Positions 1-64,000 of a DNA stretch of 64,000 nt are shown in pieces. The translations under genes and the position numbers were made by a program. The notes beneath the pieces were generated by a model. The model ran no database searches, had not been told where the DNA came from, and saw only the letters and a program-made list of their open reading frames with translations. Numbering within the stretch: position 1 is the stretch's first letter; the number at the start of each line of letters is the position of its first letter. The stretch comes from Ostreococcus lucimarinus (lineage: Eukaryota), in NCBI GenBank assembly GCA_000092065.1, contig CP000581.1; one strand, written 5' to 3'.

Positions 1-2
1 CG

Positions 3-1325
3 GTGGTGTTCCCGAGGGTGCCGCTGTTGCGTCTCGAGGGACCGCTCGCGACGGTGCAGTTGCTCGAGACGACGCTGCTGTGTCTCGTCAACTACGCCAG
101 TTTGTTGGCGACGAACGCGGCGAGGCATCGACTTGTGGCGGGGCAAAACGCGATGCTGCTCGAGTTTGGGTTGCGACGGGCGCAAGGGGTGGATGGAGGT
201 GTGAGCGCGAGTCGGTACGCGTACCTCGGCGGTTTCGACGCCACGAGCAACGTCGAGGCGGGACGACAGTTTGGGATTCCAATCAAGGGCACGCACGCGC
301 ACTCGTACGTGCAATCGCACGCGGGATGGGGTTGCGTGAAAAACCCCAAGCTAGTCGCCGCCGATGGCTCGGTGTGCGAAGACTTTCCCGCGCTCGTGTT
401 GGAAAAGATGAAGAGTTTAGAGGCGATTCGAGACGACATGGAAGTCGACTTGCGGTGGAGCGAGACGAACACGAGCGAGCTGGCCGCTTTCACATCGTAC
501 GCTCTCGCGTTTCCGAACGCGTTTTTGGCTCTCGTGGACACGTACAACGTTTTGCAAAGCGGTTTGCCAAACTTTTGCGCCGTCGCGTTGGCGCTTCGCG
601 AGCTGGGGTACGCCGCCGTGGGGATTCGGCTCGACAGCGGTGATTTGTCGTACCTCAGTAAGCGCTCGCGAGCGTTTTTGCGTAACATCGAACGTTTGCT
701 AGGGACGAAGATTGCGGATAACTTGAGCGCGGTGTCCATCACGGCGTCGAACGACATCCACGAGGAGGTGTTGTATTCGCTTCGCCAACACGGGCACGAG
801 ATTGATGCGTTCGGCATAGGCACGCATCTCGTCACGTGCTTGAAACAACCCGCACTGGGATGTGTGTACAAGCTCGTTGAAGTCGACGGAACGCCGCGAA
901 TCAAACTGAGCGAGGATATCGGCAAGGTGACGATTCCTGGGTGCAAGAATGGCTATCGCCTCTTTTCGCAGACGGGAGAAGCCATCGTAGACGTGATGAC
1001 GCGCGTGGGCGAGCCCGTACCGAAGGTTGGCGAACGGATGTTGTGTCGTCATCCGTTCATGGAGAGCAAACGCGCGTACGTCGTTCCATCCAAGGTGGCA
1101 CCATTGTTTGATTTAGTTTGGGACGGCGCGCGCGGCGTGGACCCGCAAGTAGATTTGAGTTTAGAAACCTCCCGCGCTCGATGCAAGGAGTCGATTCGTC
1201 AGCTGCGCGCGGACCATTTGCGGTACACCAATCCGACGCCGTACAAAGTGAGCGTGTCTGCGTCGCTGTACGATTTCATCCACGATTTGTGGCTCGCCGA
1301 GGCGCCCGTGGGCGAGTTGCGCTAG
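3..1325 (+). CDS. NAPRT: nicotinate phosphoribosyltransferase (NAPRTase), 5'-truncated by the window edge
   Basis: The ORF runs in from the window start. It contains the NAPRTase signature block YAYLGGFDATSNVEAGRQFGIPIKGTHAHSYVQ and normal, non-shadow amino-acid composition. The stop is at 1323-1325. Confidence 0.8.
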   Translation: MVFPRVPLLRLEGPLATVQLLETTLLCLVNYASLLATNAARHRLVAGQNAMLLEFGLRRAQGVDGGVSASRYAYLGGFDATSNVEAGRQFGIPIKGTHAHSYVQSHAGWGCVKNPKLVAADGSVCEDFPALVLEKMKSLEAIRDDMEVDLRWSETNTSELAAFTSYALAFPNAFLALVDTYNVLQSGLPNFCAVALALRELGYAAVGIRLDSGDLSYLSKRSRAFLRNIERLLGTKIADNLSAVSITASNDIHEEVLYSLRQHGHEIDAFGIGTHLVTCLKQPALGCVYKLVEVDGTPRIKLSEDIGKVTIPGCKNGYRLFSQTGEAIVDVMTRVGEPVPKVGERMLCRHPFMESKRAYVVPSKVAPLFDLVWDGARGVDPQVDLSLETSRARCKESIRQLRADHLRYTNPTPYKVSVSASLYDFIHDLWLAEAPVGELR

Positions 1326-1433
1326 CGGCGAACGAGGAAAACTATTAAATATAGGTTCATCATCTATTCGTTCTTCTTTGGTACTAAATGAATTGCTATG
1401 TGCTATCGAACACTCGTGTGTGTGTGTGTTCCA

Positions 1434-2702
1434 TCACTCGTCTTCGTCGTCCGTCGGCACCCATCGCGGCGCCGCTTGGCTCAGCGGTAAGATTTCTTCG
1501 TCGTGCCAGTCTTCGTCTTCCGAAGTCGTCGGCGAAGATTTGCCCCCCAACGCGCTCGTCTTGTTCTCGTCGTCGGTACCGATAGAAATCACTTCGGTGG
1601 TTTGCGTTTCGCCGCTTGCCTCTTCCTTTGCAGCCTTTTGTCTACTTCGAACTTCCTCGATGAGTCGAGCGAAGGTGGCGTCGCTCGTCTTCGCCGCCGC
1701 CGCCGTCGCCTTCTCCCTGCTCGTCGCCACCGTGTTGAACATGCGAGCTTTGGCGCCCGCACCTACCTTGCGCGCTTCTTCGCGATTGACTTCACGCGCG
1801 ATCGCGGGTAAATCCGGCACGCGTCCGTATCCTATGATGGAATTCACGCGCGTCGTGAACTCCTTGTGCCTCGCCTCGAGCATCTTTTTGTCGCCGTTGG
1901 ACGCCAAGCCTTCTTTTTTGCACAGCTCGCGTATCTTGTTCAACGTGAAGACGTGATACGCAAGCTTTGGCAGTCGACGCGTGAGAGCCGTCGACGTCGT
2001 TTCTTCAACCGAACGCGCGCGTTTCTTTGCGCCCCCCCCGCCCGGCGACGAAAGCGGTTCGTTGCGCACCAAACACGAGTTGAGATGAGAGTTAATCTCC
2101 CTCGACGGCACTTGCGCGCAACACACCGGACACGCGACGTTATCAGAACCGTCTCGCCTGTGCGCCGTCGGCGACGTTCCGAGCCCCCCATCCGTCGCGG
2201 AATCGCTCGCGTCGTTTCCGTCTCCGTCGTCGTCGCTTCCGTCGTCCAACACGATGGCCCCATCGTCTTCGAATTCGTCCGCCTGTTCGATCACCGGTCG
2301 AGCCACTTTCGCTCGCGACGTCCTCTCCGCGCGTCGTTGGCTCGTTTTCGTCGCCGCCGCCGTCCTCGCCGTCAACGCCGCGTCGAGGAGTTCGTCGCGA
2401 ATCTTTTTAAATCTCTCCACCACCTCCTCCAGCGCCTTCGCCGGGACTAAATCCGACTCCTCCGCCGGTTCGCGGCACGTCGGACACTTGTGCATCGTCG
2501 GCAGCGATCTTCGCGCGCAATCGGAGCAGAACGCGTGCTGACACGCGCGAAACGTCACCGGCATGGCGTAAAACTCGGCGCAAATCGCGCATCGCAGCGA
2601 CGCGTCGAAATCGCGCTGCGGCACCGTCGGCCACGCCTCGGCGACGTCCGAGTGCTTCGGTTTCGCGCTCGCGAACGCCGACGCGATCGTTCGACGCGAC
2701 AT
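1434..2702 (-). CDS. RAD18: RAD18-like post-replication repair E3 ubiquitin ligase (RING + UBZ zinc finger + SAP)
   Basis: There is an N-terminal C3HC4 RING (CAICAEFYAMPVTFRACQHAFCSDCARRSLPTMHKCPTCR). A UBZ-type finger follows (CPVCCAQVPSREINSHLNSCL), then a SAP motif (LPKLAYHVFTLNKIRELCKKEGL). This order matches RAD18. The ORF 5' end was trimmed from 2855 to the ATG at 2700-2702 (MSRRTIAS...), because the RING lies near the N-terminus in RAD18; the exact start is uncertain. Confidence 0.65.
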   Translation of the reverse strand: MSRRTIASAFASAKPKHSDVAEAWPTVPQRDFDASLRCAICAEFYAMPVTFRACQHAFCSDCARRSLPTMHKCPTCREPAEESDLVPAKALEEVVERFKKIRDELLDAALTARTAAATKTSQRRAERTSRAKVARPVIEQADEFEDDGAIVLDDGSDDDGDGNDASDSATDGGLGTSPTAHRRDGSDNVACPVCCAQVPSREINSHLNSCLVRNEPLSSPGGGGAKKRARSVEETTSTALTRRLPKLAYHVFTLNKIRELCKKEGLASNGDKKMLEARHKEFTTRVNSIIGYGRVPDLPAIAREVNREEARKVGAGAKARMFNTVATSREKATAAAAKTSDATFARLIEEVRSRQKAAKEEASGETQTTEVISIGTDDENKTSALGGKSSPTTSEDEDWHDEEILPLSQAAPRWVPTDDEDE

Positions 2703-2886
2703 CGCGCGCGGGAGACTGGCGCGACGGCGCGGGAAGCGAGCGCTCGGGCGTCGGTCCCCTCGTCGTCGAAACAAACAACCCGTAACTTTGCGCGCGCGCC
2801 CGATTTTGCCAGGTGCCCGGATCTTTATGCGTTCTCCACCTATCTGATGGCGCATAACGGCGTATAATGCGACGTTTACCGCGATC

Positions 2887-2902
2887 GGGGTCGTAGCTCA
2901 AA

Positions 2903-2944
<42 letters not shown>

Positions 2945-2959
2945 TACTTGGCGACTCCA
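2887..2959 (+). tRNA. tRNA-Ala (anticodon AGC)
   Basis: It folds as a cloverleaf. The acceptor stem is GGGGTCG/CGACTCC and contains the G3:U70 alanine identity pair. The D arm is GCTC-AAATGGTA-GAGC. The anticodon stem is CGCGC/GCGCG with loop TTAGCAT, giving anticodon AGC. The T arm is CCGAG-ATCGATA-CTTGG, and the discriminator is A. The GGTACCGxGATCGATAC variant T-arm is known from some eukaryotic tRNA-Ala genes. No CCA is encoded. Confidence 0.85.
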
Positions 2960-3474
2960 TGCGGCGAAGGATGTCCGGACATCCTAAACGCATCTTTTTT
3001 TTGGGCGAACGGTTGTCGTTGACATCGCGCCGAAGCGGTACGTCCGCGCGCTGACGACGCTCGCGCGCGCTCGCGAGTCCGAGCGCACTTTTTGTTCCTG
3101 TATGGGCTTCTTTTCGCTTCACTCATATTTTGCAGTTTGTTTTCCTATCACTTTTATACCTCCTCAATGCTTACTGGTAATCACTGTGGTACCACACCCA
3201 GTTGTCGGACATTTTTAGAGAGATCAAGAGGACGCGGAGATGTTCGCCGCAAAGCGCGCGTAGAAGCCGCCCGATACGCGCGCTGCTCATACATTGATTG
3301 CGTGGTACGCATCGTCGATCGATATCGATGGTCTCCATGTTACAAGGTGTATCGCCGCTAAAGGTGTCGTCGTCGTCCGTTCGTCGTTCGCTCGGCTCGA
3401 TCGAGTCCCGCGTCTGAAAACCGACGCTCCGGTCGAATCACGACCGCGACGACGACGGTTATTGCTTTCGTCTT

Positions 3475-4031
3475 CTAATGATGCCCACCTCCCGGCACGC
3501 GCTTGTGCACGAACCACTCGGAACCGATGAGCATCGGCGGCGCGCCTTCCTCGAGGCGTCCCCAGTGAATGATGGAGTCGTCGTCCGGATCGGGCGAGCC
3601 CACGACGCGATACTCCATCGTCGACTCCACCACGCACGGCGATTCTTTCGTCCCCGTCGGCGCGCGCAAAAATGCGTGATGATCGAAGATATCTTCCCCC
3701 TTGAGCCGCCCCTCGAGCTCCGCCTTGTACAAACCCGTGGCGTTTTCCAAGTTGGTCACCACGCCCCCCCCGCTGTACGCCCGCGCGGACGTCCCGAGCG
3801 CGGCCTGCGCGCGTGCACCGCGACCGCGCGTTCACCGTCAGTCTCGCGCTCGCGTCGCGATCACCACCGCGCGTCTTCGCGCGCCGCGTTCGCGCTTTCG
3901 CGCGCGTCGAATCGATCGTTCGATCGAGTCGCGCGCGGCGTTCCCCCGTCGTCGTCGCGCGCGCGCGCGCGTCGTCGTCGTCGCACCTCGACCCGCCGGC
4001 GCGTCACCGCCATGATCGATCGTCGAAGCAT
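3475..4031 (-). CDS. COX5B: cytochrome c oxidase subunit 5b (COX5B / yeast COX4 family), two exons: join(3475..3804, 3987..4031)
   Basis: Exon 2 (95-aa track ORF plus upstream in-frame AALGTSARAYSGGG) aligns with plant COX5b: ELEGRLKGEDIFDHHAFLRAPTGTKESPCVVESTMEYRVVGSP...IHWGRLEEG...WFVHKRVPGGGHH vs Arabidopsis ELEGKKRFDMDAPVGPFGTKEAPAVVKSYYDKRIVGCPGG...VWFWLEKG...YFEL...GPGG..HHH. No ATG lies in frame upstream. A donor GAG|GTGCGA at 3986/3987 and an acceptor cgcgcgcag|G at 3804/3805 join a 15-codon first exon (MLRRSIMAVTRRRVE, ATG at 4029-4031), which looks like a mitochondrial presequence. The branch-like motif gagactgacg lies 33 nt before the AG. The first exon is the weaker part of the model. 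Confidence 0.6.
3805..3986 (-). other. spliceosomal intron of COX5B (182 nt)
   Basis: Donor GTGCGA and acceptor cgcgcgcag on the minus strand, with branch-like GACTGAC 33 nt upstream of the AG. It is phase 0. The spliced reading frame matches COX5b homology. Confidence 0.5.
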
Positions 4032-4057
4032 CGCGATCGTCGTCGCGCGTCGCCGTC

Positions 4058-4096
4058 CGCCGTCGCGTCGCGTCGCGTCGCGTCGTCGCGTCGCCG
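4058..4096. repeat. short pentanucleotide-like tandem repeat (GTCGC/CGTCG)n in the COX5B-RPS13 intergenic region
   Basis: The sequence cgccgtcgcgtcgcgtcgcgtcgcgtcgtcgcgtcgcc is seen directly. It lies between the divergent COX5B start (4031, minus) and the RPS13 start (4349, plus). Confidence 0.4.
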
Positions 4097-4348
4097 TCGT
4101 CGGCCCGACGCCCCCGAGTCCCCCGATCGTCGAGTCACGAACGGTCGAATCGCGCGAAAATCACGAAATGCCGTCCTGTATTTTTTCCGTCGGGAGGTCA
4201 CGCCCAAAGCCCTAAAACGCGAGCGCGATCGCGCGGCGCGCGAATCCGTCTTTTCGCGACGCGCCGTGTCGGTGAACGCTCGATCCGTCGCTCGTAAACG
4301 ACGCTTGATACTCTCGCACACCGCGCGACGTAACTCAAATCTCTCGAC

Positions 4349-4807
4349 ATGGGTCGCATGCACACGCCCGGGAAGGGCATGTCCGGCTCCGCCTTGCCCT
4401 ACAAGCGCTCGGCGCCGAGCTGGTTGAAGGTCACGCCGACGGAGGTGACGGAGATGATCACCAAGATGGCGAAGAAGGGCATGACGCCGTCGCAGATCGG
4501 CGTGGCGCTGCGCGATAACCACGGCATCGCGCAGGTGAGCTCGGTGACGAACTCGAAGGTTTTGCGAATCTTGCGGGGGCAAGGGCTCGCGCCGGGGATT
4601 CCGGAAGATCTTTATTGTTTGATCAAGAAGGCGGTGAGCGTGCGCAAGCACTTGGAGCGCAACCGTAAGGATATGGACTCCAAGTTCCGCTTGATTCTCA
4701 TCGAATCTCGCATTCACCGCTTGGCGCGATACTACAAGCTCGCCAAGAAGCTCGAGCCGTCGTTCAAGTACAACTCGGCGAGCGCCGCGACGCTCTTGAC
4801 GACGTAA
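4349..4807 (+). CDS. RPS13: 40S ribosomal protein S13 (uS15), single exon
   Basis: The 151 aa are near-identical along the full length to eukaryotic RPS13: [28 protein letters not shown]...[19 protein letters not shown]. The start is an ATG. Confidence 0.9.
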
Positions 4808-5068
4808 ACTTAGCACACGGAGGAACGGGAAACGGAGGAAGAGAAGATGTCTTAGGTTGTAAAGATCATCCATCTTTGAGTCATTACATTTTTCGCGTCA
4901 TCGTTCTCACGCGCGCGCTCTGGGCGTTTGAATGGCGCGTCGGAGCGCAATCCAATCCTAAAACACCGCACAACTTAGCGCGCATCGTCGCCCGCGCGTC
5001 GCGTCGCGCGAGTCTCGATCGAGTCGCCGCGCGATTAAGCGACGCGTCGTCATCGCGTCGTCGTCGCG

Positions 5069-7519
5069 ATGTCGACGACGCGAAGAAGCGCGCGATTGGG
5101 CTCGATGGCGAAAGATTCCGATGCCGAAACGTCCGGCGCGACGGTGGCGCTGAGCGATGCGCCCGTGGTGCGACGACGCGCGAGCGCACAGCGTAAACGC
5201 GAACGCTCGCCTGAAACGACGGAGGTGGCGCAGTCGAGCGCGAGATCGCGACCGCAGAGCTCTCGGCGGGCGTTGGCGTCGACGGCGAAGGCGGCGCGCG
5301 CGGCGGCGAGAAAGATGAAGGAAGCGGACGGTGATGGCGAGCACGACGACGATGACGTTCAAGGCACCGCTGGTGAAACCTCGGATGATCCCATGGAGAT
5401 CGTCCGCACGGATGGTGCGCTGGTGAACGCGTACGAGGCGACGAACATGGTTAAATCGGCGCTCGTTGCTGAATTCGAACGCCGAGGGGAAAAATTGATC
5501 GAGCTCGAGCGCGAGGCGCACGCGTTGAAACAGAAAACGAAGAGCGCGGAATCACTGTTAGCGGCGACGACGGCGGAGGTGGAGTCTTTGCGCGAGATGA
5601 AGTCAGATCATGAAAAGAGCAAGGTTGCGATGCGAGAGGAACTCGCCGAGGAGCGACAGGCGAACATGTTGGCGCTCGAGCGCGAGGTCGGACGCGCGTG
5701 CGAGGCAGAATCGCGCGTTAAAACGTTAGCCGAAGAGTTGTCCGCGATGAAAGAAACTTTGGCTGCGATCGAACGCGAACGTGCGGAGGATTCCGCTGAA
5801 GACGACGCCGAGCGCTATCCGAGCGATTTCGCGGAGAAAAACGCCGAGTTGGAGTACTCCGTCGCGTGTTTACAGGACGAAGTTTCGAATCTTAAGAAGG
5901 AAAATGTGTCTTTACAAGCACGCTTTCAAACGGTCGAGGCTGAGCGCGTGGAGGTGACGACGCGCGCGGAGCAAGCCGAAGAGGCGCTTCGCGAGTGCGA
6001 ATCCTTGGTGGCGCAGGCGGAAGCCACGGTGCTGGACATTAGAAGAGAAGCGGATGACGCCAAGCTCGCGCGAGGCGCGGATGGCGACGAAGAATCGAGT
6101 AAGATTATCGAAGACTTACGAGGGATGAACAGGACTTTACAAGAAGAGCTCAGAGTCGCGACTCGAGAAGCGGCGGAGGTGAAGACGTTGCGTCGCAAAG
6201 CTGAGTTCGCGGCGACGTGCGAAGAGCGCGCCATGGCTGCGGAATCGCGCGCGCTTCGCGCCGAGGCGAGCGTGATCGATACGTCATCTTTACAAGCACG
6301 ACTTTCAAAGCTCGAGTATCTCGAAAACGATTGGGCGTCAGTCATCGATCGTTTGTCGCCGGGGAGCGTAAAGGTGCCGTCAGATCTCGTCGAGCGCGTC
6401 ATCTCGCTCGAGACGCGTCTCACGTCGCAGACTGGCGAACAAGGAAAGATGATGTCCGATCTTGCGCAAGCTCAAATGAAAGAAACTGCGGCTACGCGTC
6501 GGGCCACCGAGGCCGAGGAAAAGTATCAGAAAATTGAATCCAGCGCCTCAAGCGCCGTCGAGGCGCTCGCCGTGGCGGAGCGTCAAATCGCGATGATGAA
6601 GGGGCAAGTCGAGAGCTTGAATAGAATCGTTAAGTCCTACGAAGACGAAGGTAACGCCGCGGCGGCAAGGAAATCGACTGAAAAGGAGAAATCCAAGGCT
6701 GCGTCCGATCGTGCGATGAAGGAGCTCGAAAAGCTACTCGCCCACGCGAAGGAACGAATCGCCGTGCTCGACGGCGAGTTGAGCGAAGCCAAGACGCGAG
6801 CCGAAACCGCCGAAGCCGCCGCGACAGCCGCGGCCGCGGCGTTGCCGGTGGAGAACCCAGTGACTCTTGCGCGCATCGAAACGCTCGAACGCGAGCGCGA
6901 AGAGCTGTTAGAGCGACTGAAAAGAGAGAGCGCACAGGAAGATGACTCTAAAGCCTTGAAGGTGCTTCACTTCAAATCCAACCCCGTCGCCTCGGCGATG
7001 CGAAGCGCGTTGGAAAAAGAAGTCGAATCGCTGCGAAGCGAAGCCGCTGGCTTGCGTGAGGCGTTGTCCAAGTTACAACAAGGTTCGGTAAGCTCCGCGA
7101 GCGAGGCCGACATGACCGTGATGAAGCGAAAATTGGAAGATTTGCAAAAGCGCGAACAGCGCCTGATGACTGTGTTCAAGCGTCAAATCTCCGCCTTTCG
7201 CGAGGCGTGCCACAAAATCTTTGGCTACAAGATTGAAATGAACGAAGACGCCGGCGCGTGTACGTTCACGCTCACTTCCGATTACGCCACTAACCCCACC
7301 GACGCCTTCGCGTTCAAGTACGACGATAAATCCAGCACGGTATCGCTCAAAGAAACCCCCTTCGTCGCCGCGCCGGAGATTCGGCGCAGCGTCGAAACCT
7401 TCGTCACGCGCATGCGTTCCATCCCAGCCTTCATCGCCAACCACACCATCGAGACCTTCAATCAACGCGACGACGACGTCGACGTCGACGACGACGGCGT
7501 CGACGCCATGGACGCGTGA
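5069..7519 (+). CDS. MAD1: spindle-assembly-checkpoint protein MAD1-like (long coiled coil + Mad1 C-terminal domain)
   Basis: The 816-aa ORF has an extended E/K/A/L-rich coiled coil. The C-terminus resembles the MAD1 C-terminal domain: VLHFKSNPVASAMRSALEKEVESLRSEAAGLREAL...MTVMKRKLEDLQKREQRLMTVFKRQISAFREACHKIFGYKIEM...FTLTSDYATNPTDAFAFKYD. The identification is recalled from memory. Confidence 0.6.
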   Translation: MSTTRRSARLGSMAKDSDAETSGATVALSDAPVVRRRASAQRKRERSPETTEVAQSSARSRPQSSRRALASTAKAARAAARKMKEADGDGEHDDDDVQGTAGETSDDPMEIVRTDGALVNAYEATNMVKSALVAEFERRGEKLIELEREAHALKQKTKSAESLLAATTAEVESLREMKSDHEKSKVAMREELAEERQANMLALEREVGRACEAESRVKTLAEELSAMKETLAAIERERAEDSAEDDAERYPSDFAEKNAELEYSVACLQDEVSNLKKENVSLQARFQTVEAERVEVTTRAEQAEEALRECESLVAQAEATVLDIRREADDAKLARGADGDEESSKIIEDLRGMNRTLQEELRVATREAAEVKTLRRKAEFAATCEERAMAAESRALRAEASVIDTSSLQARLSKLEYLENDWASVIDRLSPGSVKVPSDLVERVISLETRLTSQTGEQGKMMSDLAQAQMKETAATRRATEAEEKYQKIESSASSAVEALAVAERQIAMMKGQVESLNRIVKSYEDEGNAAAARKSTEKEKSKAASDRAMKELEKLLAHAKERIAVLDGELSEAKTRAETAEAAATAAAAALPVENPVTLARIETLEREREELLERLKRESAQEDDSKALKVLHFKSNPVASAMRSALEKEVESLRSEAAGLREALSKLQQGSVSSASEADMTVMKRKLEDLQKREQRLMTVFKRQISAFREACHKIFGYKIEMNEDAGACTFTLTSDYATNPTDAFAFKYDDKSSTVSLKETPFVAAPEIRRSVETFVTRMRSIPAFIANHTIETFNQRDDDVDVDDDGVDAMDA

Positions 7520-7616
7520 TCACCGCTCATAGTTTATAGCGCGGCGCCTCGAGCGCCGCTGTAAGACGCGCGCGCACGCCACATCCGCTCGCGTTCGATC
7601 GTCCTCGCGCGCGTCC

Positions 7617-8396
7617 ATGTTCGCCCTCGCGCCCGCGTTCGCGCCTCGCGCGCCCGCGTCTGGCGCGCCTCGCGCGTCTGGCGCGCGTCGCGTCGTCGTC
7701 GCGCGCGCCGCCGCGCCGTCGCCGTCGTCGTCGTCGTCGTCGCGTCGCGTCGCGCTCGCGCTCGCGTCGTCGCTCGCGGCGTTCCTGCGCCCGCGCGCGA
7801 GCGACGCGGCGTACGGCACGAGCGCCGGGGGTTCGAGCGACACCGACGCGAGCGACTTGACGTGGGGCACGTTCTACGGCGCGGCGAACCCGCCGGCGAC
7901 GTACGGGACCACGGGCGGGACGACGAAGTCGCTGGCGAAGTACTCGTACGACGTGCCGAGCTCGTGGGTCGAGGAAGCGACGACGAAGGTGGAGAAGGGA
8001 AGCGGCGGACAAGACTCTCGATGGGTGAAGAGAGGCTCGCGAGGAGAGGAAAAAGCGTACCTGCTGACGCTGAACAGGGCGGGTCAGGATGGGGCGGCGT
8101 TCGAGCTCACGGACGCGTCGCTGCAAGCCGTGGCGGGAGCGCTCAGCGAGATGCAAGATTCGATCGCGTCGGGACGCGTGACGAGTCGACGCGATACCGA
8201 GGACGGTAGGGAGTACGCGCTGTTCGATGTCGACGCCGATCGAAAGTACACGGTGAAGATCTCGATCGACAACACCGGGAGACTGTTCGCGTTCGTCGTC
8301 ACGGCGCCGGCTTCGCAGTTTAATCGCGATAAAAAGGTGCTCGATAGAATGGTGGATTCGTTTCGGATTTACACCAGCGCGTCTCAGTTTGTGTAA
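7617..8396 (+). CDS. PsbP-like / PsbP-domain thylakoid-lumen protein with twin-arginine signal
   Basis: The N-terminus looks like an Ala/Ser-rich transit peptide, followed by RRVALALASSLAAFLRPRA, which resembles an RR TAT signal. The PsbP-fold pattern is present: KYSYDVPSSWVEEA...EKAYLLTLNRAG ... RKYTVKISIDNTGRLFAFVVTAPASQFNRDKKVLDRMVDSFRIY. Confidence 0.5.
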   Translation: MFALAPAFAPRAPASGAPRASGARRVVVARAAAPSPSSSSSSRRVALALASSLAAFLRPRASDAAYGTSAGGSSDTDASDLTWGTFYGAANPPATYGTTGGTTKSLAKYSYDVPSSWVEEATTKVEKGSGGQDSRWVKRGSRGEEKAYLLTLNRAGQDGAAFELTDASLQAVAGALSEMQDSIASGRVTSRRDTEDGREYALFDVDADRKYTVKISIDNTGRLFAFVVTAPASQFNRDKKVLDRMVDSFRIYTSASQFV

Positions 8397-8444
8397 CATC
8401 GTCAAGAGTTTGTGTAAACGGTGCGCGGCTATTGTTGTTACGTT

Positions 8445-9380
8445 TCATCGTCGCCAGAGATCGAGCGGAACGTATTCGCGATCGGAATCGACGCGAAGCG
8501 GAATCTGCTCCAAGCCGTATTTTTCGCACAACGCGTCTGTGAGAAACGTCCCCGCGACGACGTGCGTTTGCGCCATGCGCTTCACGCGAGGTCGCGGTTC
8601 GCCGCGCGCGGGATCGTCCAACGTCGCGCAGCACTGCTTCGGCGCCGTGAGCGAGACGAGCAAGTCGGGGACGAAGATGTCGCCGTCGTCTGGCGCGCCC
8701 GCGTCGACGTCCCAACCGCTCGGAATGTCCAAGCTCACCGTGAACGTCTCGCGCGCGTCCCCGTTCGTGAGCGCGACCAACGCGTTCAAAACATTCACGA
8801 ACGGCGCTCGCACGGCGCCTTTGAATGAAAAACCAAACAGAGCGTCGACGAAACATCGCGGCGTCGCCGCCGCCGACGTCGCGCGCTCCCGCATCATCCC
8901 CAACACCGCGTCCTCGTCCACGAACTCCACGTTCGCCGTCTCTCGACACTCTCTCACCAACTCGCCGTACAATTCGTTCGTCCCCGCCCCCTTCGGGTAC
9001 CACACCGACACCCGCGCGTCTCTTCGCCGCGTCGCGACCTCTCGCGCCAGCGCCAAACCGTCCCCTCCGTTGTTCCCCGGTCCGCACAGCACCACGAAAT
9101 CCGTCCCCCCGAACGCGTCCAACGTCGCCGTCGCCGCCGCGCGTCCCGCCGCGCGCATCAGCGCCTCCAACGACCGCGCCTCGCACGCGCGTCCCGCCGT
9201 CAAGTCCTCGTCCAACCGCCTCGCCGCGTCGCTCGTCAAAAACGCGCCGTCGCGCGCGCGTCGCGCCCGCGCCGGCGTCCCGGACGCGCCGCGCGTCCGC
9301 ATCCGCGCGCGCGCCGCCGCGCGCGCGCGCGCGATCGCCGTCGCCGTCGCCGCGCGCGCGCGCGCGTCGCGCGATGCCAT
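8445..9380 (-). CDS. NAXE: NAD(P)H-hydrate epimerase (YjeF_N domain; NAXE/AIBP-like)
   Basis: YjeF_N hallmark VVLCGPGNNGGDGLALAREV, followed by conserved blocks ending ...LVSLTAPK. The ORF 5' end was trimmed from 9599 to the ATG at 9378-9380 (MASRDARARAATAT..., a presequence-like N-terminus). The start is uncertain; another Met lies 26 codons downstream. Confidence 0.7.
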   Translation of the reverse strand: MASRDARARAATATAIARARAAARARMRTRGASGTPARARRARDGAFLTSDAARRLDEDLTAGRACEARSLEALMRAAGRAAATATLDAFGGTDFVVLCGPGNNGGDGLALAREVATRRRDARVSVWYPKGAGTNELYGELVRECRETANVEFVDEDAVLGMMRERATSAAATPRCFVDALFGFSFKGAVRAPFVNVLNALVALTNGDARETFTVSLDIPSGWDVDAGAPDDGDIFVPDLLVSLTAPKQCCATLDDPARGEPRPRVKRMAQTHVVAGTFLTDALCEKYGLEQIPLRVDSDREYVPLDLWRR

Positions 9381-9539
9381 CGATCGCGTCGTCGATCGAT
9401 CGATCGCCCGCCAACCTCGATCGCGGTTCGCCGACGCCGGGTTCGCGAACCTCGATTTTCGCCCCGCGCGGTGGCGCGCGGGGCGGTGCGACGCGTCGGC
9501 GCGCGGTGCGACGCGCGTCACAACACGCGCGACGCCGCG

Positions 9540-10344
9540 ATGAGCGACGACGAGCACGACGTGGAAACGTTCGAATCCGCCGATGCGGGCGCCTCGCACA
9601 CCGTGCCCATGCAGGCCGGGTCCGTGCGCAAGGGCGGCTTCATGGTGCGCCGACGACGCGCGACCGAGGACGCGACCCGATGCGCGATCGCGCGACGGCG
9701 GGGGGGGCGACGGGCGCGGCGAAGCGCGCGCGCGAGCGACGCGAGGCAGAGCGATGGGAAAGAAATGCGCGCGCGCGATAGGGGGAGGCGCGGGCGAGGC
9801 GCGCGCGCGGTGGGGCGAGGGAGGCGACTTCGCGACTTCGCGACTTGGGGTTTATCGCGGGGTAACCCTGTTTGGACGCGCGCGGGGCGGCGCGAACGCG
9901 AGCGCGATGGACGACGACTGACGATGCGCCGGGCGCGATGTTGAATGATAGGTGATTAAGGGTCGCCCGACCAAGGTGATCGAGGTCACGACGTCGAAGA
10001 CGGGGAAGCACGGGCACGCGAAGTGCCACTTCACCGCGCTCGATATTTTCACCAACAAAAAGGTTGAAGAACTCGTGCCGTCTTCGCACAACCTTGAAGT
10101 GCCGATCGTGAACCGGGTAGAATACACTTTGTTGGATATTGATGAGGATGACCACATGTCTCTCATGGATGATAAGGGAGACACGCGTGAAGACTTGAAG
10201 CTTCCGGGGGGACACGCGGAGGCGGAAAAGTTAGCCGAGGATTTGCGCACCGCGTTCGACGACGGCAAGGAAGTGCAAGTGACGATTTTGTGCTCCATGG
10301 GTATCGAACAAGCTCACGCGATTAAGGAAGTGAACAACTCTTAA
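9540..10344 (+). CDS. EIF5A: eukaryotic translation initiation factor 5A (hypusine protein), two exons: join(9540..9644, 9952..10344)
   Basis: Exon 1 reads MSDDEHDVETFESADAGASHTVPMQAGSVRKGGFM. Exon 2 reads VIKGRPTKVIEVTTSKTGKHGHAKCHF... and carries the hypusine site TGKHGHAK. The donor is ATG|GTGCGC and the acceptor is tgatag|GTG. The intron is phase 0. The joined protein is 165 aa and collinear with eIF5A. Confidence 0.85.
9645..9951 (+). other. spliceosomal intron of eIF5A (307 nt)
   Basis: Donor GTGCGC and acceptor tag. Branch-like acgactgacg lies 30 nt upstream of the AG. This is the longest intron found in the window. Confidence 0.8.
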
Positions 10345-10732
10345 ACTCGAATGAGTTAGATGATTTCTAAGGAAACGTTGAAGTAGAAGAGCTGGAGACG
10401 GCGGCTTCGGCGTCGCGTGGCGACGGTCGCTTTCACTTTCGCTTTCGCGTCGCGAGACCGCTCGTCACCGCATCTTTACAACCCTCACATAAACCGTTGT
10501 CAGTACAAAAAATTCTGAGTATTATCATCAAAGCGCGCACGCCACGACTGCCCCGCGGCGGTAGATTGTTTCCTCGAACGCCTCGTCGAGCCGCCGGCGA
10601 CGCGGCCCGCACAACGCGTCCGACCCTTCGACGCGGCCGCGCGCCTCGAGAGCATCATGATAATGTTTGCATCGACGCCGACCGCCCCCGGCGAGTCGCA
10701 GGCGTGTTAGAGCGTCACAAACGTCGACGTAA

Positions 10733-13700
10733 ATGTCTCCACGGGCGCGGCATTTCCGTTTCAAGCGCCGCGCACGAGCCGTGCGATGCGCGCTCGTCGC
10801 GCTCTGCGCCGCCCTCGCCGGCGCGGTCGTCACCGCGACGTTCGATGTGCTCGGATGTCACGATAACGGCGTCGTCGGCACGATCGTCGGCGCGGGCGTC
10901 GAAGGAATGCGTGACGGACGGTTTGAAAAGAGTTTTCTGCGCGCGCCCGCCGGCGCGGCGTGCAACGCGACGGTGTGCTACGTCACAGAGAGTGGGAATA
11001 ACGCGGTGAAAACCATCAATATAGCGAAGAGTGAGATGGTGATGTATGCGGGATCGACGGCGGGCACGGCGGGGTCGACGGACGGAAAGGCGAAGGCGTG
11101 CGCGGAGAAAGGCGAGACGCAGGCGTTGTTTAAACAGCCGGCGAGCGTCGTGCTCGTGTCGCAGTCGAGCTCGTATTACGCGGCGGGAGATGTGCTGGTG
11201 GTGGATAGCGGTAATAACGCCATCAGGCGAGTGTCGGGGGATGACGTGAGCACGTTGATCACGGGACTGGCATTTGCACCGACGGCGATGGTATTCGACG
11301 AGAGCGACGGGGCGATTTATTTTCTAGGATCGTCGCAGAATCATGTGTCCAAGATAGCGTACGGGTCTGGGACGGTGTCAACGTACGCGGGCAGTCAAGG
11401 GACGTCGGGACTCGTCGACAACGTCACTCCCTCGAGCGCACGCTTCAACGCTCCTGAAGGCTTGGCGCTGGATGGCGCGAATCGCATATTATACGTAGCA
11501 GACACCGGAAACCACGCCGTTAGGGCGATCGACTTATCCACCGGAGCGGTAACGACAGTACTGGGCGATGGGACGATTTCTGCAAGCGGTGCGGTACTCG
11601 ATTCTGACGGTATACTTTCCACCCCAGCACGCTTCAACTACCCGGCGGGGATCGCGTATAACCTCGATTCCAGCCTCAGCAGCGGTGTTCTATTAGTCAC
11701 GGATCGGGGAACGCATCAGATTCGTAAAATAATTCTCACGGATGCAACAGCATCGAATGCTGCGACGGTGGTGACGGTGGCCGGAAGCTACACCGGAACC
11801 TCTGGTTTCCGAGACAGTACCGTGGGAAGCGCGGCGTTGCTAAACAAGCCGGTGTCCATTTCATACGTCAGCGGTTCAACATACGTGGTTGTCGACCAAG
11901 ACAATCACGCAATTAGAAAAGTCAGTTTAGAGGCACCGGTACAGATCACGTTCACGATGCAATCGGTGGCGGATATCGAGAAGACGGAACAAAGTCATGA
12001 TTTGGTGATAGAGGAGTACGGCTCGTATTCTGTCAACGGACCTCCGTACAATGAGACTACGCACTTCTCGGGTGTTTTGACGTATTTTGGCGAGATACAC
12101 GAGCTCGTCATGTGCGCTTATCCATCGGTTGAATACTTTGTGAAATTCGAAGGCGCCATGCAAGCCACGGTCAAGGATGCGAGTTATTTGTACTTCGGGT
12201 ACACGGGCGCGACGGTGGATAACAGCTTGGCACGCACCTTTCGGATTCGTGGACCGGGATGCACGGACGCTTCGGCGCCTAATTATAATCCGTTCGCCAC
12301 GAGTGATGACGGTTCGTGCGTGAGTGGGGTACAACTTCGCTTCACCGTCGGAGCGTACGGCGTCATAGATCATGCTGTTTACGAATTCGAAGGACCAGGA
12401 TTTTACATCTCAGACTCTTTCGAAAGCGGAAGTGGGGAAGCTCATTACGAACAATCGATAGATTTCGACTTCATGGCATATCCAGGAGCGGTGTACATTG
12501 CAACTTTTTACGGTGCACTGAATGCTTCGTTAACCACCGTGTCCGGCCAGTCGGGCTTGGGAGCGACGTTGATCACATACTGGACCTACACGTCGAGTCA
12601 AGCCAGCGACCAGAGTGTGCAGCGAGCTCGGGTCATTGGGCCAGGGTGCATCGACCCATCGTATCCATCGTATGATCAGTATGCTTTGGCCTCGGACGAA
12701 GTGAATGCATGTACCTTTGCGAGCACCATGCGCGTCGTTCTCAACGCCAGCGCGTCGGCAGAGTCGTGGTACGATTTTGGCTCCATCGTAGGCACCTCGG
12801 ACCAAGTCGCTTCGGTCGATGGGATCTCATTGGACAACGCTACGGATCAATTTGTTTTGGATATGTCGGTAACTCCCGGCGTGTACGAGTTTGAATCGTA
12901 CGGAGATGTTTCGGGGGCAATTCAACAATATGACTCTGGTTCTTACACGAACCTTCGCACTTGGCTCGGCACTGATAGTTCACTCAGAACCGATTCATAC
13001 GGATTTTCAACCACAACAGACTCAGAACGTATCACAGTCTCGTTCCCGTTCACGTTTTCACTGAATATCGGCGCGAACGGTGTGGTGGGATATGCTGGTG
13101 GTGTACTCGTTGGCGATGACGGTACGTCAAGCGTGACCTTCGTCGAAGGTTCGGTTCCGGCGCTAGCCACCATTACATCGACGTTTACACAAGTCGCATC
13201 GTCGACCTCGATAAAGAATTCTTTATGGTACACGTCGAACACTAATATTCTTGGCGTGTCAACGTACGTCATGGCACTCACGCCCACTGGATACCAGCTA
13301 GCCGTCTCTGCTGCGCTTTCGCTAAAGTATGACAAAACTGGAGTGCCGTCGCAAGAAGGTAACGAAAATATAGTCCTTTTCAAGGCTTCAGACAGCACAA
13401 TGCAAGATGCTATCACTTTGTATGGTGCTACTTTCGACGCCGCAAACGGCATCGCCTCGGCAACGATTGATTCCATGGGTACTTACGGCGTCGCGTTTAG
13501 AGCAACGGTGAGAAGTATCTCGCCGCCGCGTGGCTGGCTCGACGGAGACGTCACGGTGACGTTGGATGGTGTCGACTTTTCGTCGCTGAGTACCGTAAAT
13601 ACGGTAACAACGTATCAAAAGTGTCGATGGGGTGAGACCTTCACAGTCGCAACCACTGTAGCTTCGAGTGATACTCGATCACAGCTTTCAGGCTCGGACA

Positions 13701-15760
13701 GCACCATCCTGGGTACGAAGATAAATGCCGTGTCCTGCCAGTCACCGGTGGTGGCATACGCTGGATTTACTATCGTAGAGTTCCATGACTCACGGAATGG
13801 CATGTCGAGTGACACCAGATTTGTTTACTTACAAACCGCATCTCCACAAGTTCGAGCTGTCGTCCCGCCAGAAGGCGTCTCGTCTGGTGGAACCGTCGTC
13901 TCGTTATCCGGTTCATTTCTCAGAGCTGGCGCCGTGGCGTCTGATTGGGAAAAATACGATCTAGACACCACATTCTTCGCAAATAGCGGACCAACCACAG
14001 TATCTTGCGTCTTTGGCTCAACAACGTCGAGTGGCATCGCCGTGTCTTCTGCGTTCGCTCGATGTGAGAGTCCGCCGTCGACCACGACTGCGTCGAAGAC
14101 GTTGCGTGTTGGTGATTTATCCCATCAAGTGGCTGGATATGGCGTCTACACGTACGTTACTGATTTCGATGCCGGCATCACAACGTCAGCGTATGAAGAT
14201 CATAGCGGAGACAGCTCGTTTACCGATGGTGGAGTCGTGGTGGACTTGTACGCTGCGACAGGATCTCTCACAAAACAGCGCAACTCCTTCTACGACTGGA
14301 GGTGCTTGTTTGGCACCGTCAGCGTGGCGGCGAGACGCAAACCTTACGGCGACTTGAGCTGTGTTTCTACATCGATAGCTAGAGGAACAACTGTGGACGT
14401 GCGACTGGTGGGTCCTCTCGGGGAACACTCTCTTTTGCTCGGTAACATCACCGCCGCTACGATTGCGAGTACGTACGTCGACTCGATTGTAACTCTTCCA
14501 GGAACTCCAAAGATAGTGGAAACGATCACTATCATCGAGAGAGCGATATCTCCGCCAGTCTGGGAGCCTCTGAAGTGGGTTAGCACCGCTCACGCACTCG
14601 TTGCGACACCAGGCGGAAGTTGGTCTGGTACAAGTCAAGGATACGGCCATGGTACGTATGGCGTCGCAAATTGTACCTTCACCACGGATGCGGGCGTCGT
14701 CACGACGAGGGTAGCGAACATCATATCGTCTGCGCTCGTGGTATGCGAGGCGCCTATCACTGCGGCGGAAGAATGGTATTCACTTACTATTACGAGCAAC
14801 GGTGTATCATCTGGATCCCCAAGGACGTCGCTCAAGGCTTGGTACGAACCTGTGACTCGATCGGGGAGCTACTCGCTCGGCGACGTCGTCGACGCGTGGC
14901 TGCCTTCGGCAACCGCCGGCGGAGTCGTTATTCGACCGTATTTCTTACCCTCAAGCGCCTCATCAGTTTCTACGCTGTGTTATTTCGGCGTTTCTATAGA
15001 TCCAGTGGCGTACTCATCCAGCGTGTGCACCGTTCCCAGGTCGCTCTCTCCAGGCTTCGTCGCCATCACTTTGGGCGTCGCCTCGGTCGGACCAAGTTTT
15101 GCGCATCAGATCGAGATTCTTGAGCCCGTGCACGCGAGCATGGTTTTACCGAGATTCGTCGACGCTAACGGTGGATCGATCGTGGACATTATGGGTAGAG
15201 ATTTATACTCCGGACCTGGCGCGATGCTCATATACTGTGCGTACAAGGATTCTTCAACGATAATCGAAGCCGTCTTCGTCTCGTCGGGGCTGTTGAAGTG
15301 CGAGACGGGGCTCAGCAGCAACACCATCTACCGCGATCAGAAAGATTTGGGAATCGGTCGATACGGTGACTTCTACGGTACCGAGCCGATCGAACTTTCG
15401 TTGTCACCGGGAAAGGGTACTATAGCTCTTGCAGCGAACGTGTTCGGCTTGCAAACTCTGCTGACGCCCACGGTGACGGCGGTTTCCCCCGTCGCGTCGT
15501 CGGCGCAAGGCGGCGCCATCTTCGCCGTGACTGGTACACAATTCGCCTCGCAAACTGGCTATGCGAATTGCGTCTTTGGCAACGTCTTCGTGGCGGCCAT
15601 GGTCTACAACTCCACGTACGCCGATTGCGTGGTGCCATCGCTGTATCCGATGCGAACGTACGACGTCTCCTTCGCCGTGACGGGTTCGGCCGGGCAGCGC
15701 GAGTTGGACGTAGGATTCGCCTACGCCAACGGCACCGCGCTCGCATTCAGCGCATACTAG
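10733..15760 (+). CDS. large secreted NHL-repeat (six-bladed beta-propeller) protein with long Ser/Thr/Gly-rich beta-rich C-terminal region
   Basis: There is a signal-peptide-like N-terminus (RCALVALCAALAGAVVTATF). Repeated NHL motifs follow: ESGNNAVKTIN, VVDSGNNAIRRV, YVADTGNHAVRAID, LVTDRGTHQIRKI and VVDQDNHAIRKV. The next ~1200 aa are low-charge and S/T/G/V/Y-rich without Arg-rich shadow composition, consistent with Ig/IPT-like extracellular repeats. It is a single 5 kb exon, 1675 aa. Confidence 0.65.
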   Translation: MSPRARHFRFKRRARAVRCALVALCAALAGAVVTATFDVLGCHDNGVVGTIVGAGVEGMRDGRFEKSFLRAPAGAACNATVCYVTESGNNAVKTINIAKSEMVMYAGSTAGTAGSTDGKAKACAEKGETQALFKQPASVVLVSQSSSYYAAGDVLVVDSGNNAIRRVSGDDVSTLITGLAFAPTAMVFDESDGAIYFLGSSQNHVSKIAYGSGTVSTYAGSQGTSGLVDNVTPSSARFNAPEGLALDGANRILYVADTGNHAVRAIDLSTGAVTTVLGDGTISASGAVLDSDGILSTPARFNYPAGIAYNLDSSLSSGVLLVTDRGTHQIRKIILTDATASNAATVVTVAGSYTGTSGFRDSTVGSAALLNKPVSISYVSGSTYVVVDQDNHAIRKVSLEAPVQITFTMQSVADIEKTEQSHDLVIEEYGSYSVNGPPYNETTHFSGVLTYFGEIHELVMCAYPSVEYFVKFEGAMQATVKDASYLYFGYTGATVDNSLARTFRIRGPGCTDASAPNYNPFATSDDGSCVSGVQLRFTVGAYGVIDHAVYEFEGPGFYISDSFESGSGEAHYEQSIDFDFMAYPGAVYIATFYGALNASLTTVSGQSGLGATLITYWTYTSSQASDQSVQRARVIGPGCIDPSYPSYDQYALASDEVNACTFASTMRVVLNASASAESWYDFGSIVGTSDQVASVDGISLDNATDQFVLDMSVTPGVYEFESYGDVSGAIQQYDSGSYTNLRTWLGTDSSLRTDSYGFSTTTDSERITVSFPFTFSLNIGANGVVGYAGGVLVGDDGTSSVTFVEGSVPALATITSTFTQVASSTSIKNSLWYTSNTNILGVSTYVMALTPTGYQLAVSAALSLKYDKTGVPSQEGNENIVLFKASDSTMQDAITLYGATFDAANGIASATIDSMGTYGVAFRATVRSISPPRGWLDGDVTVTLDGVDFSSLSTVNTVTTYQKCRWGETFTVATTVASSDTRSQLSGSDSTILGTKINAVSCQSPVVAYAGFTIVEFHDSRNGMSSDTRFVYLQTASPQVRAVVPPEGVSSGGTVVSLSGSFLRAGAVASDWEKYDLDTTFFANSGPTTVSCVFGSTTSSGIAVSSAFARCESPPSTTTASKTLRVGDLSHQVAGYGVYTYVTDFDAGITTSAYEDHSGDSSFTDGGVVVDLYAATGSLTKQRNSFYDWRCLFGTVSVAARRKPYGDLSCVSTSIARGTTVDVRLVGPLGEHSLLLGNITAATIASTYVDSIVTLPGTPKIVETITIIERAISPPVWEPLKWVSTAHALVATPGGSWSGTSQGYGHGTYGVANCTFTTDAGVVTTRVANIISSALVVCEAPITAAEEWYSLTITSNGVSSGSPRTSLKAWYEPVTRSGSYSLGDVVDAWLPSATAGGVVIRPYFLPSSASSVSTLCYFGVSIDPVAYSSSVCTVPRSLSPGFVAITLGVASVGPSFAHQIEILEPVHASMVLPRFVDANGGSIVDIMGRDLYSGPGAMLIYCAYKDSSTIIEAVFVSSGLLKCETGLSSNTIYRDQKDLGIGRYGDFYGTEPIELSLSPGKGTIALAANVFGLQTLLTPTVTAVSPVASSAQGGAIFAVTGTQFASQTGYANCVFGNVFVAAMVYNSTYADCVVPSLYPMRTYDVSFAVTGSAGQRELDVGFAYANGTALAFSAY

Positions 15761-15935
15761 AAAAAAAGTCATTTGTAGCATTAGCTTTTCGCATTCGTCG
15801 CGTCCGCGCGCGAATGCGTTGTAACTTTACATTAGAGCCGCTCGCTCGTCCCGTCGCGCCGAGGGGAAGCTCCACGGTGCGTTCGAACCCGCGTCACTTC
15901 CCGCGCGCCAGTTTCGAGTTCACGCGACGCGAACC

Positions 15936-16488
15936 ATGGCGAATGCGATGCAAAACATCTGCGCCAACTTCGATCAAGTGGGCAAGGTGCGCATCGCGCG
16001 ACAGCGCGCGCTACTCGACGTCGACGATTATGATTGCACTTTAATCGCCAAGAGAGATTACCGCGCCGTACGCGCTCGACTGACGCCTTCGCGATGGCTC
16101 TCGCGCGCAGGCTTTCGCGGAACACTACTATAACACCTTTGACACCGACCGATCGCAGCTCGGCCCGCTTTACAACGACACGTACTCGATGCTAAACTTT
16201 GAGCACAGCGTCGATCGCCCGGGACAATTCAAGGGCAGCGCCGCGATTGTCGAAAAACTCCGAACGTTACCGTTTCAACAGGTGAAGCACCAAGTGGTGA
16301 CGTTGGACACGCAACCATCGCCGAACGGTGGGGTGGTCGTGATGGTGTGCGGGAACTTGCTCATCGACAGCGAACAACAGCCGCAAAAGTTTTCCCAGTG
16401 CTTTCAACTCATGCCCACCGAAGCCGCCGGGCTCGCCCCCGGCAGCTACTTCATCTTCAACGACGTGTTTAGACTGAATATTGGATGA
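15936..16488 (+). CDS. NTF2: nuclear transport factor 2 (NTF2), two exons: join(15936..15986, 16111..16488)
   Basis: Exon 2 reads AFAEHYYNTFDTDRSQLGPLYNDTYSMLNFEH...IVEKLRTLPFQQVKHQVVTLDTQPS...FIFNDVFRLNIG and matches NTF2 throughout. Exon 1 reads MANAMQNICANFDQVGK, so the join gives VGK|AFAEHYY (compare plant VAKAFVEHYY). The donor is AAG|GTGCGC and the acceptor is cgcgcgcag|G. The intron is phase 0. Translation could instead start at the second Met (MQNI...). Confidence 0.8.
15987..16110 (+). other. spliceosomal intron of NTF2 (124 nt)
   Basis: Donor GTGCGC and acceptor cag. Branch-like gctcgactgacg lies 27 nt upstream of the AG. Confidence 0.75.
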
Positions 16489-16567
16489 TCATCGATGATT
16501 CCTATATTTTAGACTAGCTCGCTATTGCAACAAAACCGCGACTCCGCGCGCGTTCGACCCGTCGTCG

Positions 16568-17092
16568 TCACACCGCCGTCTTTCCCGACAGGCACAAATC
16601 AACCTTCTCCAGCAAATTCCCATTCTCCAGCGCCGCCGCCACGCGTTCCTTATCGTTCAACTGTTTATTCACCGCCCTCTCGCTCGCGTGCGTTCCCGGC
16701 GCGATCACCACGTCCACCTTGAACCTCCTCGGCAGCGTCCGCAGCAGCTTCACGCGAATGCTCAGCCCGATGAGCGTCGCCATCGAGCAGTGCGGCACCG
16801 TCGGCGTGAACTCCACCCGCACCCGATTCCGCGCGTCATCGCACTCGATCGCGCTCGCGCCGACGACGTTCAGCCGTTCGAGCGAGTACGGGTGCTCGGG
16901 GTCGTTGATGTCCCGCACGTGGTCAAAGATTTCGAGCGCGTCGACGGCGTCGCGCGTCGTTTCGTCGCCCTCTCGCGCCGCGCGCGCGTCGCGCGCCGAC
17001 GCGCGGTCGCGCGCGCGCGCGTAGACGATCGGTTCGGGGTTTATGAAGCCACCGCGCGCGTCGTCGTCGTCGTCGTCGGCGTCGGCGCGCAT
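16568..17092 (-). CDS. CIA2: MIP18-family (DUF59) cytosolic Fe-S assembly component, CIA2/AE7/FAM96-like
   Basis: The 174-aa protein begins [11 protein letters not shown]... It has the family block [25 protein letters not shown]...[24 protein letters not shown]. It is the 3' part of a 393-aa track ORF; the upstream part is an Arg-rich shadow. The ATG is at 17090-17092. Confidence 0.65.
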
Positions 17093-17153
17093 CGTCGAAC
17101 GCCAATCGAATCGAACGCGCGACAGTGACGACAGACGGCGACGCGACGCGCGG

Positions 17154-17299
17154 ATGACGACGACGACGGCGACGGCGCGCGCGGCGACGACGGCGACGAC
17201 GGCGCGCGCGGCGACGACGGCGCGAGGCCGCGCGCGGCGCGCGAGGACGACGCGCGCGGCGCGGTGCGACGGCGACGGCGACGGCGAGGACGACGCGCG

Positions 17300-17330
<31 letters not shown>

Positions 17331-18038
17331 CGAAAGGCGCGCGGAGGGGAAGCGCGCGCGATGGTGGTCGGCGCGAACGACGCGGACGATGGACGGCGAG
17401 GTCGGCGCGAGGTGCTGCGCGCGCTCGCGGTCGGGGCGAGCGCGAACGCGGCGGCGGGGTTGGCGAGGGACGACGCGGGCGAGGCGAGAGCGGACGCGGG
17501 CGAGGAGGGAAAGCGCGGGTTGACGCGATACGTGGATTCGAAAAAAATGTTTGAGTTGGGATACCCGTCGAGTTGGGCGGTGGCGAGCAAGCCCGGGGCG
17601 GAGGTGTTGTTTAAGAACCCGGAGGCGAAGTATAGCAACATCGGCGTCACGGTTTCGCCGGTGACGATTGATTCGCTCGGTAAGTTTGGGAGCTTGAGTG
17701 AGATTGGAGAGAAACTGGCGCAGGCGGAGAGTAAGAAAGAAAGCACCATACCGGGCGGGGTGAGCGTGTTGAGTGAGACGGAGCGCGTGGGGGCAAAATC
17801 TGGGGCGACGTTTTACGACTACGAGTATCGATTGATCACGACGCACGGGAATAAGCGTATTTTCACTTCGGTGTCCATCGTGGACAGCACGCTGTACATC
17901 TTGAATGCCCAGGTGTACGAAACAGCCGATCCCGAGAATCCAACGGAGGAACAAAAAGCCTTCGACGCCAAAAACATGGATTTGTATAAACAAGTCGGGG
18001 CTACGTTTGACGCGTCTAAAGCCATCTTTTTAGCGTAG
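17154..18038 (+). CDS. PsbP-domain protein (PPD/PPL family), thylakoid lumen, twin-arginine signal
   Basis: The N-terminus is Thr/Ala/Arg-rich and transit-like ([20 protein letters not shown]...). An RR motif follows ([18 protein letters not shown]). The PsbP domain is clear: [63 protein letters not shown]...STLYILNAQ. The ORF 5' end was trimmed from 17043 to the ATG at 17154, to avoid overlap with CIA2 and to start at the transit-like region. Confidence 0.7.
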
Positions 18039-18092
18039 AGGCCAAATATCTAATATTTATTCATTGAGCACGCGTCGAAACGTTGTCTACTA

Positions 18093-19421
18093 CTACGCTG
18101 TCCACTCCACGAATCCATTCTCTTGATCATACGTCCAGTATTTATGTTTGTCGGTGAAGAGTTGCTTATGATGATCGTAAAACAAATCTGAAGCTTGGCA
18201 ATAGTACATGCCGTCATCAGCTCTCCACGCGTAGCCCTCGGGAACCACGACCGGCTTGCAACACTTCGCGCGAGAAATGAGCTCACTCTTTTCTGCGATA
18301 TTGCCCGCGACGCTCCCACCATGCGCTTGAATGTACGCCTTGAGGTTTTTCACGCTCATTGAAGCGAAGTTTAAGCCGCTAGAGGGCGGCGGATCTTCAA
18401 TCTTCGACGGCTCCACCTTTGCCTTCTTCGCTGCTGGCAACGAAGGCTCGGGTGCGACACCTTCATCGTCGTCGCTATCGGCGAACATGTCTTTACCAGT
18501 GTCTTCCGTCAAAGTCGTCGTCGGCGCGTACAGGTTTGCTGCGCGCTCGAACGCCTCTTTACGAAACGTGTACACTTCGTATTCCCCTTGACCCATTAGT
18601 GCGCTCGAAAGCTCCGTCAGCTTATCAAACACTTTCTTTTCTTCATCACTCATGACTTTAGCGGGCTTGCCTTGATTACCACCGCGTCCACCGCCACCTT
18701 TTTTCGCGTTCCCGCCGAGACGCTTGAGCGCGCCGAGCACTGTTTCCCCTGGGTTCAAATATCCAGCTATTTCGCGCTGCACCACGGCCACCTCGCGCTC
18801 GCTCATCGATGTCGCCCCCTCTTCCTCTTCAAACGCCGCCGTGCTTCGTTTGATCGCGCCGCTCGCTAATCTCTCGTCAACTTTTGCATCTTTTTCTAAC
18901 CACAAATCCGCCTCGTCCTGTTCCTCGGCGTATTCGACGTAATTCCCATCGTCATCGAAGTACCCTTCCTGTCGCTCTTTATCCAAATTGAACGCCATGA
19001 ACTCCGATTCCTTCCCTTCATCGTCTCCCACGAGCGCCTCTTCGGCATCCTTCACGTCGTCGCGCGCGTCGACGTCGTCGGCGTCCCGCACGCCCGCCGC
19101 CCACTCAGACCTCAACAGCGCGCGCGTCTTCGCCGCCCCGCTCGCCTTTCTCGCCATCGCGGCGTCGTCTTCGTCGTCATCTTCCGCGAAAGACACCACT
19201 TTTTTACCGTCCCGCGCGTCTTTCGGTGCGTCGTCGTCGCTATCGCCGCCGCCGCTCGGTAAAACGGTCGCGCGCGGGACGTCGGATTTCGACTTTGCTT
19301 TTTGGCCCTCCTCGAGGACGCGGGCGACGAGCTCGGCGGTGGATCCGGGCTCGTGCGTCGCGATGGCGTCCTCATCGTCGGAGTCGACATCGTCGAACGC
19401 GGGACGCTTCTCGCGACGCAT
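18093..19421 (-). CDS. CD2BP2: CD2BP2/LIN1-like protein (U5 snRNP 52K family)
   Basis: Collinear blocks with human CD2BP2 as recalled: FNLDKERQEGYFDDDGNYVEY (human FNLQEEMEEGHFDADGNYF); ETVLGALKRLGGNAKKGGGGRGG (human ETVAGALRRLGARGGGKGRKG); GEYEVYTFRKEAFE (human LGVYQETRERL). Acidic low-complexity tracts lie between the blocks. A clear C-terminal GYF domain is not recognisable. Confidence 0.55.
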   Translation of the reverse strand: MRREKRPAFDDVDSDDEDAIATHEPGSTAELVARVLEEGQKAKSKSDVPRATVLPSGGGDSDDDAPKDARDGKKVVSFAEDDDEDDAAMARKASGAAKTRALLRSEWAAGVRDADDVDARDDVKDAEEALVGDDEGKESEFMAFNLDKERQEGYFDDDGNYVEYAEEQDEADLWLEKDAKVDERLASGAIKRSTAAFEEEEGATSMSEREVAVVQREIAGYLNPGETVLGALKRLGGNAKKGGGGRGGNQGKPAKVMSDEEKKVFDKLTELSSALMGQGEYEVYTFRKEAFERAANLYAPTTTLTEDTGKDMFADSDDDEGVAPEPSLPAAKKAKVEPSKIEDPPPSSGLNFASMSVKNLKAYIQAHGGSVAGNIAEKSELISRAKCCKPVVVPEGYAWRADDGMYYCQASDLFYDHHKQLFTDKHKYWTYDQENGFVEWTA

Positions 19422-19502
19422 CGTCAGTGGGGGACGTGAGAGCGAATGTGAGGCGAAGTTGCGCAGGCGTTGCTACAAAGTTGCCGACTCCGGAGTGCTG
19501 TA

Positions 19503-20807
19503 CTACTTCCAAGTGATGATCGCGTTGAAGAACTCATCGTAAGATAACGAGTCATCGCCATCGACGTCAAAAATGTCGAAGACGATTTTGGCGACTTCGC
19601 GACTGAGGTTGACGCCGGCGGTGCGCTTGGCGATTTTTCTAAACTTTTCTCTGGTGATGGGCGCGCCGGAATCGGAGATTTCCTTCATCTCGGCCTGGAA
19701 CGCCCCATCACCGTGTTTTGCAATGCGAGCAAAGGCTAGGAACTCCGCGCGGCTGACTCGATTCTTAGCCTCGCGCCCCGGAAGTTCCTTGACTTTTTGC
19801 AAAAACGTCGCGAGGTGGTCCACCTTCGAGCCCGCGACGAGGGCGTATCCAAAGTCTCGCGGGGTAATGGAGCCCACGTTGTGATAGTCGTAATGCTTGA
19901 ATTCTAGGTCATCCATTTCCCAGCGAAGAGTTTGAAGAAACGAGTGAAAGTGCTTCAACTTTAATCTCTTGTTGCGCTTCGGGCCAAACAAATAATCCAA
20001 CAAGCCTTCGCCGACTTCGTCCACTCTGGCGACCCCCGTGTCCAAGCCCGTACGCATACCAGTTGCGTGCTTGACTTGCGTGCGCATATCCTTCATCATC
20101 GCCGTGAACTCTTCAACGTCTAAAGCACCGGAGCCATCGACGTCGTACCTGTGAAACGTCGACGTCGCTTGCTTCCGATCCGTCTTCAACAGCGTCATAA
20201 AGAATAAATACTCCGCGAAATCAAACAACCCGTTGTTATCGGTATCGAAAAGCTCGAATAACTTACTGCGCATCACTTCTGTGCTCACCTTCTTCCCCAG
20301 CTCAGCGCTCCCATCCGTTTCACCGTGCAATTTCCCCGCTCGCGTCTCCCCGCTGCCCACCGCCGGGTGCAACGGTAACAACGATCGCACGAGATCGCTC
20401 AGCGTCATGTACGTGCTCCCATCTTGATGTACGCTCGCGAAGTAGTCAAAAACTTTTTCAGGCGGTGAAAACGCTCGCAATCGTCGTTCATAGCTAAAGA
20501 ACACATCCTGTTTGTACTCGTGCGAGAACCCGGAGTTGAGCTTGCCGAACTCGTTCGGGTAGTACTGCGCGCGTCGATCAAACCACTGCTGCCACGTCTC
20601 CTCCGGCCTCACGAGCGGTCCGTACGTGCGATCGAACGCGACGCCACCTCCCACGAGCGCGGCGACGCCGAGCGCGGCGCCGAACCCACCACCGCCACCA
20701 CCACCGCCGTTCGCATTCGTGGAATTATGACGCGAGATAATCGCCGACGCGCGCGTCAACGCGGTCGCGTGACCGCGCGCGGTGCGCCGCGCGATGACGC
20801 CGAACAT
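19503..20807 (-). CDS. MICU: mitochondrial calcium uptake protein (MICU1-like, EF-hand regulator of the uniporter)
   Basis: The N-terminus is a presequence (MFGVIARRTARGHATALTRASAIISRH) followed by a Gly tract. The MICU-type block is YERRLRAFSPPEKVFDYFASVHQDGSTYMTLSDLVRSLLP. Two canonical EF hands are present: DTDNNGLFDFAEY and DVDGSGALDVEEF. Confidence 0.6.
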   Translation of the reverse strand: MFGVIARRTARGHATALTRASAIISRHNSTNANGGGGGGGGFGAALGVAALVGGGVAFDRTYGPLVRPEETWQQWFDRRAQYYPNEFGKLNSGFSHEYKQDVFFSYERRLRAFSPPEKVFDYFASVHQDGSTYMTLSDLVRSLLPLHPAVGSGETRAGKLHGETDGSAELGKKVSTEVMRSKLFELFDTDNNGLFDFAEYLFFMTLLKTDRKQATSTFHRYDVDGSGALDVEEFTAMMKDMRTQVKHATGMRTGLDTGVARVDEVGEGLLDYLFGPKRNKRLKLKHFHSFLQTLRWEMDDLEFKHYDYHNVGSITPRDFGYALVAGSKVDHLATFLQKVKELPGREAKNRVSRAEFLAFARIAKHGDGAFQAEMKEISDSGAPITREKFRKIAKRTAGVNLSREVAKIVFDIFDVDGDDSLSYDEFFNAIITWK

Positions 20808-20945
20808 ATCGCGCGTTCGTGTCGGCGCTTTCGAGACGGCGCGCGGGCGCGCTCGACGACGTGTGCGGAGACCTCACGCATGGTTGGCGTTGGCGCGAGT
20901 AATCCAAACCAGAGCGCGCGGCGGCGAGCGAAGTACAAAAGTCAA

Positions 20946-23180
20946 CTACAAATGTCTACCGGCCACGCGGTGGGGCTCGGGAATGAGCGCCTTGGTGCGC
21001 GATAATCGAGCTACCGTGACGAGCTTGTTGTCGATGGGAATGCTCGGATCGGCGAGCTCCAAGACGTCGATGCGCACCGAACGCCACTCGTCTCGCGAAA
21101 AGAGATGTTGATGACGTTGAATGGCCTGGTACAATGAATTCAAGGCGTAAATTAACATGCCTTGCTGCACCGATCGACGCTCAGCGATCTTTAAGCTGGT
21201 TAAGGCGCGCTCGGCTTCGTGAAGGAGCATGCGCATCTCTTCCCGATGTTTCGAGCGACGACGATGAGCGGAGAGCGAGAGCGACGCCTTCATCGCGAGC
21301 ACCGTGGTGTACATGCCGAGAGCCGCGGGAAAACAAGCCATGAGGGAAAAGTTAAGGCGGTTCGCCCGCATGAGTTGATCCATTTGCATCAACGCACCTT
21401 CCATCTCTACTTTCATGACTTGCGTTTGTAGGAGAAGCAGTTGCATGAGATCTCCTGCGAGCATGTTCGTCAGCGGACTCTTGAGTTCTTCTTCGACACG
21501 AGCCGTCACGAGGCGCGTCGGGTCGGGGGTGACTAAGACCTTTTCTTCGCCCTCACCTTTGCTTCCGCCGCCCACGGACTTGTATGCGCGATAGAGAGAT
21601 TCAGAGTAACCCGGTCTCGACGCTTGTTTCGTGTATTCACCGAGCATGCGATCAAGAGACGCCTTACTTTCTTCCAATCTCTCTATCGCGTCGTCCGGGC
21701 GATCTGAGACAAACGCCGCCTTGAGCTCATCTCGCAACTCTTTCACGGGATCGAGAATGCGCATCTTCAGGAACGTGATGAATGCAGCCTTCGCCGCGTG
21801 TAACGTGTTATCCAGATCATCGCTTCCACACAGGCGACTGTGACGAATCATCACCGTCGTCGAAATCACAAACGTCGCGCTGCCAATCGTGTACAGCAAC
21901 CACCGTCTGACGTGCTTCGACGGCTTCGCGTGAACCTCCAAAGCATCGTGCGATGAGTCGCGAACTTCCGACCACTCTTGCTCGACGCGATTCAACGCCT
22001 GCCAAATCGTATCATTCACCTTTGGCAGAGAAAGTGGCCGACCGTTGACGACGAGAGGCTGTCGGAAGCGATGCGCGACCGCGGCGTCTTCGGGCTGCTT
22101 GCTCAAGTCCATGCTCGCCAACCGCTGCAAGCGGCTCAAAGGACGCGTCGGTCCCGGAGACAGATCGCGATCAAAGTCACCACTCGATCGCGTACTCGAC
22201 CGTGGTGTGGGCTCGGGCAAATCGGGCATCATATCTCGCAACCGCTTACCGTGACTCAATCGATGCAGAGACTTTAACAACTTTGGCGAGTCTCTCGCCG
22301 CGAGCCGCGACGAATTTGACACTTTTGCCAAGTCTCCCACGGTTTCTCTCGACTTCGTCGCGTACTCTTTCACTTGTTCTAAACACTCTAATAAGCCATC
22401 CGTGGCCTCGATGATCGCCTGCCGCGTCATCTCTCTCGACTCACCGCCCATGCTCGCGCTCAACGAACTCTCCCCGCTCGCGTTTGCGACGGTGTCCGCG
22501 TGATGATGCACGCGGCCGACGACGCTGGCCAAGCTCACCTGCAACTCATTCAACGCGTTCACTCGCCCATCGATGATCACTCGCGCGCTCGCGCTCGGAA
22601 GCGCAAACTTTGCGTCCGTCCCGTTCAACGCCGCGCGCGCGTGACACCATAAACGATACGTCCCTTCCCTCGCGAGCGCCACGAAATTACTCGGCCCCGT
22701 GTTGAACAGCAAAAACCGCGCCTGCCCGCTCGGTCGATCTCTCAACACCTCCCAAAAGCTCAGCGAGCTCGTCGCGACGTGTAAATCAAGCAACAACTCC
22801 CGACTCATGTCCTGCGCGAAAAACAACGTCGCTCGCGCGGCGTGTCCGAGGTCGCTCGCCTCGCTCGCCTCCTCCGCTCTGCTTTCGTCGCCGTCGAGCG
22901 CCGCCGACACCGCGAACGCGTCCCTCCACCACACCGCGCTCGCGCCCGTGCGTCCATCCTTATCGAAAAACACCGGCAGCGATTTCACCGCGCGCGCGCT
23001 CCTCGCGCCGCGCTCTCGCGCCCTCGCGCGCGCGTGCGTCGCTCGCTTTCGCAGCTCCTTGGCCACGTCCCAAAACGACCCGTGCTCCCCTCGCGCCCGG
23101 CGCTTCTCCTCGGCGGCGTCCAGGACGTCGCGCGCGACGTCCCTGAACAACCGCCGCACCGGCGGTCCGTCGCTCGCCAT
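20946..23180 (-). CDS. membrane protein of unknown function, possibly NCA2-like (nuclear control of ATPase 2 family) - weak
   Basis: The coding frame has normal composition from MASDGPPVRRLF... onward. It has hydrophobic segments (WLLYTIGSATFVISTTVMI; LMACFPAALGMYTTVLAM) and a conserved-looking C-terminus (QQGMLIYALNSLYQAIQRHQHLFSRDEWRSVRIDVLELADPSIP). The NCA2 assignment is a weak recollection. The ORF 5' end was trimmed from 23816 to the ATG at 23178-23180, because the upstream 212 codons are Arg-rich shadow and overlap the divergent JmjC gene. Confidence 0.3.
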   Translation of the reverse strand: MASDGPPVRRLFRDVARDVLDAAEEKRRARGEHGSFWDVAKELRKRATHARARARERGARSARAVKSLPVFFDKDGRTGASAVWWRDAFAVSAALDGDESRAEEASEASDLGHAARATLFFAQDMSRELLLDLHVATSSLSFWEVLRDRPSGQARFLLFNTGPSNFVALAREGTYRLWCHARAALNGTDAKFALPSASARVIIDGRVNALNELQVSLASVVGRVHHHADTVANASGESSLSASMGGESREMTRQAIIEATDGLLECLEQVKEYATKSRETVGDLAKVSNSSRLAARDSPKLLKSLHRLSHGKRLRDMMPDLPEPTPRSSTRSSGDFDRDLSPGPTRPLSRLQRLASMDLSKQPEDAAVAHRFRQPLVVNGRPLSLPKVNDTIWQALNRVEQEWSEVRDSSHDALEVHAKPSKHVRRWLLYTIGSATFVISTTVMIRHSRLCGSDDLDNTLHAAKAAFITFLKMRILDPVKELRDELKAAFVSDRPDDAIERLEESKASLDRMLGEYTKQASRPGYSESLYRAYKSVGGGSKGEGEEKVLVTPDPTRLVTARVEEELKSPLTNMLAGDLMQLLLLQTQVMKVEMEGALMQMDQLMRANRLNFSLMACFPAALGMYTTVLAMKASLSLSAHRRRSKHREEMRMLLHEAERALTSLKIAERRSVQQGMLIYALNSLYQAIQRHQHLFSRDEWRSVRIDVLELADPSIPIDNKLVTVARLSRTKALIPEPHRVAGRHL

Positions 23181-23285
23181 CGCGCGTCGCGAGGCGACGC
23201 GCGTCGCGCTCTGGCGTCGCCGCTCGCCCGCCGTCGCGTCGACCGGGACGGTCGCGTCCCGCACCGCGCGACGCGCGCGCCCGCG

Positions 23286-25139
23286 ATGCGCGCGGCGTCG
23301 ACGGCGTCGACGGCGTCGACGTCGGCGCCCTCGACGTCGGCGCCGACGCTCGGCGCGCGCGCGGCCGGCGCGCGCGCGCGCGTCGCCGTCGCGCTCGGTC
23401 GACCGCTGCGACCGAACGCGCGACGCGCGACGCTGAAGCCGCCGCCGATCGACCTCGAGGGAGGGGCGCCGACGGCGTGCGCGGAGATTGATTACGAACG
23501 CGACGTCGTCGCGGCGAACGTCGGCGCGCGCGCGCTCGGGGAAGCGCTCGCGCGGTTGCGCGAACCGCTGGTGGTCAGGGGCGGCGCGAAGGCGTGGCGC
23601 GCGAGCGGTCGGTGGACGCTGGAGACGCTCGTGCGAGAATACGGCGATTGGCGGTGCGACGTGCGCGTGATAGCGTCGCCGGAGACGAACGATGGACGGG
23701 AGTTCGTGTACTGCGAGGAGTCGCACGAGGCGGTGCGAGAGGGAAAGTTCGCGGCGCCGAGCGCGACGGCGACGATGGATTTCGCGACGGCGGCGGCTAA
23801 AGTTTTGAGATTTCACGGCGATGGGGCGTACGTGCAGTCAAAAATATCGGAGAAAATGACGCTGGAATGCGTCGGGGGAGTGAGCGATGCGTTCGGCGCG
23901 CTCGGTGAGGAGTCGCAGGAGCGCAGGCTGTGGCTCGCGCTCGCCGGGTCGGTGTCGCCGATGCATTTCGACGCGTCGACGAGCACGTTGGTCCAAGTCG
24001 GCGAAGGAACGAAGCGCATGCTTTTGTATCAACCATTCGCGCTTTCTGCGATTGACTTGTATCCAAATTGGCATCCTCTTCGTCGACGAGGAAGACGCTT
24101 CGCGCCGAAAGCCCTTGTTAGAGAGGCTATCATCGCGCCAGGAGACGCGCTCATTTTCCCTCCGCGCTGGGCGCACTACACTGAAAGTTGTGGCGATCGA
24201 GTGTCCGCATCGGTTACGCAGCGATTCAAGCACAGTCGCGGCATGAAGTACAGCGATGATATCGCAGGAAAATTTCAACGCTGGGCGAATAATCGCGACA
24301 GACCCAATGCGCTTGCGCGTCTCGTCTCCAGCGGGCTCGTGGAGTCTGACGTCGGCACAGTTTTGCCACGCAACGCACGCACGGGTGAAGTGATGCCGAT
24401 CGATTCGAGTGGTTGGGAAAGGTCGACAAATGTTGAGTGGCGCACTGCGGCGATCGAGTGCGCGACGATGATCAAAGAACACATCGCAGAGGGAGATTTA
24501 ATTGGGATTTATAGTCGTGGTTCCGTGGCAAATGGAACTGCGCGCAAAAATATTTCTGACGTTGACTTGATCGTCATCACTCGTCAACGCGGATTGGACG
24601 AAGACTTCGTGCGCGACGATTTACAGCAACGGTGGCTACCTCGTCACGCACACATGGTGAAGAAATGTGATGTTCGTTTTGAGTACGTCGCGTCGGAAGC
24701 AGAAATCGCAACGAGTGCTTCGGTGGATACTTTTGTCATCGCGACGCAAAGCGTAACCATTTTCGGATCACCCCTTCCAACTTCCCTGCCATCGAGCGCG
24801 CGAATTCCGAAGCCTCGAATTTTGGAAAGCGTGCAGGACGACGTCGACGCCGCGATTCGGCATGGTTCAGAACGCTCGCTCACGTGGGCGTTGAAACGTC
24901 TCATCAGGGCGTCCTACGAGAAGTATGCTTTGCCCGTTGATGGTGTTGAGTACACGAGAGATTTGTATCATTGCGTCAGATTAGCACTGCTGCACGCGAA
25001 TATTGATGTTACGAGCGAATTGACGACGGCCCTCGTGCTCTGCGTGCACTCGCCTCGTAAGGTGTGTGGCGATGTCTTGTGGAGAGCGCTGACCGAAGCC
25101 CTTTGTCGTCGTTTAGTAGCTGCGCTGAGTTGTATTTGA
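23286..25139 (+). CDS. JmjC-domain (cupin, Fe/2-oxoglutarate hydroxylase-type) protein fused to a C-terminal minimal nucleotidyltransferase (AadA/ANT-like) module
   Basis: The JmjC core has the Fe ligands HxD...H: LWLALAGSVSPMHFDASTSTLVQVGEGTKRMLLYQPF...GDALIFPPRWAHYTES. After a linker comes an NTase signature, DLIGIYSRGSVANGTARKNISDVDLIVIT (hG[GS]x9-13Dh[DE]h), then a helical tail: WALKRLIRASYEKYALPVDGVEYTRDLYHCVRLALLH. The ORF 5' end was trimmed from 22842 to the ATG at 23286. Confidence 0.6.
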   Translation: MRAASTASTASTSAPSTSAPTLGARAAGARARVAVALGRPLRPNARRATLKPPPIDLEGGAPTACAEIDYERDVVAANVGARALGEALARLREPLVVRGGAKAWRASGRWTLETLVREYGDWRCDVRVIASPETNDGREFVYCEESHEAVREGKFAAPSATATMDFATAAAKVLRFHGDGAYVQSKISEKMTLECVGGVSDAFGALGEESQERRLWLALAGSVSPMHFDASTSTLVQVGEGTKRMLLYQPFALSAIDLYPNWHPLRRRGRRFAPKALVREAIIAPGDALIFPPRWAHYTESCGDRVSASVTQRFKHSRGMKYSDDIAGKFQRWANNRDRPNALARLVSSGLVESDVGTVLPRNARTGEVMPIDSSGWERSTNVEWRTAAIECATMIKEHIAEGDLIGIYSRGSVANGTARKNISDVDLIVITRQRGLDEDFVRDDLQQRWLPRHAHMVKKCDVRFEYVASEAEIATSASVDTFVIATQSVTIFGSPLPTSLPSSARIPKPRILESVQDDVDAAIRHGSERSLTWALKRLIRASYEKYALPVDGVEYTRDLYHCVRLALLHANIDVTSELTTALVLCVHSPRKVCGDVLWRALTEALCRRLVAALSCI

Positions 25140-25196
25140 ATTATATTGTTTTTGTTTTTGTTGCAAAGCGTACGTGCTGTAGGTTTCTAGGTTAAC

Positions 25197-28100
25197 CTAC
25201 ATTTGCGCGAGGATAGCGCTCAAGGCCTCCGCATCGAGGCCCTTGAGTTCGCTCACGAATTGGGCGACTTGCGCGGCGCGTCCCTTGACCATGACATCCG
25301 CCATCACCTTATCAGAGCTGTTTTCAAGCAACGCAGCGACCGCACGGTCGTCGTTGGCGTTGACCCCCGAAGCAGCGATGGCATCTTCGACGAGAGCTTC
25401 GATTGACTTGTCGAGCTCAACGTCGCCAAGCTGCTCCTTGATCCTACTTGCTAACGCGTCCACGGCAAGTCTGCGCGTGAGCCTACCGTGGAAATAGCGG
25501 CGAGCGTTTTGCCACTCGACGACATCTCGAATGACTCCCTTGGCCTTCATGCGACCACTGCGATCGTGGAGATCGGCGAACTCGTGCGCGACTTGCGTGT
25601 ACATCGGCAAGAGGTTCGCTTCCCGCTTCTTGATCTCATCCTTGTTCTTCTCCGGATCCTCAGCCAAGTTGGCAAGGATCGGGTCCAACCGGTGCATCGC
25701 GGCGATCTGATCCTTGGAGCGGAACTTGACTTCGCAGATACCTGGCGGTTCGAGGATACCACCTCGAGATTCCTTATCCGCGTACATCTCCATTCTCGCT
25801 TCGTTGATGGTCGGGTCGACGACGACCCAAGCACCACCCCGAAGCTCACCGTTCGGCGGAATGTAGACGAACACCGGATGGCGGTACACTCGAAGTTCAT
25901 CGACAATCATCGCACCGAACTTCAAGATCTCTCCGTACATGTCCCGGGTACCGCCGCTGAAACCACGCCAGTTGGCAAAGATGAAGAGAGGCAAGTTTTC
26001 GGCGTTGTTGAAATCTCTGATAGCAGTCGCAGTCTTGTGAGCGCTGTCAGGGAACCACACTTGACCAGCTTGAGCCAAAACCGCTTCACGCGATTCCGGG
26101 TTGGCGGGGTCGGCGGGGATGCGTTGCTCCATCAAGCGAGTTTCGACGGCAATGACACCGCACGGAATACCACCAAGACGCGCTCGACCGGTGACAACGG
26201 ACTTACCCCAATCGGGCAACGTCTCAGTCCACGAGTTCACATCGAAGAAACCCTTAGCAAAAGCACCATTCGACTGCACACCCGCAAGCATGTTGCGAGG
26301 ATCGTACGGCGTCTTCGTCGGCATGAATTCAATGTCGCGATCGACCGGATCAGACGTGCGAAGCGCAGGCGCTTGCGACTTGGACGTGGCCGGAGTGTAC
26401 GACAACCACTTCAAGATGGACCGAACGCCCTCTTGGTCGTCAGACACTTGCAAGTGAGACACACCATTCGGCATCATGACTTGCGGGCCGCCGAGCTGAT
26501 CTTGGCTCGTGTAAACTTCACGGCCGAGCAGCTTGTTCAACGCCAAGTAACCGGTGAGGATGAGCGGACCATTCGTCATTTGAATGTTACGCTGGCCCAA
26601 GCGGCACAGGTAGGCACCGATACCGACAGATCGACCGGTGACGTAAGACAACGTGAAAGCGTCGGCGTACGCGGCGGATTGCTCGCCGGCAATCATACCG
26701 GAGCCTCGCAAGTTTTCGACACCGATGCCATGGATTTGACCGATGATGTCGGTAAGCTTCATGCGCGTTTCGCCACCCTCTACGATCTCTTCCGCCGCGA
26801 CGGTACCTTCCGGGAACACCTTATAATCGTCCGGAGTGAGGTAGAGGTACTTGAAACCCATGCCTGGATTGGAATCGTCAATCCACGCGATCTTGAAGTA
26901 CGGCTTGAGTTCCTCGACGAGACCGATGCGCGCGCCAGAGTTAGACGCGATGTACACTCGCGGCAAGCCCAAGTTGCGCGCATACTTGGAAACGGCGTCG
27001 TAGACATCGTCTTCCTTGACACCGAAAGAACCAGACATGTAGGTGCAATCATTACCGACGATGACGATTTCTCGGCCTTGGGGGTACTCGGGCGTTTTCA
27101 TAAAGCAATGCCAGCCAACCATGCCGACGTTGTTCGATCCCGCCGGGCGTTGTTCCTTCGTGAGCACTCCATCTTCGCCCAGGACGAGTTCGGAAGCACT
27201 GAAGAATTCACTTGGCATCGTACCACCGACATCGGCGACGTGAGCACGCCAGTCAAGAACCAAGGCCTTTTCGAAAAGACCGAGGAAGTCGAAAATGTAA
27301 GTCGTGCCGATCGCACGAGCCACGGCGCGCTTTTGTTGCAGAGCACCCGGTTGCGGATACGGCTCAAGGAAGCACGCTTGTTCTTCACCGTTCGGGCCGA
27401 GCATGCAGAACTGTTCGGCCTTGCCAGTCGTCGGCTCCAAATACTCCTTGTACATATCAACCTTCAACCACTGACCAGACATGGAGGTGGCCATGAGACG
27501 AAGCGGCACCTTCTCCTTGCCGACGCGGACGCGGATCTCAATTTCATCCACTCGTCGCGCGAGCAAAGACGCAGACTCGCGGCTGATGAAGTCGGCGAGC
27601 TTATTCTTCAGAGAAGAGATAGCAACGGAGAAGTTTTGTTCTTCGAGATGCGGCAAGAAGTTGACGTAAATTCTGGACGACGAAGCACCCTTGGCTCGGC
27701 TGTCCATCAGAGACAGAGACAACGCCTCGACGGCCTTGTCAAGAACACGCTCCAATCCGCCTTCCATGACATCCTTGGAATGAGAGAGACGGCGCAACAA
27801 CAAGTGCTTTGCTGGACCGCGCCGAGCACCGACCGAAGACTCACCGACGTACATGTGAAGATCACGGTTCACAGTCGGGAGACGAGTCAAGCCATAGTTC
27901 TCGAGACGAGCGAGTTCGAGAAGGTGAGCGACAGTGGGTCGTTCACCGCGGTACAGTAAGTCTTCCTTGAAATCCTTGGAAGAGTGGAACGTGTAGTACG
28001 ACGGAAGCTCGAGGTTCGCATACGCGAGAACGTTCACGAACTTAATGCCCATCGATTCAAGACGCGGCTTTTGCGTCGCGATGAAGGCCTCGAGATCACC

Positions 28101-31100
28101 CGGCAACGAATCGTCGGCGCTTTGTTGGCAAATTGCCACGTGAAGAACGTGCATTTGGTCGTTCGAAGCGCCGGCCGCCTTGATGGTGGCATCAAGTCGG
28201 TCCAAGATTGCGGTGAAACGCGACTTGGCTTCCGCAACATTGTCCACGCGCGCCAAAAGACCGCATCGGAGCGGGCTCTCATCCGGGAAAGTATTGAACT
28301 TGAACTGCCAGCTGATGGAAGTCATGCCATCATCGCGCGACACCGCGGTGCTGAGCACGTTGTGCGCACGGAAAACACGCTTGGCGTACACTTCAAGGGC
28401 AGCATTCTGCACCTTTTCATCCTTGTCCGCGAAGAGCGCAGGCAACAAATCAACGGCGAGAGTCGGCGACTCAACCAAAGACTGAAGACCACCCGCGCTT
28501 GCCTTGCCCCAGGTGCGCGACAACGGTTGCGAGCCGATGAGAATCTTCTTCAATTCTTCCAAGCGCTTGTCAATAGACGGCAAGCGACGCTCGATGAGAA
28601 TGTTGGACGCGACGACAGCGATATCGCCGTATTCGTTGCCGCGAAGCTTAGAGAGAGCTTCGATGTTTCCACGTAGAGAGTCGGAGATCGGGGCGTGATC
28701 GTCCGCCCATGAAATCGGACCTCGAGAAAGAACTCGCTGCGGCAAAGTCGGCGCTTGCTTCAATAGCGACAAGATGAGATCTTGACGCTGCTTGGATCGC
28801 ATATGCGCACGAACCTGATTCAACACCGGGGTCAAGTTGCTACTGTTCGAGCGAATCAATTGTTGCATGACAGCATCCATCGGCTTGCCTTCAAACACGC
28901 TTTCGACGCTGAGGTAACGTTGAATGATTTGCTCGAGCACAGTCGTCGCTCGTTCCCATCGGCCTTGATCTGCCGGAAGAGCAGTGAGGCAGTTGAACAA
29001 GTCAGAAACACATTCATCCGCATCGAGCTCATAACCGTCTAAGAGTAAGTTTACTCGCGCCACAGCAGCTTCGAGAGCTTCCTCCGGACCCGCCGGAGTA
29101 GACTCATCGGCGGGGATGCGAAGCGCACCAGAGAAAGTGCTGATCTTCTTTACCTTGCTCGGATCCTTCAACTCAAGCGACGCAAGCAAGTCACCGGCTT
29201 CGATAACGGCGCCAGCAGACTTGGCGTGAGACACATTGCCGCTTTCAGTGGCGATGAGGGGCATAACCATCTTCATCGCTTCGACTTCGGCGAACGGCTT
29301 CCCAGCCACGACTTCAGCACCGTCGTCTTGGAGGAAGCGAATGAGCTTACCAGTGACGTCGGTGCGAAGCTCAGATGGGTCGAAAACGTTCGGCAGTAGC
29401 CAAGTTTGACCGTCAAGAATCATTCTCAAGCCAAGCGGTTCCTCGAGACCCTCGACCTCGTGTTGTTCACCACCGAAAGTACCGACGAGGGCGCCATCCG
29501 GACGCTCGCGAAGCTTGGCTTCGATCTTCTGGCCTTCCGGAGTGACAATGCAGAAAGTATCCGGGCCCGGTCGAGTCACTTCGAAAGAGTACTTCGTGTC
29601 CTGGTACGTGATTTCGACCGGAAAGCGAATCATCTTGTCGACACCTTGCACAGACACCTGGCCCTTTTGCCAGAACTCCGTAAAGGCGCTCTCTTCAGCC
29701 TTCGCCATGTTGAAAGCACGGAACAAAGCAGCACCGACCACAATCATGTGCGGGTCTTGCTTGTTGGCGATTTCCTTCTTCGCGATCAACCCGTCCAACC
29801 AAGAGGTGTCGATGGTATTATCCTTGAACTCACCCGTTTCGAGAAGCTGAACCAAGTACTCGACGGCGGTGCGGATTTCACCGCGCACGACCATGCCCTT
29901 GAGAGCGAGCACGAGCGCCTTGCGCGCTTCGTTACGGGTTTTGCCAGATGCAAAGATGTGACCGAACTGGGAATCCGCAAACTCGTGTACGCCCCCATTG
30001 GTGCCGACAGAGAAGTAACCCCACACGTTGGGCGTAGACTGGAACTGCACGCGCTCGATGCCACCAGACGTCGGCTTGAAACCTTCATCCGGGTTCTCGG
30101 CGGTGATGCGCGCTGCGATGACGTGAGTTTGCGGCAAGATGTAATCTTCTTCCATGAAGTCAATACTGTCCGTCGTTTCCGTGTCACGCCCGTAAAAGGT
30201 TCGAATTTCCGGGATGCGCTCGAGCGGAATACCCATGGCAACTTGCAACTGCGTCGCGGGAAGGTTGACACCAGTGATGCCTTCCGTCACCGGGTGCTCG
30301 ACTTGCAAACGCGGGTTGAGTTCAAGGAAGAAGTACTTGTCTGTCGCTGCGTTGTACAAGTACTCAACCGTACCAGCACCAATGTAACCAATATTCTTTG
30401 TCAAACGCTGCGCTGCCTTTTCCATTTCTCTGAAAATTTCCGGCTTGGCAATCGTCGGAGGACCTTCCTCAAAGATCTTCTGGAATCGACGCTGCGTGGA
30501 GCAATCACGACCGTTCAAGGCAATGGCATTACCGTACTCGTCACCGACAATTTGCACTTCCAAGTGACGCGCCTGCGTACAAAGCTGCATCATGAACATC
30601 GGCGAGCCCGGGACTTCAGCCTTGACTTGCTCAAAGTTTGTTCGAAGCTGCTCTTCATCCGCGCTCATACGAATACCCTTACCACCACCACCTTCAGACG
30701 CTTTCAACATGACCGGGAAACCGATGCGTTTCGCCGCCGCGACGCACTCCTCGACCGTCGTGACCATCGCCTTGTTGAAAATTTCTTCCGGAATCGTGCC
30801 CTCCTCCGTCAACTCTGCGACGAGACCGTCGCCAGACCACGGAATAGACGGAACCTTGGCGGTTTGCGCCAAAATATTGGCCGCAATCTTATCGCCTAGC
30901 ACGCTCATCACCGGCGCAGTCGGGCCGATGAATTGCACGCCGATCGCCTTGAGCGAAGTCGGGAGCTTTGGATTCTCGGAAGCGTGACCCCATCCCGGCC
31001 AAACCGCGTCGACGCCTTCGCGCTTGGCGATTTCTGTGATCAAAGGCACGTTGGCGTAGTTGTTCTTGTTCGAACCACCCGGAACTTCGACGTAGTCATC

Positions 31101-31729
31101 CGCGAAACGGATAAACTCGGCGTTCGCCGCGATGTCCTCCGGGGTCGCCATGGCCAAGAATTGAATTGCGTTTTCATCCCCGAACGTGTTAAACGCCCAA
31201 CGCCGCATCGAGAGAATGCTCTTCGTCGCCGCCATACCGTTGTTCGCGATCAACACCTTACGAATCACCCGTTTCCCTCCTCTTTCAGCCACATACTTGG
31301 CCAACGCATCCGCGCTCGACGCTGAAGCCGTGCTCGCCGCCGAATCCGCGACGGCGTCGCGCGCCTGCGCGTCGCCGCGCTTCGTCGCGCGCGCCACGCC
31401 GACGCGTCGCGCCGAGTCCGCCCTGCGCACGCACGCGCGCGCCGACGTCCCCTTCTTCACGTCACCCAAAACTACGCGCGCTCGCACGAGTTCGCGTCCT
31501 CGTCAGTCTTCCGCTCTCCGCGTTCGCGCGCCGACCTAGGTTTCATCCACTCCACCTTATCGAATAACGGGATGCCGTTGGTTTCGATCGCGCGCGATCG
31601 CTCGTCGCCTCGCGCGCGCGCTTCGCCTCGCCGCGCGCATCGTTCGCCGCGCGAACAAAAAAACGTACACTTCGTCTTCGTCGATACCGCACGCGCGGCA
31701 CCGCACGCGCGCTGCGTCGCGGGCGCCAT
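25197..31729 (-). CDS. ACC: homomeric multidomain acetyl-CoA carboxylase (biotin carboxylase - BCCP - carboxyltransferase), main exon 25197..31480 plus putative small 5' exon 31693..31729
   Basis: The 2096-aa ORF has all ACCase domains in order: KVLIANNGMAATKSILSMRRWAF... (BC), EAMKMVMPL (biotinyl Lys) and CT blocks. The main exon is certain. The track ORF begins with GTG. There is no in-frame ATG before the BC domain, and an in-frame stop lies 5 codons upstream. The branch-like motif aagactgacg sits 22-31 nt before two candidate AG acceptors at the ORF 5' end. The candidate exon 1 is ATGGCGCCCGCGACGCAGCGCGCGTGCGGTGCCGCGC (MAPATQRACGAA), with donor GTGCGG at 31692/31693 and phase 1. The exon 1 placement is tentative. 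Confidence 0.9.
31481..31692 (-). other. putative 5' intron of ACC (approximately 212 nt)
   Basis: It is inferred from the missing ATG, the upstream in-frame stop, the GACTGAC branch-like motif at about 31502-31508, AG acceptors at 31481/31482 or 31472/31473, and a GTGCGG donor candidate. Alternative donors would be GTGCCG (exon 1 of 28 nt) or others. Confidence 0.35.
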
Positions 31730-31766
31730 CTGTGTTTCGCACGCGCGCGACGTGAGTCACGGGGTT

Positions 31767-31808
31767 CGCTTTTCGCGCGTCGCTTTTCGCGCGTCGCTTT
31801 TCGCGCGC
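31767..31808. repeat. 3 tandem copies of a 14-nt unit (cgcttttcgcgcgt) in the ACC / SRPBCC-gene divergent promoter region
   Basis: The sequence cgcttttcgcgcgtcgcttttcgcgcgtcgcttttcgcgcgc is seen directly. Confidence 0.5.
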
Positions 31809-32351
31809 GCGCGATCGCCCGTCGTCGTCGCCTCGCGCGCGCGCCGCGCAGAATATTCCCGCGTCGACGCGCGCGGTCCGCGCCTCGCGACCGTCGTCGC
31901 GCGCGCGTCCGGCGCGCTCGACGCCGCGCGCCGGAGAGGTCACGCGCGTCGCGCGTCGCGCGTCTGCGTCCGACGTCGCGACGCCGCCGCGCCGTCGTCG
32001 CGCGCGCGGTCGATCGCGGTCTTTCGCGCGCGTTCGCGCTCGCGCGATCGCGCGCGTTCGCTCAGCGCACCGTCGCCGTCGCGCGCGTCGCGTTCGAGTG
32101 TGCGGATCCGCGGTCGGCCTTTCGCGCGCGCGGCGCGGCATAAATCGCGCGACGCGCGCGGGCGTCGTATACGAGTGCGTCGGAGCGCCATGACGGGCGA
32201 CGTTATCCGTCCGCGCTGCCGGGGCATCGCGGACGAGGTCCGTGTTTTAGTTTTCAATTCGTGTCCGTGTGTATGCTAGTTTCGCGGTGAAACGTCCCGT
32301 CGCGCGCGCGACGCGCGTCGCCAGAGCGGCGCGTCGGCGCGCGCGTCGACG

Positions 32352-34643
32352 ATGCGGGCGTCGGCGCGGACGCCCGCGACGCCGGCGTCGACGTCGCGCG
32401 CGCGCGGACGCGCGTCGAGCGCCGCGGTGCGGTGCGCGCGGATGGGCGCTGGGCGCGACGACGCGGGAGGCGGACGCGTCGCGCGCGACGTCGCGTCGCG
32501 CGCGCGCGCGACGCGGACGCGCGAGCGAGGGTCGACGCGTCGACGCGGGCGATGGACGCGCGCGCGCGCGTCGTGGGGAAGCGACGCGCGGGCGGGGTAC
32601 GAAATTTCGACGAGTTGGGACGATTACGACGACGAGGCGGACGACGACGAGAGAGGCTCGAACGAGGCGGCGGACGACGAGGAGACGGAGGAAGAGGAGA
32701 GCGCGGCGGCGATCGTCGCGGTGGACGTCGTCGCGTCGCCGGAGTCGGTGTGGGCGTGTTTGGCGAGAGGGGAGAATTTGTCGGAGTTCGCGCCGACGCT
32801 GCTCGTGGCCAAGCGCGGGCCGAAGCAATACGGATCGACGGAGACGGAGGTGCGATTGCTCGCGATGGATTACACGCTGTTCACGCCGAGAATGCTGAAT
32901 ACGGTGAGCGTTCGGATCGTGGATAAGTCGAAGGGGCCACCGAACTGGGAAAACGGGCCGGCGAAGCTTGGATTTTTGGCGAGAAACGTCGACGAGCGAA
33001 GCGATTTCATGCTCGTGGGATCGTTTTGTATTCGGCCTATTTTTGGCGAATCGTACAAGTGCAGATTGGAGTACAGGGCTGAGTTGAGGCCGACAAATTA
33101 CGAAGTTCCAGCTGATGTCCTGCGCAGGGCGGTGGAGGAGAGCTTCCCGTTCGTCATCGCGAGCGTGACGAAGCAGGCGGTGAAGAGAGACCAACGACGA
33201 CTGCGGTCGCCGGGATTCCTGCCTCAGCTCGAGACCCCTTTCGGGGCATCCAGGGAACTGGCAAAGAAAGCGGACGATTCTTTAGTACCGAGTGGATATC
33301 TCGGATTGAGTGAGGTCAACGTCCCGACGCAAAACTCGGAATCGAGTCAAGACGAGGAGACGCCGGATGCCTCCAAACCCGCCGCGGTGCGGATGCGTCC
33401 GCGCGGCGAGACAGCCAAAGCCTCAGAGGCACCGAAGAGCTGGAGAGCTATCGGTGGTGGTGCGCAAGGAGAGAAGTGGTTTTCAAGCGACATTACCCCG
33501 TTTGAAAATCCAGGCTCGCTCGAGGTGCACATGCGACGGTACGATACGGACAGTTTGTTGCACAGACGCGCGCTGGCCGCGGTTCGCATCGAGGCGCCGC
33601 CGGCGTTGGTGTGGGATTTGTTGACGAATTACGAAAACATGCCAAAGTTCATGCCGCATCTCATGCACACTGAGTACATTCAAAGATATAATGCAGTCGA
33701 GCGTGAGGCGTCCGAAAAGATCAAACGATTGCGTCTCAGGCAAGTCTTCGTAAAGTGCGACCTCTTTCACGCCATCGAAGAGTCGACGGCGCTGGACGTC
33801 GTGCAGAAGGACGACCGCACCGAGTTACAGTTTCGCGTGTTACAGAACCCGAAATTCGGCGCGCTTCAAGGTAAATGGCTCGTCGTTCCGACCGAAGACT
33901 CCGCAGCCACGGTGTTGAAATTCGCCATCGAGGGCGTTGTGAGCAATGCTGGAATAGATGGGACGGCGAAAAAGGTGGACCCGCTCAACGAGCGCATCGT
34001 GTTTGAAGAGATTTCAACCATGCTCAAACAAGCGAGAGATTTCATGGAAGGAATTGCGAGTAAAGAGGTGCAGTCATACGGGAACGTCAACATCAAAGTC
34101 GCCGATCTTGTGCTGAAAGGCGCTGGAATGTCCGTCGACGAGGAAGACGCCGTCGACGAGCAAATCGTCGGCGCGCTCAACTCTGAAGCCACTGAAAACC
34201 AAGAGAAACAGATACAAGCGTTGAAGCGCGAACTTATCACTCTCGGCTTCGGCGAGAACAAGTGCATGCCGACGCGAGAACAGTTACGCGGCGGGCGTCA
34301 CTGGGACGCCATCCAGCAAATCGAAAGCCTCGGCGGTTTCGTAAAGGTGGCGCAACTTCTAGATTGGTCGGGCGCGAAGACGCGACCACGTGGGTATTGG
34401 ACACTGCGAACGTTGGAGTTGGAGATCAAAGACTTCATCGCCAACACAGAGGATCCGAATGTTCAACGGAACCCCCGAAGGATGCCGTCTCAGAAATCGT
34501 TGCGCGACGCCGGGCGAGCGGATATCGTCAATGCGCTCAAGCGTTTCGGCGGCGCCGAGAAAGTGGCGGCCAGCATGGGTCTCGAATTCGGTAGCGGCAA
34601 CAAACGTTCGTCCGCGAGCGCGCGCGGCGGCGGCGACGATTAG
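32352..34643 (+). CDS. protein with two SRPBCC (polyketide cyclase/dehydrase, Bet v1-like lipid-binding) domains and a conserved C-terminal domain of unknown function
   Basis: After an Arg/Ala-rich transit-like N-terminus and an acidic tract there are two SRPBCC-like units. The first starts AAIVAVDVVASPESVWACLARGENLSEFAPTLL...; the second starts AAVRIEAPPALVWDLLTNYENMPKFMPHLMHTEYIQ... A C-terminal block follows: RPRGYWTLRTLELEIKDFIANTEDPNVQRNPRRMPSQKSLRDAGRADIVNALKRFGGAEKVAASMGL. The start at 32352 is an ATG, but the N-terminal extent is uncertain. Confidence 0.55.
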   Translation: MRASARTPATPASTSRARGRASSAAVRCARMGAGRDDAGGGRVARDVASRARATRTRERGSTRRRGRWTRARASWGSDARAGYEISTSWDDYDDEADDDERGSNEAADDEETEEEESAAAIVAVDVVASPESVWACLARGENLSEFAPTLLVAKRGPKQYGSTETEVRLLAMDYTLFTPRMLNTVSVRIVDKSKGPPNWENGPAKLGFLARNVDERSDFMLVGSFCIRPIFGESYKCRLEYRAELRPTNYEVPADVLRRAVEESFPFVIASVTKQAVKRDQRRLRSPGFLPQLETPFGASRELAKKADDSLVPSGYLGLSEVNVPTQNSESSQDEETPDASKPAAVRMRPRGETAKASEAPKSWRAIGGGAQGEKWFSSDITPFENPGSLEVHMRRYDTDSLLHRRALAAVRIEAPPALVWDLLTNYENMPKFMPHLMHTEYIQRYNAVEREASEKIKRLRLRQVFVKCDLFHAIEESTALDVVQKDDRTELQFRVLQNPKFGALQGKWLVVPTEDSAATVLKFAIEGVVSNAGIDGTAKKVDPLNERIVFEEISTMLKQARDFMEGIASKEVQSYGNVNIKVADLVLKGAGMSVDEEDAVDEQIVGALNSEATENQEKQIQALKRELITLGFGENKCMPTREQLRGGRHWDAIQQIESLGGFVKVAQLLDWSGAKTRPRGYWTLRTLELEIKDFIANTEDPNVQRNPRRMPSQKSLRDAGRADIVNALKRFGGAEKVAASMGLEFGSGNKRSSASARGGGDD

Positions 34644-34704
34644 AATTTAGCGAGCAGCAATTTTAGAGCGTTGTGTAATTTATATTTTCATTCGCGGAAT
34701 CAAG

Positions 34705-35364
34705 TCAGATGAAATACGTGAACACGTCGCCCTCCGAATCAATCTTCGTCGGATACACCGCCAACGGCACGGGCGTCGCCGCCTTCTTGAGTCCTCCCAA
34801 AAATTTGCGCATCATGGTATTTTGCGGACACCACGTGATCACCTCTCCCGTGGCCAAGTCGTACTCCGTGCCGTCGAGCGGCACGCGAATCGCCGCCCCG
34901 CTCGGTCCCTCGAACAGCTCCCCGTCGATGAGCGGATACTGATACGCCGTCGAGTTACACGCCGTGATGAAAACCATCGACCCATACTTCACCATGCAAA
35001 AGTTCCCATTCGCCAGCAGCAGCGCCTTGATCGGCTTCTCCTCGAGTTCGCTCACGTTGCCCACTTTAATCCACTTATCCTGCGCGCTCGACGTCGTCCC
35101 CATCGGTTTCCGCTCGAACTGCGCCCCTCCGTCGCGCGAGACCCCCCCGCGCTTCTTCTCCTTCTTCTTCCCATCGCTCTCGCTGAACTCGTCGTCCAGG
35201 ATGTCCCCGATCCCTCGTCGCTTCCCCGCGCGCGCGTCGACCGCGCGCTGACGTCGACCATCGCCGCGCGCGTTCGCGCGCGTCGCGCGCGCGCGTCGCG
35301 TCGCGTCGCCGCGCGCGCGCGCGGCCGCGAGCGCCGTCATCCTCGTCGTCGTCGCCGTCGCCAT
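34705..35364 (-). CDS. Rieske-like domain protein lacking the [2Fe-2S] ligand residues (PSB33/NirD-like fold), organelle-targeted
   Basis: The N-terminus looks like a transit peptide (MATATTTRMTALAAARARGDATRRARATRANARG). The C-terminal region fits the Rieske-like pattern WIKVGNVSELEEKPIKALLLANGNFCMVKYGSMVFITACNSTAYQYPLIDGELFEGPSGAAIRVPLDGTEYDLATGEVITWCP. The CxH / CxxH cluster-ligand boxes are not conserved (no His in either box). Confidence 0.45.
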   Translation of the reverse strand: MATATTTRMTALAAARARGDATRRARATRANARGDGRRQRAVDARAGKRRGIGDILDDEFSESDGKKKEKKRGGVSRDGGAQFERKPMGTTSSAQDKWIKVGNVSELEEKPIKALLLANGNFCMVKYGSMVFITACNSTAYQYPLIDGELFEGPSGAAIRVPLDGTEYDLATGEVITWCPQNTMMRKFLGGLKKAATPVPLAVYPTKIDSEGDVFTYFI

Positions 35365-35479
35365 CGTCGCCGTCGTCGCCGTCGCGTCGCGGAATCGCGC
35401 CGCGCCGCGCCGCGCGGCACATCAAAACGCGCCGATCGACGCCGCGCGACGACGCGCCGCGGCGCCGAGACCGCCGGCG

Positions 35480-37198
35480 ATGGCGCGCGGCGACGGCTCG
35501 AAACGCAACGCGTCCGCGCGCGCCTCGGCGCGGCGCGCGCGACGGCTGATCGTCAAGGAGTTCGCGCTGAGGCGATGCTTCGAATCGTTGGACGCGAGCG
35601 GGCGCGGGGAGATCGTCGTGCGCGCGTTCCTGGATCGATTGCGCGCGGACGCGGCGATGACGGACGCGCTGCAGGGAGCGACGGAGGCGTTCACGTCGAC
35701 GGAGATGCTGGACGGGGTGTTCGACGCGCTGGAGGAGGCGGCGGCGCGCGCGGTGCGGGTTGAGGAATTCTTGGAATTGTTCAGAATCAGCGCGATCGAG
35801 GCGAATAAGCGAGCGAAGGCGAAGAAGAAGATGGAAACGGAGGAGAGAAAGGCGCTCGAGGGCGGGAAGACGAACGCGGCGGTGAAGGAGGAGACGGCGG
35901 TGGAGAACGGAGCGACGAGAGTGGAGGGCGCGGGGGAGGACGCGCCGGAGATCGAGGCGCGGGCGGGGCGGAACGCGGAGGAGAACGCGGTGGTGCCGGC
36001 ACCGGAGCCGGAGGCGCGCGCGGCGCCGCCGAGGCCGCCGCCGCCGCAGGCTCCGGTTCAGGTGGTGGTTGACGCGAATTACCTCAAGCAAGTGTTTAAA
36101 TTGATCGACTACGACGGCAACGGCGAGGTGACGCTCGTGGAGTTCTTATCGGCTTTACACTCGAATCCGGAGATCGGAGCCTTGTTAGATGAAGGCACGC
36201 CCGCCGGCGACGACGTATCGAACGTTGTCAGCGAGGTTTTCTCAAGGATGGACGCCGACCAGAATAAGAGCGTTAACTTTGAAGAGTTCGTGGAGTACTT
36301 TACGGTGCAGCAAAACGCGCACTCGAATCACGCTCTGAACAAGCTGTCGAGAGACGAAAAGAAAGCGTTGCTAATGTCGTTCGATCAGGCAAAAGTTCGA
36401 AGCATGAGCGCGTTTAAGCGTGGCATTCGGTATGTCAGCAAGCAAGCGCTCAAAGCAGGCTTGCGAACGAGCGAGAAAGAAAAGAAGGAGGAGAACATGA
36501 GCAAAATACCGGATTCTGACTTGCTTGTCCTTAAATCATACTTGCGTGATGTGTACAAAATTGTGGATTACGAAAAGAACGAGCGCATCGTGTTGCAGGA
36601 GTTCCTGGACGAGCTCAGAGAGAGCCCCAACATCGCGCTCGCACTCGACGTCGGCAGCGACATCTCCCACGGCGCTGACAAGACGAAAAAGATGGTCGCG
36701 GTTATCTTCAAGGCGATGTCGATTGACGCAAAAAGGGTGGTGACATTTCCTGAATTCGTAAACTACTTCATCAAGATCGCGTCGGACTACTTTAACTCGG
36801 ATTCTCCTTTGTCGCAACAGAGCGTCGTGAGCGAGTCTCGAAGCGCCTCAGCGAATAGCACGATCGGCGCGTTTGTCGGGGAGTTGTTCAAGTTTGGGAA
36901 CAAAACGCCGTCTCCAGCACCTGTGGCCGAAGAACGGGTAGCGTCTCGGAATGGCCTTCGCCCTCACGGGGATGACGACTACATGGACGGCCTGGTTTAC
37001 GGCGACGATGAAAATGAGGATTTGGATCACACTGTTCACTTACTGCGTCATGAGTTACAACAAATGAATGCTGTTCTGGAAGAAAATCAGCATCAGAAGA
37101 AGATGAATAACGCACTCAGGTTGAAGCTGAATGTGTTGACGCACATGTACGCAAAGCAAAGCGCGGAATTCCAGGCACTGATTGACTCGATGAAGTAA
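35480..37198 (+). CDS. multi-EF-hand calcium-binding protein with C-terminal coiled coil
   Basis: At least three EF-hand loops: DYDGNGEVTLVEF, DADQNKSVNFEEF and DYEKNERIVLQEF. The N-terminus is Glu/Ala-rich and the C-terminus is helical (LLRHELQQMNAVLEENQHQKKMNNALRLKLNVLTHMYAKQSAEFQALIDSMK). Confidence 0.6.
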   Translation: MARGDGSKRNASARASARRARRLIVKEFALRRCFESLDASGRGEIVVRAFLDRLRADAAMTDALQGATEAFTSTEMLDGVFDALEEAAARAVRVEEFLELFRISAIEANKRAKAKKKMETEERKALEGGKTNAAVKEETAVENGATRVEGAGEDAPEIEARAGRNAEENAVVPAPEPEARAAPPRPPPPQAPVQVVVDANYLKQVFKLIDYDGNGEVTLVEFLSALHSNPEIGALLDEGTPAGDDVSNVVSEVFSRMDADQNKSVNFEEFVEYFTVQQNAHSNHALNKLSRDEKKALLMSFDQAKVRSMSAFKRGIRYVSKQALKAGLRTSEKEKKEENMSKIPDSDLLVLKSYLRDVYKIVDYEKNERIVLQEFLDELRESPNIALALDVGSDISHGADKTKKMVAVIFKAMSIDAKRVVTFPEFVNYFIKIASDYFNSDSPLSQQSVVSESRSASANSTIGAFVGELFKFGNKTPSPAPVAEERVASRNGLRPHGDDDYMDGLVYGDDENEDLDHTVHLLRHELQQMNAVLEENQHQKKMNNALRLKLNVLTHMYAKQSAEFQALIDSMK

Positions 37199-37268
37199 AT
37201 ATTTCACGAGGTGCATCGCGATGATAGAAGAATTCTGCCGTGGTTATTGCAATATCTATTTCGATGCT

Positions 37269-39188
37269 TTAATCGATCTTGACACTTCCGTAAATCGCAC
37301 GAACGAATGCTAAACTCGCCAAGAAACCCACAGTGCCCGTGAGGATGAAGAATCCAAACGACAAAACCGACATGTACGAAAAGTAGATGAATGTCGTCAG
37401 TTTGTGCGTCACCACAAGCGTGGTGTGGTAGTAGACGATCCCGTACGCGAACATGTAGAACGCGGCCGCTCCACTTGTCAAGAACGATCGCCACCACCAA
37501 CGATAATCTTCGGCGCAGAGTTGGAAGTAGCACATGACGACGGTGATTTCCGCACACGTGACGACGAGAATGATGAAGACGAGCGCCAGGAAGCCAAATA
37601 TGTAGTAGAACTGCTGAAGCCAGATGCTAGTGAGGATGAAGAACAGCTCGATGAACACCGCCCCAAACGGAAGCACGCCTCCGATGAGAACGGCCACGGC
37701 ATCGTGCATGTACCAAGGCTGCGGCGGGATTTGGCGTGGAATCTTATTCGTTCGCACAGGTTCCTCCAAAGGCTCTCTCTTGAAACCCAAGTAACTCCCC
37801 ATGAAAGTCAGCGGGACGGAGATACCGAACCACAAGAACATGAGAACAAAATACGTTCCGAACGGGATCGCACCACTGCTCTTTTGACCCCAGATAAGAA
37901 CGTTCAACACCGTACCCACTGTGAAGACGACGCCAGGATACAACAAAGAAGCCTTGACGGCGTTCATCTTCCAAGTTTGACCTTTGAACATACGGAACAA
38001 AAATGCGCTGACGAAACCATTCACGAAGCTCATGATGACGTAAATCATCACCATAGCGGTCATGAGCCCACCTCGATTGGCGGGTGATAAGAACCCGAGA
38101 ACAGCGAAGAAGATGGTTACCGTCGTCATGCAGAGGAGTTGCACGCCCGTGCCGGCGAAGACGGAGAGCCAGGTGTAGTGCGCCGGAACGCGGAAGACGT
38201 CACCGTGAACCAACTTCCAACCAGACTCTTCTTGCGTTTCTTCAGCGGTTTCGAGCTGGTTATACACGGTAATATCGCGATGAAGCGTTCGCAGCATGAT
38301 GAGCGCCGTCATCACCGACAAGAAGAGCACAATCATCATGCTGTTGATGATGGAAAACCAGTGAATTTCATCGTCTGCCATCAAGAGATACGTATCCCAA
38401 CGGCTCGCCCACCGAATGTCACTCTCTTTGAATAGCGTGTCGTACGTGTACACGATTTCTTCACCCGGCTTGACCTCTTGCGGCGCGCTCCCCTCCGAAA
38501 CGTACACTTGCTGCCTCGGATCGCACGTTTTCAACAACGGCTTATCGTCGCTCCACTTCTTATACTTGTGATCCACGCTGAATGGCTCGCATTCGAATCC
38601 AACGATTCTACTCAAATCCGTCTCCTGATCCTTGTGATACAAGATCGTGAAGCGAATGTGATTATTCACGTACGCTTTCCCGTCCTCCGTCGTGAATCCC
38701 ACTGGATATCCGCGTTCGTACTTTTTCCTCGTCCCTTGCTCGTCCTCCACGTACCGCGTCATCCCCACCGGTAGATTATCCAATATCATCTGCACCCTGT
38801 ATTCGTCCTTGATCATTCCTTTCAGCGTTTTCGCTTCCTCTTCGCTCAACTGTTTCCGACACTGCACCTTGCACCGATCGTCGAATCGCATCTCCAGCGA
38901 GTACAGCGAATTCTCGATCCGATCTCCTCGCAGCACCTCCCCGAGGTTCTCCGCCGCGTGTTTTATCTTATCCGGTTTACAGTACGGCAGCGCGTAGTAA
39001 TCGTACGGCAACTGCGTGACCGTGGACGTGAGTTTGTTCACCTTGATGTACACCAAGTCGTCGCGCTCGTAATCGATCGGGGCGACGCCGGGGAGATAAA
39101 ACGCGCGCGCGGAGCCGACGCGACGCGCGAGCGCGCACGCGAACGCGACGAGGGCGACGACGCGCGCGTTTCGCGCGCGAACGCGCAT
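37269..39188 (-). CDS. TM9SF: transmembrane 9 superfamily protein (nonaspanin / EMP70)
   Basis: It has a signal peptide, then FYLPGVAPIDYERDDLVYIKVNKLTSTVTQLPYDYYALPYCKP, and nine C-terminal TM helices with TM9SF blocks (VHGDVFR, YFVLMFLW, SSGAIPFGT). The ORF 5' end was trimmed from 39317 to the ATG at 39186-39188 (MRVRARNARVVALVAFACALA...). Confidence 0.85.
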   Translation of the reverse strand: MRVRARNARVVALVAFACALARRVGSARAFYLPGVAPIDYERDDLVYIKVNKLTSTVTQLPYDYYALPYCKPDKIKHAAENLGEVLRGDRIENSLYSLEMRFDDRCKVQCRKQLSEEEAKTLKGMIKDEYRVQMILDNLPVGMTRYVEDEQGTRKKYERGYPVGFTTEDGKAYVNNHIRFTILYHKDQETDLSRIVGFECEPFSVDHKYKKWSDDKPLLKTCDPRQQVYVSEGSAPQEVKPGEEIVYTYDTLFKESDIRWASRWDTYLLMADDEIHWFSIINSMMIVLFLSVMTALIMLRTLHRDITVYNQLETAEETQEESGWKLVHGDVFRVPAHYTWLSVFAGTGVQLLCMTTVTIFFAVLGFLSPANRGGLMTAMVMIYVIMSFVNGFVSAFLFRMFKGQTWKMNAVKASLLYPGVVFTVGTVLNVLIWGQKSSGAIPFGTYFVLMFLWFGISVPLTFMGSYLGFKREPLEEPVRTNKIPRQIPPQPWYMHDAVAVLIGGVLPFGAVFIELFFILTSIWLQQFYYIFGFLALVFIILVVTCAEITVVMCYFQLCAEDYRWWWRSFLTSGAAAFYMFAYGIVYYHTTLVVTHKLTTFIYFSYMSVLSFGFFILTGTVGFLASLAFVRAIYGSVKID

Positions 39189-39313
39189 GGCGCGAGCGAG
39201 TTTCGCGACGCGCGCGCGAGTGAGGTCGGATGGGCTCGCGGAATCTGGCGCGTCGAGCGGGCGAGGCGCCGGCGCCGGCGACGAGGAGAAGAAATGTTTT
39301 ACAACGGTGACGG

Positions 39314-40747
39314 TCACGCGCGCGCGAGCTTCGAGGCGACGGTGAGATGGAGATCGCGTAAACGCTCGGACCAGTTGGCGAAGCCGCGAGCGCGAGCGAT
39401 GGCGTCGATGGCGCGCGGATCCTCGCGCGCGATGTGGACGACTTGCGCGCGTTGGTCGATTTTGGCGTCGACGCGGCGGTCGAGGATGAGGGAAACCATG
39501 AGGGACTCGACGTCGGGCTCGGGAATGTTGAGCTCGGTGGAGATGTAAGGGATCGTGATTCTGGTGTACGGCTCGATGAGTCTCAAGAGGACTTGGGTGC
39601 GGATGTTCTTCAGGAGATCCTCGACGTAATCGCGAATGAAGTCGTCGCCCATGACTTGCTCGCGATGCGTCTTGAGGAGTTGCTCGAATGCCGCGATATC
39701 GTTTCGTTGATACGCGCCAACGAGCGATCGCATGACGGTGACTTCTTTATCCTCGCGAAACGGTTTCACCTCTTGCGCGTCGAACGGGTCGACTTCGCTC
39801 TCCATGAGCATGTTCGCCAGGACCAGATATTTCAAGCACTGCACGCGTCGATCGCTACCGGCTTCGTCGTAGGATTTGAACGCTTCGAAGAAATCCGTCG
39901 CCGCGTTTTCCCAGTCGCGCTCTACCATGTACATCTTCCCACCGCACTCTCGAATAATGCCTAAGATTCGCGGATGCGGAATCGCCGACGTCACTTCTAA
40001 CGCCTTTTCGTACAAATCCTTGAGCTTCTTCGTGTTCTTTTGCGCCGTGTACATTTGTATCTCGATCGAGTACACCTCCAAAAGCTGCGTCCCTTTGCGC
40101 TGATCCACCGTGCCATCCTCATTTTGGCAACTCTTGTGCAGTTCCTTCAAAATCACCTGCATGCGCGCGAAATCTTTCGCGTCGAAGACCAGTTTACACA
40201 GCTTGAGATTCGTCTTGAACCACAGACGCTCGTTCTTCGTCTCTTCTAATTTTCTAAGCGTCGTCTCGTAAAACTCTTGCAAAAATCCCATATCCTCGTT
40301 CGACGCAATCGTATCTAATATCGAATTCAACACCTTTTCGCTGTAATTCCTCGTCACCGCGTCGTTGACGTACGTCAACAGCTCCTTGTACCGCTCCAGC
40401 ATCGCCCCCGCGTCGTTCATTTTATACAGCAGCTTGACCATTTGTTTCAACGCCTTGAACCCCCACTCGCCTTTCTCGTGCTCCATCGCGATCACTTCCT
40501 CGAAACCTTTCATCGCCGCTTCGTTCGCACCGCTCTCGAGCGAGCCTACGGACGTCATCTCGCGTCAGTCGGGTCGTTTCGTCGCGCCGTTGACGCGTTC
40601 GCATTCGCAAGGGGACGCGCGTTCGTCCGTCGAGTCGTCGCGCGGCGCACCTTTGGCGTTGTAGTAAGCGTTCTCGATGTCGACCTCATCTTCGTTGAAC
40701 TCGTCCTCGTCCGAGTACGTGAATCCGTAGTCGTCGTCGTCCGACAT
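39314..40747 (-). CDS. CSN2: COP9 signalosome subunit 2 (CSN2), two exons: join(39314..40545, 40651..40747)
   Basis: Exon 1 (the 60-aa track ORF, MSDDDDYGFTYSDEDEFNEDEVDIENAYYNAK) matches the CSN2 N-terminus. Exon 2 matches CSN2 over about 410 aa (EHEKGEWGFKALKQMVK..., LWFKTNLKLCKL..., GTQLLEVYSIEIQMYTAQKN..., IRTQVLLRLIEPYTRI...). The donor is AAAG|GTGCGC and the acceptor is ccgtag|GC. The intron is phase 1; splicing gives NAK-G-SLESGANEAAMKGF, collinear with human NSKALKEDDPKAALSSF. Confidence 0.85.
40546..40650 (-). other. spliceosomal intron of CSN2 (105 nt)
   Basis: Donor GTGCGC and acceptor tag. Branch-like ccgactgacg lies 19 nt upstream of the acceptor. Confidence 0.8.
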
Positions 40748-40820
40748 GTTCGCGGCGAGGCGGCGACTGGGGTCGAGAGGTGGTTGCGTCGGTTGGGTCG
40801 CGCTCCGGCGGCGCTCCGTA

Positions 40821-41846
40821 CTATTGAACTTCTAAGACGCGTTGGCCTATGCGCATTAACAGCGCGCGACTCTTGAGCTTGGTGTACTCGTGAAGCTTGG
40901 CGTAGGCGTAGAGCGAACCGGCGAAGAGGGGAAGCCGCGCGCCCTTTAAGCCGTTGGCGGCGAAGACGAAGGCAAAGCTCGGGCCGACGAATTCGGCGAC
41001 GCGGCGAATTCCCTGAACTTGAATTTTGTTGTACATACTCACGATGAAGGCGAGCAAGCCGACCATGAGGTACCCACCGGTGAAAAAGTCGAGGTATTCG
41101 TGTATCGCGATGATGCGCGGGGCGTGGAACCAACTGTCGGCGCGACGCAAGTCGCGCCAAGGAGGGATCCAACGCACAAGACGATAGAAGAAGACTTCGA
41201 CGTAACACGTCGACGCGTGCAGCGTCACGCCTCGATGGGTCTGCACGCGCTTCATGGTGAGTTCTGCTAGGATGCGATCGATGCTCGGACGCGATCGCAA
41301 CATGTTTCGCGCTTGAAGAAACTGGCGTACGCGCGTCATAATGAGAAACGCCCCGTGGCTCGCCGCGCGACACAGCGCGGCGACGAAGAGCGTTAAGAGA
41401 AACACACCCACGACTGCGAACACCAACGCGGGCTCTTCTCGCTCTAAATAACGCGCCGCTCTCGTGCGCTCGAGATTGTACTGATATCCGCATTGATCGC
41501 AGCCGTAAAAGCTCCGAGGATTTCGACTGAGGTTTCTCCACTCGTTCAGGCACTCCACGTGCACCAACGCCATCGAACCTCGACACCGGCACGGCGAAAA
41601 CAACCGTCCGCCATCCTCACCCGAAAAACATATCCTACACAACCGTTCGTCGTCATCGTCGTCGTCGTCGTCGTCGTTCGTCGTCGCTCGGATTTCTCGA
41701 GCCGCTCGCGACGCGCGCGCGACGTTCTCGTCCTCGCGTTCCCTCGCCCTTCGCTCCTCCACCTCGCGTCGCTGCGCCTCCCATCGCGCGCGATGTTCCA
41801 ACGCTCTTCGTCGCAGCGCTTCCTGCTGCACGGTCGACATCGACAT
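40821..41846 (-). CDS. MARCH-type RING-CH (RINGv) membrane E3 ubiquitin ligase
   Basis: The RING-CH C4HC3 finger is LCRICFSGEDGGRLFSPCRCRGSMALVHVECLNEWRNLS...YGCDQCGYQY, followed by TM segments (LVFAVVGVFLLTLFVAALC; MVGLLAFIVSMY). A poly-Asp tract is encoded by a GAC repeat. The track ORF begins with GTG at 41855; the first ATG is the 4th codon (41844-41846, MSMSTVQQ...). Confidence 0.65.
   Translation of the reverse strand: MSMSTVQQEALRRRALEHRARWEAQRREVEERRAREREDENVARASRAAREIRATTNDDDDDDDDDERLCRICFSGEDGGRLFSPCRCRGSMALVHVECLNEWRNLSRNPRSFYGCDQCGYQYNLERTRAARYLEREEPALVFAVVGVFLLTLFVAALCRAASHGAFLIMTRVRQFLQARNMLRSRPSIDRILAELTMKRVQTHRGVTLHASTCYVEVFFYRLVRWIPPWRDLRRADSWFHAPRIIAIHEYLDFFTGGYLMVGLLAFIVSMYNKIQVQGIRRVAEFVGPSFAFVFAANGLKGARLPLFAGSLYAYAKLHEYTKLKSRALLMRIGQRVLEVQ
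41647..41686. repeat. trinucleotide (GAC/GTC)n microsatellite encoding the poly-Asp tract of the MARCH-type ligase
   Basis: The sequence tcgtcgtcatcgtcgtcgtcgtcgtcgtcgttcgtcgtcgc is seen directly on the plus strand; it is antisense to the gene. Confidence 0.6.
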
Positions 41847-41851
41847 CGCGT

Positions 41852-42193
41852 TCACGTCCCGCGCACGTCAAACCTCAAGTCTTCAAGCTTCAACCCAGCC
41901 TCGGCGAGGGATTGCTTCACCGCCATCTGATCGCTCACCGTCTTGATCCTTCGCGCGATATCGTCCACGGTCATGCGATGGACGTTAAACTGATCGCGCG
42001 CGCCGCTCGCGAACTCCACCGCGACGACCGGCGGCGCGGCGTCGTTGCGCACGCGCGGCTCGACGGCGCACTCGGGGTTGGATTTCGCCGCCTTCGCCGT
42101 GGTGACGCGGGCGAGGAACTCGCGCGCAGCCGTGCTGCGAGGATCGAGCGGGTTGAATTGCACGCGCACGCGCTTCAGGTGGCGCAAGGGCAT
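41852..42193 (-). CDS. MRPL53: mitochondrial ribosomal protein L53 (MRP-L44 family)
   Basis: The 113-aa protein reads MPLRHLKRVRVQFNPLDPRSTAAREFLARVTTAKAAKSNPECAVEPRVRNDAAPPVVAVEF.... It aligns with human MRPL53: [59 protein letters not shown]. The ORF 5' end was trimmed from 42325 to the ATG at 42191-42193. Confidence 0.55.
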   Translation of the reverse strand: MPLRHLKRVRVQFNPLDPRSTAAREFLARVTTAKAAKSNPECAVEPRVRNDAAPPVVAVEFASGARDQFNVHRMTVDDIARRIKTVSDQMAVKQSLAEAGLKLEDLRFDVRGT

Positions 42194-42383
42194 GGAACGG
42201 GCGAACGCGCGGGTGACGACGCGCGCCCTCGAGTGCGGCGACGACGAACGGGACGACGGAGGTCGACGAGACGAGGGCGCTCGGATGGGGAATGAAGGAA
42301 TATTATACTGAATATTGAACCGCACACTGTGTGTCTATCTAGTTAACGCTATTGACTGCGTCCTACGCGAGCGCCGGTCGAAA

Positions 42384-43415
42384 TCAGAGGTTGAAGTCGG
42401 GAATGTCGTCGAGCGAAAAGTCTCGCGGCAGCGAGCTCGCGGGGTGGTCCGCGTCTCGAGGCATCAGGTCTTCCATGTGCTTCTCGAAATCGAGCTGCAA
42501 ATCCGCGACGGCTATGTTCATGGACGGCGTTTCCATCATCAACTTGGTGATTTCTTCGTGAAGATCGGGATTGGCGGTGTACGGCGTTCCGCCGAAGAGC
42601 GCGGCGTCCGCGACGCCGACGGCGCCGACCCCCGTCAAACCCGCATTTACTCCGGGCGTCAACACGGGTAATTCGCTCTTTTTCGCCCCCGACGCGTTCG
42701 ACGCGCGCGCCGGCGTCGCCGCCTCCACCGCGGGTGTCTTCGTTTGCGCGGTTTGTTTCCTCTTCGGCGACGCCTTCGCCTTCGCCTTCGCCTTCGCCTT
42801 CGGTTCGCCTCCTCCTCCCGCCTCCCCGTTCTTCTGCATCCACTCGTGCTGCTTCTCCAGCAGCGCGTTGAAGCGAATGATCTGATCCTTCACCTCCACC
42901 ATGACGCCGTACGCCTGAAAAAATTCCGGATTACTCTTCTCCAGCTGCCCCCACACCAGTTGCGTGAACACCGGGTCGATGTTCGCCAGCGCCTGCAGGT
43001 GCGCCACCACCTCCCTCTTCGACATGTACAACCGCAGCGAGCGTTCCAGCAAATTTTGCACCATGGCCACGTCGTTGACGTCCAGATTATTCGCCGCGCG
43101 CCACGGGTTCGCGCTCCACCCGTCTCCGCTCGCGTCGCCGCCCTCTCTCGCGCGTTCGCCCGCTCTCGCGCGTTCGCCCTCGTCCGCGCGCGCCGTCGTC
43201 GCTCTCGTCCCGTCGCCGTCGCGCCGCGATCGCTTTCGTCCCGTCGTCGTCGCTCGCGCGTCCGTCGCCGTCGTCGCGCGCGCGCTTCCGTCCGCGCGCG
43301 CCGTCGTCGCCCGCGCGCGCGCCCGCGGTCCCCGCCGCGGCGACGTCGCGCGCGCTCGCGTCGCGCCCTCGCGCTCGCGCGCGTCGCTCGCGCGCGCGGC
43401 GCGCGCGGTGGACAT
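42384..43415 (-). CDS. conserved plant-lineage protein of unknown function (C-terminal domain resembles the plant A_thal_3526 / DUF-type motif); N-terminal extent uncertain
   Basis: A conserved-looking block is LDVNDVAMVQNLLERSLRLYMSKREVVAHLQALANIDPVFTQLVWGQLEKSNPEFFQAYGVMVEVKDQIIRFNALLEKQHEWM, followed by Lys/Ala repeats and the C-terminus ...SLDDIPDFNL. The upstream 225 codons of the track ORF are Ala/Pro/Arg-rich and overlap RPC4 antisense. I trimmed the start to the ATG at 43413-43415 (MSTARAARASD...). The family assignment is from memory and weak. Confidence 0.4.
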   Translation of the reverse strand: MSTARAARASDAREREGATRARATSPRRGPRARARATTARADGSARATTATDARATTTGRKRSRRDGDGTRATTARADEGERARAGERAREGGDASGDGWSANPWRAANNLDVNDVAMVQNLLERSLRLYMSKREVVAHLQALANIDPVFTQLVWGQLEKSNPEFFQAYGVMVEVKDQIIRFNALLEKQHEWMQKNGEAGGGGEPKAKAKAKAKASPKRKQTAQTKTPAVEAATPARASNASGAKKSELPVLTPGVNAGLTGVGAVGVADAALFGGTPYTANPDLHEEITKLMMETPSMNIAVADLQLDFEKHMEDLMPRDADHPASSLPRDFSLDDIPDFNL

Positions 43416-43533
43416 CCCGCGCGGCGTCGCGCGCGCGGGGCGTCGCGCGGCGTCGCGCGCGCGCTGTGACGCGCGCGCGACGTCGCGCGTCCCGGCGACG
43501 GCGCCGACGCGCGACCGCACGGCGCGGCGCGCG

Positions 43534-44703
43534 ATGTCGAGCGAGCGCGCGCGCGACGGACGCGGCGCGAGCGCGCGGTTGGGGAGCATACGCGCGAGCG
43601 CGGCGAGCGAGCGCGCGCGCGCGAGCGCGAGCGCGACGCGAGGGAAATCGGCGAGCGCGGGCGGCGGCGGCGATCGACGCGCGACGACGACGACGCGAGG
43701 CGCGCGCGGGAGCTCGAGGGAGCGGCGAGAGCGAGGCGAGGGCGCGACGCGCGCGAATCGCGCGGGCGCGGGCGAACGGACGAGCGCGGGCGAACGGACG
43801 GGCGAGGGCGAGGGCGAGGGCGAGGGCGAGGGCGAGGGCGCGGCGAGCGGGACGCCGCGACGCGCGGGACGCGCGGCGAGAGGCGCGAAAGAGACGACGA
43901 GCGCGAGCGGGGGGAAGCGCGGGAAAGCCGCGATCGGTGGTGCGTCGACGCGGAAAGCCGCGAGCGCGGTGGCGGTGAAGGAAGAAGTCGGCGACGCGGC
44001 GACGGCGGACGACGACGGCGAGGAGGACGGGTTGCCGGGGAAGGCGCCGGCGACGCCGTCGACGCCCGCGCGAGCGGCGGATGCGATCATGACGGACGCG
44101 CCGGTAGGCGTGCAGACGACGCCCGCGCGTCAGGCGCGGATGAGCAAGGCGAAGCAAGCGCAACTGGCGTTGGAGGAGGCTTCGAGGCGGATACAACCCG
44201 AACGCGCGACGACGGAGGAGATGTACGACGCCGAGGAAGATTGGACGGATAAGTCGCAGTATTACCCCACGGTGCTCACACGAAGTTCGCGCGAGGTCGA
44301 TGTCGGTGCCGTAGGCGATACGGTTCGCGAATCGACCGAGGACAAGTACGTGGTGCTTCAACTGCCGTCGGATTTACCGCTTCGCAAGCGCATCGCGAGC
44401 GAGGAGATGGACGTGGACGGCGTCGTCACGCTCAGAGACGATGATCCAGACGACGAAGATTCGGGTATGGTGCGTGGCGTGTCCGAACTCTCCAATGGAC
44501 AGCTCGGGGAATTGAAGATTCACGCCGACGGTTCGGCGAAGCTGTACATTGGAAACGCGGTGTTCGACGTCATGCGAGGAACGCCGTACCAACACTCGGA
44601 GCAGCTCGCTCGATTAGATGGGGATAGGCAACAGTGCGTCATCATGGGACCGACGATCGCGCGCATGACGTGCGTGCCGGACGTGACGCAGCTTTTGCTT
44701 TGA
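43534..44703 (+). CDS. RPC4: DNA-directed RNA polymerase III subunit RPC4 (Rpc53 family)
   Basis: The C-terminal RPC4 domain is ...YVVLQLPSDLP...GELKIHADGSAKLYIGNAVFDVMRGTPYQHSEQLARLD...CVIMGP. It matches the Rpc53/RPC4 C-terminal pattern (h.vrkSGKvkL.lGn..fdV..G...sFlQ.L). The N-terminal half is basic and low-complexity, as in RPC4, and includes the (GE)n tract. The ORF 5' end was trimmed from 42964 to the ATG at 43534 (MSSERARDGRG...); that start is uncertain. Confidence 0.55.
   Translation: MSSERARDGRGASARLGSIRASAASERARASASATRGKSASAGGGGDRRATTTTRGARGSSRERRERGEGATRANRAGAGERTSAGERTGEGEGEGEGEGEGAASGTPRRAGRAARGAKETTSASGGKRGKAAIGGASTRKAASAVAVKEEVGDAATADDDGEEDGLPGKAPATPSTPARAADAIMTDAPVGVQTTPARQARMSKAKQAQLALEEASRRIQPERATTEEMYDAEEDWTDKSQYYPTVLTRSSREVDVGAVGDTVRESTEDKYVVLQLPSDLPLRKRIASEEMDVDGVVTLRDDDPDDEDSGMVRGVSELSNGQLGELKIHADGSAKLYIGNAVFDVMRGTPYQHSEQLARLDGDRQQCVIMGPTIARMTCVPDVTQLLL
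43801..43836. repeat. (GGCGAG)6 hexanucleotide microsatellite (encodes GEGEGEGEGEGE in RPC4)
   Basis: The sequence ggcgagggcgagggcgagggcgagggcgagggcgag is seen directly. Confidence 0.7.
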
Positions 44704-44754
44704 GATGGACAAATTTTAGCTTTGCGTGACTGATCGTATTAATAAAAACTTTTA

Positions 44755-45939
44755 CTATCGCGCAACCGCCTTGGGCGCGTAAACCGACGCCCGCGCCGCA
44801 TCGCAGAAGTGTCCGACGTTCTCCTCCGGAGTGCCTTGAACCACACCGTGACCGACGTTCAAGATGTGCTTCCTGCTACCGGCGTCTCTCACGTTGTTCG
44901 CCACCTCTTGTCTAATGCGCTCCGGGCTCGCGAAGAGGTACATGGGATCCATGTTTCCTTGCAACACGCGATCCGGACCGAGCACCGCTCGCGCCTCGCT
45001 CATGCTCGTGTTCCAATCCAATCCAATTACATCCGCCGTAGATTTCTTGAGCTCGTGAAGCTTGCCGCATCCGCCGTTCGCGTGGAAGATGAGCGGAGTG
45101 TCCGGATAACGCTGCTTGACGTACGCGATGACGCGCTCGTTATACGGGTGGGAAAACTCGAGATACTGTTGCGGCGAAAGGTGGTGGGCCCAAGAATCGA
45201 AAATTTGCACCACTTGCGCACCACTGTCGATCTGATGGCACACGTACACACCGAGAGCGTCGGCTAACTTGGACAAAAACGCGTGCAGCGTCTCCGGATC
45301 TTGCGTCATGATTTGCTTCGTCGTCACCAAGTGTCGATCGCTCGAACCTTCCATGGCGTACGCCGCGAGCGTCCACGGCGAACCGATGAAACCAAGCATG
45401 GTGGATTGGCCTTCGATTTCTTTCCGAAGCGTGCTCAAAATCTCACGAACGAACGGCAATTGCGAATCTGGATCGTCCAGCTGCTTCATCGCCTTGACGT
45501 CGTCCATCGTCCTCACCGGCGTCACCACCGGCCCTTTCCCCTTCACGACATCGAACTCGATCCCCAACGCCGGCAACGGAGTCAAAATATCACTAAACAT
45601 GATAACCCCATCCGGCTTAAACGCCCGCCACGGTTGCATCGACAGCTCGATGGCGATCTCCGGCGTCTCGCTTCGGTGCCTGAACCCGTACTTGGTACTG
45701 TACGCGCGAAACTCCGCCATGTACCTCCCCGCCTGACGCATCAGCCACACCGGCGGTCGTTCCACGTCTTCCCCTCGCGCCGCGCGAAGCAAGATCGGAT
45801 CTTGGTTCCCTCCCGCCGCCGCCGTCGTCGTCGTCGTCCTTCGCGTTCGCATCCTTCGTCCTCGCGCGTCGCTCTTTCCGACGACGTCCCTCTTCGCCAG
45901 CGTCATCGCGCGCGTCGCGCCGATCGTCAACCCGTGCAT
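44755..45939 (-). CDS. HEME: uroporphyrinogen decarboxylase (HemE/UROD), plastid-targeted
   Basis: After a transit peptide the ORF matches HemE: ILLRAARGEDVERPPVWLMRQAGRYMAEFR..., then ...MFSDILTPLPALGIEFDVVKGKGPV..., then ...GGCGKLHE.... The start is an ATG. Confidence 0.9.
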   Translation of the reverse strand: MHGLTIGATRAMTLAKRDVVGKSDARGRRMRTRRTTTTTAAAGGNQDPILLRAARGEDVERPPVWLMRQAGRYMAEFRAYSTKYGFRHRSETPEIAIELSMQPWRAFKPDGVIMFSDILTPLPALGIEFDVVKGKGPVVTPVRTMDDVKAMKQLDDPDSQLPFVREILSTLRKEIEGQSTMLGFIGSPWTLAAYAMEGSSDRHLVTTKQIMTQDPETLHAFLSKLADALGVYVCHQIDSGAQVVQIFDSWAHHLSPQQYLEFSHPYNERVIAYVKQRYPDTPLIFHANGGCGKLHELKKSTADVIGLDWNTSMSEARAVLGPDRVLQGNMDPMYLFASPERIRQEVANNVRDAGSRKHILNVGHGVVQGTPEENVGHFCDAARASVYAPKAVAR

Positions 45940-46177
45940 GTTACTCGTCTTTCGCCGCCGTCGGTGTTTCGGTCGCCGTCGTCGTCGCGTCGACGCGTGC
46001 GGCGCGCCGAGAGTCGCGGCGTGTGGATAAGCGTCCCCGTCGCGACCGACAACTCCCGGGTGTTTTCAATGCGCGCGTCCCGCGCCGCGCCCGCGCGCGC
46101 CGCCGCACTCCGCGCCGCGCCCGCGCTCGACGCGAACGAACGCCGAACTTCGGAGCGCACCGCGCGCGCGACGCGTC

Positions 46178-46852
46178 ATGGATCAGTTCGCCGCGCGCAT
46201 CGACGGCGTGCTGCATCACCTCGAGGACCAGGGCGTCGGTGGACGACAAATGCTGAAGATCGCGCGCGCGTCGACGTACGCGCAGATCGTGCTGGCGATG
46301 ATGGGATCGCTCGCGTTCGTCTACGGCACCGTGCACGCGTCGGCGCTCGCGCTGTCGCTGTACGCGGTGGTGGCGATGGAGATCAAGGCGCCGCGGTTGT
46401 TGAAAATCTACGCCGTGCTGCTCGCGGCGCTGACGATTACTGATTTCTTTTGGTTGGCCACGTACGCGGGACCGATCGGGAGCGGCACGACGGGGATGAC
46501 GGTGACGGTCGGACCGAACTCGGCGAACATCGACTCGTCGCTGATGTCGATCAAGTGGGGACTGTTGGCGTCGAGCGTGAATAACTTTTTTTGCCTGGTG
46601 CCGGAGCTGTTCGCGTTCTTCGTGCGCGTGGCGAGCGTGGCGCTGTGGGTGCTCATGTGGAGCAAAGGCTTGCTCGATGGGAACGACGGAAACGTGTATA
46701 ACGATCCGAATCTGTCGCACGGCGATGGGTCGTCGATGAAACACGAGCCGATACCGGGGTCGCCGGCGAGGACCGCGCGCGCGGGCGGCGACTTGTTCAC
46801 GGCGGACGGCGGATATCAAGACAGCGAGGGGTTGCTTTCGCGCGCGGTGTGA
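46178..46852 (+). CDS. hypothetical small multi-pass membrane protein (about 4 TM helices)
   Basis: Composition is normal (not shadow-like). Hydrophobic helices include IVLAMMGSLAFVYGTVHA, ALSLYAVVAMEI, IYAVLLAALTITDFFWLATY and FFCLVPELFAFFVRVASVALWVLMW. The start is an ATG. No family is recognised. Confidence 0.4.
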   Translation: MDQFAARIDGVLHHLEDQGVGGRQMLKIARASTYAQIVLAMMGSLAFVYGTVHASALALSLYAVVAMEIKAPRLLKIYAVLLAALTITDFFWLATYAGPIGSGTTGMTVTVGPNSANIDSSLMSIKWGLLASSVNNFFCLVPELFAFFVRVASVALWVLMWSKGLLDGNDGNVYNDPNLSHGDGSSMKHEPIPGSPARTARAGGDLFTADGGYQDSEGLLSRAV

Positions 46853-46921
46853 CCTTTCGCGCGCGGTGTGAGATACAACACCAACCAAGTGTAATATTCT
46901 AGTGTTGTCGCTATACAACGT

Positions 46922-48340
46922 CTATCGCGCGTCGTCCACGATGCCAAAATCGGCGCGAACGCGAGCGAGTCTAGTCTCGACAAAGCGCGCGAATTCGGGT
47001 TCGGCGGCGACGAGCTTCTCAAAACCACCCTCTTCGGCGCACGCCGCGTCGTGCGCATCACACTCTTCGGTGGTGAGCAGGATGAGATTATCTAAAGATG
47101 CCGCGCGCGACGGGTTCCATCTCGTCAACGAAAGTGCGCTCGTGTTTCGCCAATACGCCTTGAGGCGTTTGTTTTGGTCGTCTCGAGCGCTCAGCGCGCG
47201 CCAAGTCTCGCGTACCAAGTACATCACTTGTTCTAAATCAACCGCCATGTTGGACACCTCCCTCCCACGCTCGCTCTCGCGCTCGCGCAACCGATCGAGC
47301 TGGGTTTCGTACTGCTTTGATTGAAGCACGATGACGGGCTCGCCCTCGAACGGCGCCTCGGCGAGCTCCGTCAACACGTGGCTCGCGAGCGCCATGCCGA
47401 AAATGGCGGGCACGCAGCCGAGCACGGGAATCGTGCGCACGCGGAAATTCGGAATGACTTGATAATCCGATAGCGTTTCTCCATCTTTGAGCTCCATCTC
47501 CGCCACGAGCTCGCATCGTTGCTTTTCGAGCGAAATCAACGCTTTTATTCCACCTTGAATCTTGTACTTTTTGTTCAATCGATACCGAACCGCGCGCGCG
47601 AGAGGGTCGGCGGCGCAGTCGGCGATGTCGGCGAACCGCAGTCTCGTTGGATCGCACTTCGCGCCGGCCCCACCAGAGGTGACGACGCGTAAGCCTCGGC
47701 GCGCGCACGCGGCGAGGAGGTCCACCTTGGTGTCAATGTTGTCGATGCAATCCACCACGAAATCCGGCGCGCGCCCATCGCCCCCCCACGCACCGAGCAG
47801 TTCATCCTCCGCGTCCTCTTCGTACATCGCCACGCGCGCGTCCACGTCGGCTTCTGGATAAATTTTCTCAAAATGCTTCTTCAGGCACGTCGCCTTCGCC
47901 GTGCCCACATCCGCGCGCGTCGCCGTCGCGTGCCTATTCAACGAGCTCAGGCTCACCTGATCGAAATCCACCACCCGCAACTTACCCACCCCAGATCTCA
48001 AAATCATGTGCGCCGCGTGCGACCCGACCCCTCCCAATCCGACGACGACCACGAACGCGTCCCGCACGCGCGTCTGCCCGCGCTCGCCGAAAAACTGCAC
48101 ATTTCTCGTAAACTGCTCTCGCAAAATCTCGTCCCGCAGGTCGTACGCCGTCGTCGTCGTCGTCCCGCCTCCCACCGACGCGCCGCGCGCGGCACCGCCG
48201 TCCTCGTCGTCGCGCGCGCGCGCGTTCGCGCCGTCCGCGCGCGCGCTCGCGCGCCGTCGCGCCTCAACCACCGCGACGCCGACGCCGACGCCGAGCGCGA
48301 ACGTCGCGCACGCGCGCGCGCACGCCTCGACGTCGCGCAT
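46922..48340 (-). CDS. TCD: ThiF/MoeB-family E1-like enzyme, probably tRNA threonylcarbamoyladenosine dehydratase (TcdA/CsdL; yeast TCD1/2-like)
   Basis: The ThiF fold begins VVVGLGGVGSHAAHMILRSGVGKLRVVDFDQVSLSSLNRHATATRADVGTAKATCL... and continues DFVVDCIDNIDTKVDLLAACARRGLRVVTSGGAGAK...AVRYRLNKKYKIQGGIKALISLE. There is no rhodanese or UBA-type C-terminal domain. The N-terminus is presequence-like and the exact start is uncertain. Confidence 0.5.
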   Translation of the reverse strand: MRDVEACARACATFALGVGVGVAVVEARRRASARADGANARARDDEDGGAARGASVGGGTTTTTAYDLRDEILREQFTRNVQFFGERGQTRVRDAFVVVVGLGGVGSHAAHMILRSGVGKLRVVDFDQVSLSSLNRHATATRADVGTAKATCLKKHFEKIYPEADVDARVAMYEEDAEDELLGAWGGDGRAPDFVVDCIDNIDTKVDLLAACARRGLRVVTSGGAGAKCDPTRLRFADIADCAADPLARAVRYRLNKKYKIQGGIKALISLEKQRCELVAEMELKDGETLSDYQVIPNFRVRTIPVLGCVPAIFGMALASHVLTELAEAPFEGEPVIVLQSKQYETQLDRLRERESERGREVSNMAVDLEQVMYLVRETWRALSARDDQNKRLKAYWRNTSALSLTRWNPSRAASLDNLILLTTEECDAHDAACAEEGGFEKLVAAEPEFARFVETRLARVRADFGIVDDAR

Positions 48341-48811
48341 CGCGCGCGTCCCGACGCGGGTCTCGCGCGCGCGCGGCGCCGCGCGCGATCTGGCGCGCCG
48401 GCGCGTCGTCGCGGCGTCGCGGCGTCGCGGCGCGCGCGCGCGATCGCGTGCGGCGCCAACATTTCGACCGACCGATAGCCGTACTGTTTACGTAGGTAGA
48501 TTCGCCACGTCACCATATATCCACAACGAAAAAATTACACCAACGTACTGTGAGTGAAACAAGACTGAGGACGTGTTTTTATCGAGGCTTCGCGGGAAAA
48601 AGGCGGCGCGCGCGATCGGATGACAGCTGGCAGCCGCGATCGCGATCGCTCGATGGGTCGCGCGCGCGCGCGCGCCGCAGTTGTCGACGCGCGGTGACGC
48701 ACGCCGAATCTCTGATCGAACGACCGCGCGAATCGCACGGTCGTCGACGAGTCCGCGAACAGTCGCGTGCACTCGAAACCGAGGCGAAGACAAAACCTCG
48801 ATCGTCGCAAG

Positions 48812-51103
48812 ATGGGTGTGTTCACGGATGCTGAAATCACGCCGCTCGTCGTCGCGGGCGTGCCGTTCTTGGGCGGCATCACGGCGTTGATGATGGTTGG
48901 CGTTCTCATGATGCGCGTCAACAAGGCGCCGTCCGGTGAGGGCGCGCAAATCGCGATCGCGAACCAAATCTCCGAAGGCGCGGTGGCGTTTTTGAAGACG
49001 GAGTACAAGTACTTGTTGCCGTTCGTCGCCGCGGTCGCGGCGTTCATCGTCGGTATCTTGGAAAGCCAAGACGCCCCGCCGATGTACGGCGCGGTGGCCT
49101 CCTTGAAGAAGGGTGGCTGGCAAACGATGCTTTGCTTCTTGGTCGGCGCCGCGCTCTCCGCGGGCGCGGGCTGGGCGGGCATGAGCGTCGCGACGAAAAC
49201 CAACGTCAAGACTATGGAAGCCGCGCGCTCGGGCTTGAACCAAGCGCTCCAAATCGCGTTCGCCGGTGGTGCCGTCATGGGCTTCTCCGTCGTCGCATTC
49301 GGTATTCTCGGTCTGACCGTCCTCTTCTACATCTTCGCCGTCGCTCAAAGCTCTCCGGGCGCCAGTGGGCAGGAGCTCGACATGCGTGACGCTATCCGTT
49401 ATCTCTCCGGCTTCGGTTTCGGTGCCTCCTCCATCGCGCTCTTCGCGCGTGTCGCGGGTGGTATCTACACCAAGGCTGCTGACGTCGGCGCCGATCTCGT
49501 CGGTAAGGTTGAAGCCAACATTCCGGAAGATGACCCTCGCAACCCGGCCACGGTCGCCGACAACGTCGGTGACAACGTCGGTGATGTCGCCGGTATGGGT
49601 GCTGATCTTTTCGAATCCTTCTGCGGCTCCATCATCGCGTGCGCCGCGCTTTCCAACAACCTCCGTGAAATGGCCTTGCCGTTCTGGATCTCCGGCTTCG
49701 GCATCCTCGCCGCGACCATCGGCTTCTGGACCGTCTCCACGAAGGATGACGCTTCCCAAACCGACCTCCTCCACGCCCTCCACCGTGGTGTGTACACCGC
49801 CTCTGTCCTCGTGATTGTCTTCGCCATTGCCTGCGTTGAGATCCTCTTCGACGGCAGCAAGCAAGGTTACAGGTACTTTGGCTGCGTCATCCTTGGTCTC
49901 GTCGCCGGTATTCTCATCGGCGAAGCCACCGAGTTCTGCACGTCTTACGCGTACGGTCCGGTCAAGTCCATCACGCACGCCGGTTCCGCCGGTGGTGCTG
50001 CGACTGTCATCATCCAAGGTCTCGGCATCGGTATGATCTCCGTGTTGCCGCCGACCATCATCATCGTCTCCACCGTCATCGCGTGCTTTAACGTCGGAGG
50101 CTCTGGTAACGAAGGTGTGTACGGTATCGCCATCGCTGCGGTTGGCATGTTGTCCACCCTCGGTGTCACCCTCGCCACTGACGCGTACGGTCCGGTTGCC
50201 GATAACGCCGGTGGCATCGCTGAAATGTCTCCGGACGTTCCGGACGAAGTCCGCGATCGCACTGACAAGCTCGATGCGCTCGGCAACACCACCGCCGCCA
50301 CCGGTAAGGGTTTCGCCATCGGCTCCGCTGTCTTGACCGCGCTTTCTTTGATGAACGCGTTCGTTAAGGATGTCCCGTACACCGTCGGAACCAACGATCG
50401 TGCGTTGGGCTCCGCCTTGACGCTCACCGACCCGTACGTGCTCTCCGGCGTCATCTTCGGCGCCATGTTGCCGTTCCTCTTCGCCGCCCTCACCATGCTC
50501 TCCGTGCGCAAGGCTGCTGGCGCGATCATCGTCGAAGTCCAACGCCAATTCCGCGACATTCCGGGTCTCCTTGAAGGCAAGGAAGGTGTCGTGTGCGATC
50601 ACATGGCGTGCGTCACCATGTGCACGAAGGCGTCCGTCGACGAAATGTTGATTCCGGGCATCCTCGCCGTCATGACGCCGATCGCCGTCGGTTTGCTCGT
50701 CGGCGCCAAGTGCCTAGGCGGTCTCCTCGCCGGTTCCATCTCGTCCGGTTTCATGCTCGCCGTGATGATGTCCAACGCCGGTGGCGCTTGGGACAACTCC
50801 AAGAAGTACATCGAAAACGAAAAGGTGTACGGCGGCAAGAAGTCTGACACGCACAAGGCGTGCGTCGTCGGCGACACCGTCGGTGATCCTTTCAAGGATA
50901 CCTCCGGCCCGGCTTTGAACATCCTCATCAAGCTCATGACCATCTTCTCCTTGACCATGGCCCCCGTCTTCCGCTCCGACTGGAAGACGTACTGGTACGG
51001 TCTCATCGTGCTCGCCGTCGAGATCATCTTCGTCGGCGCCGCGTACCACTACGTCTGGGTGGTCAACGGCGAGAAGTGCGTCCCGCCGGAAGAGAAGAAG
51101 TAA
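48812..51103 (+). CDS. AVP1: H+-translocating inorganic pyrophosphatase (V-PPase, AVP1-type)
   Basis: V-PPase signatures are present: [55 protein letters not shown] and [22 protein letters not shown], plus 16 TM-like segments. The ORF 5' end was trimmed to the ATG at 48812 ([12 protein letters not shown]...). Confidence 0.9.
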
Positions 51104-51241
51104 GCAGTTATTCGCACCCCCCAATCTACAGTCGCCCTGATTGATGATTATTGACGAGTTAAATAAAAGCTTAATAGCGCAGCGGCGAAATGACCGCGCG
51201 CACTATTAATACAAACGAAACTAAACACTACTACCGATTCC

Positions 51242-51694
51242 CTACTGATTCCCCGCTCCGCTATCGTTCCAACCCCGTATCCACTCTCGCCCGTGCGCCG
51301 CCCTCGACGCCTCGCTGCTCTTTTCGTCTAAAAACTTCGCGCAGTGCGCCGCGAGCGACGCGTACGCCTCGTTCTCTCGCATCTCCCGCGGCGCCGTCTC
51401 CTGCGCCGTCAACCACTTGAACAGCTCCGGATTTTCAACGTCCAGCACCGCGTCCAGCGCGTCCAAGAATCCATCGCTCGTCGTCGTCGTCGACGCCATC
51501 GCGCGCGCCGCCCACTCGCCGACGACGATGTCCAGCTCCAAGAATCCGCGCTGCTTCGCGCGATACAGCGCGCGATTGATTCGTCGCCGTCTCGCGTCCG
51601 TCGCGTCGTCGCGCGCGTCTCGCGCGGTCGAGATCGCGCGCGCGCGCGTCGTCGCCGCCGCGCGAGACGCGCGTCGCGCGATCGCGCGCAGCAT
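51242..51694 (-). CDS. SDHAF2: succinate dehydrogenase assembly factor 2 (SDHAF2 / Sdh5 flavinylation factor), mitochondrial
   Basis: The 150-aa protein begins with a presequence (MLRAIARRASRAAATTRARAIS...). The Sdh5 block is RRRINRALYRAKQRGFLELDIVVGEWAARAMA...FLDALDAVLDVENPELFKWLTAQETAPREMRENEAYASLAAHCA (compare human [26 protein letters not shown]...[37 protein letters not shown]). It is the 3' part of a 468-aa shadow ORF. Confidence 0.7.
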   Translation of the reverse strand: MLRAIARRASRAAATTRARAISTARDARDDATDARRRRINRALYRAKQRGFLELDIVVGEWAARAMASTTTTSDGFLDALDAVLDVENPELFKWLTAQETAPREMRENEAYASLAAHCAKFLDEKSSEASRAAHGREWIRGWNDSGAGNQ

Positions 51695-51949
51695 CGTCTG
51701 CCGCGCGCCGTCGCGCGCCGTCGCGCGGCGTCGCGTCGTCGCCAGTCGGGGGTCAAAAACGACGACTCGAGTCCTGACTCGAGCGGACCCCCTCGCCGGC
51801 GAAGCCCCCTTCGACGTCGCGTTATCCACTCCCGCGGCGCGGCGACGGCGCGGCGACGCGCCGACGGCGACACTTCGGCGCGCGCGAACGCACGCGAACG
51901 ACGCGAAAGGCGCACCCCGCGCGAACACCCACCGACGAGCGAACGCACG

Positions 51950-52708
51950 ATGGCGACGACGACGCGAGCGCCCGCGATGGCGCGGATGGCGATCCGAAAC
52001 ACCGCGACCCGCGGGAAGACGGCGAGCAAACGCGCGGTGGCGATGCGAGGCACCGAGCGCGTGGACGGAGGGATTTATAAGGAACCCCACCACGGGTTCA
52101 GCGATGAGTTCATCGAGGAGACGCTCGGGAAGTTCCCGGAAGAGGGCATCTGCGATAACCAGGAGGCGATGATTCTCGTCGTCGCGGGCGGGTACAAGAT
52201 TTTGGACGTGCGCGCGGATTCCGAGATTGATTTCGTGGGTAACTACCCGCGGGATCAAATCAACGGCTCGAAGTTCGTCGTGGCGTCGATCGTCAACGCG
52301 ACGCGCAAGTACGACAGCGAGAAGGGCGAAAAGGTGTACCAGCAAAGCGTCAACGCCGACTTCAAGGCGCAAGTTGAAAAATTGTTCCCGGATAAGGAAG
52401 CGAAGGTCATCGTCGCTTGCTCCGATGGCCGCAACCGCACGCTTCAAGCGCTTGAGACCATGGATGAAATGGGCTACGTCAACATCGTCGGTCTCCGCGG
52501 TGGCTACAACTTGTGGAACCGTCAATGGGATGCCAAGCTTCGCACGCGCAACTTGCCGGGCGTCTTCAAGGAAGACTACATCCACGGTGCCGACGGTTGC
52601 GGCGTGCACGCCACCGGTGCGGGTTTCCAAAACCAAGACGCGTTCCAATACGCTGACTGGAGAGACACCACCGAATGGATCGACACCCTTGAACCGGTCG
52701 CGGCGTAA
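51950..52708 (+). CDS. rhodanese-like (sulfurtransferase/phosphatase-fold) domain protein, organelle-targeted
   Basis: The N-terminus is transit-like (MATTTRAPAMARMAIRNTATRGKTASKRAVAMRG). The rhodanese fold includes the active-site-type loop VIVACSDGRNRTLQALETM and ...VVAGGYKILDVRADSEIDF.... The ORF 5' end was trimmed to the ATG at 51950. Confidence 0.6.
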   Translation: MATTTRAPAMARMAIRNTATRGKTASKRAVAMRGTERVDGGIYKEPHHGFSDEFIEETLGKFPEEGICDNQEAMILVVAGGYKILDVRADSEIDFVGNYPRDQINGSKFVVASIVNATRKYDSEKGEKVYQQSVNADFKAQVEKLFPDKEAKVIVACSDGRNRTLQALETMDEMGYVNIVGLRGGYNLWNRQWDAKLRTRNLPGVFKEDYIHGADGCGVHATGAGFQNQDAFQYADWRDTTEWIDTLEPVAA

Positions 52709-52845
52709 GCGAGCGTCTCGACGTTCTCTCGCAAAGCTTTATTAGTACACATTTACAACGCACACGATTCTGTGACGATTCTACAATATAACGCGATCTC
52801 ATCGCCGCTTGCGAGAGTTGAAATATGAACGAAACACACCTCCAC

Positions 52846-54144
52846 CTAGTCTCTGCCGTACGCGTTGATCCAATCCACGAGGCCCATGCTTGACGTCTCC
52901 ACTCGAGCGTCCGATCCCGAGCCCGCGATGGCGCCGATCTCGGCCGCGCCAAAAGTGGCGATTCCAGTGAAGACACCGGGAGGCGAGACTCGCATACGAC
53001 GTGATGAAGCAACGCCAACGCCAGTGAGTACGGCGTCGTGTTCGTATACGTCTAGAAAGGCAAAGCTCGTCTCGCCCTCCGCCGCCTCGAGCATCGCCTC
53101 AAGCGTCACGTAATGAACATCATTTCGATAATGATAGTGTCCGGGATGGTCGTGTCCTGCCAAACAAATCTTCACGCACCCACTGCTTTCTATGAGATCG
53201 GAGACCTCGTCGCTGTTCCAGGCGCTCATCTGATACCGAGCCGCGTCTCTGTGCAAGGCGTTGTGCGACGCGACGATGACTCGCTCGCGTTTCGCCGCCG
53301 CGTCGTTCAGCTCGTCCCGCAACCAGTCAAATTGAACGGGACCGATGCCTCCGCCCCAAGGAACGACATCCTCACGACCCTCGTCCACGGCGTCTTGCGC
53401 GAATCGCATCGCCGCATCGAACTCTGGCGCGTCTCGAGATACGTACCGCGGATTCAAATCCGTCGTGTCCAAAACGATTAATCGCCACCCTCTCGGCATA
53501 CTCGCGCTGTAATACGCCGCCTCGGCGTTCACGGCGCTTAAAAACACCTCTTTCCCGACGTTACAATCGTGATTCCCCACGCAGTGGAACATCCGCACCT
53601 TCGACGCGTTCACCAAATCCGCGACGACCGCCAAGTCTGTTCCGTTCTTTTCCGTCGTCGACGCGCGCATCGGCGTCCGCAGCACCGGCTTCGTCGTCTT
53701 ATCGTCCTCGTTGTACCCATCAAACAAATCACCCAAGTTCACGATTCCGCTCAGCGTCGCCGCTTCGTCTTCGAACGCGCGAATGCACTCTCGCAGTCGT
53801 CGCTCGCTCGCCCTGAACCGCTTCGTCCGCGTCGCGTCGTCCTCCCGCGTCTCGTCCACCTTATCGCCGTACTGCGCGTCCGCGAACACGCCCAGTCGAA
53901 AGCACCGCGTCTTCTCCACGCTCTTCAGCCGCGCGCTCGAGCCGACCGCGTTCACGCGCGGCGCCCGCGTCGTCCTCGCGTCGTCGTCGTCGTCGTCGTC
54001 GCCATCCTTCGTCCTCGCGCGCGCCCTCGTCGTCGCCGCGCCCGCGCGCGAACGCGCCGCACCGTTCGACCGCGTCGGCGGCGCTCGAAGCGCGCCGGCG
54101 CGCGTCGCCGTCGACATCGCGTCGCGCTCTGGCGCGCGCGCCAT
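52846..54144 (-). CDS. ADPRM: calcineurin-like metallophosphoesterase, Mn-dependent ADP-ribose/CDP-alcohol diphosphatase (ADPRM)-like
   Basis: Metallophosphoesterase motifs are present: RLGVFADAQYGD..., GIVNLGDLFDGYN, FHCVGNHD and CLAGHDHPGHYHY. Their arrangement resembles ADPRM. The start is an ATG at 54142-54144; a downstream Met (MSTATRAG) is an alternative. Confidence 0.55.
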   Translation of the reverse strand: MARAPERDAMSTATRAGALRAPPTRSNGAARSRAGAATTRARARTKDGDDDDDDDARTTRAPRVNAVGSSARLKSVEKTRCFRLGVFADAQYGDKVDETREDDATRTKRFRASERRLRECIRAFEDEAATLSGIVNLGDLFDGYNEDDKTTKPVLRTPMRASTTEKNGTDLAVVADLVNASKVRMFHCVGNHDCNVGKEVFLSAVNAEAAYYSASMPRGWRLIVLDTTDLNPRYVSRDAPEFDAAMRFAQDAVDEGREDVVPWGGGIGPVQFDWLRDELNDAAAKRERVIVASHNALHRDAARYQMSAWNSDEVSDLIESSGCVKICLAGHDHPGHYHYRNDVHYVTLEAMLEAAEGETSFAFLDVYEHDAVLTGVGVASSRRMRVSPPGVFTGIATFGAAEIGAIAGSGSDARVETSSMGLVDWINAYGRD

Positions 54145-54202
54145 CGTGATTTCGAGTCGACCTCACTCGTCGTCGCGTCGCGCCGCGCGCGCGGGCGGCG
54201 TC

Positions 54203-57200
54203 ATGTTCGGCGGCGACGGCGCGGACGGTGCGAATCCGTTCGGCGCGCCGCGCGCGCGCGCGTTCGGGACGAGCGCGCGCGACGCGAGCGCGAGTCCGTT
54301 CGGCGCGAGCGACCCGTTCGGGCGCGGCGACGCGAGCGCGACGACGGCGACGACGGCGCCGGGAGGGGCGCCGGGCGCGGGCGGAGGGACGGCGACGCCG
54401 TTCGGGGGGTTCGGGGGGGGCGCGCCGGCGGCGAACGCGCCGGGGGGGGTCGGAGGCGCGAGCGGCGGGTTCGGCGGGTTCGGCGCGAGCGCGAGCGCGA
54501 GTCCGTTCGGGAGCGGGACGGGCGCGGCGGCGCACGGAGCGAGCGGTGGGGGTGGGTCGGCGTTTGGAGGCGGTGCGAACGCGTTCGGGGGTGGAGGGGC
54601 GTTCGGCGCGAGCGCGCCCGCGGCGAGCGCGAGTCCGTTCGGCGCGCCCGCGAGTCCGTTCGGGACGGGCGCGCCCGCGGCGAGCGCGAGTCCTTTCGGC
54701 GCGAGCGCGAGTCCTTTCGGCGCGAGCGCGAGTCCTTTCGGCGCGAGCGCGAGTCCTTTCGGCGCGAGCGCGAGTCCTTTCGGCGCGAGCGCGCCGCAAA
54801 CGGCGCCGTCGACGCCGTTTGCGCCCGTCGCGAGCTCGCCGTTCGGCGGCGGCCCATCGTCGACGACCGCGCTGGTGTTCGGCGCGTTCGGGGCGGCGTC
54901 GCCGAGCTCGACGCCGTCGCCTTTCGCGGTGAAGGTACCAGAACCATCGGCGGCGGCGTCGCCGTTCGGTGGCGGTGGGTTCAGCTTTAGCGCGTCTCCG
55001 ACGACTGCGCCCGCGAGTCCTTTCGGCGCGAGTCCTTTCGGCGCGGCGCCAGCGGTATCTTCGGCTCCGACCGGCGGGATCTTCGGCGTAGCGCCCACGA
55101 CAGGGGGGTTGAGCGCCACGGCATCGCCTTTTGCGCCTAAACCGGCCACATCTGGTTTCGCGTTCGGCGGCGCGAATCCACCAGAGGCGGAGAAACGAGA
55201 CGCCATCGCAAGTATTCCTGCGTTTGGTGGCGGCGCGAAAGCTTTCGTCCCGCCGAAGCCAAAACCCATTGCGGATAGATTAAACTTAGCTAGTGAAGCG
55301 CCATCGACGTCAAATGCTGCGGGCGATGAGACGGGCGAAATCACCACCTCGAGTGGTCACATCGTGGGTACGTGCGATTTGATGTGCCCGGCGAAGGAGA
55401 GAGAATTCAGGAGCGCGAACGGCGACTTGGAAGTGTTCGAGAGAGTCGACCCAGAGGATCGCATGAAGTCTCATCCAGATTTGTGCATTAAAAAATATAC
55501 GCGCATCGTTGATGAAATTACGCCTGACATGGTTCGAACGAAGAAAGGTTTACAGTTGGCGATAGATCAACTTTGGCGAATTCTCGACGCCGAGGACAAA
55601 GACTTCATGACAAAGAGCAAATTTCTTTGGGACAGGCTGCGATCTATTCGCCAGGATTTGAATTTACAGCAAATCACGGATTCGTTCGCGGTAAAGCTAT
55701 TAGAGCAAATGGTTCGTTACACCATCCTAGCCGAACACGAGCTGTGCGAGGCGACAGCGTCGGCGACGAACCCGGACGGGCACAATTCTCACTTGAATGT
55801 TGAGCAGCTGACGAAGACACTCACGTCTCTTCGACACATGTACGACGATCATGCCGATCGTGGTCAGCAACTCGGTATTGATGCCGAGGCCGAGATGTTC
55901 TGTTATCAGCTCTTGCTTCGCATCGACTCGCACGGACGCTACGCCGTGCAACGGTCGGAGATGTTGAACGATTTAAGGAGCGTCCGCGCTGAGGTGCTAA
56001 AGCATCGTGACGTTCAATTCGCGCTCCAGTGTCATCGTGCATATCACGAAAACAACGTCGCCCGATTCTTTCATCTTGTGAAAAAAGCGACGTACGTTCA
56101 AGCTTGCTGTCTGCACAAGTTCTTCAATAGCATGCGTGGTAAAGCGCTCGAGGTCATGAACACGACGTACGGCAAGTTCATCATGCCGATTACCGAAATC
56201 GCGCGTCTTCTGCATACGGATGATATGGAGACGGAGGCGTTGTGTATACATCACGGATTAAACGTCACCAGAGGTAAAGCCGGGGATAAACCACCTGCGG
56301 TGACTATGCGCGAATCGTCGTACATTTCTCCCGCGGAAGAGTTTCCAATCTCGCGCTCAGATTTAATCATGAACAAGCGAGCCGCTTCTTACTTGCTTGA
56401 GATCGTCGGTAAGGACGAATCGGTTAGGATTGCTGCCAAAACGCTCCCAACTATGAGTACACCCAAAACTACGCCACAATTGTCCGAAGCGGATAAACGC
56501 AAGCAGCAGGCTGATGAACTCCGAGCAAAGATTGCGTTGCGCGAATCGCAGCTCGAAAAGGAACGAGCCGCCATTCTCGCCAAGAAGAAGGAGATCGAAG
56601 AACGCAAGGCTGCGGAAAAGAAGGCTGCGGAAGAAGCTGAGCGAAAGGCTAAGGAAGCAGAGGAGGCGGCAAGGCGAGCGGAAGAAGAAGCGAAGGCTGC
56701 CGAGGCGAAGGCGAGAGCTGAGGCTGAAGCTGCGGAAGCCGAGCGAAGACGTCTCGCAGAAGAAGCCGCTCGAGCCAAAGCCGAAGCTGAGGCGAAGGCG
56801 CTCGCTGAGGCTGAGCGACGAAAAGCAGAAGAGGAAGCGGAACGTCAACGAGTACTTGCCGAGGAACGAGCTCGAGAGACAGCTGCCGCCGCACACCGGG
56901 CTGCAATCGCAAAAGCCGAAGCCGAAGCTCGCGCGCGCCGCGCTGCCGAGGCTGAGGCTGAGCGACTCCGTCTTATCGCTGAAGAGAACGCTCGACGTCA
57001 AGCGGCTGAGGCAAAAGCAGCGCGAAAGCGAGCGAAAAGGCACATGGCGATCCGCCGACTCACATTTTCTCTTTGGCGTATGAACTCGAAGGAGTTCAAG
57101 CGAGAGCGGTTGATCGGCGAAGCGCTCGCCATGGCAAGTCCTGCGCCGGCGCTGAATCTCGGCGGCAAGGCTCTCCTCGACGCGAGTGCGGCATCTGAGC

Positions 57201-58873
57201 GTCCGACGGACGCGCTTGCGCAACTTCGAAAGAAGATTGAATCTGTCCGCTCGCCAGAATTCGGCGTGCCTTTGGATGTTCCGCAAACCGTTGGATTGGC
57301 GCTGCACGAAGCTGCGGCCACCGCGGCGCCGAGCGCTCTTGTTTGGAAGTGTCTCATCTGCACTGGCGCGGAGGCAGACTCCGGAGCGAGCGCGTCATCA
57401 CGACCGAGGACGACTACAGCGACAATCGTCGCGGAGTGGCTGCGCACGAAACTTTCTCGGGGCGGAAGCGCACACGCGACAGAGCCTGGCACTGGGACGA
57501 TTTTGTCGCTCTACGGCGCCCGACTTCCACTTCCAGGAACTGATGAGGAAAATGATTACATGATGGGTCCTTTGGCCTGGATCGTCGTCAGAGACGTGCC
57601 AGCAATGATGGAAAATTCCAAAGGTTCCAACGCGGGCGCGTCATCGGCGATTTTCGTTCTCGATTGCGGTGGCGGCACGTGTGAGAGTCACGAGCTGAAG
57701 CGTCTTCGAGCGTTCAGCTCAGCGGTGAAGAGGAGTGAAGCGCCGCTTGTAATCTTCGTCGCATCGAGAGACAACACGAATCAGAACGATATCAAGAAAA
57801 GTATCACAAGTTCCGGCATCGAGGGCGCGTTGGTGATATTTCTTCCTCCGAAAGGTCCGGAAGAATGGTCCGACGACAAGTTGTCCGAAGTGCTGGTTTG
57901 GACGGCGGAACGCGCGCCAAAGGCGCCTCGACGCAGGATCGCATATCTTTCGGCAGAAATTGAAGAAGCGTTACGACCAGGCTATGTCAACTTGACGGTC
58001 AAGCCACGTGTGTCTCCGCGAGCGTGCATACGCGCGTTCAACGATGCCCTCGACCAGCTGGAGCATAAAATACTCGAAGCCGCGCAAACTGAGGACGGCG
58101 CTGAATGGCCGCCGGTTGAGATCGGTCTCGTCAACGCGGCGCTTCCGCCGCCTGGCTGGAGATCCAAGTCCCGTCGAACGAAAGTGTTAGATTTGTTGCA
58201 TTCCGTGCGCCTGCCAGATTTCGAGGCTGGAGAGAAGCCCGTGCGCGCTTTCATCGATTACGTCGCAGCGGTGTTACCGCACTACCCGAAAGACTACGGC
58301 CAATGCTTGCTCGCGCAAGCGCGATACGACCCGCATTTCCACAAGCTGCAAGACATTCCGTGGGTGACGCTGTTCCAAACTCTCATCACACTTCTGCTGA
58401 GCGGATTAGAGAGCCAAAGCCGCGACGCGTGCATCTACCTTCCTCCGGGTCATCCCTCGTACGACTTCACGCCGTACGAGCCCGAGCCGGAATTGCTCGC
58501 CGAACGCGCGTCTTCGAAGACGCCGACCGAAGCCTTTGACGACGCCACGAACCGCAAGCGCAAGCACGAGGCGCTCGCCACCGCCATCCCCGAAGCCAGT
58601 CGGTTCGAAGAGATCGACTCCGCACCCTTGGACAACGTTCGCGCCGTCTTGGACGATTTACGTCGCGACGTCGACGCGCACGCGCGCTTCGCCGACGCCT
58701 CCGAGCGTTGGCTCGCCGCGCTCGCGACCAACACCCCCGGCACCGCCGAAGACCCCGAATCGTTCGCCGACGCCGGCGAATCGGACGCGCATCTGACCGC
58801 GTTCAACGCGTCCGTCGCCGCCGAGCGCGCCGCCGAGGCGCGTCTCCGGCTTCTCCTCGACGCCGCGCCGTAG
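54203..58873 (+). CDS. SAC3: SAC3/GANP-family mRNA-export protein with N-terminal FG-repeat (nucleoporin-like) region and a central charged coiled coil
   Basis: The N-terminal approximately 330 aa carry FG/PFG/AFG/GFG repeats (SPFGASASPFG...). The SAC3/GANP homology block is TCDLMCPAKEREFRSANGDLEVFERVDPEDRMKSHPDLCIKKYTRIVDEITPDMVRTKKGLQLAIDQLWRILDAEDKDFMTKSKFLWDRLRSIRQDLNLQQI...VKLLEQMVRYTILAEHELCE. A K/A/E-rich repeat (AEAKARAEAEAAEAERRRLAEEAARAKAEAEAKALAEAERRKAEEE) follows. The ORF 5' end was trimmed from 53711 to the ATG at 54203 (MFGGDGADGANPFG...). Confidence 0.7.
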   Translation: MFGGDGADGANPFGAPRARAFGTSARDASASPFGASDPFGRGDASATTATTAPGGAPGAGGGTATPFGGFGGGAPAANAPGGVGGASGGFGGFGASASASPFGSGTGAAAHGASGGGGSAFGGGANAFGGGGAFGASAPAASASPFGAPASPFGTGAPAASASPFGASASPFGASASPFGASASPFGASASPFGASAPQTAPSTPFAPVASSPFGGGPSSTTALVFGAFGAASPSSTPSPFAVKVPEPSAAASPFGGGGFSFSASPTTAPASPFGASPFGAAPAVSSAPTGGIFGVAPTTGGLSATASPFAPKPATSGFAFGGANPPEAEKRDAIASIPAFGGGAKAFVPPKPKPIADRLNLASEAPSTSNAAGDETGEITTSSGHIVGTCDLMCPAKEREFRSANGDLEVFERVDPEDRMKSHPDLCIKKYTRIVDEITPDMVRTKKGLQLAIDQLWRILDAEDKDFMTKSKFLWDRLRSIRQDLNLQQITDSFAVKLLEQMVRYTILAEHELCEATASATNPDGHNSHLNVEQLTKTLTSLRHMYDDHADRGQQLGIDAEAEMFCYQLLLRIDSHGRYAVQRSEMLNDLRSVRAEVLKHRDVQFALQCHRAYHENNVARFFHLVKKATYVQACCLHKFFNSMRGKALEVMNTTYGKFIMPITEIARLLHTDDMETEALCIHHGLNVTRGKAGDKPPAVTMRESSYISPAEEFPISRSDLIMNKRAASYLLEIVGKDESVRIAAKTLPTMSTPKTTPQLSEADKRKQQADELRAKIALRESQLEKERAAILAKKKEIEERKAAEKKAAEEAERKAKEAEEAARRAEEEAKAAEAKARAEAEAAEAERRRLAEEAARAKAEAEAKALAEAERRKAEEEAERQRVLAEERARETAAAAHRAAIAKAEAEARARRAAEAEAERLRLIAEENARRQAAEAKAARKRAKRHMAIRRLTFSLWRMNSKEFKRERLIGEALAMASPAPALNLGGKALLDASAASERPTDALAQLRKKIESVRSPEFGVPLDVPQTVGLALHEAAATAAPSALVWKCLICTGAEADSGASASSRPRTTTATIVAEWLRTKLSRGGSAHATEPGTGTILSLYGARLPLPGTDEENDYMMGPLAWIVVRDVPAMMENSKGSNAGASSAIFVLDCGGGTCESHELKRLRAFSSAVKRSEAPLVIFVASRDNTNQNDIKKSITSSGIEGALVIFLPPKGPEEWSDDKLSEVLVWTAERAPKAPRRRIAYLSAEIEEALRPGYVNLTVKPRVSPRACIRAFNDALDQLEHKILEAAQTEDGAEWPPVEIGLVNAALPPPGWRSKSRRTKVLDLLHSVRLPDFEAGEKPVRAFIDYVAAVLPHYPKDYGQCLLAQARYDPHFHKLQDIPWVTLFQTLITLLLSGLESQSRDACIYLPPGHPSYDFTPYEPEPELLAERASSKTPTEAFDDATNRKRKHEALATAIPEASRFEEIDSAPLDNVRAVLDDLRRDVDAHARFADASERWLAALATNTPGTAEDPESFADAGESDAHLTAFNASVAAERAAEARLRLLLDAAP
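54680..54785 (+). repeat. 5 tandem copies of a 21-nt unit (gcgagcgcgagtcctttcggc; encodes ASASPFG) inside the SAC3/GANP FG-repeat region
   Basis: Perfect or near-perfect 21-nt tandem copies are visible at 54681-54785 and encode the repeated peptide ASASPFG. Confidence 0.7.
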
Positions 58874-59047
58874 CCACGCCTCGTCGCGCGAGACGAATGT
58901 CGAATGCATCACAATCGCGCGCGCCGCGCCGCGCCGCGCCACCGCACGCGCCGCGCCCGGCGCGACCGCACCGGTGATCGAAATCGCCCGCGCCCGCGCC
59001 CGTCGCCCGCGCGCGACGCCGCGCCCGCGCGCGCGCGTCGTCGACGC

Positions 59048-60286
59048 ATGAAGACGGACGCCGCGCCGGCGGCGGCGGCGCCCGACGCCCCGAAGACGCT
59101 CTACCAGGGCGTCGAGCGCGATGGCTTCGGCATGCGCCTGCTCACGAGACTCGGATGGCGCGAGGGCCGCGGACTGGGGAAGAACCAGGACGGGATCGCG
59201 AGGCACATTCACGCGCGAAAGCGACAGGTGGGGACGGGGGTGGGCGCGGACGCGCGAAACGACGCGAGCGGCGCGAACGCGGTGGATTGGACGATGAACA
59301 CGGTCGCGTTCGATGACGTGCTGCGATCGTTGAATAGAACGCACAGCGCGGAAGAGTTGGAACGCGCGGCGAACGCGGAGAAGGCGTCGTCGTCGGATGA
59401 GGACGAGGACGAGGGGGCGAAGACGAAGACGCGAGGCGAGGCGAAGAAGCGAAAGATGACGAAGGAGGAGAAGAAGGCGGCGAAGAAGGCGGCGAAGAGG
59501 GCGAAAAAGAATGAAATCGTCGTGAATCGGTCGGTGGTGAGTCACGCGGGGAGGTATCATAAGCGAGAGTCGCAAAAGATGGTGTCGAATTATAGCGCGG
59601 AGGATCTCGGGGCGATTTTGGGCGGCGGATTCGTCGCGTTGCCAGAGGTGCGCGCGGACAACGCGTCCGCGTCCGCGAGCGCGTCGGACGCGGACGAGTC
59701 CATCCCGACGCCGACGAATAAGGAGAAAGAAAAACCCAAGAGACTCGTCGTCGTGGAGCGACCGAAGTGGGTCTTCGATCCGCCGCCGGAGAGCTGGTGG
59801 GGCTGGCGCGTCGGATTTCGCCCGGAGGGTCACGGTAAAAAACCTGAAGACGCCGACGCCGACGCACTCGAACGCAAGCGAGGCTTCGACGAGGACGATC
59901 AAGTGAACTTGTTTCAAGACACGCACGCGGGTGCGAATAAGAATCGACGCGGTTTGGGGGCTGGCCAAGGCCGCGACGCCGCGGCTGATTTTTCGGGAAC
60001 GAAGAAGACGTTCGGCGAAGGCGACGAGGTCAGCGACGCCGAGAAAGCCGCCGCGGCGAAAGCAAAGAAGGTGAAGTGGCTCAAAATCGGCGAGAAGATC
60101 CTCGAAAAGGCGTCGGGATCGATGAAGACGAAAAAATTCATCGAAAAGGTTTTGAAAAAGGCTGAGTGCGCGGCCGACGACTGCGACGCCGTCTATCGCG
60201 ACGCCGCGTTCCACTTCCTCTCTCGCAGCGGCGCGTTCACCAGTCTCGAAGAAGACGTCGTGAAGTTCACCGGCAAGAAGGCGTGA
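59048..60286 (+). CDS. G-patch domain protein (PinX1-like), Lys/Glu-rich C-terminal half
   Basis: An N-terminal G-patch reads LYQGVERDGFGMRLLTRLGWREGRGLGKNQDGIARHIHARKRQVGTGVGA. The remainder is K/E/A-rich with KKAAKKAAKRAKK tracts. The ORF 5' end was trimmed to the ATG at 59048 (MKTDAAPAAAAPD...). Confidence 0.6.
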   Translation: MKTDAAPAAAAPDAPKTLYQGVERDGFGMRLLTRLGWREGRGLGKNQDGIARHIHARKRQVGTGVGADARNDASGANAVDWTMNTVAFDDVLRSLNRTHSAEELERAANAEKASSSDEDEDEGAKTKTRGEAKKRKMTKEEKKAAKKAAKRAKKNEIVVNRSVVSHAGRYHKRESQKMVSNYSAEDLGAILGGGFVALPEVRADNASASASASDADESIPTPTNKEKEKPKRLVVVERPKWVFDPPPESWWGWRVGFRPEGHGKKPEDADADALERKRGFDEDDQVNLFQDTHAGANKNRRGLGAGQGRDAAADFSGTKKTFGEGDEVSDAEKAAAAKAKKVKWLKIGEKILEKASGSMKTKKFIEKVLKKAECAADDCDAVYRDAAFHFLSRSGAFTSLEEDVVKFTGKKA

Positions 60287-60351
60287 CACAATTCCTAGCT
60301 CTACCACTACACTAGCCTAATATCTATCTCCGCGCGTCTCTAGCGACGTCG

Positions 60352-60879
60352 TCACAACACGCGCTCGCGAAACTCGTGTTGACACCGCAGGCACTGCACC
60401 AACACCAGCGACTCCCGTTCGCCGCCTCCCCATATCTCCGCCTTGCGAATGTCCCTACCACCGCTCACCATGACGTACCTGCACTCGACGTTCTCACACA
60501 TCGGACACGCGTACGCCTCGGTGTTGACGCCGTCGTCGAAGTGTCGCCGCGTTCGCCTTCTCGCGCATCGCTCCTCCGCCGCCGCCCGCGCCGCCTTCAC
60601 CGCCTCCGTCGCGAGCTCCGTCGCGTCCGCGCGCACCAACGCCTCGATGTCCGCCTCCCCCCGTCGCACGCGCGCCGCGAGCGCGTCGTTCCGTCGCAGA
60701 TTCGTCGCCAGCGTGCGCACGCACTCGCGATACCTCTTCGAGTTCGCGTCGCCGTCGGCGCGCTCGAGCGCGCGTCGCTCGATCTCGCGCGCGACGTCGT
60801 ACAGCGCCGTCTCATCGCGCACCGCGTCGCCGAGCATCAGCGTCGCGCGCGCGCGCACGTCGTCGACGTCGTCCGCCAT
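60352..60879 (-). CDS. small TFIIS-type protein (TFIIS central-domain-like helical region + C-terminal C4 zinc ribbon)
   Basis: The 175-aa protein has a helical region (KRYRECVRTLATNLRRNDALAARVRRGEADIEALV) like the TFIIS middle domain. A C-terminal zinc ribbon follows, YACPMCENVECRYVMVSGGRDIRKAEIWGGGERESLVLVQCLRCQHEF, with a CxxC...CxxC pattern. The start is an ATG. Confidence 0.5.
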   Translation of the reverse strand: MADDVDDVRARATLMLGDAVRDETALYDVAREIERRALERADGDANSKRYRECVRTLATNLRRNDALAARVRRGEADIEALVRADATELATEAVKAARAAAEERCARRRTRRHFDDGVNTEAYACPMCENVECRYVMVSGGRDIRKAEIWGGGERESLVLVQCLRCQHEFRERVL

Positions 60880-60901
60880 CGTCGCGACGTCGCGTCGGCA
60901 G

Positions 60902-61807
60902 ATGCCGCCGCGCGACGACGCCGCGCGCGACGCGTCGACGGCGCGCGCCGCGCGCGACGGGACGCCGCGCGCGACGTCGCGCGCGATGTCCGCGCGCGAG
61001 CTCGCCGCGCACTGCGCGAGCGGCGCCGTCGCGGGGTGCGCGGTGGAGGCGGCGTTTTACCCGCTCGACACGATAAAGACGCGGCTGCAGGCGCGCTTAA
61101 GCGGCGAGCGCGTCGCGCTGCGCCGAGGACTGTACCGCGGACTGCTGGGGAACCTGGCGGGCGTCGCCCCGGCGAGCGCGCTGTTCTTCGCGGCGTACGA
61201 ACCGATGAAGGCGGCGCTGCGGCGCGACGACGACGGCGACGGCGGCGGCGGCGACGGCGCGAAGGAACACCTGCTCGCGGGCGCGGTCGGAGGACTGGTG
61301 TCGAGCGTCGTGCGCGTGCCGACGGAGGTGATAAAGACGCGAAGGCAGGTGGGCGCGATGGGTGGGGTGGGATTGAGGAGCGTCGTCGCGTCGAGCGGCG
61401 TCGCGGGGTTGTTTGTGGGATACGGGTCGTTTCTGTTGCGCGACTTACCGTTCGACGCGATCGAGTTCGCGGGGTACGAGTCGCTGAAGAAGGCGTGGGG
61501 AGAGATGAAGGGCGAGGACGGCGCGACCGCCGTCGAGGCGGCGGCGCTCGGGTCGATCGCGGGGGCGTTTACGGGCGCGGTGACGACGCCGCTCGACGTC
61601 GTCAAGACGCGTTTGATGACGAGCCCGGACGTCTATCGCGGCGTGTTGCAGTGCGTGCGGAAAACCATCGCGGACGAGGGCGCGCTCGCGATGTTCAAGG
61701 GCGTGCAGCCGCGCGTGCTTTGGATCGGATTGGGCGGCGGGTGTTTCTTTTCGGTGCTCGAGACGGCGCGAGGCGTTCTCCTTCCCGTCGACTCGCGGCG
61801 CTCGTAG
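60902..61807 (+). CDS. SAMC: mitochondrial carrier family protein, S-adenosylmethionine carrier-like (SAMC/SLC25A26-type)
   Basis: Three mitochondrial-carrier repeats are present: PLDTIKTRLQ, PTEVIKTRRQ and PLDVVKTRLM; the first repeat motif PLDTIKTRLQ is typical of SAM carriers. The ORF 5' end was trimmed from 60443 to the ATG at 60902 (MPPRDDAARD...). A later Met (MSARELAAHCASG) is an alternative start. Confidence 0.75.
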   Translation: MPPRDDAARDASTARAARDGTPRATSRAMSARELAAHCASGAVAGCAVEAAFYPLDTIKTRLQARLSGERVALRRGLYRGLLGNLAGVAPASALFFAAYEPMKAALRRDDDGDGGGGDGAKEHLLAGAVGGLVSSVVRVPTEVIKTRRQVGAMGGVGLRSVVASSGVAGLFVGYGSFLLRDLPFDAIEFAGYESLKKAWGEMKGEDGATAVEAAALGSIAGAFTGAVTTPLDVVKTRLMTSPDVYRGVLQCVRKTIADEGALAMFKGVQPRVLWIGLGGGCFFSVLETARGVLLPVDSRRS

Positions 61808-61953
61808 CTAGGCGTATTAGTCAACCTAGATCGATTCTTTCCCGCGCGCGTCCCTCGCGCGCGTCGCGGTCGTCTCGCGCGCGTTTTACGTTTATCGAAA
61901 CCGTTCGCGCCGCGTCTCGGCGTCACTTCGCGCCGCGCGGACGCGCGCGCGTC

Positions 61954-63432
61954 ATGCGCGCGTCCGCGCGTCGCGCGCTCTCCACCGCGCGCCCCGCGCG
62001 CGCGTCCGACGTCTCGCTCGACCTCCCGCGCGTCGTCGCGGGCCAACCGACGCGCGCGACGCACCCGCACGTCATCGCGTCCGCCGCCGACCTCACGCCC
62101 GGCGTCTCGCGCGCCGAGTACGCCGCGCGCCGCGCCGCGCTCGCGCGCGCGATGCCGCCGCACAGCGCGGCCATCTTCGCCGCCGCGCCGGCGCTGCGAT
62201 GGCCCGGCACGGCGATCCCGGCGGGGAAGTACAGGCAAGACGCCGATTTCGCGTACTACACGGGGGTGACGCAGCCGGACTGCGTCGCCGTCGTCGAGCG
62301 AGGACGAACGGAGGACGACGTGCGGTACGCGCTGATCGTGCCGAAACGATGCGAACGACACGCGCAGTGGGACGGCGAGCGCATCGACGCGCGAGCGGGG
62401 GAGACGGTGTTCGGCGCGGACGCGGCGTACGAGGCGGACGAGCGAGCGGCGGCGTACGCGACGGAAGCGGTGAGAAACGCGCGAGGAGGGGTGTTCGTGG
62501 ACTTGGATAAGGTGGATGAGGACGCGAGCGTCGTGCACAGGGCTTTGGGGGCGCGCGCGCGCGGAGGCGGGGGAGGAGACGGGGTTCGACCGGTGCGCGG
62601 GATGTCGCACCGGTTGCGGTGGCGCAAGAGCGACGCCGAATTGGCGTTGATAAAAAACAGTGTAGATTTAGACGTACAGGCGTTCGTGAAAGCGTTTCAG
62701 ACGAGTCGCGCGGGAGCGACCGAGGCAGACGTCATGGCGCAGCACGAGGCGGCGTGTAGAATCGGTGGCGCCGACCGTTTGGCGTATCCATCCGTCGTGG
62801 GTTCGGGCGCGGGCGCGTGCGTCGTGCACTACCATCAGAACGATAAAATGCTCGAGGATGGAGATTTACTGTTAATGGACGCGGGATGCGAGCTCAACGG
62901 TTACGTGAGCGACATCACGCGCACTTGGCCCATAAGCGGGCGGTGGACGCAGGCGCAGCTCGACGTGTACTCGGTCGTCCTCGAGGCGCACGACGCGTGT
63001 CTGCGCGCCGCGCGCGTGGACGGCGAGACCTCACTCATGGATATCCATCGGCTCTCCATCGACGTTCTCGCCAACGGTCTCGCCAAGCTCTTACCCAATA
63101 CCTCCGCCCGCGCGCTGATTCGCTCGGGCGAGTACGCCAAATATTACCCCCACTCCGTCGGTCACTGGTTCGGCGCCGACACCCACGACGTCCCATCCGT
63201 CGCCGTGTCCACCCCGTTCGAGCGCAACGTCGCCTTCACCATCGAACCAGGTTTATATTTCTCCCCCCACGACCTCGACGTCCCCGCCGATCTCCGCGGA
63301 ATCGGCGTTCGCATCGAAGACGACTGCGTCGTCGACGCGAACGGTGCCGTCGTCGCTCTCAGCGCCGCGCTCCCCACCGATCCCGACGCCGTCGCCGCGC
63401 TCGCTTCTTCCACGTTTTTCCGCCCCGTGTAA
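61954..63432 (+). CDS. XPNPEP3: Xaa-Pro aminopeptidase, M24B family (XPNPEP3 / ICP55-like, organellar)
   Basis: The N-terminus is a presequence (MRASARRALSTARPARAS). The AMP_N region is ...AAIFAAAPALRWPGTAIPAGKYRQDADFAYYTGVTQPD. The M24 catalytic blocks are HYHQND, LLLMDAGCELNGYVSDITRTWPISG, YYPHSVGHWFGADTHD and GIGVRIEDD. It is the 3' part of a 1018-aa shadow-extended ORF; the start was trimmed to the ATG at 61954. Confidence 0.8.
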   Translation: MRASARRALSTARPARASDVSLDLPRVVAGQPTRATHPHVIASAADLTPGVSRAEYAARRAALARAMPPHSAAIFAAAPALRWPGTAIPAGKYRQDADFAYYTGVTQPDCVAVVERGRTEDDVRYALIVPKRCERHAQWDGERIDARAGETVFGADAAYEADERAAAYATEAVRNARGGVFVDLDKVDEDASVVHRALGARARGGGGGDGVRPVRGMSHRLRWRKSDAELALIKNSVDLDVQAFVKAFQTSRAGATEADVMAQHEAACRIGGADRLAYPSVVGSGAGACVVHYHQNDKMLEDGDLLLMDAGCELNGYVSDITRTWPISGRWTQAQLDVYSVVLEAHDACLRAARVDGETSLMDIHRLSIDVLANGLAKLLPNTSARALIRSGEYAKYYPHSVGHWFGADTHDVPSVAVSTPFERNVAFTIEPGLYFSPHDLDVPADLRGIGVRIEDDCVVDANGAVVALSAALPTDPDAVAALASSTFFRPV

Positions 63433-63818
63433 TTCGTAAGGACGCGGCGCTTCCGAAGCGGCGCGCCGCGAAACCGCCACTTGGCACCAAAGTAATTTAA
63501 ATCATAACCCACGCCGGACTGAATGCCCAGTGCGTACAGCTGGCACCGCGCCTCTTTAAATACGCACACGCCCGATTTTCATAGCTTTCCGAGCTTTCGG
63601 AACGCCGCGCCCGCCATCGCGCCATCTCACGACGCGTCGCATCCACGCGACGACGCGCGCTGAGAGTTCGCGCTCGCGCTCACGCACACGATCGATTCTT
63701 TCGCACCGATCGCGCCGCAGCACGACGAACGAACGCACCGATCGCCGTGGGAAGACGCTTCGAATCGCGACGCGCGCCGTTTCTCAGTCACCCTCACGCG
63801 TGCGATGCGCGTCGAACG

Positions 63819-63944
63819 ATGGTGAGCCTGAACGCGCGACGGAACGAACGATCGAGCAGCAATAAAGCGTCAGAGATTATCAACGGATTTCTCTCTTCCC
63901 CGGTGCGAGTGTTTTATTCCATTCTCTTCATCTGCGCGCTCGAG
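63819..63944 (+). CDS. possible first coding exon of an unidentified gene running off the window end (hypothetical)
   Basis: An ATG at 63819 opens a frame with normal composition (MVSLNARRNERSSSNKASEIINGFLSSPVRVFYSILFICALE), including a hydrophobic helix. It is followed at 63945 by GTGCGC, the donor hexamer shared by every confirmed intron here. It is absent from the ORF track because no stop is reached before 64000. It is very tentative; GTGCGC could also be in-frame coding. Confidence 0.2.
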
Positions 63945-64000
63945 GTGCGCGATTTCGTCGACGCGATGCGGCGCGCGCGGAATCATCGCGAAGGCGCGTG

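What the first reader, a model, noticed from the sequence alone, without database searches (positions are those of the whole stretch)
23286..25139. JmjC hydroxylase domain fused to an AadA/ANT-like minimal nucleotidyltransferase
One uninterrupted ORF of normal composition joins two modules. The first is a small JmjC cupin with an intact Fe-binding triad (MHFDAS...WAHYTES). The second is a textbook minimal nucleotidyltransferase motif (GIYSRGSVANGTARKNISDVDLIVIT) followed by a helical tail, resembling aminoglycoside 3''/9-adenylyltransferase (AadA) or MNT-type NTases. I do not know of a described eukaryotic JmjC-NTase fusion. It could couple oxidative modification with nucleotidylation of a protein or RNA substrate, or it could be a horizontally acquired bacterial-type module.
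Basis: partly seen in the sequence, partly recalled or inferred. Interest (0 to 1): 0.65.

Follow-up and report, generated by a model that had tools for sequence, protein, structure and literature searches.

The report
Algal FIH-type hydroxylase fused to nucleotidyltransferase
This is a real, single Ostreococcus gene that joins an oxygen-dependent hydroxylase (closest to the animal oxygen sensor FIH) to a bacterial-type nucleotide-transferring enzyme built like the antibiotic-resistance enzyme AadA; many algae keep the pair fused, in either order, so the two enzymes almost certainly work together, on a target nobody has identified.

Summary
Window 23286-25139 (+) is one 617-codon gene, identical to Ostreococcus lucimarinus XP_001415546.1 ("predicted protein").

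- **N-terminal half:** an intact JmjC/Cupin_8 oxygenase. Its family profile matches FIH far better than any other solved JmjC enzyme (E 1e-34, against JMJD5 at 1.5e-20).
- **C-terminal half:** an intact nucleotidyltransferase (G412-S413, D425, D427, D462) followed by a HEPN-like four-helix tail. Two fold-search programs both rank AadA, ANT(9) and ANT(4') first.
- **Not an AadA family member:** it scores about 20 bits against curated cut-offs of 340-545. It belongs instead to an uncharacterised family of bacterial stand-alone proteins of about 270 aa.

The fusion is kept in every Ostreococcus-type orthologue. It also occurs in the reverse order (transferase first) in Chlorella, Scenedesmus, Tetraselmis, Pterosperma, Pedinophyceae, Prasinoderma, Klebsormidium, Mesostigma and a haptophyte. 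Both catalytic centres are conserved throughout.

My best reading is a bifunctional enzyme that makes a hydroxyl group and then nucleotidylates it. The substrate and the order of the two steps are inferred, not shown. I found no paper describing this fusion. It is a new variant of known kinds, of moderate interest.

The parts
23181..23285 (.). 105-bp divergent intergenic region between this gene and the NCA2-domain gene on the minus strand, which starts at 23180
   Evidence: NCA2 start MASDGPPVRR verified. Gene calls on independent metagenome contigs agree.
23286..25139 (+). Complete single-exon CDS: 617 codons plus stop. FIH-type JmjC hydroxylase fused to an AadA-architecture nucleotidyltransferase.
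23286..23462 (+). Variable Ala/Ser/Thr/Arg-rich N-terminal region, residues 1-59. It is poorly conserved apart from a predicted helix at 22-36 and the invariant residues R46, P52 and P53.
   Evidence: Mean pairwise identity 0.34. pLDDT is below 50 for residues 1-17 and 85-92 for residues 21-40. Alignment.
23463..24239 (+). JmjC / Cupin_8 double-stranded beta-helix oxygenase domain, residues 60-318, FIH-like
23964..23972 (+). H227-F-D229: first two Fe(II) ligands (HxD), equivalent to FIH H199 and D201
   Evidence: Invariant in A1 and A5. Mapped through the FIH alignment. Coordinates verified.
24012..24014 (+). K243: predicted to bind the C5 carboxylate of 2-oxoglutarate (FIH K214). Y182 (23829-23831) and S224 (23955-23957) correspond to FIH Y145 and T196.
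24072..24089 (+). H263-P-L-R-R-R268: the 'HP' connector motif of the FIH family followed by an arginine cluster. R267 aligns with FIH R238. R268 replaces FIH Q239.
   Evidence: R267 and R268 are invariant in both domain orders. Alignment to FIH. HP motif as an FIH1-family feature: PMC2938197 Table 1.
24174..24176 (+). H297: third Fe(II) ligand (FIH H279)
24240..24386 (+). Conserved linker, residues 319-367. It has two short predicted helices and the invariant residues W333, R362, T366 and G367.
24387..24785 (+). Nucleotidyltransferase core (MNT / pol-beta type), residues 368-500. It begins with the N-terminal extension that bacterial stand-alone homologues share.
   Evidence: The bacterial family profile A3 matches residues 368-588 at 101 bits. 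Pfam NTP_transf_2. C-terminal model pLDDT 92.
24516..24566 (+). R411-G412-S413 ... S424-D425-V-D427: the hG[GS] and DxD catalytic motifs
   Evidence: R411, G412, S413, S424, D425 and D427 are conserved in all or nearly all of 120 family sequences. Coordinates verified.
24669..24671 (+). D462: third catalytic carboxylate on strand 3. It is Glu in most stand-alone and transferase-first forms.
   Evidence: D or E in 118 of 120 sequences. Predicted strand at 461-467.
24786..25136 (+). HEPN-like helical tail, residues 501-617. It carries the family signature W534, K537, R538, R541, E545 and T557-R-D-L560, but no Rx4-6H RNase motif.

Best explanation
Window 23286-25139 encodes one polypeptide with two catalytically competent enzymes.

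1. A 2-oxoglutarate/Fe(II) hydroxylase of the FIH branch of the JmjC superfamily.
2. An NTP-dependent nucleotidyltransferase with the two-domain build of AadA, ANT(9) and kanamycin nucleotidyltransferase: an MNT-type catalytic core plus a HEPN-like helical bundle. It belongs to an uncharacterised family whose stand-alone members are bacterial proteins of about 270 aa.

The two modules form an obligate pair. Many green-algal lineages and at least one haptophyte keep them fused, in both possible orders, with both active sites conserved.

**Most likely mechanism (inferred).** The two sites act in sequence on one substrate. The hydroxylase installs a hydroxyl group on an unactivated carbon. The transferase then O-nucleotidylates that new hydroxyl, probably by AMPylation, as ANT enzymes do on the sugar hydroxyls of aminoglycosides.

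The hydroxylase pocket is unusually basic: R266-R267-R268, with R268 replacing the Gln that FIH uses to hold its Asn substrate. The target is therefore probably acidic (an Asp/Glu-type side chain, or a phosphate-bearing group) rather than asparagine.

**How far each step is established.**
- Shown: gene reality, both domain identities, intact catalytic residues, and conservation of the pair in two orders.
- Inferred: catalytic activity, sequential action, order of the steps, nucleotide used, and substrate.
For: **Single gene.**
- It is one ORF, identical to XP_001415546.1.
- Twenty relatives at 47-62% identity keep it as one ORF with a conserved linker.
- Independent assemblies call the same 617-aa gene.

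**Hydroxylase half.**
- Pfam Cupin_8 and JmjC_2 score above their cut-offs.
- The profile matches FIH at E 1e-34 over nearly its full length.
- The Fe triad H227/D229/H297 and the 2OG ligands Y182/S224/K243 are conserved.

**Transferase half.**
- The model has pLDDT 92.
- The Foldseek top 15 are all AAD(9), AadA or ANT(4'), at E 2e-5 to 5e-4.
- The catalytic residues G412, S413, D425, D427 and D/E462 are conserved in nearly all of 120 sequences.

**Obligate pairing.**
- Of the 150 best cluster representatives, 13 are hydroxylase-first and 23 are transferase-first.
- The transferase-first order lies in a single ORF in L005.
- It is also seen in MMETSP transcript-derived proteins of Tetraselmis and Pterosperma.
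- The taxa span Chlorophyta, Prasinodermophyta, streptophyte algae and a haptophyte.
- The whole-protein AlphaFold model has pTM 0.80. That is higher than expected for two freely tethered domains; this last point is my inference.

**Precedent for the logic.** The JmjC survey PMC2938197 records FIH1-family fusions to a sulfotransferase in Monosiga, and yW-hydroxylase fusions to other enzymes of their own pathway.
Against: - No biochemical or expression data exist for this protein.
- The order of the two reactions, the nucleotide and the substrate are all unknown.
- Bacterial stand-alone homologues of the transferase are not generally linked to a JmjC gene. Only 1 of 8 contexts examined shows a link, and that JmjC is of a different subfamily, JmjC_2. 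The transferase therefore does not need a hydroxylase-made acceptor in bacteria.
- The transferase signature residues are the same in fused and stand-alone forms. That could mean its substrate pre-exists without hydroxylation.
- I could not inspect model coordinates or PAE, so I do not know how the two active sites sit relative to each other.
- The fused-versus-stand-alone split in the transferase tree has only 37/100 bootstrap support.
Confidence: 0.55

Rival explanations
1. Small-molecule tailoring or detoxification. Both domains act on a metabolite or xenobiotic, such as an aminoglycoside-like or peptide natural product made by associated bacteria. The transferase inactivates or activates it as ANT enzymes do, and the oxygenase oxidises the same compound. 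No protein substrate is involved.
For: - The best structural matches of the transferase half are all small-molecule O-nucleotidyltransferases: AadA, AAD(9), ANT(4') and LinB.
- One bacterial family member sits co-directionally inside an NRPS operon, next to an MFS transporter, in Caldimonas brevitalea.
- PMC2938197 reports bacterial FIH1/yW-clade JmjC genes in NRPS neighbourhoods.
Against: - The protein fails every curated ANT family threshold, and Pfam DUF4111 is not detected.
- The hydroxylase half is specifically closest to a protein hydroxylase, FIH.
- Wide, old conservation across free-living algae with single copies looks more like a housekeeping or regulatory role than a resistance gene.
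- The other bacterial contexts examined show no biosynthetic cluster.
Confidence: 0.2
2. Regulatory coupling rather than a two-step pathway. The transferase nucleotidylates the hydroxylase domain itself, or is controlled by it, so that hydroxylase activity responds to ATP or oxygen status. Known parallels are MntA AMPylating HepT and adenylyltransferase control of glutamine synthetase.
For: - The transferase core matches MNT antitoxins, and the tail matches HEPN toxins, which form an AMPylation pair.
- The high whole-model pTM of 0.80 suggests a fixed domain interface.
- FIH-type enzymes are oxygen-dependent (established knowledge).
Against: - The HEPN-like tail is fused in the AadA manner, as part of the transferase's own fold. 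It lacks the Rx4-6H motif and the conserved Tyr context of HepT; H562 is not conserved.
- The MntA model scores 12.5-14.6 bits against a cut-off of 60.
- Stand-alone bacterial members work without any JmjC partner.
Confidence: 0.12
3. An RNA-directed enzyme. The JmjC domain hydroxylates a modified nucleoside, as TYW5 does on tRNA-Phe, and the transferase adds nucleotides to, or nucleotidylates, the same RNA.
For: - yW hydroxylases are known to fuse with partner enzymes of their pathway in chlorophytes.
- The basic R266-R268 cluster would suit a phosphate backbone.
Against: - FIH, at 123 bits, is a far better match than TYW5, at 43 bits.
- No RNA-binding domain is detected.
Confidence: 0.08
4. 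Annotation artefact. These are really two adjacent genes, or a gene with an intron, read as one ORF in a GC-rich genome that is poor in stop codons.
For: Long spurious ORFs do occur in this window, for example the 823-aa ORF antisense to ACCase. No transcript data were available for Ostreococcus itself.
Against: - The reading frame is continuous in about 20 diverged orthologues.
- The linker contains invariant residues: W333, R362, T366 and G367.
- The fusion recurs in the opposite order in a single ORF and in transcript-derived proteins of other algae.
- The NCBI gene models of O. lucimarinus and O. tauri are the same length as the ORFs.
Confidence: 0.02

Closest known systems
FIH / HIF1AN (factor inhibiting HIF, asparaginyl beta-hydroxylase; PDB 1H2K and others)
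   Same: - It is the best-scoring solved relative of the N-terminal half: 123.7 bits, E 1e-34, nearly full length.
- It has the same Fe triad and the same 2OG ligands (Tyr, Thr/Ser, Lys).
- It has the same 'HP' connector motif.
   Different: - FIH Gln239, which holds the target Asn amide, is an invariant Arg here (R268), inside an RRR cluster.
- The alignment ends at FIH residue 292, so FIH's C-terminal dimerisation helices are not matched. The linker and transferase follow instead.
- FIH is not fused to a nucleotidyltransferase.
AadA / ANT(3'')(9), AAD(9) and ANT(4') kanamycin nucleotidyltransferase (PDB 7UY4, 6SXJ/6XZ0, 5G4A, 6FZB, 1KNY)
   Same: - They share the two-domain build: an MNT-type nucleotidyltransferase core followed by a helical bundle.
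- They share the G-S, DxD and third-carboxylate catalytic pattern.
   Different: - Sequence identity is only 14-16%.
- NCBIfam ANT models score 15-22 bits against cut-offs of 340-545, and Pfam DUF4111 gives no hit.
- TM-scores are about 0.5.
- ANT enzymes are stand-alone bacterial resistance enzymes; this protein is fused to a hydroxylase in a eukaryote.
Uncharacterised bacterial stand-alone nucleotidyltransferases of about 270 aa (for example Caldimonas brevitalea P0314, on genome CP011371)
   Same: - This is true family membership. The bacterial profile matches window residues 368-588 at 101 bits, covering profile positions 9-239 of 268.
- Shared signature: YxRGSVA, SDxD, W..KR..R...E and YTRDL.
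   Different: - The bacterial members stand alone, with variable gene neighbours.
- None has a known function.
MntA-HepT (MNT-HEPN) type VII toxin-antitoxin pairs (PDB 5YEP, 7AE2, 8XEH)
   Different: - The two parts are fused in one chain, as in AadA.
- The tail has no Rx4-6H motif.
- The MntA model scores 12.5-14.6 bits against a cut-off of 60.
Hydroxylase-plus-transferase fusions: the FIH1-sulfotransferase fusions of Monosiga and the yW-hydroxylase fusions to TYW2/3/4 (PMC2938197); collagen lysyl hydroxylase LH3/PLOD3 with its glycosyltransferase domains (own knowledge)
   Same: They follow the logic proposed here. An oxygenase is fused to the enzyme that acts next on the same substrate; in LH3 the transferase decorates the hydroxyl that the oxygenase has just made (for the first two; LH3 from my own knowledge).
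   Different: The partner enzyme here is a nucleotidyltransferase, which the JmjC survey does not record. The resemblance is by analogy only and has not been tested.

Membership tests
JmjC / Cupin_8 2OG-Fe(II) oxygenase superfamily | Profile match above the curated threshold | tested here: met
   Cupin_8 scores 50.3 bits (cut-off 27.4) and JmjC_2 scores 25.8 bits (cut-off 22).
JmjC / Cupin_8 2OG-Fe(II) oxygenase superfamily | HxD...H iron-binding triad and a 2-oxoglutarate-binding Lys | tested here: met
   H227, D229 and H297 are invariant in every alignment. K243 is invariant in A5 and conserved in 15 of 16 sequences in A1. All four map to FIH H199/D201/H279/K214.
JmjC / Cupin_8 2OG-Fe(II) oxygenase superfamily | Double-stranded beta-helix fold | tested here: met
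FIH1 (HIF1AN) family | Closest to FIH among JmjC families | tested here: met
   Profile A5 scores FIH at 123.7 bits, JMJD5 at 77, JMJD7 at 54 and TYW5 at 43.
FIH1 (HIF1AN) family | [quoted passage not shown] | tested here: met
   H263 and P264 are invariant in 16 orthologues and align with the FIH HP. Feature taken.
FIH1 (HIF1AN) family | Gln239 (with Arg238) positioning the substrate Asn side chain | tested here: not met
   R267 aligns with R238, but Q239 is replaced by the invariant R268. The role of Q239 is from my own knowledge of the FIH-HIF complex.
FIH1 (HIF1AN) family | C-terminal helical dimerisation region | tested here: inconclusive
   The profile alignment stops at FIH residue 292. 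Two short helices (326-334 and 342-348) follow the barrel before the transferase. Their equivalence to the FIH helices was not established.
FIH1 (HIF1AN) family | Asparaginyl, aspartyl or histidinyl beta-hydroxylase activity on HIF or ankyrin repeats | not testable with these tools
   Needs a biochemical assay.
Pol-beta-type / MNT nucleotidyltransferase superfamily | hG[GS] motif, [DE]x[DE] motif and a third carboxylate on the next strand | tested here: met
   G412-S413, D425-x-D427 and D462 are conserved in nearly all of 120 sequences. NTP_transf_2 scores 22.5 bits (24.2 for the C-terminal half alone) against a cut-off of 21. The strand positions in the model fit.
AadA / ANT(3'')/ANT(9) aminoglycoside nucleotidyltransferases | Two-domain fold: transferase core plus C-terminal helical domain | tested here: met
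AadA / ANT(3'')/ANT(9) aminoglycoside nucleotidyltransferases | Score above the curated NCBIfam family thresholds | tested here: not met
   ANT_9 scores 20-22 bits (cut-off 340) and ANT(3'')-Ic scores 15-17 bits (cut-off 545).
AadA / ANT(3'')/ANT(9) aminoglycoside nucleotidyltransferases | C-terminal domain matching Pfam DUF4111, which I recall as the AadA C-terminal domain | tested here: not met
   DUF4111 is not listed in the Pfam scan even at E up to 10.
AadA / ANT(3'')/ANT(9) aminoglycoside nucleotidyltransferases | Adenylylation of streptomycin or spectinomycin | not testable with these tools
   Needs an enzyme assay or a resistance test.
MNT-HEPN (MntA-HepT) toxin-antitoxin | HEPN Rx4-6H RNase motif and an MntA-family match | tested here: not met
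   The tail has T557-R-D-L-Y-H562, which is Rx3H, and H562 is not conserved. The MntA model scores 12.5-14.6 bits against a cut-off of 60.
Uncharacterised bacterial ~270-aa nucleotidyltransferase family (alignment A3) | Near-full-length profile match and shared signature residues | tested here: met
   The match is 101 bits, covering profile positions 9-239 of 268 and window residues 368-588. W534, K537, R538, R541, E545 and T557-L560 are conserved in all three classes.

The most novel reading that the evidence does not exclude
The fusion carries out a two-step modification not described so far: FIH-type C-hydroxylation of an acidic side chain in a protein (or of a comparable group in a metabolite), followed directly by O-nucleotidylation (AMPylation) of the new hydroxyl. 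If so, green algae and some haptophytes have a new oxygen- and ATP-dependent post-translational mark, written by a single enzyme.
Probability: 0.2. Interest if true: 0.8.

Novelty: new variant of a known kind. Interest (0 to 1): 0.5.

Why it matters
- **A strong hint of a shared pathway.** JmjC-only hydroxylases (FIH, JMJD5, JMJD7, TYW5) modify signalling and translation components. Nucleotidyltransferases of the AadA/MNT type O-adenylylate hydroxyl groups. A fusion kept in both orders across much of the green lineage is strong comparative evidence that two enzymes share a pathway.
- **It points to unexplored chemistry.** The implied reaction, hydroxylation coupled to nucleotidylation, has no characterised example that I could find.
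- **It gives a handle on an unknown bacterial family.** The roughly 270-aa bacterial nucleotidyltransferases have no assigned function, and this is a first functional clue.
- **It extends the survey of FIH-family fusions.** That survey lists kelch and sulfotransferase partners but no nucleotidyltransferase.
- **It is testable.** Ostreococcus tauri is genetically tractable, and the protein is a compact single-exon gene.
- **Limits.** The gene is already annotated in public databases as a predicted protein, and no function is demonstrated here.

Tried and rejected
1. **Membership in the ANT/AadA resistance families.** Rejected: NCBIfam scores are about 20 bits against cut-offs of 340 or more, and DUF4111 is not detected.
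2. **A catalytic HEPN RNase tail or an MntA-HepT module.** Rejected: there is no Rx4-6H motif, and the MntA model scores below its cut-off.
3. **A known anti-phage defence protein.** PADLOC gives only motif-level hits of 14-19 bits to CD-NTase cyclases.
4. **A conserved bacterial JmjC + transferase operon.**
   - One striking case exists: in L008 a 418-aa JmjC_2 gene abuts the transferase gene.
   - That JmjC shows no specific similarity to the algal one.
   - Seven other contexts show no JmjC.
   - It is therefore not a general rule.
5. **Viral origin or viral carriage.** No relative was found in IMG/VR.
6. **Loss of a catalytic Asp in O. tauri.** The representative P0004 has D427Y, but the O. 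tauri reference proteins and five other cluster members have Asp. The Tyr is a singleton variant.
7. **Profile-based locus search in bacterial genomes.** Alignments A3 and A4 were too divergent for the tool. The single-protein scan returned one locus.
8. **AFDB50 fold search.** The library was not available.
9. **Sequence-only search of the C-terminal half against PDB.** It gave only motif-level hits, such as CdnD and OAS2 at E of 0.01 or worse. Structure prediction was needed.
10. **A clean evolutionary history of the domain order.** In the neighbour-joining tree of the transferase domain, neither order is monophyletic, and support is weak. The number of rearrangements stays open.
Full report
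**1. The observation**

The + strand carries an uninterrupted ORF that ends at the stop codon 25137-25139. The ORF is open from a GTG at 22842, but the first in-frame ATG is at 23286, which gives a 617-residue protein.

ORF length is not evidence in this window. The window is about 60% GC, and an 823-aa ORF runs antisense to the neighbouring acetyl-CoA carboxylase gene. Homology is what makes the gene real:
- Pfam Cupin_8 scores 50.3 bits (cut-off 27.4).
- Pfam JmjC_2 scores 25.8 bits (cut-off 22).
- Pfam NTP_transf_2 scores 22.5 bits (cut-off 21).

The protein is identical over all 617 residues to Ostreococcus lucimarinus CCE9901 XP_001415546.1 / UniProt A4RRC2. That record is annotated 'predicted protein' or 'JmjC domain-containing protein', and JGI calls it 'predicted nucleotidyltransferase'. 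The O. tauri orthologue is Q01GB0 / OUS42629.1, one copy of which is named 'hypoxia-inducible factor 1, alpha subunit inhibitor'. Independent marine metagenome assemblies call the same 617-aa gene between the same neighbours.

The gene sits 105 bp from a divergently transcribed NCA2-domain gene. It is 57 bp from the stop codon of the convergent 2096-aa acetyl-CoA carboxylase gene.

**2. One gene, conserved as a unit**

Twenty full- or near-full-length relatives at 47-62% identity keep both halves in a single ORF.

In a 16-sequence alignment, invariant columns are spread over both halves and over the linker (W333, R362, T366, G367, E368, W377). Mean pairwise identity by region:

| Region | Mean pairwise identity |
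|---|---|
| Variable N-terminus | 0.34 |
| Hydroxylase domain | 0.57 |
| Linker | 0.43 |
| Transferase core | 0.49 |
| Helical tail | 0.52 |

Neither half is decaying. Longer relatives of 880-1050 aa, with low-complexity inserts, also keep both domains.

**3. The N-terminal half is an FIH-type JmjC hydroxylase**

The single sequence finds FIH and JMJD5 only weakly, at E about 2e-5. A profile built from 14 hydroxylase halves, taken from both fusion orders (A5), separates the candidates clearly:

| Solved structure | Bits | E-value |
|---|---|---|
| FIH | 123.7 | 1e-34 |
| JMJD5 | 77 | 1.5e-20 |
| JMJD7 | 54 | 1.8e-13 |
| TYW5 | 43 | 4.5e-10 |

The FIH match covers profile positions 6-238 of 247 and FIH residues 57-292.

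Mapping through the FIH alignment gives these equivalences:
- The Fe ligands H199/D201/H279 correspond to H227/D229/H297.
- The 2OG ligands Y145/T196/K214 correspond to Y182/S224/K243.

The residues on the algal side are conserved. The 'HP' connector motif that PMC2938197 lists as the FIH1-family feature is present as the invariant H263-P264.

There is one clear difference. FIH R238-Q239 aligns with R267-R268. From my knowledge of the FIH-HIF complex, Q239 holds the amide of the target asparagine. Here that position is an invariant Arg inside an R266-R267-R268 cluster. The domain is therefore FIH-like and predicted to be active, but its pocket is not that of an asparagine hydroxylase. A basic pocket suggests an acidic or phosphate-bearing target; this is an inference.

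**4. The C-terminal half has AadA architecture and belongs to an uncharacterised bacterial family**

Sequence searches alone give only motif-level hits:
- CdnD, OAS2 and MNT in PDB, at E of 0.01 or worse.
- ANT(9) at 20-22 bits against a cut-off of 340.
- ANT(3'')-Ic at 15-17 bits against a cut-off of 545.
- MntA at 12.5-14.6 bits against a cut-off of 60.

- The core alone matches MNT (8.3), kanamycin nucleotidyltransferase (8.2), HalB (8.1) and LinB (7.3).

Foldseek agrees independently. Its top 15 hits are all AAD(9), AadA or ANT(4'), at E 2e-5 to 5e-4, probability 1.00 and TM about 0.5.

The catalytic pattern is complete:
- G412-S413.
- D425-x-D427.
- D462 on the next strand; this position is Glu in most relatives.

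The tail has no Rx4-6H RNase motif.

An exhaustive profile search over 1.84 billion cluster representatives found 853 relatives at E of 1e-3 or better. Most of the best 150 are stand-alone proteins with a median length of 271 aa. They have only an NTP_transf_2 Pfam hit and no curated family. Named examples, all labelled 'hypothetical protein', are from Caldimonas brevitalea, a Pseudomonas and a Saprospiraceae MAG.

A profile of 30 such proteins matches window residues 368-588 at 101 bits, covering profile positions 9-239 of 268. The signature (YxRGSVA, SDxD, W..KR..R...E, YTRDL) is shared by the stand-alone forms and both fused forms.

**5. The unexpected part: the pair is fused in both orders across algae**

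Among the 150 best representatives, 13 are hydroxylase-first and 23 are transferase-first. The hydroxylase domains of the transferase-first proteins belong to the same FIH-like subfamily; E-values against the Ostreococcus-type hydroxylase profile reach 1e-30 to 1e-42.

The transferase-first order is not a gene-model artefact:
- In locus L005 it lies in one continuous ORF, 5515-8256.
- It is present in transcript-derived (MMETSP) proteins of Tetraselmis and Pterosperma.

Named carriers:

| Order | Taxa |
|---|---|
| Hydroxylase-first | Ostreococcus lucimarinus, O. tauri, Pycnococcus provasolii |
| Transferase-first | Chlorella variabilis, Scenedesmus sp., Tetraselmis sp., Pterosperma sp., a pedinophyte, Prasinoderma coloniale, Klebsormidium nitens, Mesostigma viride, and a cluster containing a Chrysochromulina tobinii (haptophyte) fragment |

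In a neighbour-joining tree of 120 transferase domains, the fused forms separate from the stand-alone forms in the best tree. Bootstrap support is only 37/100, and neither order is monophyletic. The number of fusion or permutation events is therefore open.

No relative was found in viral contigs.

**6. Bacterial context**

I examined eight neighbourhoods of stand-alone homologues:
- In L008, the transferase gene starts at the base after the stop of a 418-aa JmjC_2 gene. That JmjC has no specific similarity to the algal hydroxylase.
- In Caldimonas brevitalea, the gene lies co-directionally inside an NRPS operon, between a CMD-family gene and an MFS transporter.
- The other six show nothing consistent.

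The hydroxylase-transferase partnership is therefore essentially a eukaryotic (algal) invention. The bacterial enzyme does not depend on a JmjC partner.

**7. How it most likely works**

- **Shown:** it is one gene; the two domain identities; intact catalytic residues in both; and conservation of the pair in two orders over a wide span of algae.
- **Inferred:** because the two enzymes are kept together whatever their order, they act on one substrate or in one pathway.

The simplest chemistry follows from what each enzyme type does. JmjC hydroxylases convert C-H to C-OH. AadA, ANT and MNT enzymes transfer NMP onto hydroxyl groups. So the hydroxylase would create the acceptor, and the transferase would O-nucleotidylate it.

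The same 'oxidise, then decorate' logic has precedents:
- FIH1-sulfotransferase fusions and yW-hydroxylase fusions, both recorded in PMC2938197.
- Collagen LH3/PLOD3 (my own knowledge).

The whole-model pTM of 0.80 suggests a defined interdomain arrangement, but I could not inspect coordinates or PAE.

I put about 0.8 on 'bifunctional, both sites active, functionally coupled'. I put about 0.3 on the specific 'hydroxylate, then nucleotidylate' sequence. The stated overall confidence of 0.55 reflects the combined claim.

The rivals are small-molecule tailoring or detoxification, regulatory auto-nucleotidylation, an RNA substrate, and an annotation artefact. Each is set out with its evidence in the rival list.

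**8. Comparison with what is known, and novelty**

Full-text searches for JmjC combined with nucleotidyltransferase, and with Ostreococcus, green algae, fusion, FIH or the UniProt accession, returned nothing relevant.

The comprehensive JmjC survey PMC2938197 notes the FIH1 family in chlorophytes and lists kelch and sulfotransferase fusions. It states that, among intracellular members of this clade, the only known fusions are those of the yW hydroxylases and a nematode Jmjd5-acetyltransferase. It does not mention a nucleotidyltransferase.

The gene itself is in public databases with partial domain labels, so the sequence is not new. What is new:
- The recognition of a conserved FIH-type hydroxylase and AadA-architecture transferase pair.
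- Its occurrence in both orders.
- Its breadth across algae.
- The assignment of the transferase half to an uncharacterised bacterial family.

I rate it a new variant of known kinds, with interest 0.5. It is a good, testable lead to possibly new modification chemistry, but no function is demonstrated.

Noticed in passing
window 22842-23285 (+) and 25488-27959 (+): The ORF of this gene stays open for 148 codons upstream of its first ATG, running antisense over the 5' end of the NCA2-domain gene. A separate 823-aa ORF runs antisense to the acetyl-CoA carboxylase gene. Both look like stop-poor GC-rich antisense frames rather than genes, so ORF length is unreliable in this window.
   Followed up: partly
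window 20946-23180 (-) and 25197-31487 (-): The neighbours are an NCA2-domain gene (divergent, 105-bp spacer) and a 2096-aa homomeric acetyl-CoA carboxylase (convergent, 57 bp between the stop codons). This very tight gene packing recurs on several metagenome contigs.
   Followed up: partly
L008 651-2744 (Logan SRR14271355, 2.9-kb contig): A 418-aa JmjC_2 (cupin-4 type) gene ends at the base before a 278-aa stand-alone member of the transferase family starts. It looks like a split, operon-style hydroxylase + transferase pair, but the JmjC is of a different subfamily. This was the only such case among eight contexts.
   Followed up: partly
L014 9597-12109 (Caldimonas brevitalea CP011371, about 5.04 Mb): A bacterial member of the transferase family overlaps the preceding CMD-family gene by 4 nt. 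It lies inside an NRPS operon, followed by an MFS transporter, an adenylating enzyme, a thioesterase and a LysE exporter. This suggests a role in tailoring a natural product, or in self-resistance, for that member.
   Followed up: partly
L005 5515-8256 (JGI metagenome 3300007522): A single 913-codon ORF in a GC-rich eukaryote-like contig (its neighbours include RPS19 and CAAD-domain genes) encodes the transferase first and the FIH-like hydroxylase second. The organism was not identified.
   Followed up: partly
P0004 residue 416 (equivalent to window D427): One metagenomic O. tauri-type sequence has Tyr in place of the second catalytic Asp. The O. tauri reference proteins and five other cluster members have Asp, so this is a rare variant or an assembly error.
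   Followed up: yes
P0268 / P0269 (Pycnococcus provasolii): Two public gene models for what is listed as one 90%-identity cluster differ greatly in length: 641 aa and 1000 aa. One of the models is probably wrong.
   Followed up: no
window 42001-44000: This stretch has the highest GC content in the window (0.711, against about 0.6 elsewhere).
   Followed up: no

What the first reader, a model, noticed from the sequence alone, without database searches (positions are those of the whole stretch)
31472..31729. Acetyl-CoA carboxylase main ORF has no ATG: probable short 5' exon plus intron
The 6.3-kb ACC ORF starts with GTG (the track translates it as M). The first in-frame ATG codon is already inside the biotin-carboxylase core (NNGMAATKS), and an in-frame TGA sits 5 codons upstream. 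Immediately upstream is the branch-like motif aagactgacg, with AG acceptors 22 and 31 nt downstream of the branch A, the same spacing as in all confirmed introns here. An ATG at 31727-31729 followed by GTGCGG/GTGCCG donor candidates could supply MAPATQRACGAA. Because intron phase constrains the join, the N-terminus (targeting information) of this enzyme depends on this call.
Basis: partly seen in the sequence, partly recalled or inferred. Interest (0 to 1): 0.5.

Follow-up and report, generated by a model that had tools for sequence, protein, structure and literature searches.

The report
ACC gene's short first exon, confirmed
The big acetyl-CoA carboxylase gene of the picoalga Ostreococcus lucimarinus really does begin with a 61-base first exon and an ordinary 197-base intron, so the public protein model lacks its first 99 residues, including the probable chloroplast-targeting leader.

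Summary
The 6.3-kb ACC ORF (minus strand, 25197..31487) has no ATG before the biotin-carboxylase core, and an in-frame TGA lies 5 codons upstream of its GTG.

Four independent public transcript assemblies run from window 31851 to 31669 and then continue directly at 31471. One of them ends in a poly(A) tail. So a 197-nt GT-AG intron (31668..31472) is spliced out.
- The acceptor is the AG 31 nt after the branch A of GACTGACG.
- The donor is GTACGT at 31668, not the proposed GTGCGG or GTGCCG.
- Exon 1 encodes MAPATQRACGAARAVSTKTK plus the first base of a split Phe codon. The protein is 2111 aa.

The same phase-1 intron, always splitting the Phe of an F-L-G-D/E motif, is present in five other Mamiellales lineages.

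The window is Ostreococcus lucimarinus CCE9901. Its reference protein XP_001415874.1 (2012 aa) starts at the internal Met and lacks 99 residues.

The intron is a textbook Ostreococcus intron. This is a gene-model correction, not new biology. Plastid targeting of the restored N-terminus is inferred, not tested.

The parts
31730..31851 (-). 5' UTR (minimum extent). It contains a perfect 14-nt x3 tandem repeat at 31766..31807.
   Evidence: Transcript contigs L014 and L015 start at window 31851 and 31849. There is no ATG on this strand between 32141 and 31729. Tandem repeat.
31727..31729 (-). True start codon ATG (context acacagATGgcg). An in-frame TGA lies 9 codons upstream.
   Evidence: The ORFs of L014-L017 start here. 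It is identical in strain L002.
31669..31729 (-). Exon 1 coding part, 61 nt: MAPATQRACGAARAVSTKTK plus T, the first base of the split Phe codon (phase 1).
   Evidence: Exact block mapping of four transcript contigs. There are 0 differences from strain L002 over these 61 nt, against 12 in the 197-nt intron. Exon-1 lengths in relatives are 61, 64, 64, 97 and 70 nt, all 1 mod 3.
31663..31668 (-). 5' splice site GTACGT (the donor actually used).
   Evidence: The transcript contigs end their first block at 31669. The homologous donors in relatives are T|GTGCGT or T|GTACGT. The published O. lucimarinus consensus is GTGCGTG (PMC2483917).
31472..31668 (-). Spliceosomal intron, 197 nt, GT-AG, phase 1.
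   Evidence: Absent from L014-L017. It carries indels that are not multiples of three relative to strain L002.
31501..31508 (-). Branch-point motif GACTGACG (branch A = 31503). It contains the in-frame TGA 31505-31503.
   Evidence: GACTGAC is invariant in all Ostreococcus-like relatives (alignment A1). It matches the published extended consensus GACTGACG.
31472..31474 (-). 3' splice site TAG; the AG is 31473-31472, 31 nt after the branch A. The same TAG is the stop codon of the 85-codon ORF read if the intron is retained.
   Evidence: Transcript blocks resume at 31471. YAG|TTTTRGGYGAYG is conserved in all Ostreococcus-like relatives, with a spacer of variable length.
31485..31487 (-). GTG taken as the ORF start by mechanical ORF calling. 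It is intronic and not a start codon.
31687..31701 (-). They lie inside exon 1 and are not used in the transcripts seen.
   Evidence: One search shows both are phase-compatible. One search shows the proteins built from them are not in the collection. GTGCGG has no counterpart in L001, and neither site has one in L003.
25197..31471 (-). Exon 2: the last two bases of the Phe codon, then 2090 codons of homomeric ACCase, then the stop TAG at 25199-25197.
   Evidence: Pfam finds Biotin_carb_N, CPSase_L_D2, Biotin_carb_C, ACCA_BT, Biotin_lipoyl, ACC_central and Carboxyl_trans. The transcripts are colinear with the window.
31233..31235 (-). Internal ATG (NNGMAATKS) used as the start by the reference model XP_001415874.1 / ABO94166.1 (2012 aa).
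   Evidence: An exact look-up of the translation of window:25200-31235:- returns those accessions.
25135..25196 (-). 3' UTR. The poly(A) addition site is at about 25135-25138.
   Evidence: L016 ends in a poly(A) run after window 25135. L014 reads on to 25075.

Best explanation
The window comes from Ostreococcus lucimarinus CCE9901. The gene is its homomeric multidomain acetyl-CoA carboxylase, on the minus strand.

Shown:
- The mRNA starts at or upstream of 31851.
- The first AUG (31729) opens a 61-nt coding exon 1.
- A standard U2-type GT-AG intron of 197 nt (31668..31472) is removed. It has donor GTACGT, branch GACTGACG with its A at 31503, and acceptor TAG 31 nt downstream.
- Exon 1 is joined in phase 1 to the 6.3-kb exon 2.
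- The mature message encodes a 2111-aa protein beginning MAPATQRACGAARAVSTKTK-F-LGDVKKGTSARACVRR.
- The GTG 'start' and the in-frame TGA of the long ORF are intron sequence.
- The reference model that starts at the internal Met is truncated by 99 residues.

Inferred: the roughly 89 residues ahead of the biotin-carboxylase domain are rich in Ala, Arg, Ser and Thr and poor in acidic residues. They most likely form a chloroplast transit peptide, which would make this the plastid homomeric ACCase known for prasinophytes.
For: (1) Exact look-up. The 2111-aa protein built with donor 31668 and acceptor 31472 exists in Logan assemblies on 4 contigs. The proteins built with the two alternative donors do not.

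(2) Contigs L014-L017 come from four different sequencing runs and are 6.4-6.6 kb long. Each maps base for base to window 318xx..31669 and then 31471..251xx, without the 197 nt. L016 carries a poly(A) tail.

(3) Comparative evidence from genomic contigs of five other Mamiellales lineages (L001, L003, L006, L007, L011). In L001, L003, L006 and L011 an ATG-initiated exon 1 has a length of 1 mod 3. L007 has a 96-nt exon 1, probably a 1-nt error in a 2.3x-coverage assembly. All five share a T|GT[AG]CGT donor, a CTGAC branch (GACTGAC in the Ostreococcus-like lineages), a YAG acceptor and an exon 2 that starts TY-YTN-GGC-GA. This gives an invariant junction F-L-G-D/E.

(4) Against a strain about 97% identical (L002), exon 1 has 0 differences in 61 nt. 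The intron has 12 in 197, including indels that would shift the frame. Exon 2 has 13 substitutions and no indel in 572 nt.

(5) The splice signals fit the published O. lucimarinus consensus, GTGCGTG and GACTGACG (PMC2483917). They also fit three homology-supported introns in this window, in the eIF5A, NTF2 and CSN2 genes.

(6) The Pfam architecture is that of a homomeric ACCase. Biotin_carb_N begins 10 residues before the reference model's Met.

(7) Plastid inference. Prasinophyceae have a nucleus-encoded homomeric plastid ACCase that groups with the plastid enzymes of red-lineage algae (PMC4489017). The nearest non-green homologues carry signal-peptide-plus-Phe leaders typical of plastid targeting. 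The first 40 residues hold 9 K+R, 2 D+E and 16 A+S+T.
Against: Nothing contradicts the gene structure.

Limits:
- The four runs are known only by accession, so their nature as RNA-seq is inferred from the intron-less contigs and one poly(A) tail.
- Minor use of the other donors, or intron retention, cannot be excluded from assemblies.
- Two scans of JGI metagenome contigs for spliced junctions found nothing. That says little, because those records are mostly genomic.
- Plastid localisation was not tested. No targeting predictor or localisation data were available.
- Mamiellales also have a cytosolic homomeric ACCase.
Confidence: 0.96

Rival explanations
1. The intron exists but uses one of the reader's donors. 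GTGCGG at 31692 would give MAPATQRACGAA-L-LGD. GTGCCG at 31701 would give MAPATQRAC-V-LGD.
For: Both sites are phase-1 compatible with the acceptor. GTGCGG resembles the GTGCGC donors of three other introns in the window.
Against: The full-length proteins built from these junctions are absent from the collection, while the GTACGT version is present on four contigs. All four transcripts keep 31692-31669 as exon. GTGCGG has no counterpart in L001, and neither site has one in L003. The split Phe codon T|TY is invariant in all lineages.
Confidence: 0.02
2. There is no upstream exon, and translation starts at the internal ATG 31235, as in the reference annotation XP_001415874.1.
For: It is the first in-frame ATG of the long ORF, and it is the deposited model.
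Against: The start would fall 10 residues inside the Biotin_carb_N domain and delete the conserved KVLIANNG strand. The 78 codons of exon 2 upstream of it are conserved as protein, without indels, across species. The mRNA carries an upstream AUG that is the first AUG for more than 400 nt and is in frame after splicing.
Confidence: 0.01
3. Non-AUG initiation at GTG 31487, or at another near-cognate codon at the head of the long ORF.
For: Mechanical ORF callers and prokaryote-style gene calls on metagenome contigs start there (P0001, P0003, P0121).
Against: This GTG lies in the intron and is absent from the mRNA. [quoted passage not shown]
Confidence: 0.005
4. A frameshift error in the assembly separates a continuous ORF running from ATG 31729 into ACC.
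For: The 85-codon ORF from 31729 overlaps the head of the ACC ORF in another frame.
Against: The same arrangement is seen in independent genomic assemblies of this species and of five other lineages, whose intervening sequences are highly divergent. The transcripts lack exactly 197 nt bounded by GT and AG.
Confidence: 0.005

Closest known systems
Canonical 'non-chromosome-2' spliceosomal introns of Ostreococcus lucimarinus (Irimia and Roy 2008, PMC2483917)
   Same: It has GT-AG boundaries and the extended branch motif GACTGACG, which 66.5% of EST-confirmed non-chromosome-2 introns carry. Its donor is of the GTGCGTG family. Its branch-to-AG distance (31 nt) is similar to that of three other introns in this window (19, 27 and 30 nt). 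Its length (197 nt) is in the usual range.
   Different: The donor is GTACGTT, with A at +3 and T at +7 instead of G. The intron is not in the reference gene model.
Reference protein XP_001415874.1 / ABO94166.1 / UniProt A4RRC3, 'predicted protein' of O. lucimarinus CCE9901
   Same: Residues 100-2111 of the transcript-supported protein are identical to it.
   Different: The reference lacks the first 99 residues. These are exon 1, the whole presequence and the first about 10 residues of the biotin-carboxylase N-domain.
Plastid-targeted homomeric ACCase of Prasinophyceae and of algae with red-derived plastids (Huerlimann et al. 2015, PMC4489017)
   Same: It has the same multidomain order, BC-BCCP-central-CT. 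It has an N-terminal extension ahead of the BC domain. Its best non-green homologues are plastid-type enzymes with targeting leaders.
   Different: The leader here has no signal peptide and looks like a simple transit peptide of a primary plastid. Localisation and clade membership were not tested here.

Membership tests
U2-type spliceosomal intron (Ostreococcus non-chromosome-2 class) | Removed from the mature mRNA at exact GT...AG boundaries | tested here: met
   Four transcript contigs join 31669 directly to 31471.
U2-type spliceosomal intron (Ostreococcus non-chromosome-2 class) | 5' splice site of the GTGCGTG consensus | tested here: met
   The donor is GTACGTT, matching 5 of 7 positions with R at +3. 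Orthologous introns have GTGCGTG (L001), GTGCGTA and GTACGTA. The consensus is from PMC2483917.
U2-type spliceosomal intron (Ostreococcus non-chromosome-2 class) | Branch motif (G)ACTGAC(G) a short distance upstream of the AG | tested here: met
   GACTGACG lies at 31508-31501, with its A 31 nt before the acceptor G. The motif is invariant in Ostreococcus relatives.
U2-type spliceosomal intron (Ostreococcus non-chromosome-2 class) | Splicing restores one long ORF from an AUG | tested here: met
   The phase-1 join gives 2111 codons with no internal stop.
Homomeric (multidomain) acetyl-CoA carboxylase | BC, BCCP, central and carboxyltransferase domains in one polypeptide, in that order | tested here: met
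   Pfam hits: Biotin_carb_N, CPSase_L_D2, Biotin_carb_C, ACCA_BT, Biotin_lipoyl, ACC_central and Carboxyl_trans, all far above their cut-offs.
Plastid-targeted ACCase (chloroplast transit peptide) | N-terminal extension ahead of the catalytic core with transit-peptide composition | tested here: met
   There are 89 residues before Biotin_carb_N. The first 40 residues hold 9 K+R, 2 D+E and 16 A+S+T. This is descriptive only.
Plastid-targeted ACCase (chloroplast transit peptide) | Positive call by a targeting predictor, or experimental localisation | not testable with these tools
   No TargetP- or PredAlgo-type tool and no localisation data were available.
Plastid-targeted ACCase (chloroplast transit peptide) | Phylogenetic placement in the plastid ACCase clade rather than the cytosolic prasinophyte clade | tested here: inconclusive
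   The best non-green hits are cryptophyte, dinoflagellate and stramenopile-type proteins with bipartite leaders, at 60-70% identity. Fungal and plant ACCs score 53-59%. No tree was built, and the cytosolic paralogue was not compared.
Non-AUG (GTG) initiated gene | The start codon is present in the mRNA, with no usable upstream AUG | tested here: not met
   The GTG is intronic, and an upstream AUG is in frame after splicing.

The most novel reading that the evidence does not exclude
The intron may mark an old modular seam in the targeting leader. In every Mamiellales lineage examined it sits in phase 1 inside the Phe codon of an invariant F-L-G-D/E motif. Exon 1 upstream of it is free to vary: 20-32 residues, conserved only within subgroups. 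The red-lineage plastid ACCase homologues have, at a comparable distance from the catalytic core, a signal peptide followed directly by Phe (PAA|FLGPQR, AKA|FFGPL, AHA|FTGPL). Exon 1 could then be a leader module exchanged by exon shuffling when this ACCase moved between green and red-plastid lineages. That would bear on the proposed horizontal transfer of plastid ACCase (PMC4489017). The evidence here is a positional resemblance only.
Probability: 0.06. Interest if true: 0.45.

Novelty: new member of a known kind. Interest (0 to 1): 0.2.

Why it matters
ACCase catalyses the committed step of fatty-acid synthesis. Prasinophytes are one of the few primary-plastid groups that use a homomeric enzyme in the plastid. 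Any targeting prediction, phylogeny, heterologous expression or herbicide or lipid-engineering work that starts from XP_001415874.1 uses a protein without its leader and without the first strand of the biotin-carboxylase domain. The corrected 2111-aa model removes that error. The conserved junction also gives a simple recipe for repairing the orthologous models in other Ostreococcus, Micromonas-like and related genomes and metagenome bins. Beyond that, the finding is ordinary: a textbook intron in a compact genome.

Tried and rejected
- Word-indexed protein searches with the ORF head and with the predicted spliced N-terminus returned only prokaryote-style gene calls on genomic contigs. No transcript-derived N-termini came back.
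- Two scans of JGI metagenome contigs for spliced-junction sequences found nothing. One used this species' junction and one the junction shared by L001 and L003.
- A scan of bacterial and archaeal genome contigs for mis-binned relatives gave only a 67%-identical non-Mamiellales locus.
It succeeded by going through the listing of cluster members and then using the returned id.
- A regular-expression intron census (GTRCGT...CTGAC...YAG) produced false positives. One example is GTACGT at 55368, inside the SAC3/GANP coding sequence. It also missed the GTGCGC donors. I replaced it with homology-checked introns in the eIF5A, NTF2 and CSN2 genes.
- A candidate intron ending at 3805 (minus strand) could not be given a phase-consistent donor and was dropped.
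- The ACTGACG count in the window is not above chance.
- An Rfam scan of 31300-32400 gave only a sub-threshold MIR531 match (27 bits against a gathering score of 70), taken as chance.
- A k-mer search for conserved elements inside the orthologous introns found only CG-rich low-complexity words and the branch motif.
- Literature searches found no paper that discusses this accession or the ACCase leader of Ostreococcus.

Full report
**1. What is in the sequence**

The acetyl-CoA carboxylase ORF lies on the minus strand, 25197..31487.
- Read on that strand, the ORF lister's start is GTG 31487-31485.
- An in-frame TGA sits at 31505-31503, five codons upstream.
- The first in-frame ATG is 31235-31233, inside NNGMAATKS.
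- The TGA is part of aaGACTGACG (31508-31501).
- AG dinucleotides follow the branch-type A (31503) at 22 nt (31482-81) and 31 nt (31473-72).
- ATG 31729-31727 opens an 85-codon ORF in a different frame. That ORF stops at TAG 31474-31472.

Every statement in the finding about the sequence is therefore correct. The heptamer ACTGACG is not over-represented in the window: 9 found against 10.9 expected. The motif count alone proves nothing.

**2. Comparative evidence**

A protein search with the ORF head returned only prokaryote-style gene calls on metagenome contigs. Their contigs could be fetched.
- L002 is a strain about 97% identical.
- L001 (88%) and L003-L005 (92%) are other Ostreococcus-like lineages.
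- L006 and L007 are GC-rich Micromonas-like contigs.
- L011 is a further Mamiellales lineage.
- L008-L010 are low-GC and look like Bathycoccus (my guess from composition).

In the alignment of the Ostreococcus-like set, GACTGAC and YAG|TTTTRGGYGAYG are invariant. The spacer between them changes in length and sequence, and everything upstream diverges. That is the signature of an intron 3' end. It puts the acceptor at AG 31473-72 with exon 2 starting at T31471, which makes the intron phase 1.

I enumerated every ATG-opened, phase-compatible GT upstream of the acceptor.
- Only one kind of donor recurs in every lineage: T|GT[AG]CGT.
- The ATG-initiated exons it closes are 61, 61, 64, 64, 97 and 70 nt long, all 1 mod 3.
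- L007 is one base short. This is probably an error in a 2.3x-coverage assembly.
- The spliced N-termini all read ...F-L-G-D/E, with the Phe codon split T|TY.
- The window and L001 also share G-A-A-x-A-V-S within exon 1.
- L006 and the low-GC contig L008 both open an ORF with MQALSAA-x-SW upstream of the main ORF. I could not define an acceptor in L008.

Against strain L002, exon 1 has no difference in 61 nt. The intron has 12 in 197 nt, including 1- and 2-nt indels. The next 572 nt of exon 2 have 13 substitutions and no indel. The upstream intergenic region has 115 differences in 622 nt.

**3. Transcript evidence**

I built the three possible full-length proteins, using donors at 31668, 31692 and 31701, and looked them up by exact sequence.
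- The 2111-aa protein from donor 31668 is in the collection, from Logan assemblies, on four contigs.
- The other two are not in the collection.

The four contigs (L014-L017) come from runs ERR3586955, SRR28369051, SRR11178179 and SRR28369158 and are 6.4-6.6 kb long. They map base for base to the window as 31851, 31849 or 31730..31669, followed directly by 31471 onward.
- The 197 nt 31668..31472 are missing.
- L016 ends in a poly(A) run just after window 25135.
- The contigs differ from the window at three or four single bases (31212, 29559, 29505, 27456). All are synonymous, because the protein is identical.

This is direct evidence for the junction and for a 5' UTR of at least 122 nt. ATG 31729 is the first ATG on this strand for 412 nt.

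**4. Identity and annotation status**

The same look-up shows that the translation from the internal ATG (2012 aa) is exactly ABO94166.1 / XP_001415874.1 / UniProt A4RRC3, 'predicted protein [Ostreococcus lucimarinus CCE9901]', on a 1.15-Mb record. So the window is O. lucimarinus CCE9901, and the deposited model lacks 99 N-terminal residues.

Pfam gives the full homomeric ACCase architecture. Biotin_carb_N begins at residue 90 of the corrected protein, ten residues before the reference model's Met. The reference therefore also clips the conserved KVLIANNG strand.

**5. How ordinary the intron is**

Irimia and Roy (PMC2483917) describe EST-confirmed O. lucimarinus introns outside chromosome 2. 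They have the atypical strong donor GTGCGTG. 87% contain ACTGAC and 66.5% contain GACTGACG.

Three introns in this window, which I verified by protein homology across the junction, fit that description:

| Gene | Coordinates | Length | Donor | Branch motif | Branch A to acceptor G |
|---|---|---|---|---|---|
| eIF5A | 9645..9951 (+) | 307 nt | GTGCGC | GACTGACG | 30 nt |
| NTF2 | 15987..16110 (+) | 124 nt | GTGCGC | GACTGACG | 27 nt |
| CSN2 | 40650..40546 (-) | 105 nt | GTGCGC | GACTGACG | 19 nt |

The ACC intron (GTACGTT, GACTGACG, 31 nt, 197 nt long) is a normal member of this class.

**6. Mechanism and function**

Shown: transcription from at or upstream of 31851, removal of the intron, and a 2111-codon ORF from the first AUG.

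Inferred: the 89 residues ahead of the BC domain are a chloroplast transit peptide. They begin MAPATQRACGAARAVSTKTKFLGDVKKGTSARACVRRADSARR. The first 40 residues hold 9 basic, 2 acidic and 16 Ala/Ser/Thr residues. Support for the inference:
- The nearest non-green homologues found here are of that type and carry signal-peptide-plus-Phe leaders.

No predictor, tree or localisation experiment was available, so this step remains an inference.

If the intron were retained, translation from AUG 31729 would end after 85 codons at the TAG that also forms the acceptor.

**7. Rivals**

- The internal-Met model and the GTG start are excluded by the mRNA structure and by domain integrity.
- An assembly frameshift is excluded by independent genomic assemblies and by the clean GT-AG excision.

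**8. Verdict**

The biology is ordinary. The practical result is a correction of a reference gene model for a key lipid-synthesis enzyme, and a transferable rule for its orthologues: exon 1 ends in T|GTRCGT and exon 2 begins TY-YTN-GGN-GA.

The only mildly unusual point is the deep conservation of the intron position inside the Phe codon of an FLGD motif within an otherwise fast-evolving leader. I record a speculative reading of that under the novel case.

Noticed in passing
window 31233-31235 (reference start) versus 31727-31729 (true start): The RefSeq/GenBank model XP_001415874.1 / ABO94166.1 (UniProt A4RRC3) of O. lucimarinus CCE9901 starts at the internal Met. It lacks 99 residues that the transcripts encode.
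   Followed up: yes
window 9645-9951 (+), 15987-16110 (+), 40546-40650 (-): Three further introns are supported by protein homology across the junction, in the eIF5A, NTF2 and CSN2 genes. All have donor GTGCGC, branch GACTGACG and a branch-to-AG distance of 30, 27 and 19 nt.
   Followed up: partly
window 31766-31807: A perfect tandem repeat, 14 nt x 3 (CGCGCGAAAAGCGA on the minus strand), lies inside the ACC 5' UTR as defined by transcript contigs L014 and L015. This stretch differs by indels in strain L002.
   Followed up: no
window 25075-25196: The ACC 3' UTR is short, with poly(A) added at about 25135, 62 nt after the stop. One transcript contig reads on to 25075, so it overlaps the 3' end of the convergent plus-strand ORF 22842..25139. 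The syntenic neighbour in L002 has JmjC/Cupin_8 domains.
   Followed up: no
window 31459-31471, and L001, L003, L006, L007, L011 at the exon 2 start: An F-L-G-D/E motif directly after the exon junction is invariant across Mamiellales, although the rest of the leader diverges. Red-lineage plastid ACCase homologues show a signal peptide followed by Phe (for example PAA|FLGPQR in P0087). This is a resemblance only.
   Followed up: partly
window 31212, 29559, 29505, 27456: The transcript contigs differ from the window by single synonymous bases at these positions. The 31212 difference is in three of the four contigs. This suggests strain or culture polymorphism relative to the reference assembly.
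   Followed up: no
window about 31545-31575; L001 about 5915-5945: The window and L001 introns share CGTTAT...CGATAAGGTGGA, a GATAAG-type word with a small inverted repeat. It is not shared by the more distant introns. It may be residual similarity or a small regulatory element.
   Followed up: no
window 55368 (+): A consensus-looking GTACGT followed by CTGAC...YAG lies inside the continuous SAC3/GANP coding sequence (the GTCxxMCP motif). It is not an intron, which warns against motif-only intron calling here.
   Followed up: yes
window 31860-32350: The roughly 500 bp between the 5' end of the ACC transcripts and the divergent ORF 32352..34643 (+) is 75-84% G+C and made of degenerate CGCG-rich 8-28-nt repeats. 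The coding sequence is about 55% G+C. This is probably a shared bidirectional promoter region.
   Followed up: no

What the first reader, a model, noticed from the sequence alone, without database searches (positions are those of the whole stretch)
41838..41860. MRPL53 stop codon lies 5 nt upstream of the ATG of the next gene (MARCH-type RING-CH ligase) on the same strand
On the minus strand the MRPL53 reading frame ends ...DVRGT-TGA at 41852-41854. It is followed by acgcg and then ATG TCG ATG TCG ACC GTG, the first ATG of the RING-CH ligase. An in-frame GTG start even overlaps the stop as GTGA. There is no room for a terminator plus promoter. Either the pair is co-transcribed as a dicistronic mRNA with reinitiation, or the ligase has an unrecognised upstream exon or alternative start, or the two are one gene joined by a frameshift or splice I cannot see.
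Basis: seen in the sequence. Interest (0 to 1): 0.5.

Follow-up and report, generated by a model that had tools for sequence, protein, structure and literature searches.

The report
Two algal genes five bases apart
In the tiny marine alga Ostreococcus lucimarinus, a mitochondrial ribosomal protein gene stops 5 bases before a membrane ubiquitin-ligase gene starts; this gap stays at 2-22 bases across Ostreococcus and Bathycoccus, so the pair is probably read from one two-gene messenger RNA of a kind already known in other green algae, although no RNA evidence could be obtained here.

Summary
On the minus strand, mL53/MRPL53 (42193..41852) ends with TGA at 41854-41852. Five bases (acgcg) follow, then the first ATG (41846) of a RING-CH ligase (41846..40821). 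The window is O. lucimarinus CCE9901; its deposited ligase model is 5'-partial and hides the junction.

Both proteins align end to end with stand-alone homologues in Micromonas-type contigs. Stop and start are intact in six lineages, and the relative reading frame differs between them.

The pair stays 2-22 nt apart in five Ostreococcus lineages and in Bathycoccus prasinos, although flanking genes differ in Bathycoccus. Neighbouring spacers range from 73 to over 300 nt. ORF sizes (342 and 1026 nt) match published green-algal bicistrons. The ORF1 AUG has a weak context in all Ostreococcus lineages. Out-of-frame AUGs are scarce in ORF1, and no 3'-end-like signal follows it.

Best reading: a bicistronic mRNA with leaky scanning, perhaps plus reinitiation (about 0.5). 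Main rival: a ligase transcript starting inside the MRPL53 coding region (about 0.35). I found no transcript evidence. If confirmed, it would be a new member of a known kind.

The parts
42194..42383 (-). 190-nt intergenic region upstream of MRPL53. It follows the stop of the A_thal_3526-domain gene and contains an AT-rich stretch at about 42291-42319. It is the presumed shared promoter and 5'UTR, and it contains no ATG.
   Evidence: minimum GC of 0.15 in 20-nt windows upstream of MRPL53; Pfam hit of the upstream gene.
41852..42193 (-). ORF1: mitochondrial large-subunit ribosomal protein mL53 (MRPL53), 113 aa. It is identical to XP_001415879.1 of O. lucimarinus CCE9901. The AUG context is cgttccATGc (-3 T, +4 C, weak). 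There are two internal in-frame ATGs and no out-of-frame ATG.
41852..41854 (-). TGA stop codon of MRPL53.
41847..41851 (-). 5-nt inter-ORF spacer, acgcg.
41853..41855 (-). GTG in the ligase frame that overlaps the MRPL53 stop (GTGA). It is not conserved: the L029 lineage has ACGTAA here, so it is unlikely to be the start.
40821..41846 (-). ORF2: RING-CH (MARCH/Doa10-type) membrane E3 ligase, 341 aa. The first ATG at 41846 has context aacgcgATGt (-3 G); a second ATG lies at 41840. The deposited model ABO94170.1 is 5'-partial, covering residues 29-341.
41490..41639 (-). RING-CH domain (residues 70-119, C4HC3 pattern).
   Evidence: PF12906 match to residues 70-119; invariant Cys/His columns.
40748..40820 (-). 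73-nt spacer between the ligase stop and the ATG of CSN2 exon 1. It is 74% G+C and has no AT-rich 3'-end-like stretch.

Best explanation
MRPL53 and the RING-CH ligase form a nuclear bicistronic unit of the kind described in chlorophyte green algae. One promoter in the 190-nt region upstream of MRPL53 would drive a single capped, polyadenylated mRNA of about 1.5 kb carrying both ORFs. Most ribosomes would start at the MRPL53 AUG. Because that AUG has a poor context (pyrimidine at -3, C at +4) and ORF1 is short with few AUGs, a fraction of scanning 40S subunits would pass through and start at the ligase AUG, which has a purine at -3 (leaky scanning). With only 2-22 nt between stop and start, some termination-reinitiation may add to this.

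Shown here: the gene identities, the geometry, its conservation across lineages, and the sequence features. Inferred: the single transcript and the route by which ORF2 is translated.

I put about 0.5 on the bicistronic transcript being the main source of ligase protein. Given that, I put about 0.6 on leaky scanning as the main route.
For: (1) Geometry: 5 nt between stop and ATG.

(2) Conserved tightness. The spacer is 5 nt in O. lucimarinus (window, L001-L009, L020-L025), 11 nt in O. tauri (L010-L014, annotated there as two genes, CEF96696 and CEF96695), and 2, 14 and 22 nt in three further Ostreococcus lineages (L026, L029, L033). It is 4 nt in Bathycoccus prasinos (L041-L043). Neighbouring spacers in the same loci are long and variable: upstream gene to MRPL53 is about 127-230 nt, and ligase to CSN2 is 73 to over 300 nt.

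(3) The pair survives rearrangement. In Bathycoccus a GST gene lies between the A_thal_3526 gene and MRPL53, and no PCI-domain (CSN2) gene was called downstream. The two ORFs nevertheless stay 4 nt apart. In Micromonas-type contigs both genes stand alone.

(4) Fit to the published archetype. ORF1 is 342 nt and ORF2 is 1026 nt. Published medians are 357/291 nt for ORF1, 1113/1185 nt for ORF2 and 183/40 nt for the inter-ORF distance (PMC11892635).

(5) AUG contexts. The ORF1 AUG has a pyrimidine at -3 in all five Ostreococcus lineages, whereas 26 of 33 window genes have a purine there. The stand-alone Micromonas-type MRPL53 has A at -3. The ORF2 AUG has a purine at -3 in all six lineages.

(6) Out-of-frame ATGs in ORF1 number 0, 0, 0, 1, 0, 0 in the six lineages. 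Synonymous permutation predicts 1.5-2.6 each. The stand-alone homologue has 2.

(7) No 3'-end-like signal after ORF1. In 26 of 33 genes there is an AT-rich trough within 150 nt of the stop, and TGTAA is about 14-fold enriched there. MRPL53 has the highest minimum GC of all 33 genes.

(8) The junction is unstructured in all six lineages (z = +0.2 to +2.0).

(9) A 1583-nt Logan contig of O. tauri (L014) runs from 51 nt upstream of ATG1 to 93 nt past stop2. This is suggestive only.
Against: No transcript-level evidence was obtained. Every other short contig I could retrieve was genomic (introns or flanking genes present). L014 has no poly(A) tail and I could not determine its library type. Short-read assemblies would in any case merge overlapping transcripts.

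This genome clearly tolerates overlapping transcription units. Convergent genes have only 48-70 nt between their stops. The ligase-to-CSN2 spacer is 73 nt, GC-rich and lacks a 3'-end-like signal, yet CSN2 cannot plausibly be reached by scanning through a 1-kb ORF containing 13 ATGs. A start site inside MRPL53 is therefore plausible.

The statistical signals are weak. For the window alone, the ATG depletion has P of about 0.06, and genes genome-wide already show an observed/expected ratio of 0.70. The lineages are not independent.

Bathycoccus ORF1 has G at -3 and four in-frame internal AUGs, two of them with a purine at -3. That fits pure leaky scanning poorly.
Confidence: 0.5

Rival explanations
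1. Nested or overlapping monocistronic units. The ligase has its own transcription start inside the MRPL53 coding sequence. MRPL53 mRNA either ends inside the ligase coding region or runs on to the ligase 3' end. The 5-nt gap would be a by-product of genome compaction with no translational coupling.
For: Overlap of transcription units is unavoidable elsewhere in the window. Convergent pairs have 48-70 nt between stops, and the ligase-to-CSN2 spacer is 73 nt, 74% G+C and has no AT-rich 3' signal. Convergent overlapping 3'UTRs are documented in the related Micromonas (PMC4815162). Only about half of the window's genes have an AT-rich trough upstream, so a promoter hidden in coding sequence cannot be ruled out from composition. 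Bathycoccus ORF1 has a good -3 context and several internal AUGs.
Against: Nothing in this model explains why the gap stays at 22 nt or less in six lineages while neighbouring spacers drift between 73 and over 300 nt, or why the pair stays together when the flanks rearrange. No nucleotide-level element is conserved in ORF1. Synonymous conservation is not clustered in the 3' half (7 of 26 codons against 13 of 40), and no 7-mer in the last 120 nt is shared across lineages. The weak ORF1 AUG context in all Ostreococcus lineages and the scarcity of out-of-frame ATGs are also left unexplained.
Confidence: 0.35
2. A variant of the best explanation. The mRNA is bicistronic, but the ligase is made mainly by termination-reinitiation. 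Ribosomes finishing the 113-codon MRPL53 ORF leave a 40S subunit that restarts at the AUG 2-22 nt downstream.
For: The gap is constrained to 22 nt or less in all six lineages, which suits reinitiation better than leaky scanning. Bathycoccus ORF1 has a purine at -3 and four internal in-frame AUGs that would intercept leaky-scanning ribosomes. The junction is unstructured.
Against: Reinitiation after long ORFs is normally inefficient without a helper element. No TGGGA (TURBS-like) motif and no shared 7-mer or longer lies upstream of the stop. Experiments in Chlamydomonas and Auxenochlorella favoured leaky scanning over reinitiation (PMC11892635). The weak ORF1 AUG context in Ostreococcus points towards leaky scanning.
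Confidence: 0.2
3. The two ORFs are really one gene producing an MRPL53-ligase fusion by splicing, frameshifting or readthrough, or the ligase has an unrecognised upstream exon or a different start.
For: Only the proximity itself, and the fact that the ligase frame is -1 relative to MRPL53 in four lineages.
Against: Stop and start codons are intact in all six lineages. The relative frame is +2 in four and +1 in two. A stop in the ligase frame lies 7 codons upstream of the ATG, and no slippery heptamer is present. The ligase N-terminus aligns from Met1 with stand-alone homologues P0058 and P0060. The MRPL53 C-terminus aligns with stand-alone homologues. Both genes are separate in Micromonas-type contigs. 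The next in-frame Met lies inside the RING, so a downstream start would destroy the domain.
Confidence: 0.03

Closest known systems
Nuclear bicistronic/polycistronic loci of chlorophyte green algae (Gallaher et al. 2021, PMC7896298; PNAS 2025 leaky-scanning study, PMC11892635)
   Same: A small conserved ORF1 (342 nt) lies upstream of an ORF2 of about 1 kb on the same strand, with a very short inter-ORF distance. The ORF1 AUG context is weak, AUGs upstream of ORF2 are few, the inter-ORF region has no structure or IRES-like element, and colinearity is conserved across species.
   Different: No full-length transcript evidence exists here. The pair is not in the published lists, which for O. lucimarinus contain only colinear orthologues of Chlamydomonas pairs spaced 127 and 537 nt apart. 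The pairing is restricted to Ostreococcus and Bathycoccus and is absent from Micromonas-type genomes. Bathycoccus ORF1 lacks the weak AUG context.
Termination-reinitiation with a TURBS element (calicivirus VP1/VP2, influenza B M1/BM2)
   Same: The stop of a long upstream ORF lies within a few nucleotides of the downstream start.
   Different: No 18S-complementary UGGGA motif, and no conserved sequence of any kind, lies upstream of the junction. This is a cellular gene pair, not a viral one.
Overlapping transcription units in compact eukaryotic genomes (convergent overlapping pairs in Micromonas, PMC4815162; from my own knowledge, microsporidia and nucleomorphs)
   Same: The genome is extremely gene-dense, and UTRs must overlap neighbouring genes. 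Convergent stops in this window lie 48-70 nt apart.
   Different: Those cases are mostly tail-to-tail 3'UTR overlaps with variable spacing. Here the pair is head-to-tail, and the gap is held at 22 nt or less across genera.
SL trans-spliced operons (nematodes, kinetoplastids; from my own knowledge)
   Same: Same-strand genes are co-transcribed from one promoter.
   Different: Those systems cut the precursor into monocistronic mRNAs and need roughly 100 nt or more between genes for 3'-end formation and trans-splicing. A gap of 2-22 nt leaves no room for that. To my knowledge SL trans-splicing has not been reported in Mamiellales.

Membership tests
Green-algal nuclear bicistronic loci | Two conserved protein-coding ORFs on one strand, separated by a short inter-ORF region | tested here: met
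   5 nt in the window and 2-22 nt in five other lineages. Both ORFs have Pfam domains.
Green-algal nuclear bicistronic loci | A single mature polyadenylated transcript spans both ORFs (Iso-Seq, EST or Northern evidence) | not testable with these tools
   The only hint is L014, a 1583-nt Logan contig that brackets both O. tauri ORFs. Its library type is unknown and it has no poly(A) tail.
Green-algal nuclear bicistronic loci | No separate monocistronic mRNA for ORF2 | not testable with these tools
   This needs 5'-end mapping. No conserved embedded element was found in ORF1, but that does not exclude an internal start site.
Green-algal nuclear bicistronic loci | ORF1 is small (median about 290-360 nt) and ORF2 is about 1.1 kb | tested here: met
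   342 nt and 1026 nt, against the published medians.
Green-algal nuclear bicistronic loci | Weak Kozak-like context at the ORF1 AUG | tested here: met
   The -3 base is T or C and +4 is C in all five Ostreococcus lineages, while 26 of 33 window genes have a purine at -3. Exception: Bathycoccus has G at -3.
Green-algal nuclear bicistronic loci | AUGs are under-represented upstream of ORF2 | tested here: inconclusive
   The window's ORF1 has 0 out-of-frame ATGs against 1.7 expected (P about 0.06). Over six lineages, 1 was observed against about 10 expected, but the lineages are related and the genome-wide ratio is already 0.70. Two in-frame Met codons remain.
Green-algal nuclear bicistronic loci | Colinearity is conserved across species | tested here: met
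   Five Ostreococcus lineages plus Bathycoccus prasinos. The genes are unlinked in Micromonas-type contigs.
Green-algal nuclear bicistronic loci | Both ORFs are translated (proteomics or ribosome profiling) | not tested
TURBS-type termination-reinitiation | A conserved 18S rRNA-complementary motif (UGGGA) lies upstream of the stop/start site | tested here: not met
   No TGGGA occurs in the 120 nt before the stop in any lineage, and no 7-mer or longer is shared.
mL53 / MRP_L53 (PF10780) | The domain match exceeds the curated threshold and the protein is full length | tested here: met
   55.9 bits against a 25.3-bit cut-off. The protein is identical to XP_001415879.1. Its C-terminus aligns with stand-alone homologues.
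RING-CH (RINGv, PF12906; MARCH/Doa10-type) E3 ligases | A C4HC3 RING-variant domain followed by hydrophobic membrane segments | tested here: met
   48.9 bits against a 21.6-bit cut-off at residues 70-119. Solved relatives are Doa10, c-MIR and K3. Cys/His columns are invariant. The membrane segments were judged from hydrophobic stretches only. Ligase activity and cellular location were not tested.

The most novel reading that the evidence does not exclude
Ostreococcus and Bathycoccus would carry a lineage-specific bicistronic mRNA that arose after their split from Micromonas. The downstream ligase would be made mainly by efficient termination-reinitiation after a full-length 113-127-codon ORF, without any TURBS-like helper element. 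That route has not been demonstrated for cellular genes in green algae. It would explain why the gap is held at 22 nt or less.
Probability: 0.12. Interest if true: 0.6.

Novelty: new member of a known kind. Interest (0 to 1): 0.4.

Why it matters
Bicistronic nuclear mRNAs have been demonstrated in Chlamydomonas, Chromochloris and Auxenochlorella. In the marine picoalgae (Mamiellophyceae) they have only been inferred, from colinear orthologues of Chlamydomonas pairs.

This pair would be a bicistron specific to that lineage, with a clear before-and-after comparison: the genes are separate in Micromonas-type genomes and joined in Ostreococcus and Bathycoccus. That makes it a convenient case for asking how bicistrons arise during genome compaction. 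O. tauri allows gene targeting by homologous recombination (from my own knowledge), so leaky scanning and reinitiation could be tested against each other there.

It also has a practical side. The deposited O. lucimarinus ligase model is 5'-truncated and could be corrected. Expression studies should not assume that the two genes are regulated independently.

Tried and rejected
(1) Transcript evidence.
- An exact 35-mer scan of JGI metagenome contigs gave six contigs of 3.2-131 kb; none could be shown to be RNA-derived.
- Logan-only and short JGI contigs (L033-L035, L044) carried introns or flanking genes, so they are genomic too.
- L014 is only suggestive.

(2) Literature.
- The pair is not in the published bicistron datasets.
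- I found no Ostreococcus or Bathycoccus long-read transcriptome paper that addresses it.

(3) A conserved embedded element in ORF1 (internal promoter, IRES or TURBS).
- Synonymous-site conservation is not clustered, and the 35-nt identity between O. lucimarinus and O. tauri breaks down in other lineages.
- No 7-mer is shared and TGGGA is absent.

(4) RNA structure or a known RNA family at the junction.
- Fold z-scores are +0.2 to +2.0.
- Rfam gives only a sub-threshold chance hit.

(5) Frame conservation as a hint of frameshifting. The first four lineages all had spacers of length 2 mod 3, but the L033 lineage (22 nt) and Bathycoccus (4 nt) break the pattern.

(6) An AT-rich trough as a promoter detector. 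Only 17 of 33 genes have one upstream, so the test does not discriminate.

(7) Total ATG count in ORF1. Two internal ATGs against a window median of 3 is not significant.
Full report
WHAT IS THERE

The window is Ostreococcus lucimarinus CCE9901. The upstream protein is identical to XP_001415879.1/ABO94171.1, and neighbouring proteins match the same genome.

On the minus strand an ORF at 42193..41852 encodes a 113-aa protein that matches Pfam MRP_L53 (E=4.4e-15). It ends ...GAC GTG CGC GGG ACG TGA, with TGA at 41854-41852. Five bases (acgcg, 41851-41847) follow. Then comes ATG TCG ATG TCG ACC GTG, the start of a 341-aa ORF (41846..40821). That ORF has a RING-CH (RINGv) domain at residues 70-119 (E=7.3e-13). 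Its nearest solved relatives are the RING-CH domains of Doa10, c-MIR and K3. A GTG in the ligase frame overlaps the stop as GTGA.

The deposited O. lucimarinus ligase model (ABO94170.1, "partial", 313 aa) begins at residue 29 of this ORF. The juxtaposition is therefore hidden in the reference annotation. In O. tauri both genes are annotated separately (CEF96696 and CEF96695), with an 11-nt gap between their gene calls.

IS IT MORE THAN CHANCE?

I built a crude gene set for the window from long ORFs whose third codon position is the most G+C-rich (33 genes). It gives 18 same-strand neighbour pairs with stop-to-ATG gaps of 5, 30, 81, 97, 125, 138, 146, 162, 190 nt and upward, with a median of about 225 nt. 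So 5 nt is the extreme.

The tightness also recurs:
- 5 nt in all O. lucimarinus-type contigs
- 11 nt in O. tauri
- 2, 14 and 22 nt in three further Ostreococcus lineages recovered from metagenomes (L026, L029, L033)
- 4 nt in Bathycoccus prasinos (L041-L043, 49% G+C; the cluster contains CAL6345297.1)

.

In the same loci the gap from the upstream gene to MRPL53 is about 127-230 nt, and the gap from the ligase to CSN2 is 73 to over 300 nt. In Bathycoccus the flanks differ: a GST gene is inserted upstream, and no PCI-domain (CSN2) gene was called downstream. The pair nevertheless remains 4 nt apart.

In Micromonas-type contigs (58-67% G+C) the two genes are unlinked. MRPL53 is followed by an opposite-strand RCC1 gene. 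The full-length ligase homologues P0058 and P0060 sit behind a divergent neighbour.

REJECTED READINGS

The ligase N-termini of all lineages align from Met1 with the stand-alone homologues (MADE..GGSVV.AEALR.RA). The next in-frame Met lies inside the RING. There is therefore no missing exon and no alternative downstream start.

The MRPL53 C-terminus aligns with stand-alone homologues, so its 3' end is right.

The stop and start codons are intact everywhere. The ligase frame relative to MRPL53 is +2 in four lineages but +1 in the L033 lineage and in Bathycoccus. A stop in the ligase frame lies seven codons upstream of its ATG. A frameshift, readthrough or splice fusion is therefore not credible. 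The overlapping GTG is absent from the L029 lineage, which has ACGTAA.

HOW IT MOST LIKELY WORKS

The closest known phenomenon is the nuclear bicistronic mRNA of chlorophyte green algae (PMC7896298; PMC11892635). In the 2025 study (PMC11892635), ORF1 is small (median 357 or 291 nt), ORF2 is about 1.1 kb, and the inter-ORF distance is short (median 183 or 40 nt, with some stop/start overlaps). The 5'UTR is short, the ORF1 AUG has a weak context, and AUGs upstream of ORF2 are under-represented. Experiments there favour leaky scanning.

This locus fits on several points:
- ORF1 is 342 nt and ORF2 is 1026 nt.
- The ORF1 AUG has T or C at -3 and C at +4 in all five Ostreococcus lineages. By contrast, 26 of 33 window genes have a purine at -3, and the stand-alone Micromonas-type MRPL53 has A.
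- The ligase AUG has a purine at -3 in all six lineages.
- ORF1 has no out-of-frame ATG in five of six lineages. Synonymous permutation predicts 1.5-2.6 per lineage. The stand-alone homologue has two.
- There is no ATG in the 190 nt upstream of the O. lucimarinus ORF1.
- The junction is no more structured than shuffled sequence in any lineage (z = +0.2 to +2.0). No Rfam family matches.
- Most genes in the window are followed within 150 nt by an AT-rich trough (26 of 33), and TGTAA is about 14-fold enriched there. MRPL53 has the highest minimum GC of all 33 genes.

WHY CONFIDENCE IS ONLY ABOUT 0.5

I could not obtain RNA evidence. The JGI scan returned six contigs of 3.2-131 kb; none could be shown to be RNA-derived. 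Short Logan and JGI contigs contained introns or flanking genes.

One Logan contig, L014, brackets the O. tauri pair neatly, running from 51 nt upstream of ATG1 to 93 nt past stop2. A second protein variant is also reported on a contig of the same 1583-nt length. However, L014 has no poly(A) tail and I could not determine its library type. Short-read assembly would in any case merge overlapping transcripts.

The genome also clearly tolerates overlapping transcription units. Convergent genes have 48-70 nt between their stops. The O. lucimarinus ligase-to-CSN2 gap is 73 nt, 74% G+C and lacks any 3'-end-like signal, whereas O. tauri has 285 nt with an AT-rich stretch. CSN2 cannot be reached by scanning through a 1-kb ORF containing 13 ATGs. 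A ligase transcript starting inside the MRPL53 coding sequence is therefore a live rival (about 0.35).

Against that rival:
- It gives no reason for the gap to stay at 22 nt or less across genera while other gaps drift.
- ORF1 contains no conserved nucleotide-level element. Synonymous conservation is 13 of 40 codons in the first half against 7 of 26 in the second. No 7-mer is shared in the last 120 nt.

THE TRANSLATION ROUTE

The weak ORF1 AUG context and the scarcity of AUGs in Ostreococcus point to leaky scanning. Bathycoccus ORF1, however, has G at -3 and four in-frame internal AUGs, two of them with a purine at -3. That, together with the universally tiny gap, leaves room for termination-reinitiation. 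No TURBS-like UGGGA motif is present. I treat reinitiation as a variant of the best explanation, at about 0.2 overall.

NOVELTY AND VERDICT

The pair is not in the published bicistron lists. For O. lucimarinus those lists contain only "colinear" orthologues of Chlamydomonas pairs, spaced 127 and 537 nt apart. If transcript data confirm it, this is a new member of a known kind, specific to Ostreococcus and Bathycoccus. It would also show how a bicistron arises, because the genes are separate in Micromonas-type genomes and joined in these two genera.

It is a sound, moderately interesting observation.

Noticed in passing
window 40748-40820 (minus strand): The ligase stop and the ATG of CSN2 exon 1 are only 73 nt apart. 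The spacer is 74% G+C and lacks the AT-rich or TGTAA-type sequence seen after most genes. In O. tauri the same gap is 285 nt and starts with an AT-rich stretch. So in O. lucimarinus the ligase 3' end and the CSN2 promoter and 5'UTR must overlap coding sequence, or all three genes share transcripts.
   Followed up: partly
window 58871-58906 (plus strand): A second very tight same-strand pair. The stop of a 1696-aa SAC3/GANP protein (ORF ends at 58873) lies 30 nt before the first ATG (58904) of a G-patch protein, with no AT-rich stretch between them. The G-patch domain starts at residue 73, so the true start could lie further downstream.
   Followed up: partly
window 8396/8445, 25139/25197, 34643/34705, 37198/37269, 46852/46922: Convergent gene pairs have only 48-70 nt between their stop codons. 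Their 3'UTRs must be tiny or must overlap in antisense.
   Followed up: no
window 41763-41846 (minus strand): The deposited O. lucimarinus ligase model (ABO94170.1/XP_001415878.1, 'partial', 313 aa) lacks the first 28 codons. The full ORF starts at 41846, and its N-terminus is conserved in all relatives.
   Followed up: yes
window 41649-41675 (minus strand): The poly-Asp tract upstream of the RING varies in length. It has 9 Asp in the window (the CCE9901 reference) and 8 Asp in most metagenomic O. lucimarinus-type contigs (340-aa protein P0043). Another variant, P0166, has a D/A-rich 343-aa form.
   Followed up: partly
window-wide, 120 nt downstream of stop codons: TGTAA is about 14-fold enriched downstream of stop codons relative to coding sequence (8 of 33 genes within 120 nt). 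This is consistent with the UGUAA polyadenylation signal known from Chlamydomonas (from my own knowledge). In 26 of 33 genes there is an AT-rich trough within 150 nt of the stop.
   Followed up: partly
window 39314-40558 and 37269-39188 (minus strand): The first 342 nt of the CSN2 main ORF and of the TM9SF/EMP70 gene have no out-of-frame ATG. Synonymous permutation predicts 3.2 (P=0.004) and 2.1 (P=0.03). Genome-wide the observed/expected ratio is 0.70.
   Followed up: no
L041/L043 versus L042, positions 3382-3391 (Bathycoccus prasinos): The 4-nt spacer is polymorphic (TGCA or TACA). The TGCA allele creates an extra out-of-frame ATG that overlaps the stop (TAATG), 5 nt before the ligase ATG. 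It opens a 113-codon ORF.
   Followed up: no
window 40565-40747 and 39314-40558 (minus strand): CSN2 is split into a short acidic first exon (MSDDDDYGFTYSDEDE...) and a main exon by a short intron. Prokaryote-style gene callers on metagenome contigs report the two as separate 60-aa and 414-aa proteins.
   Followed up: no
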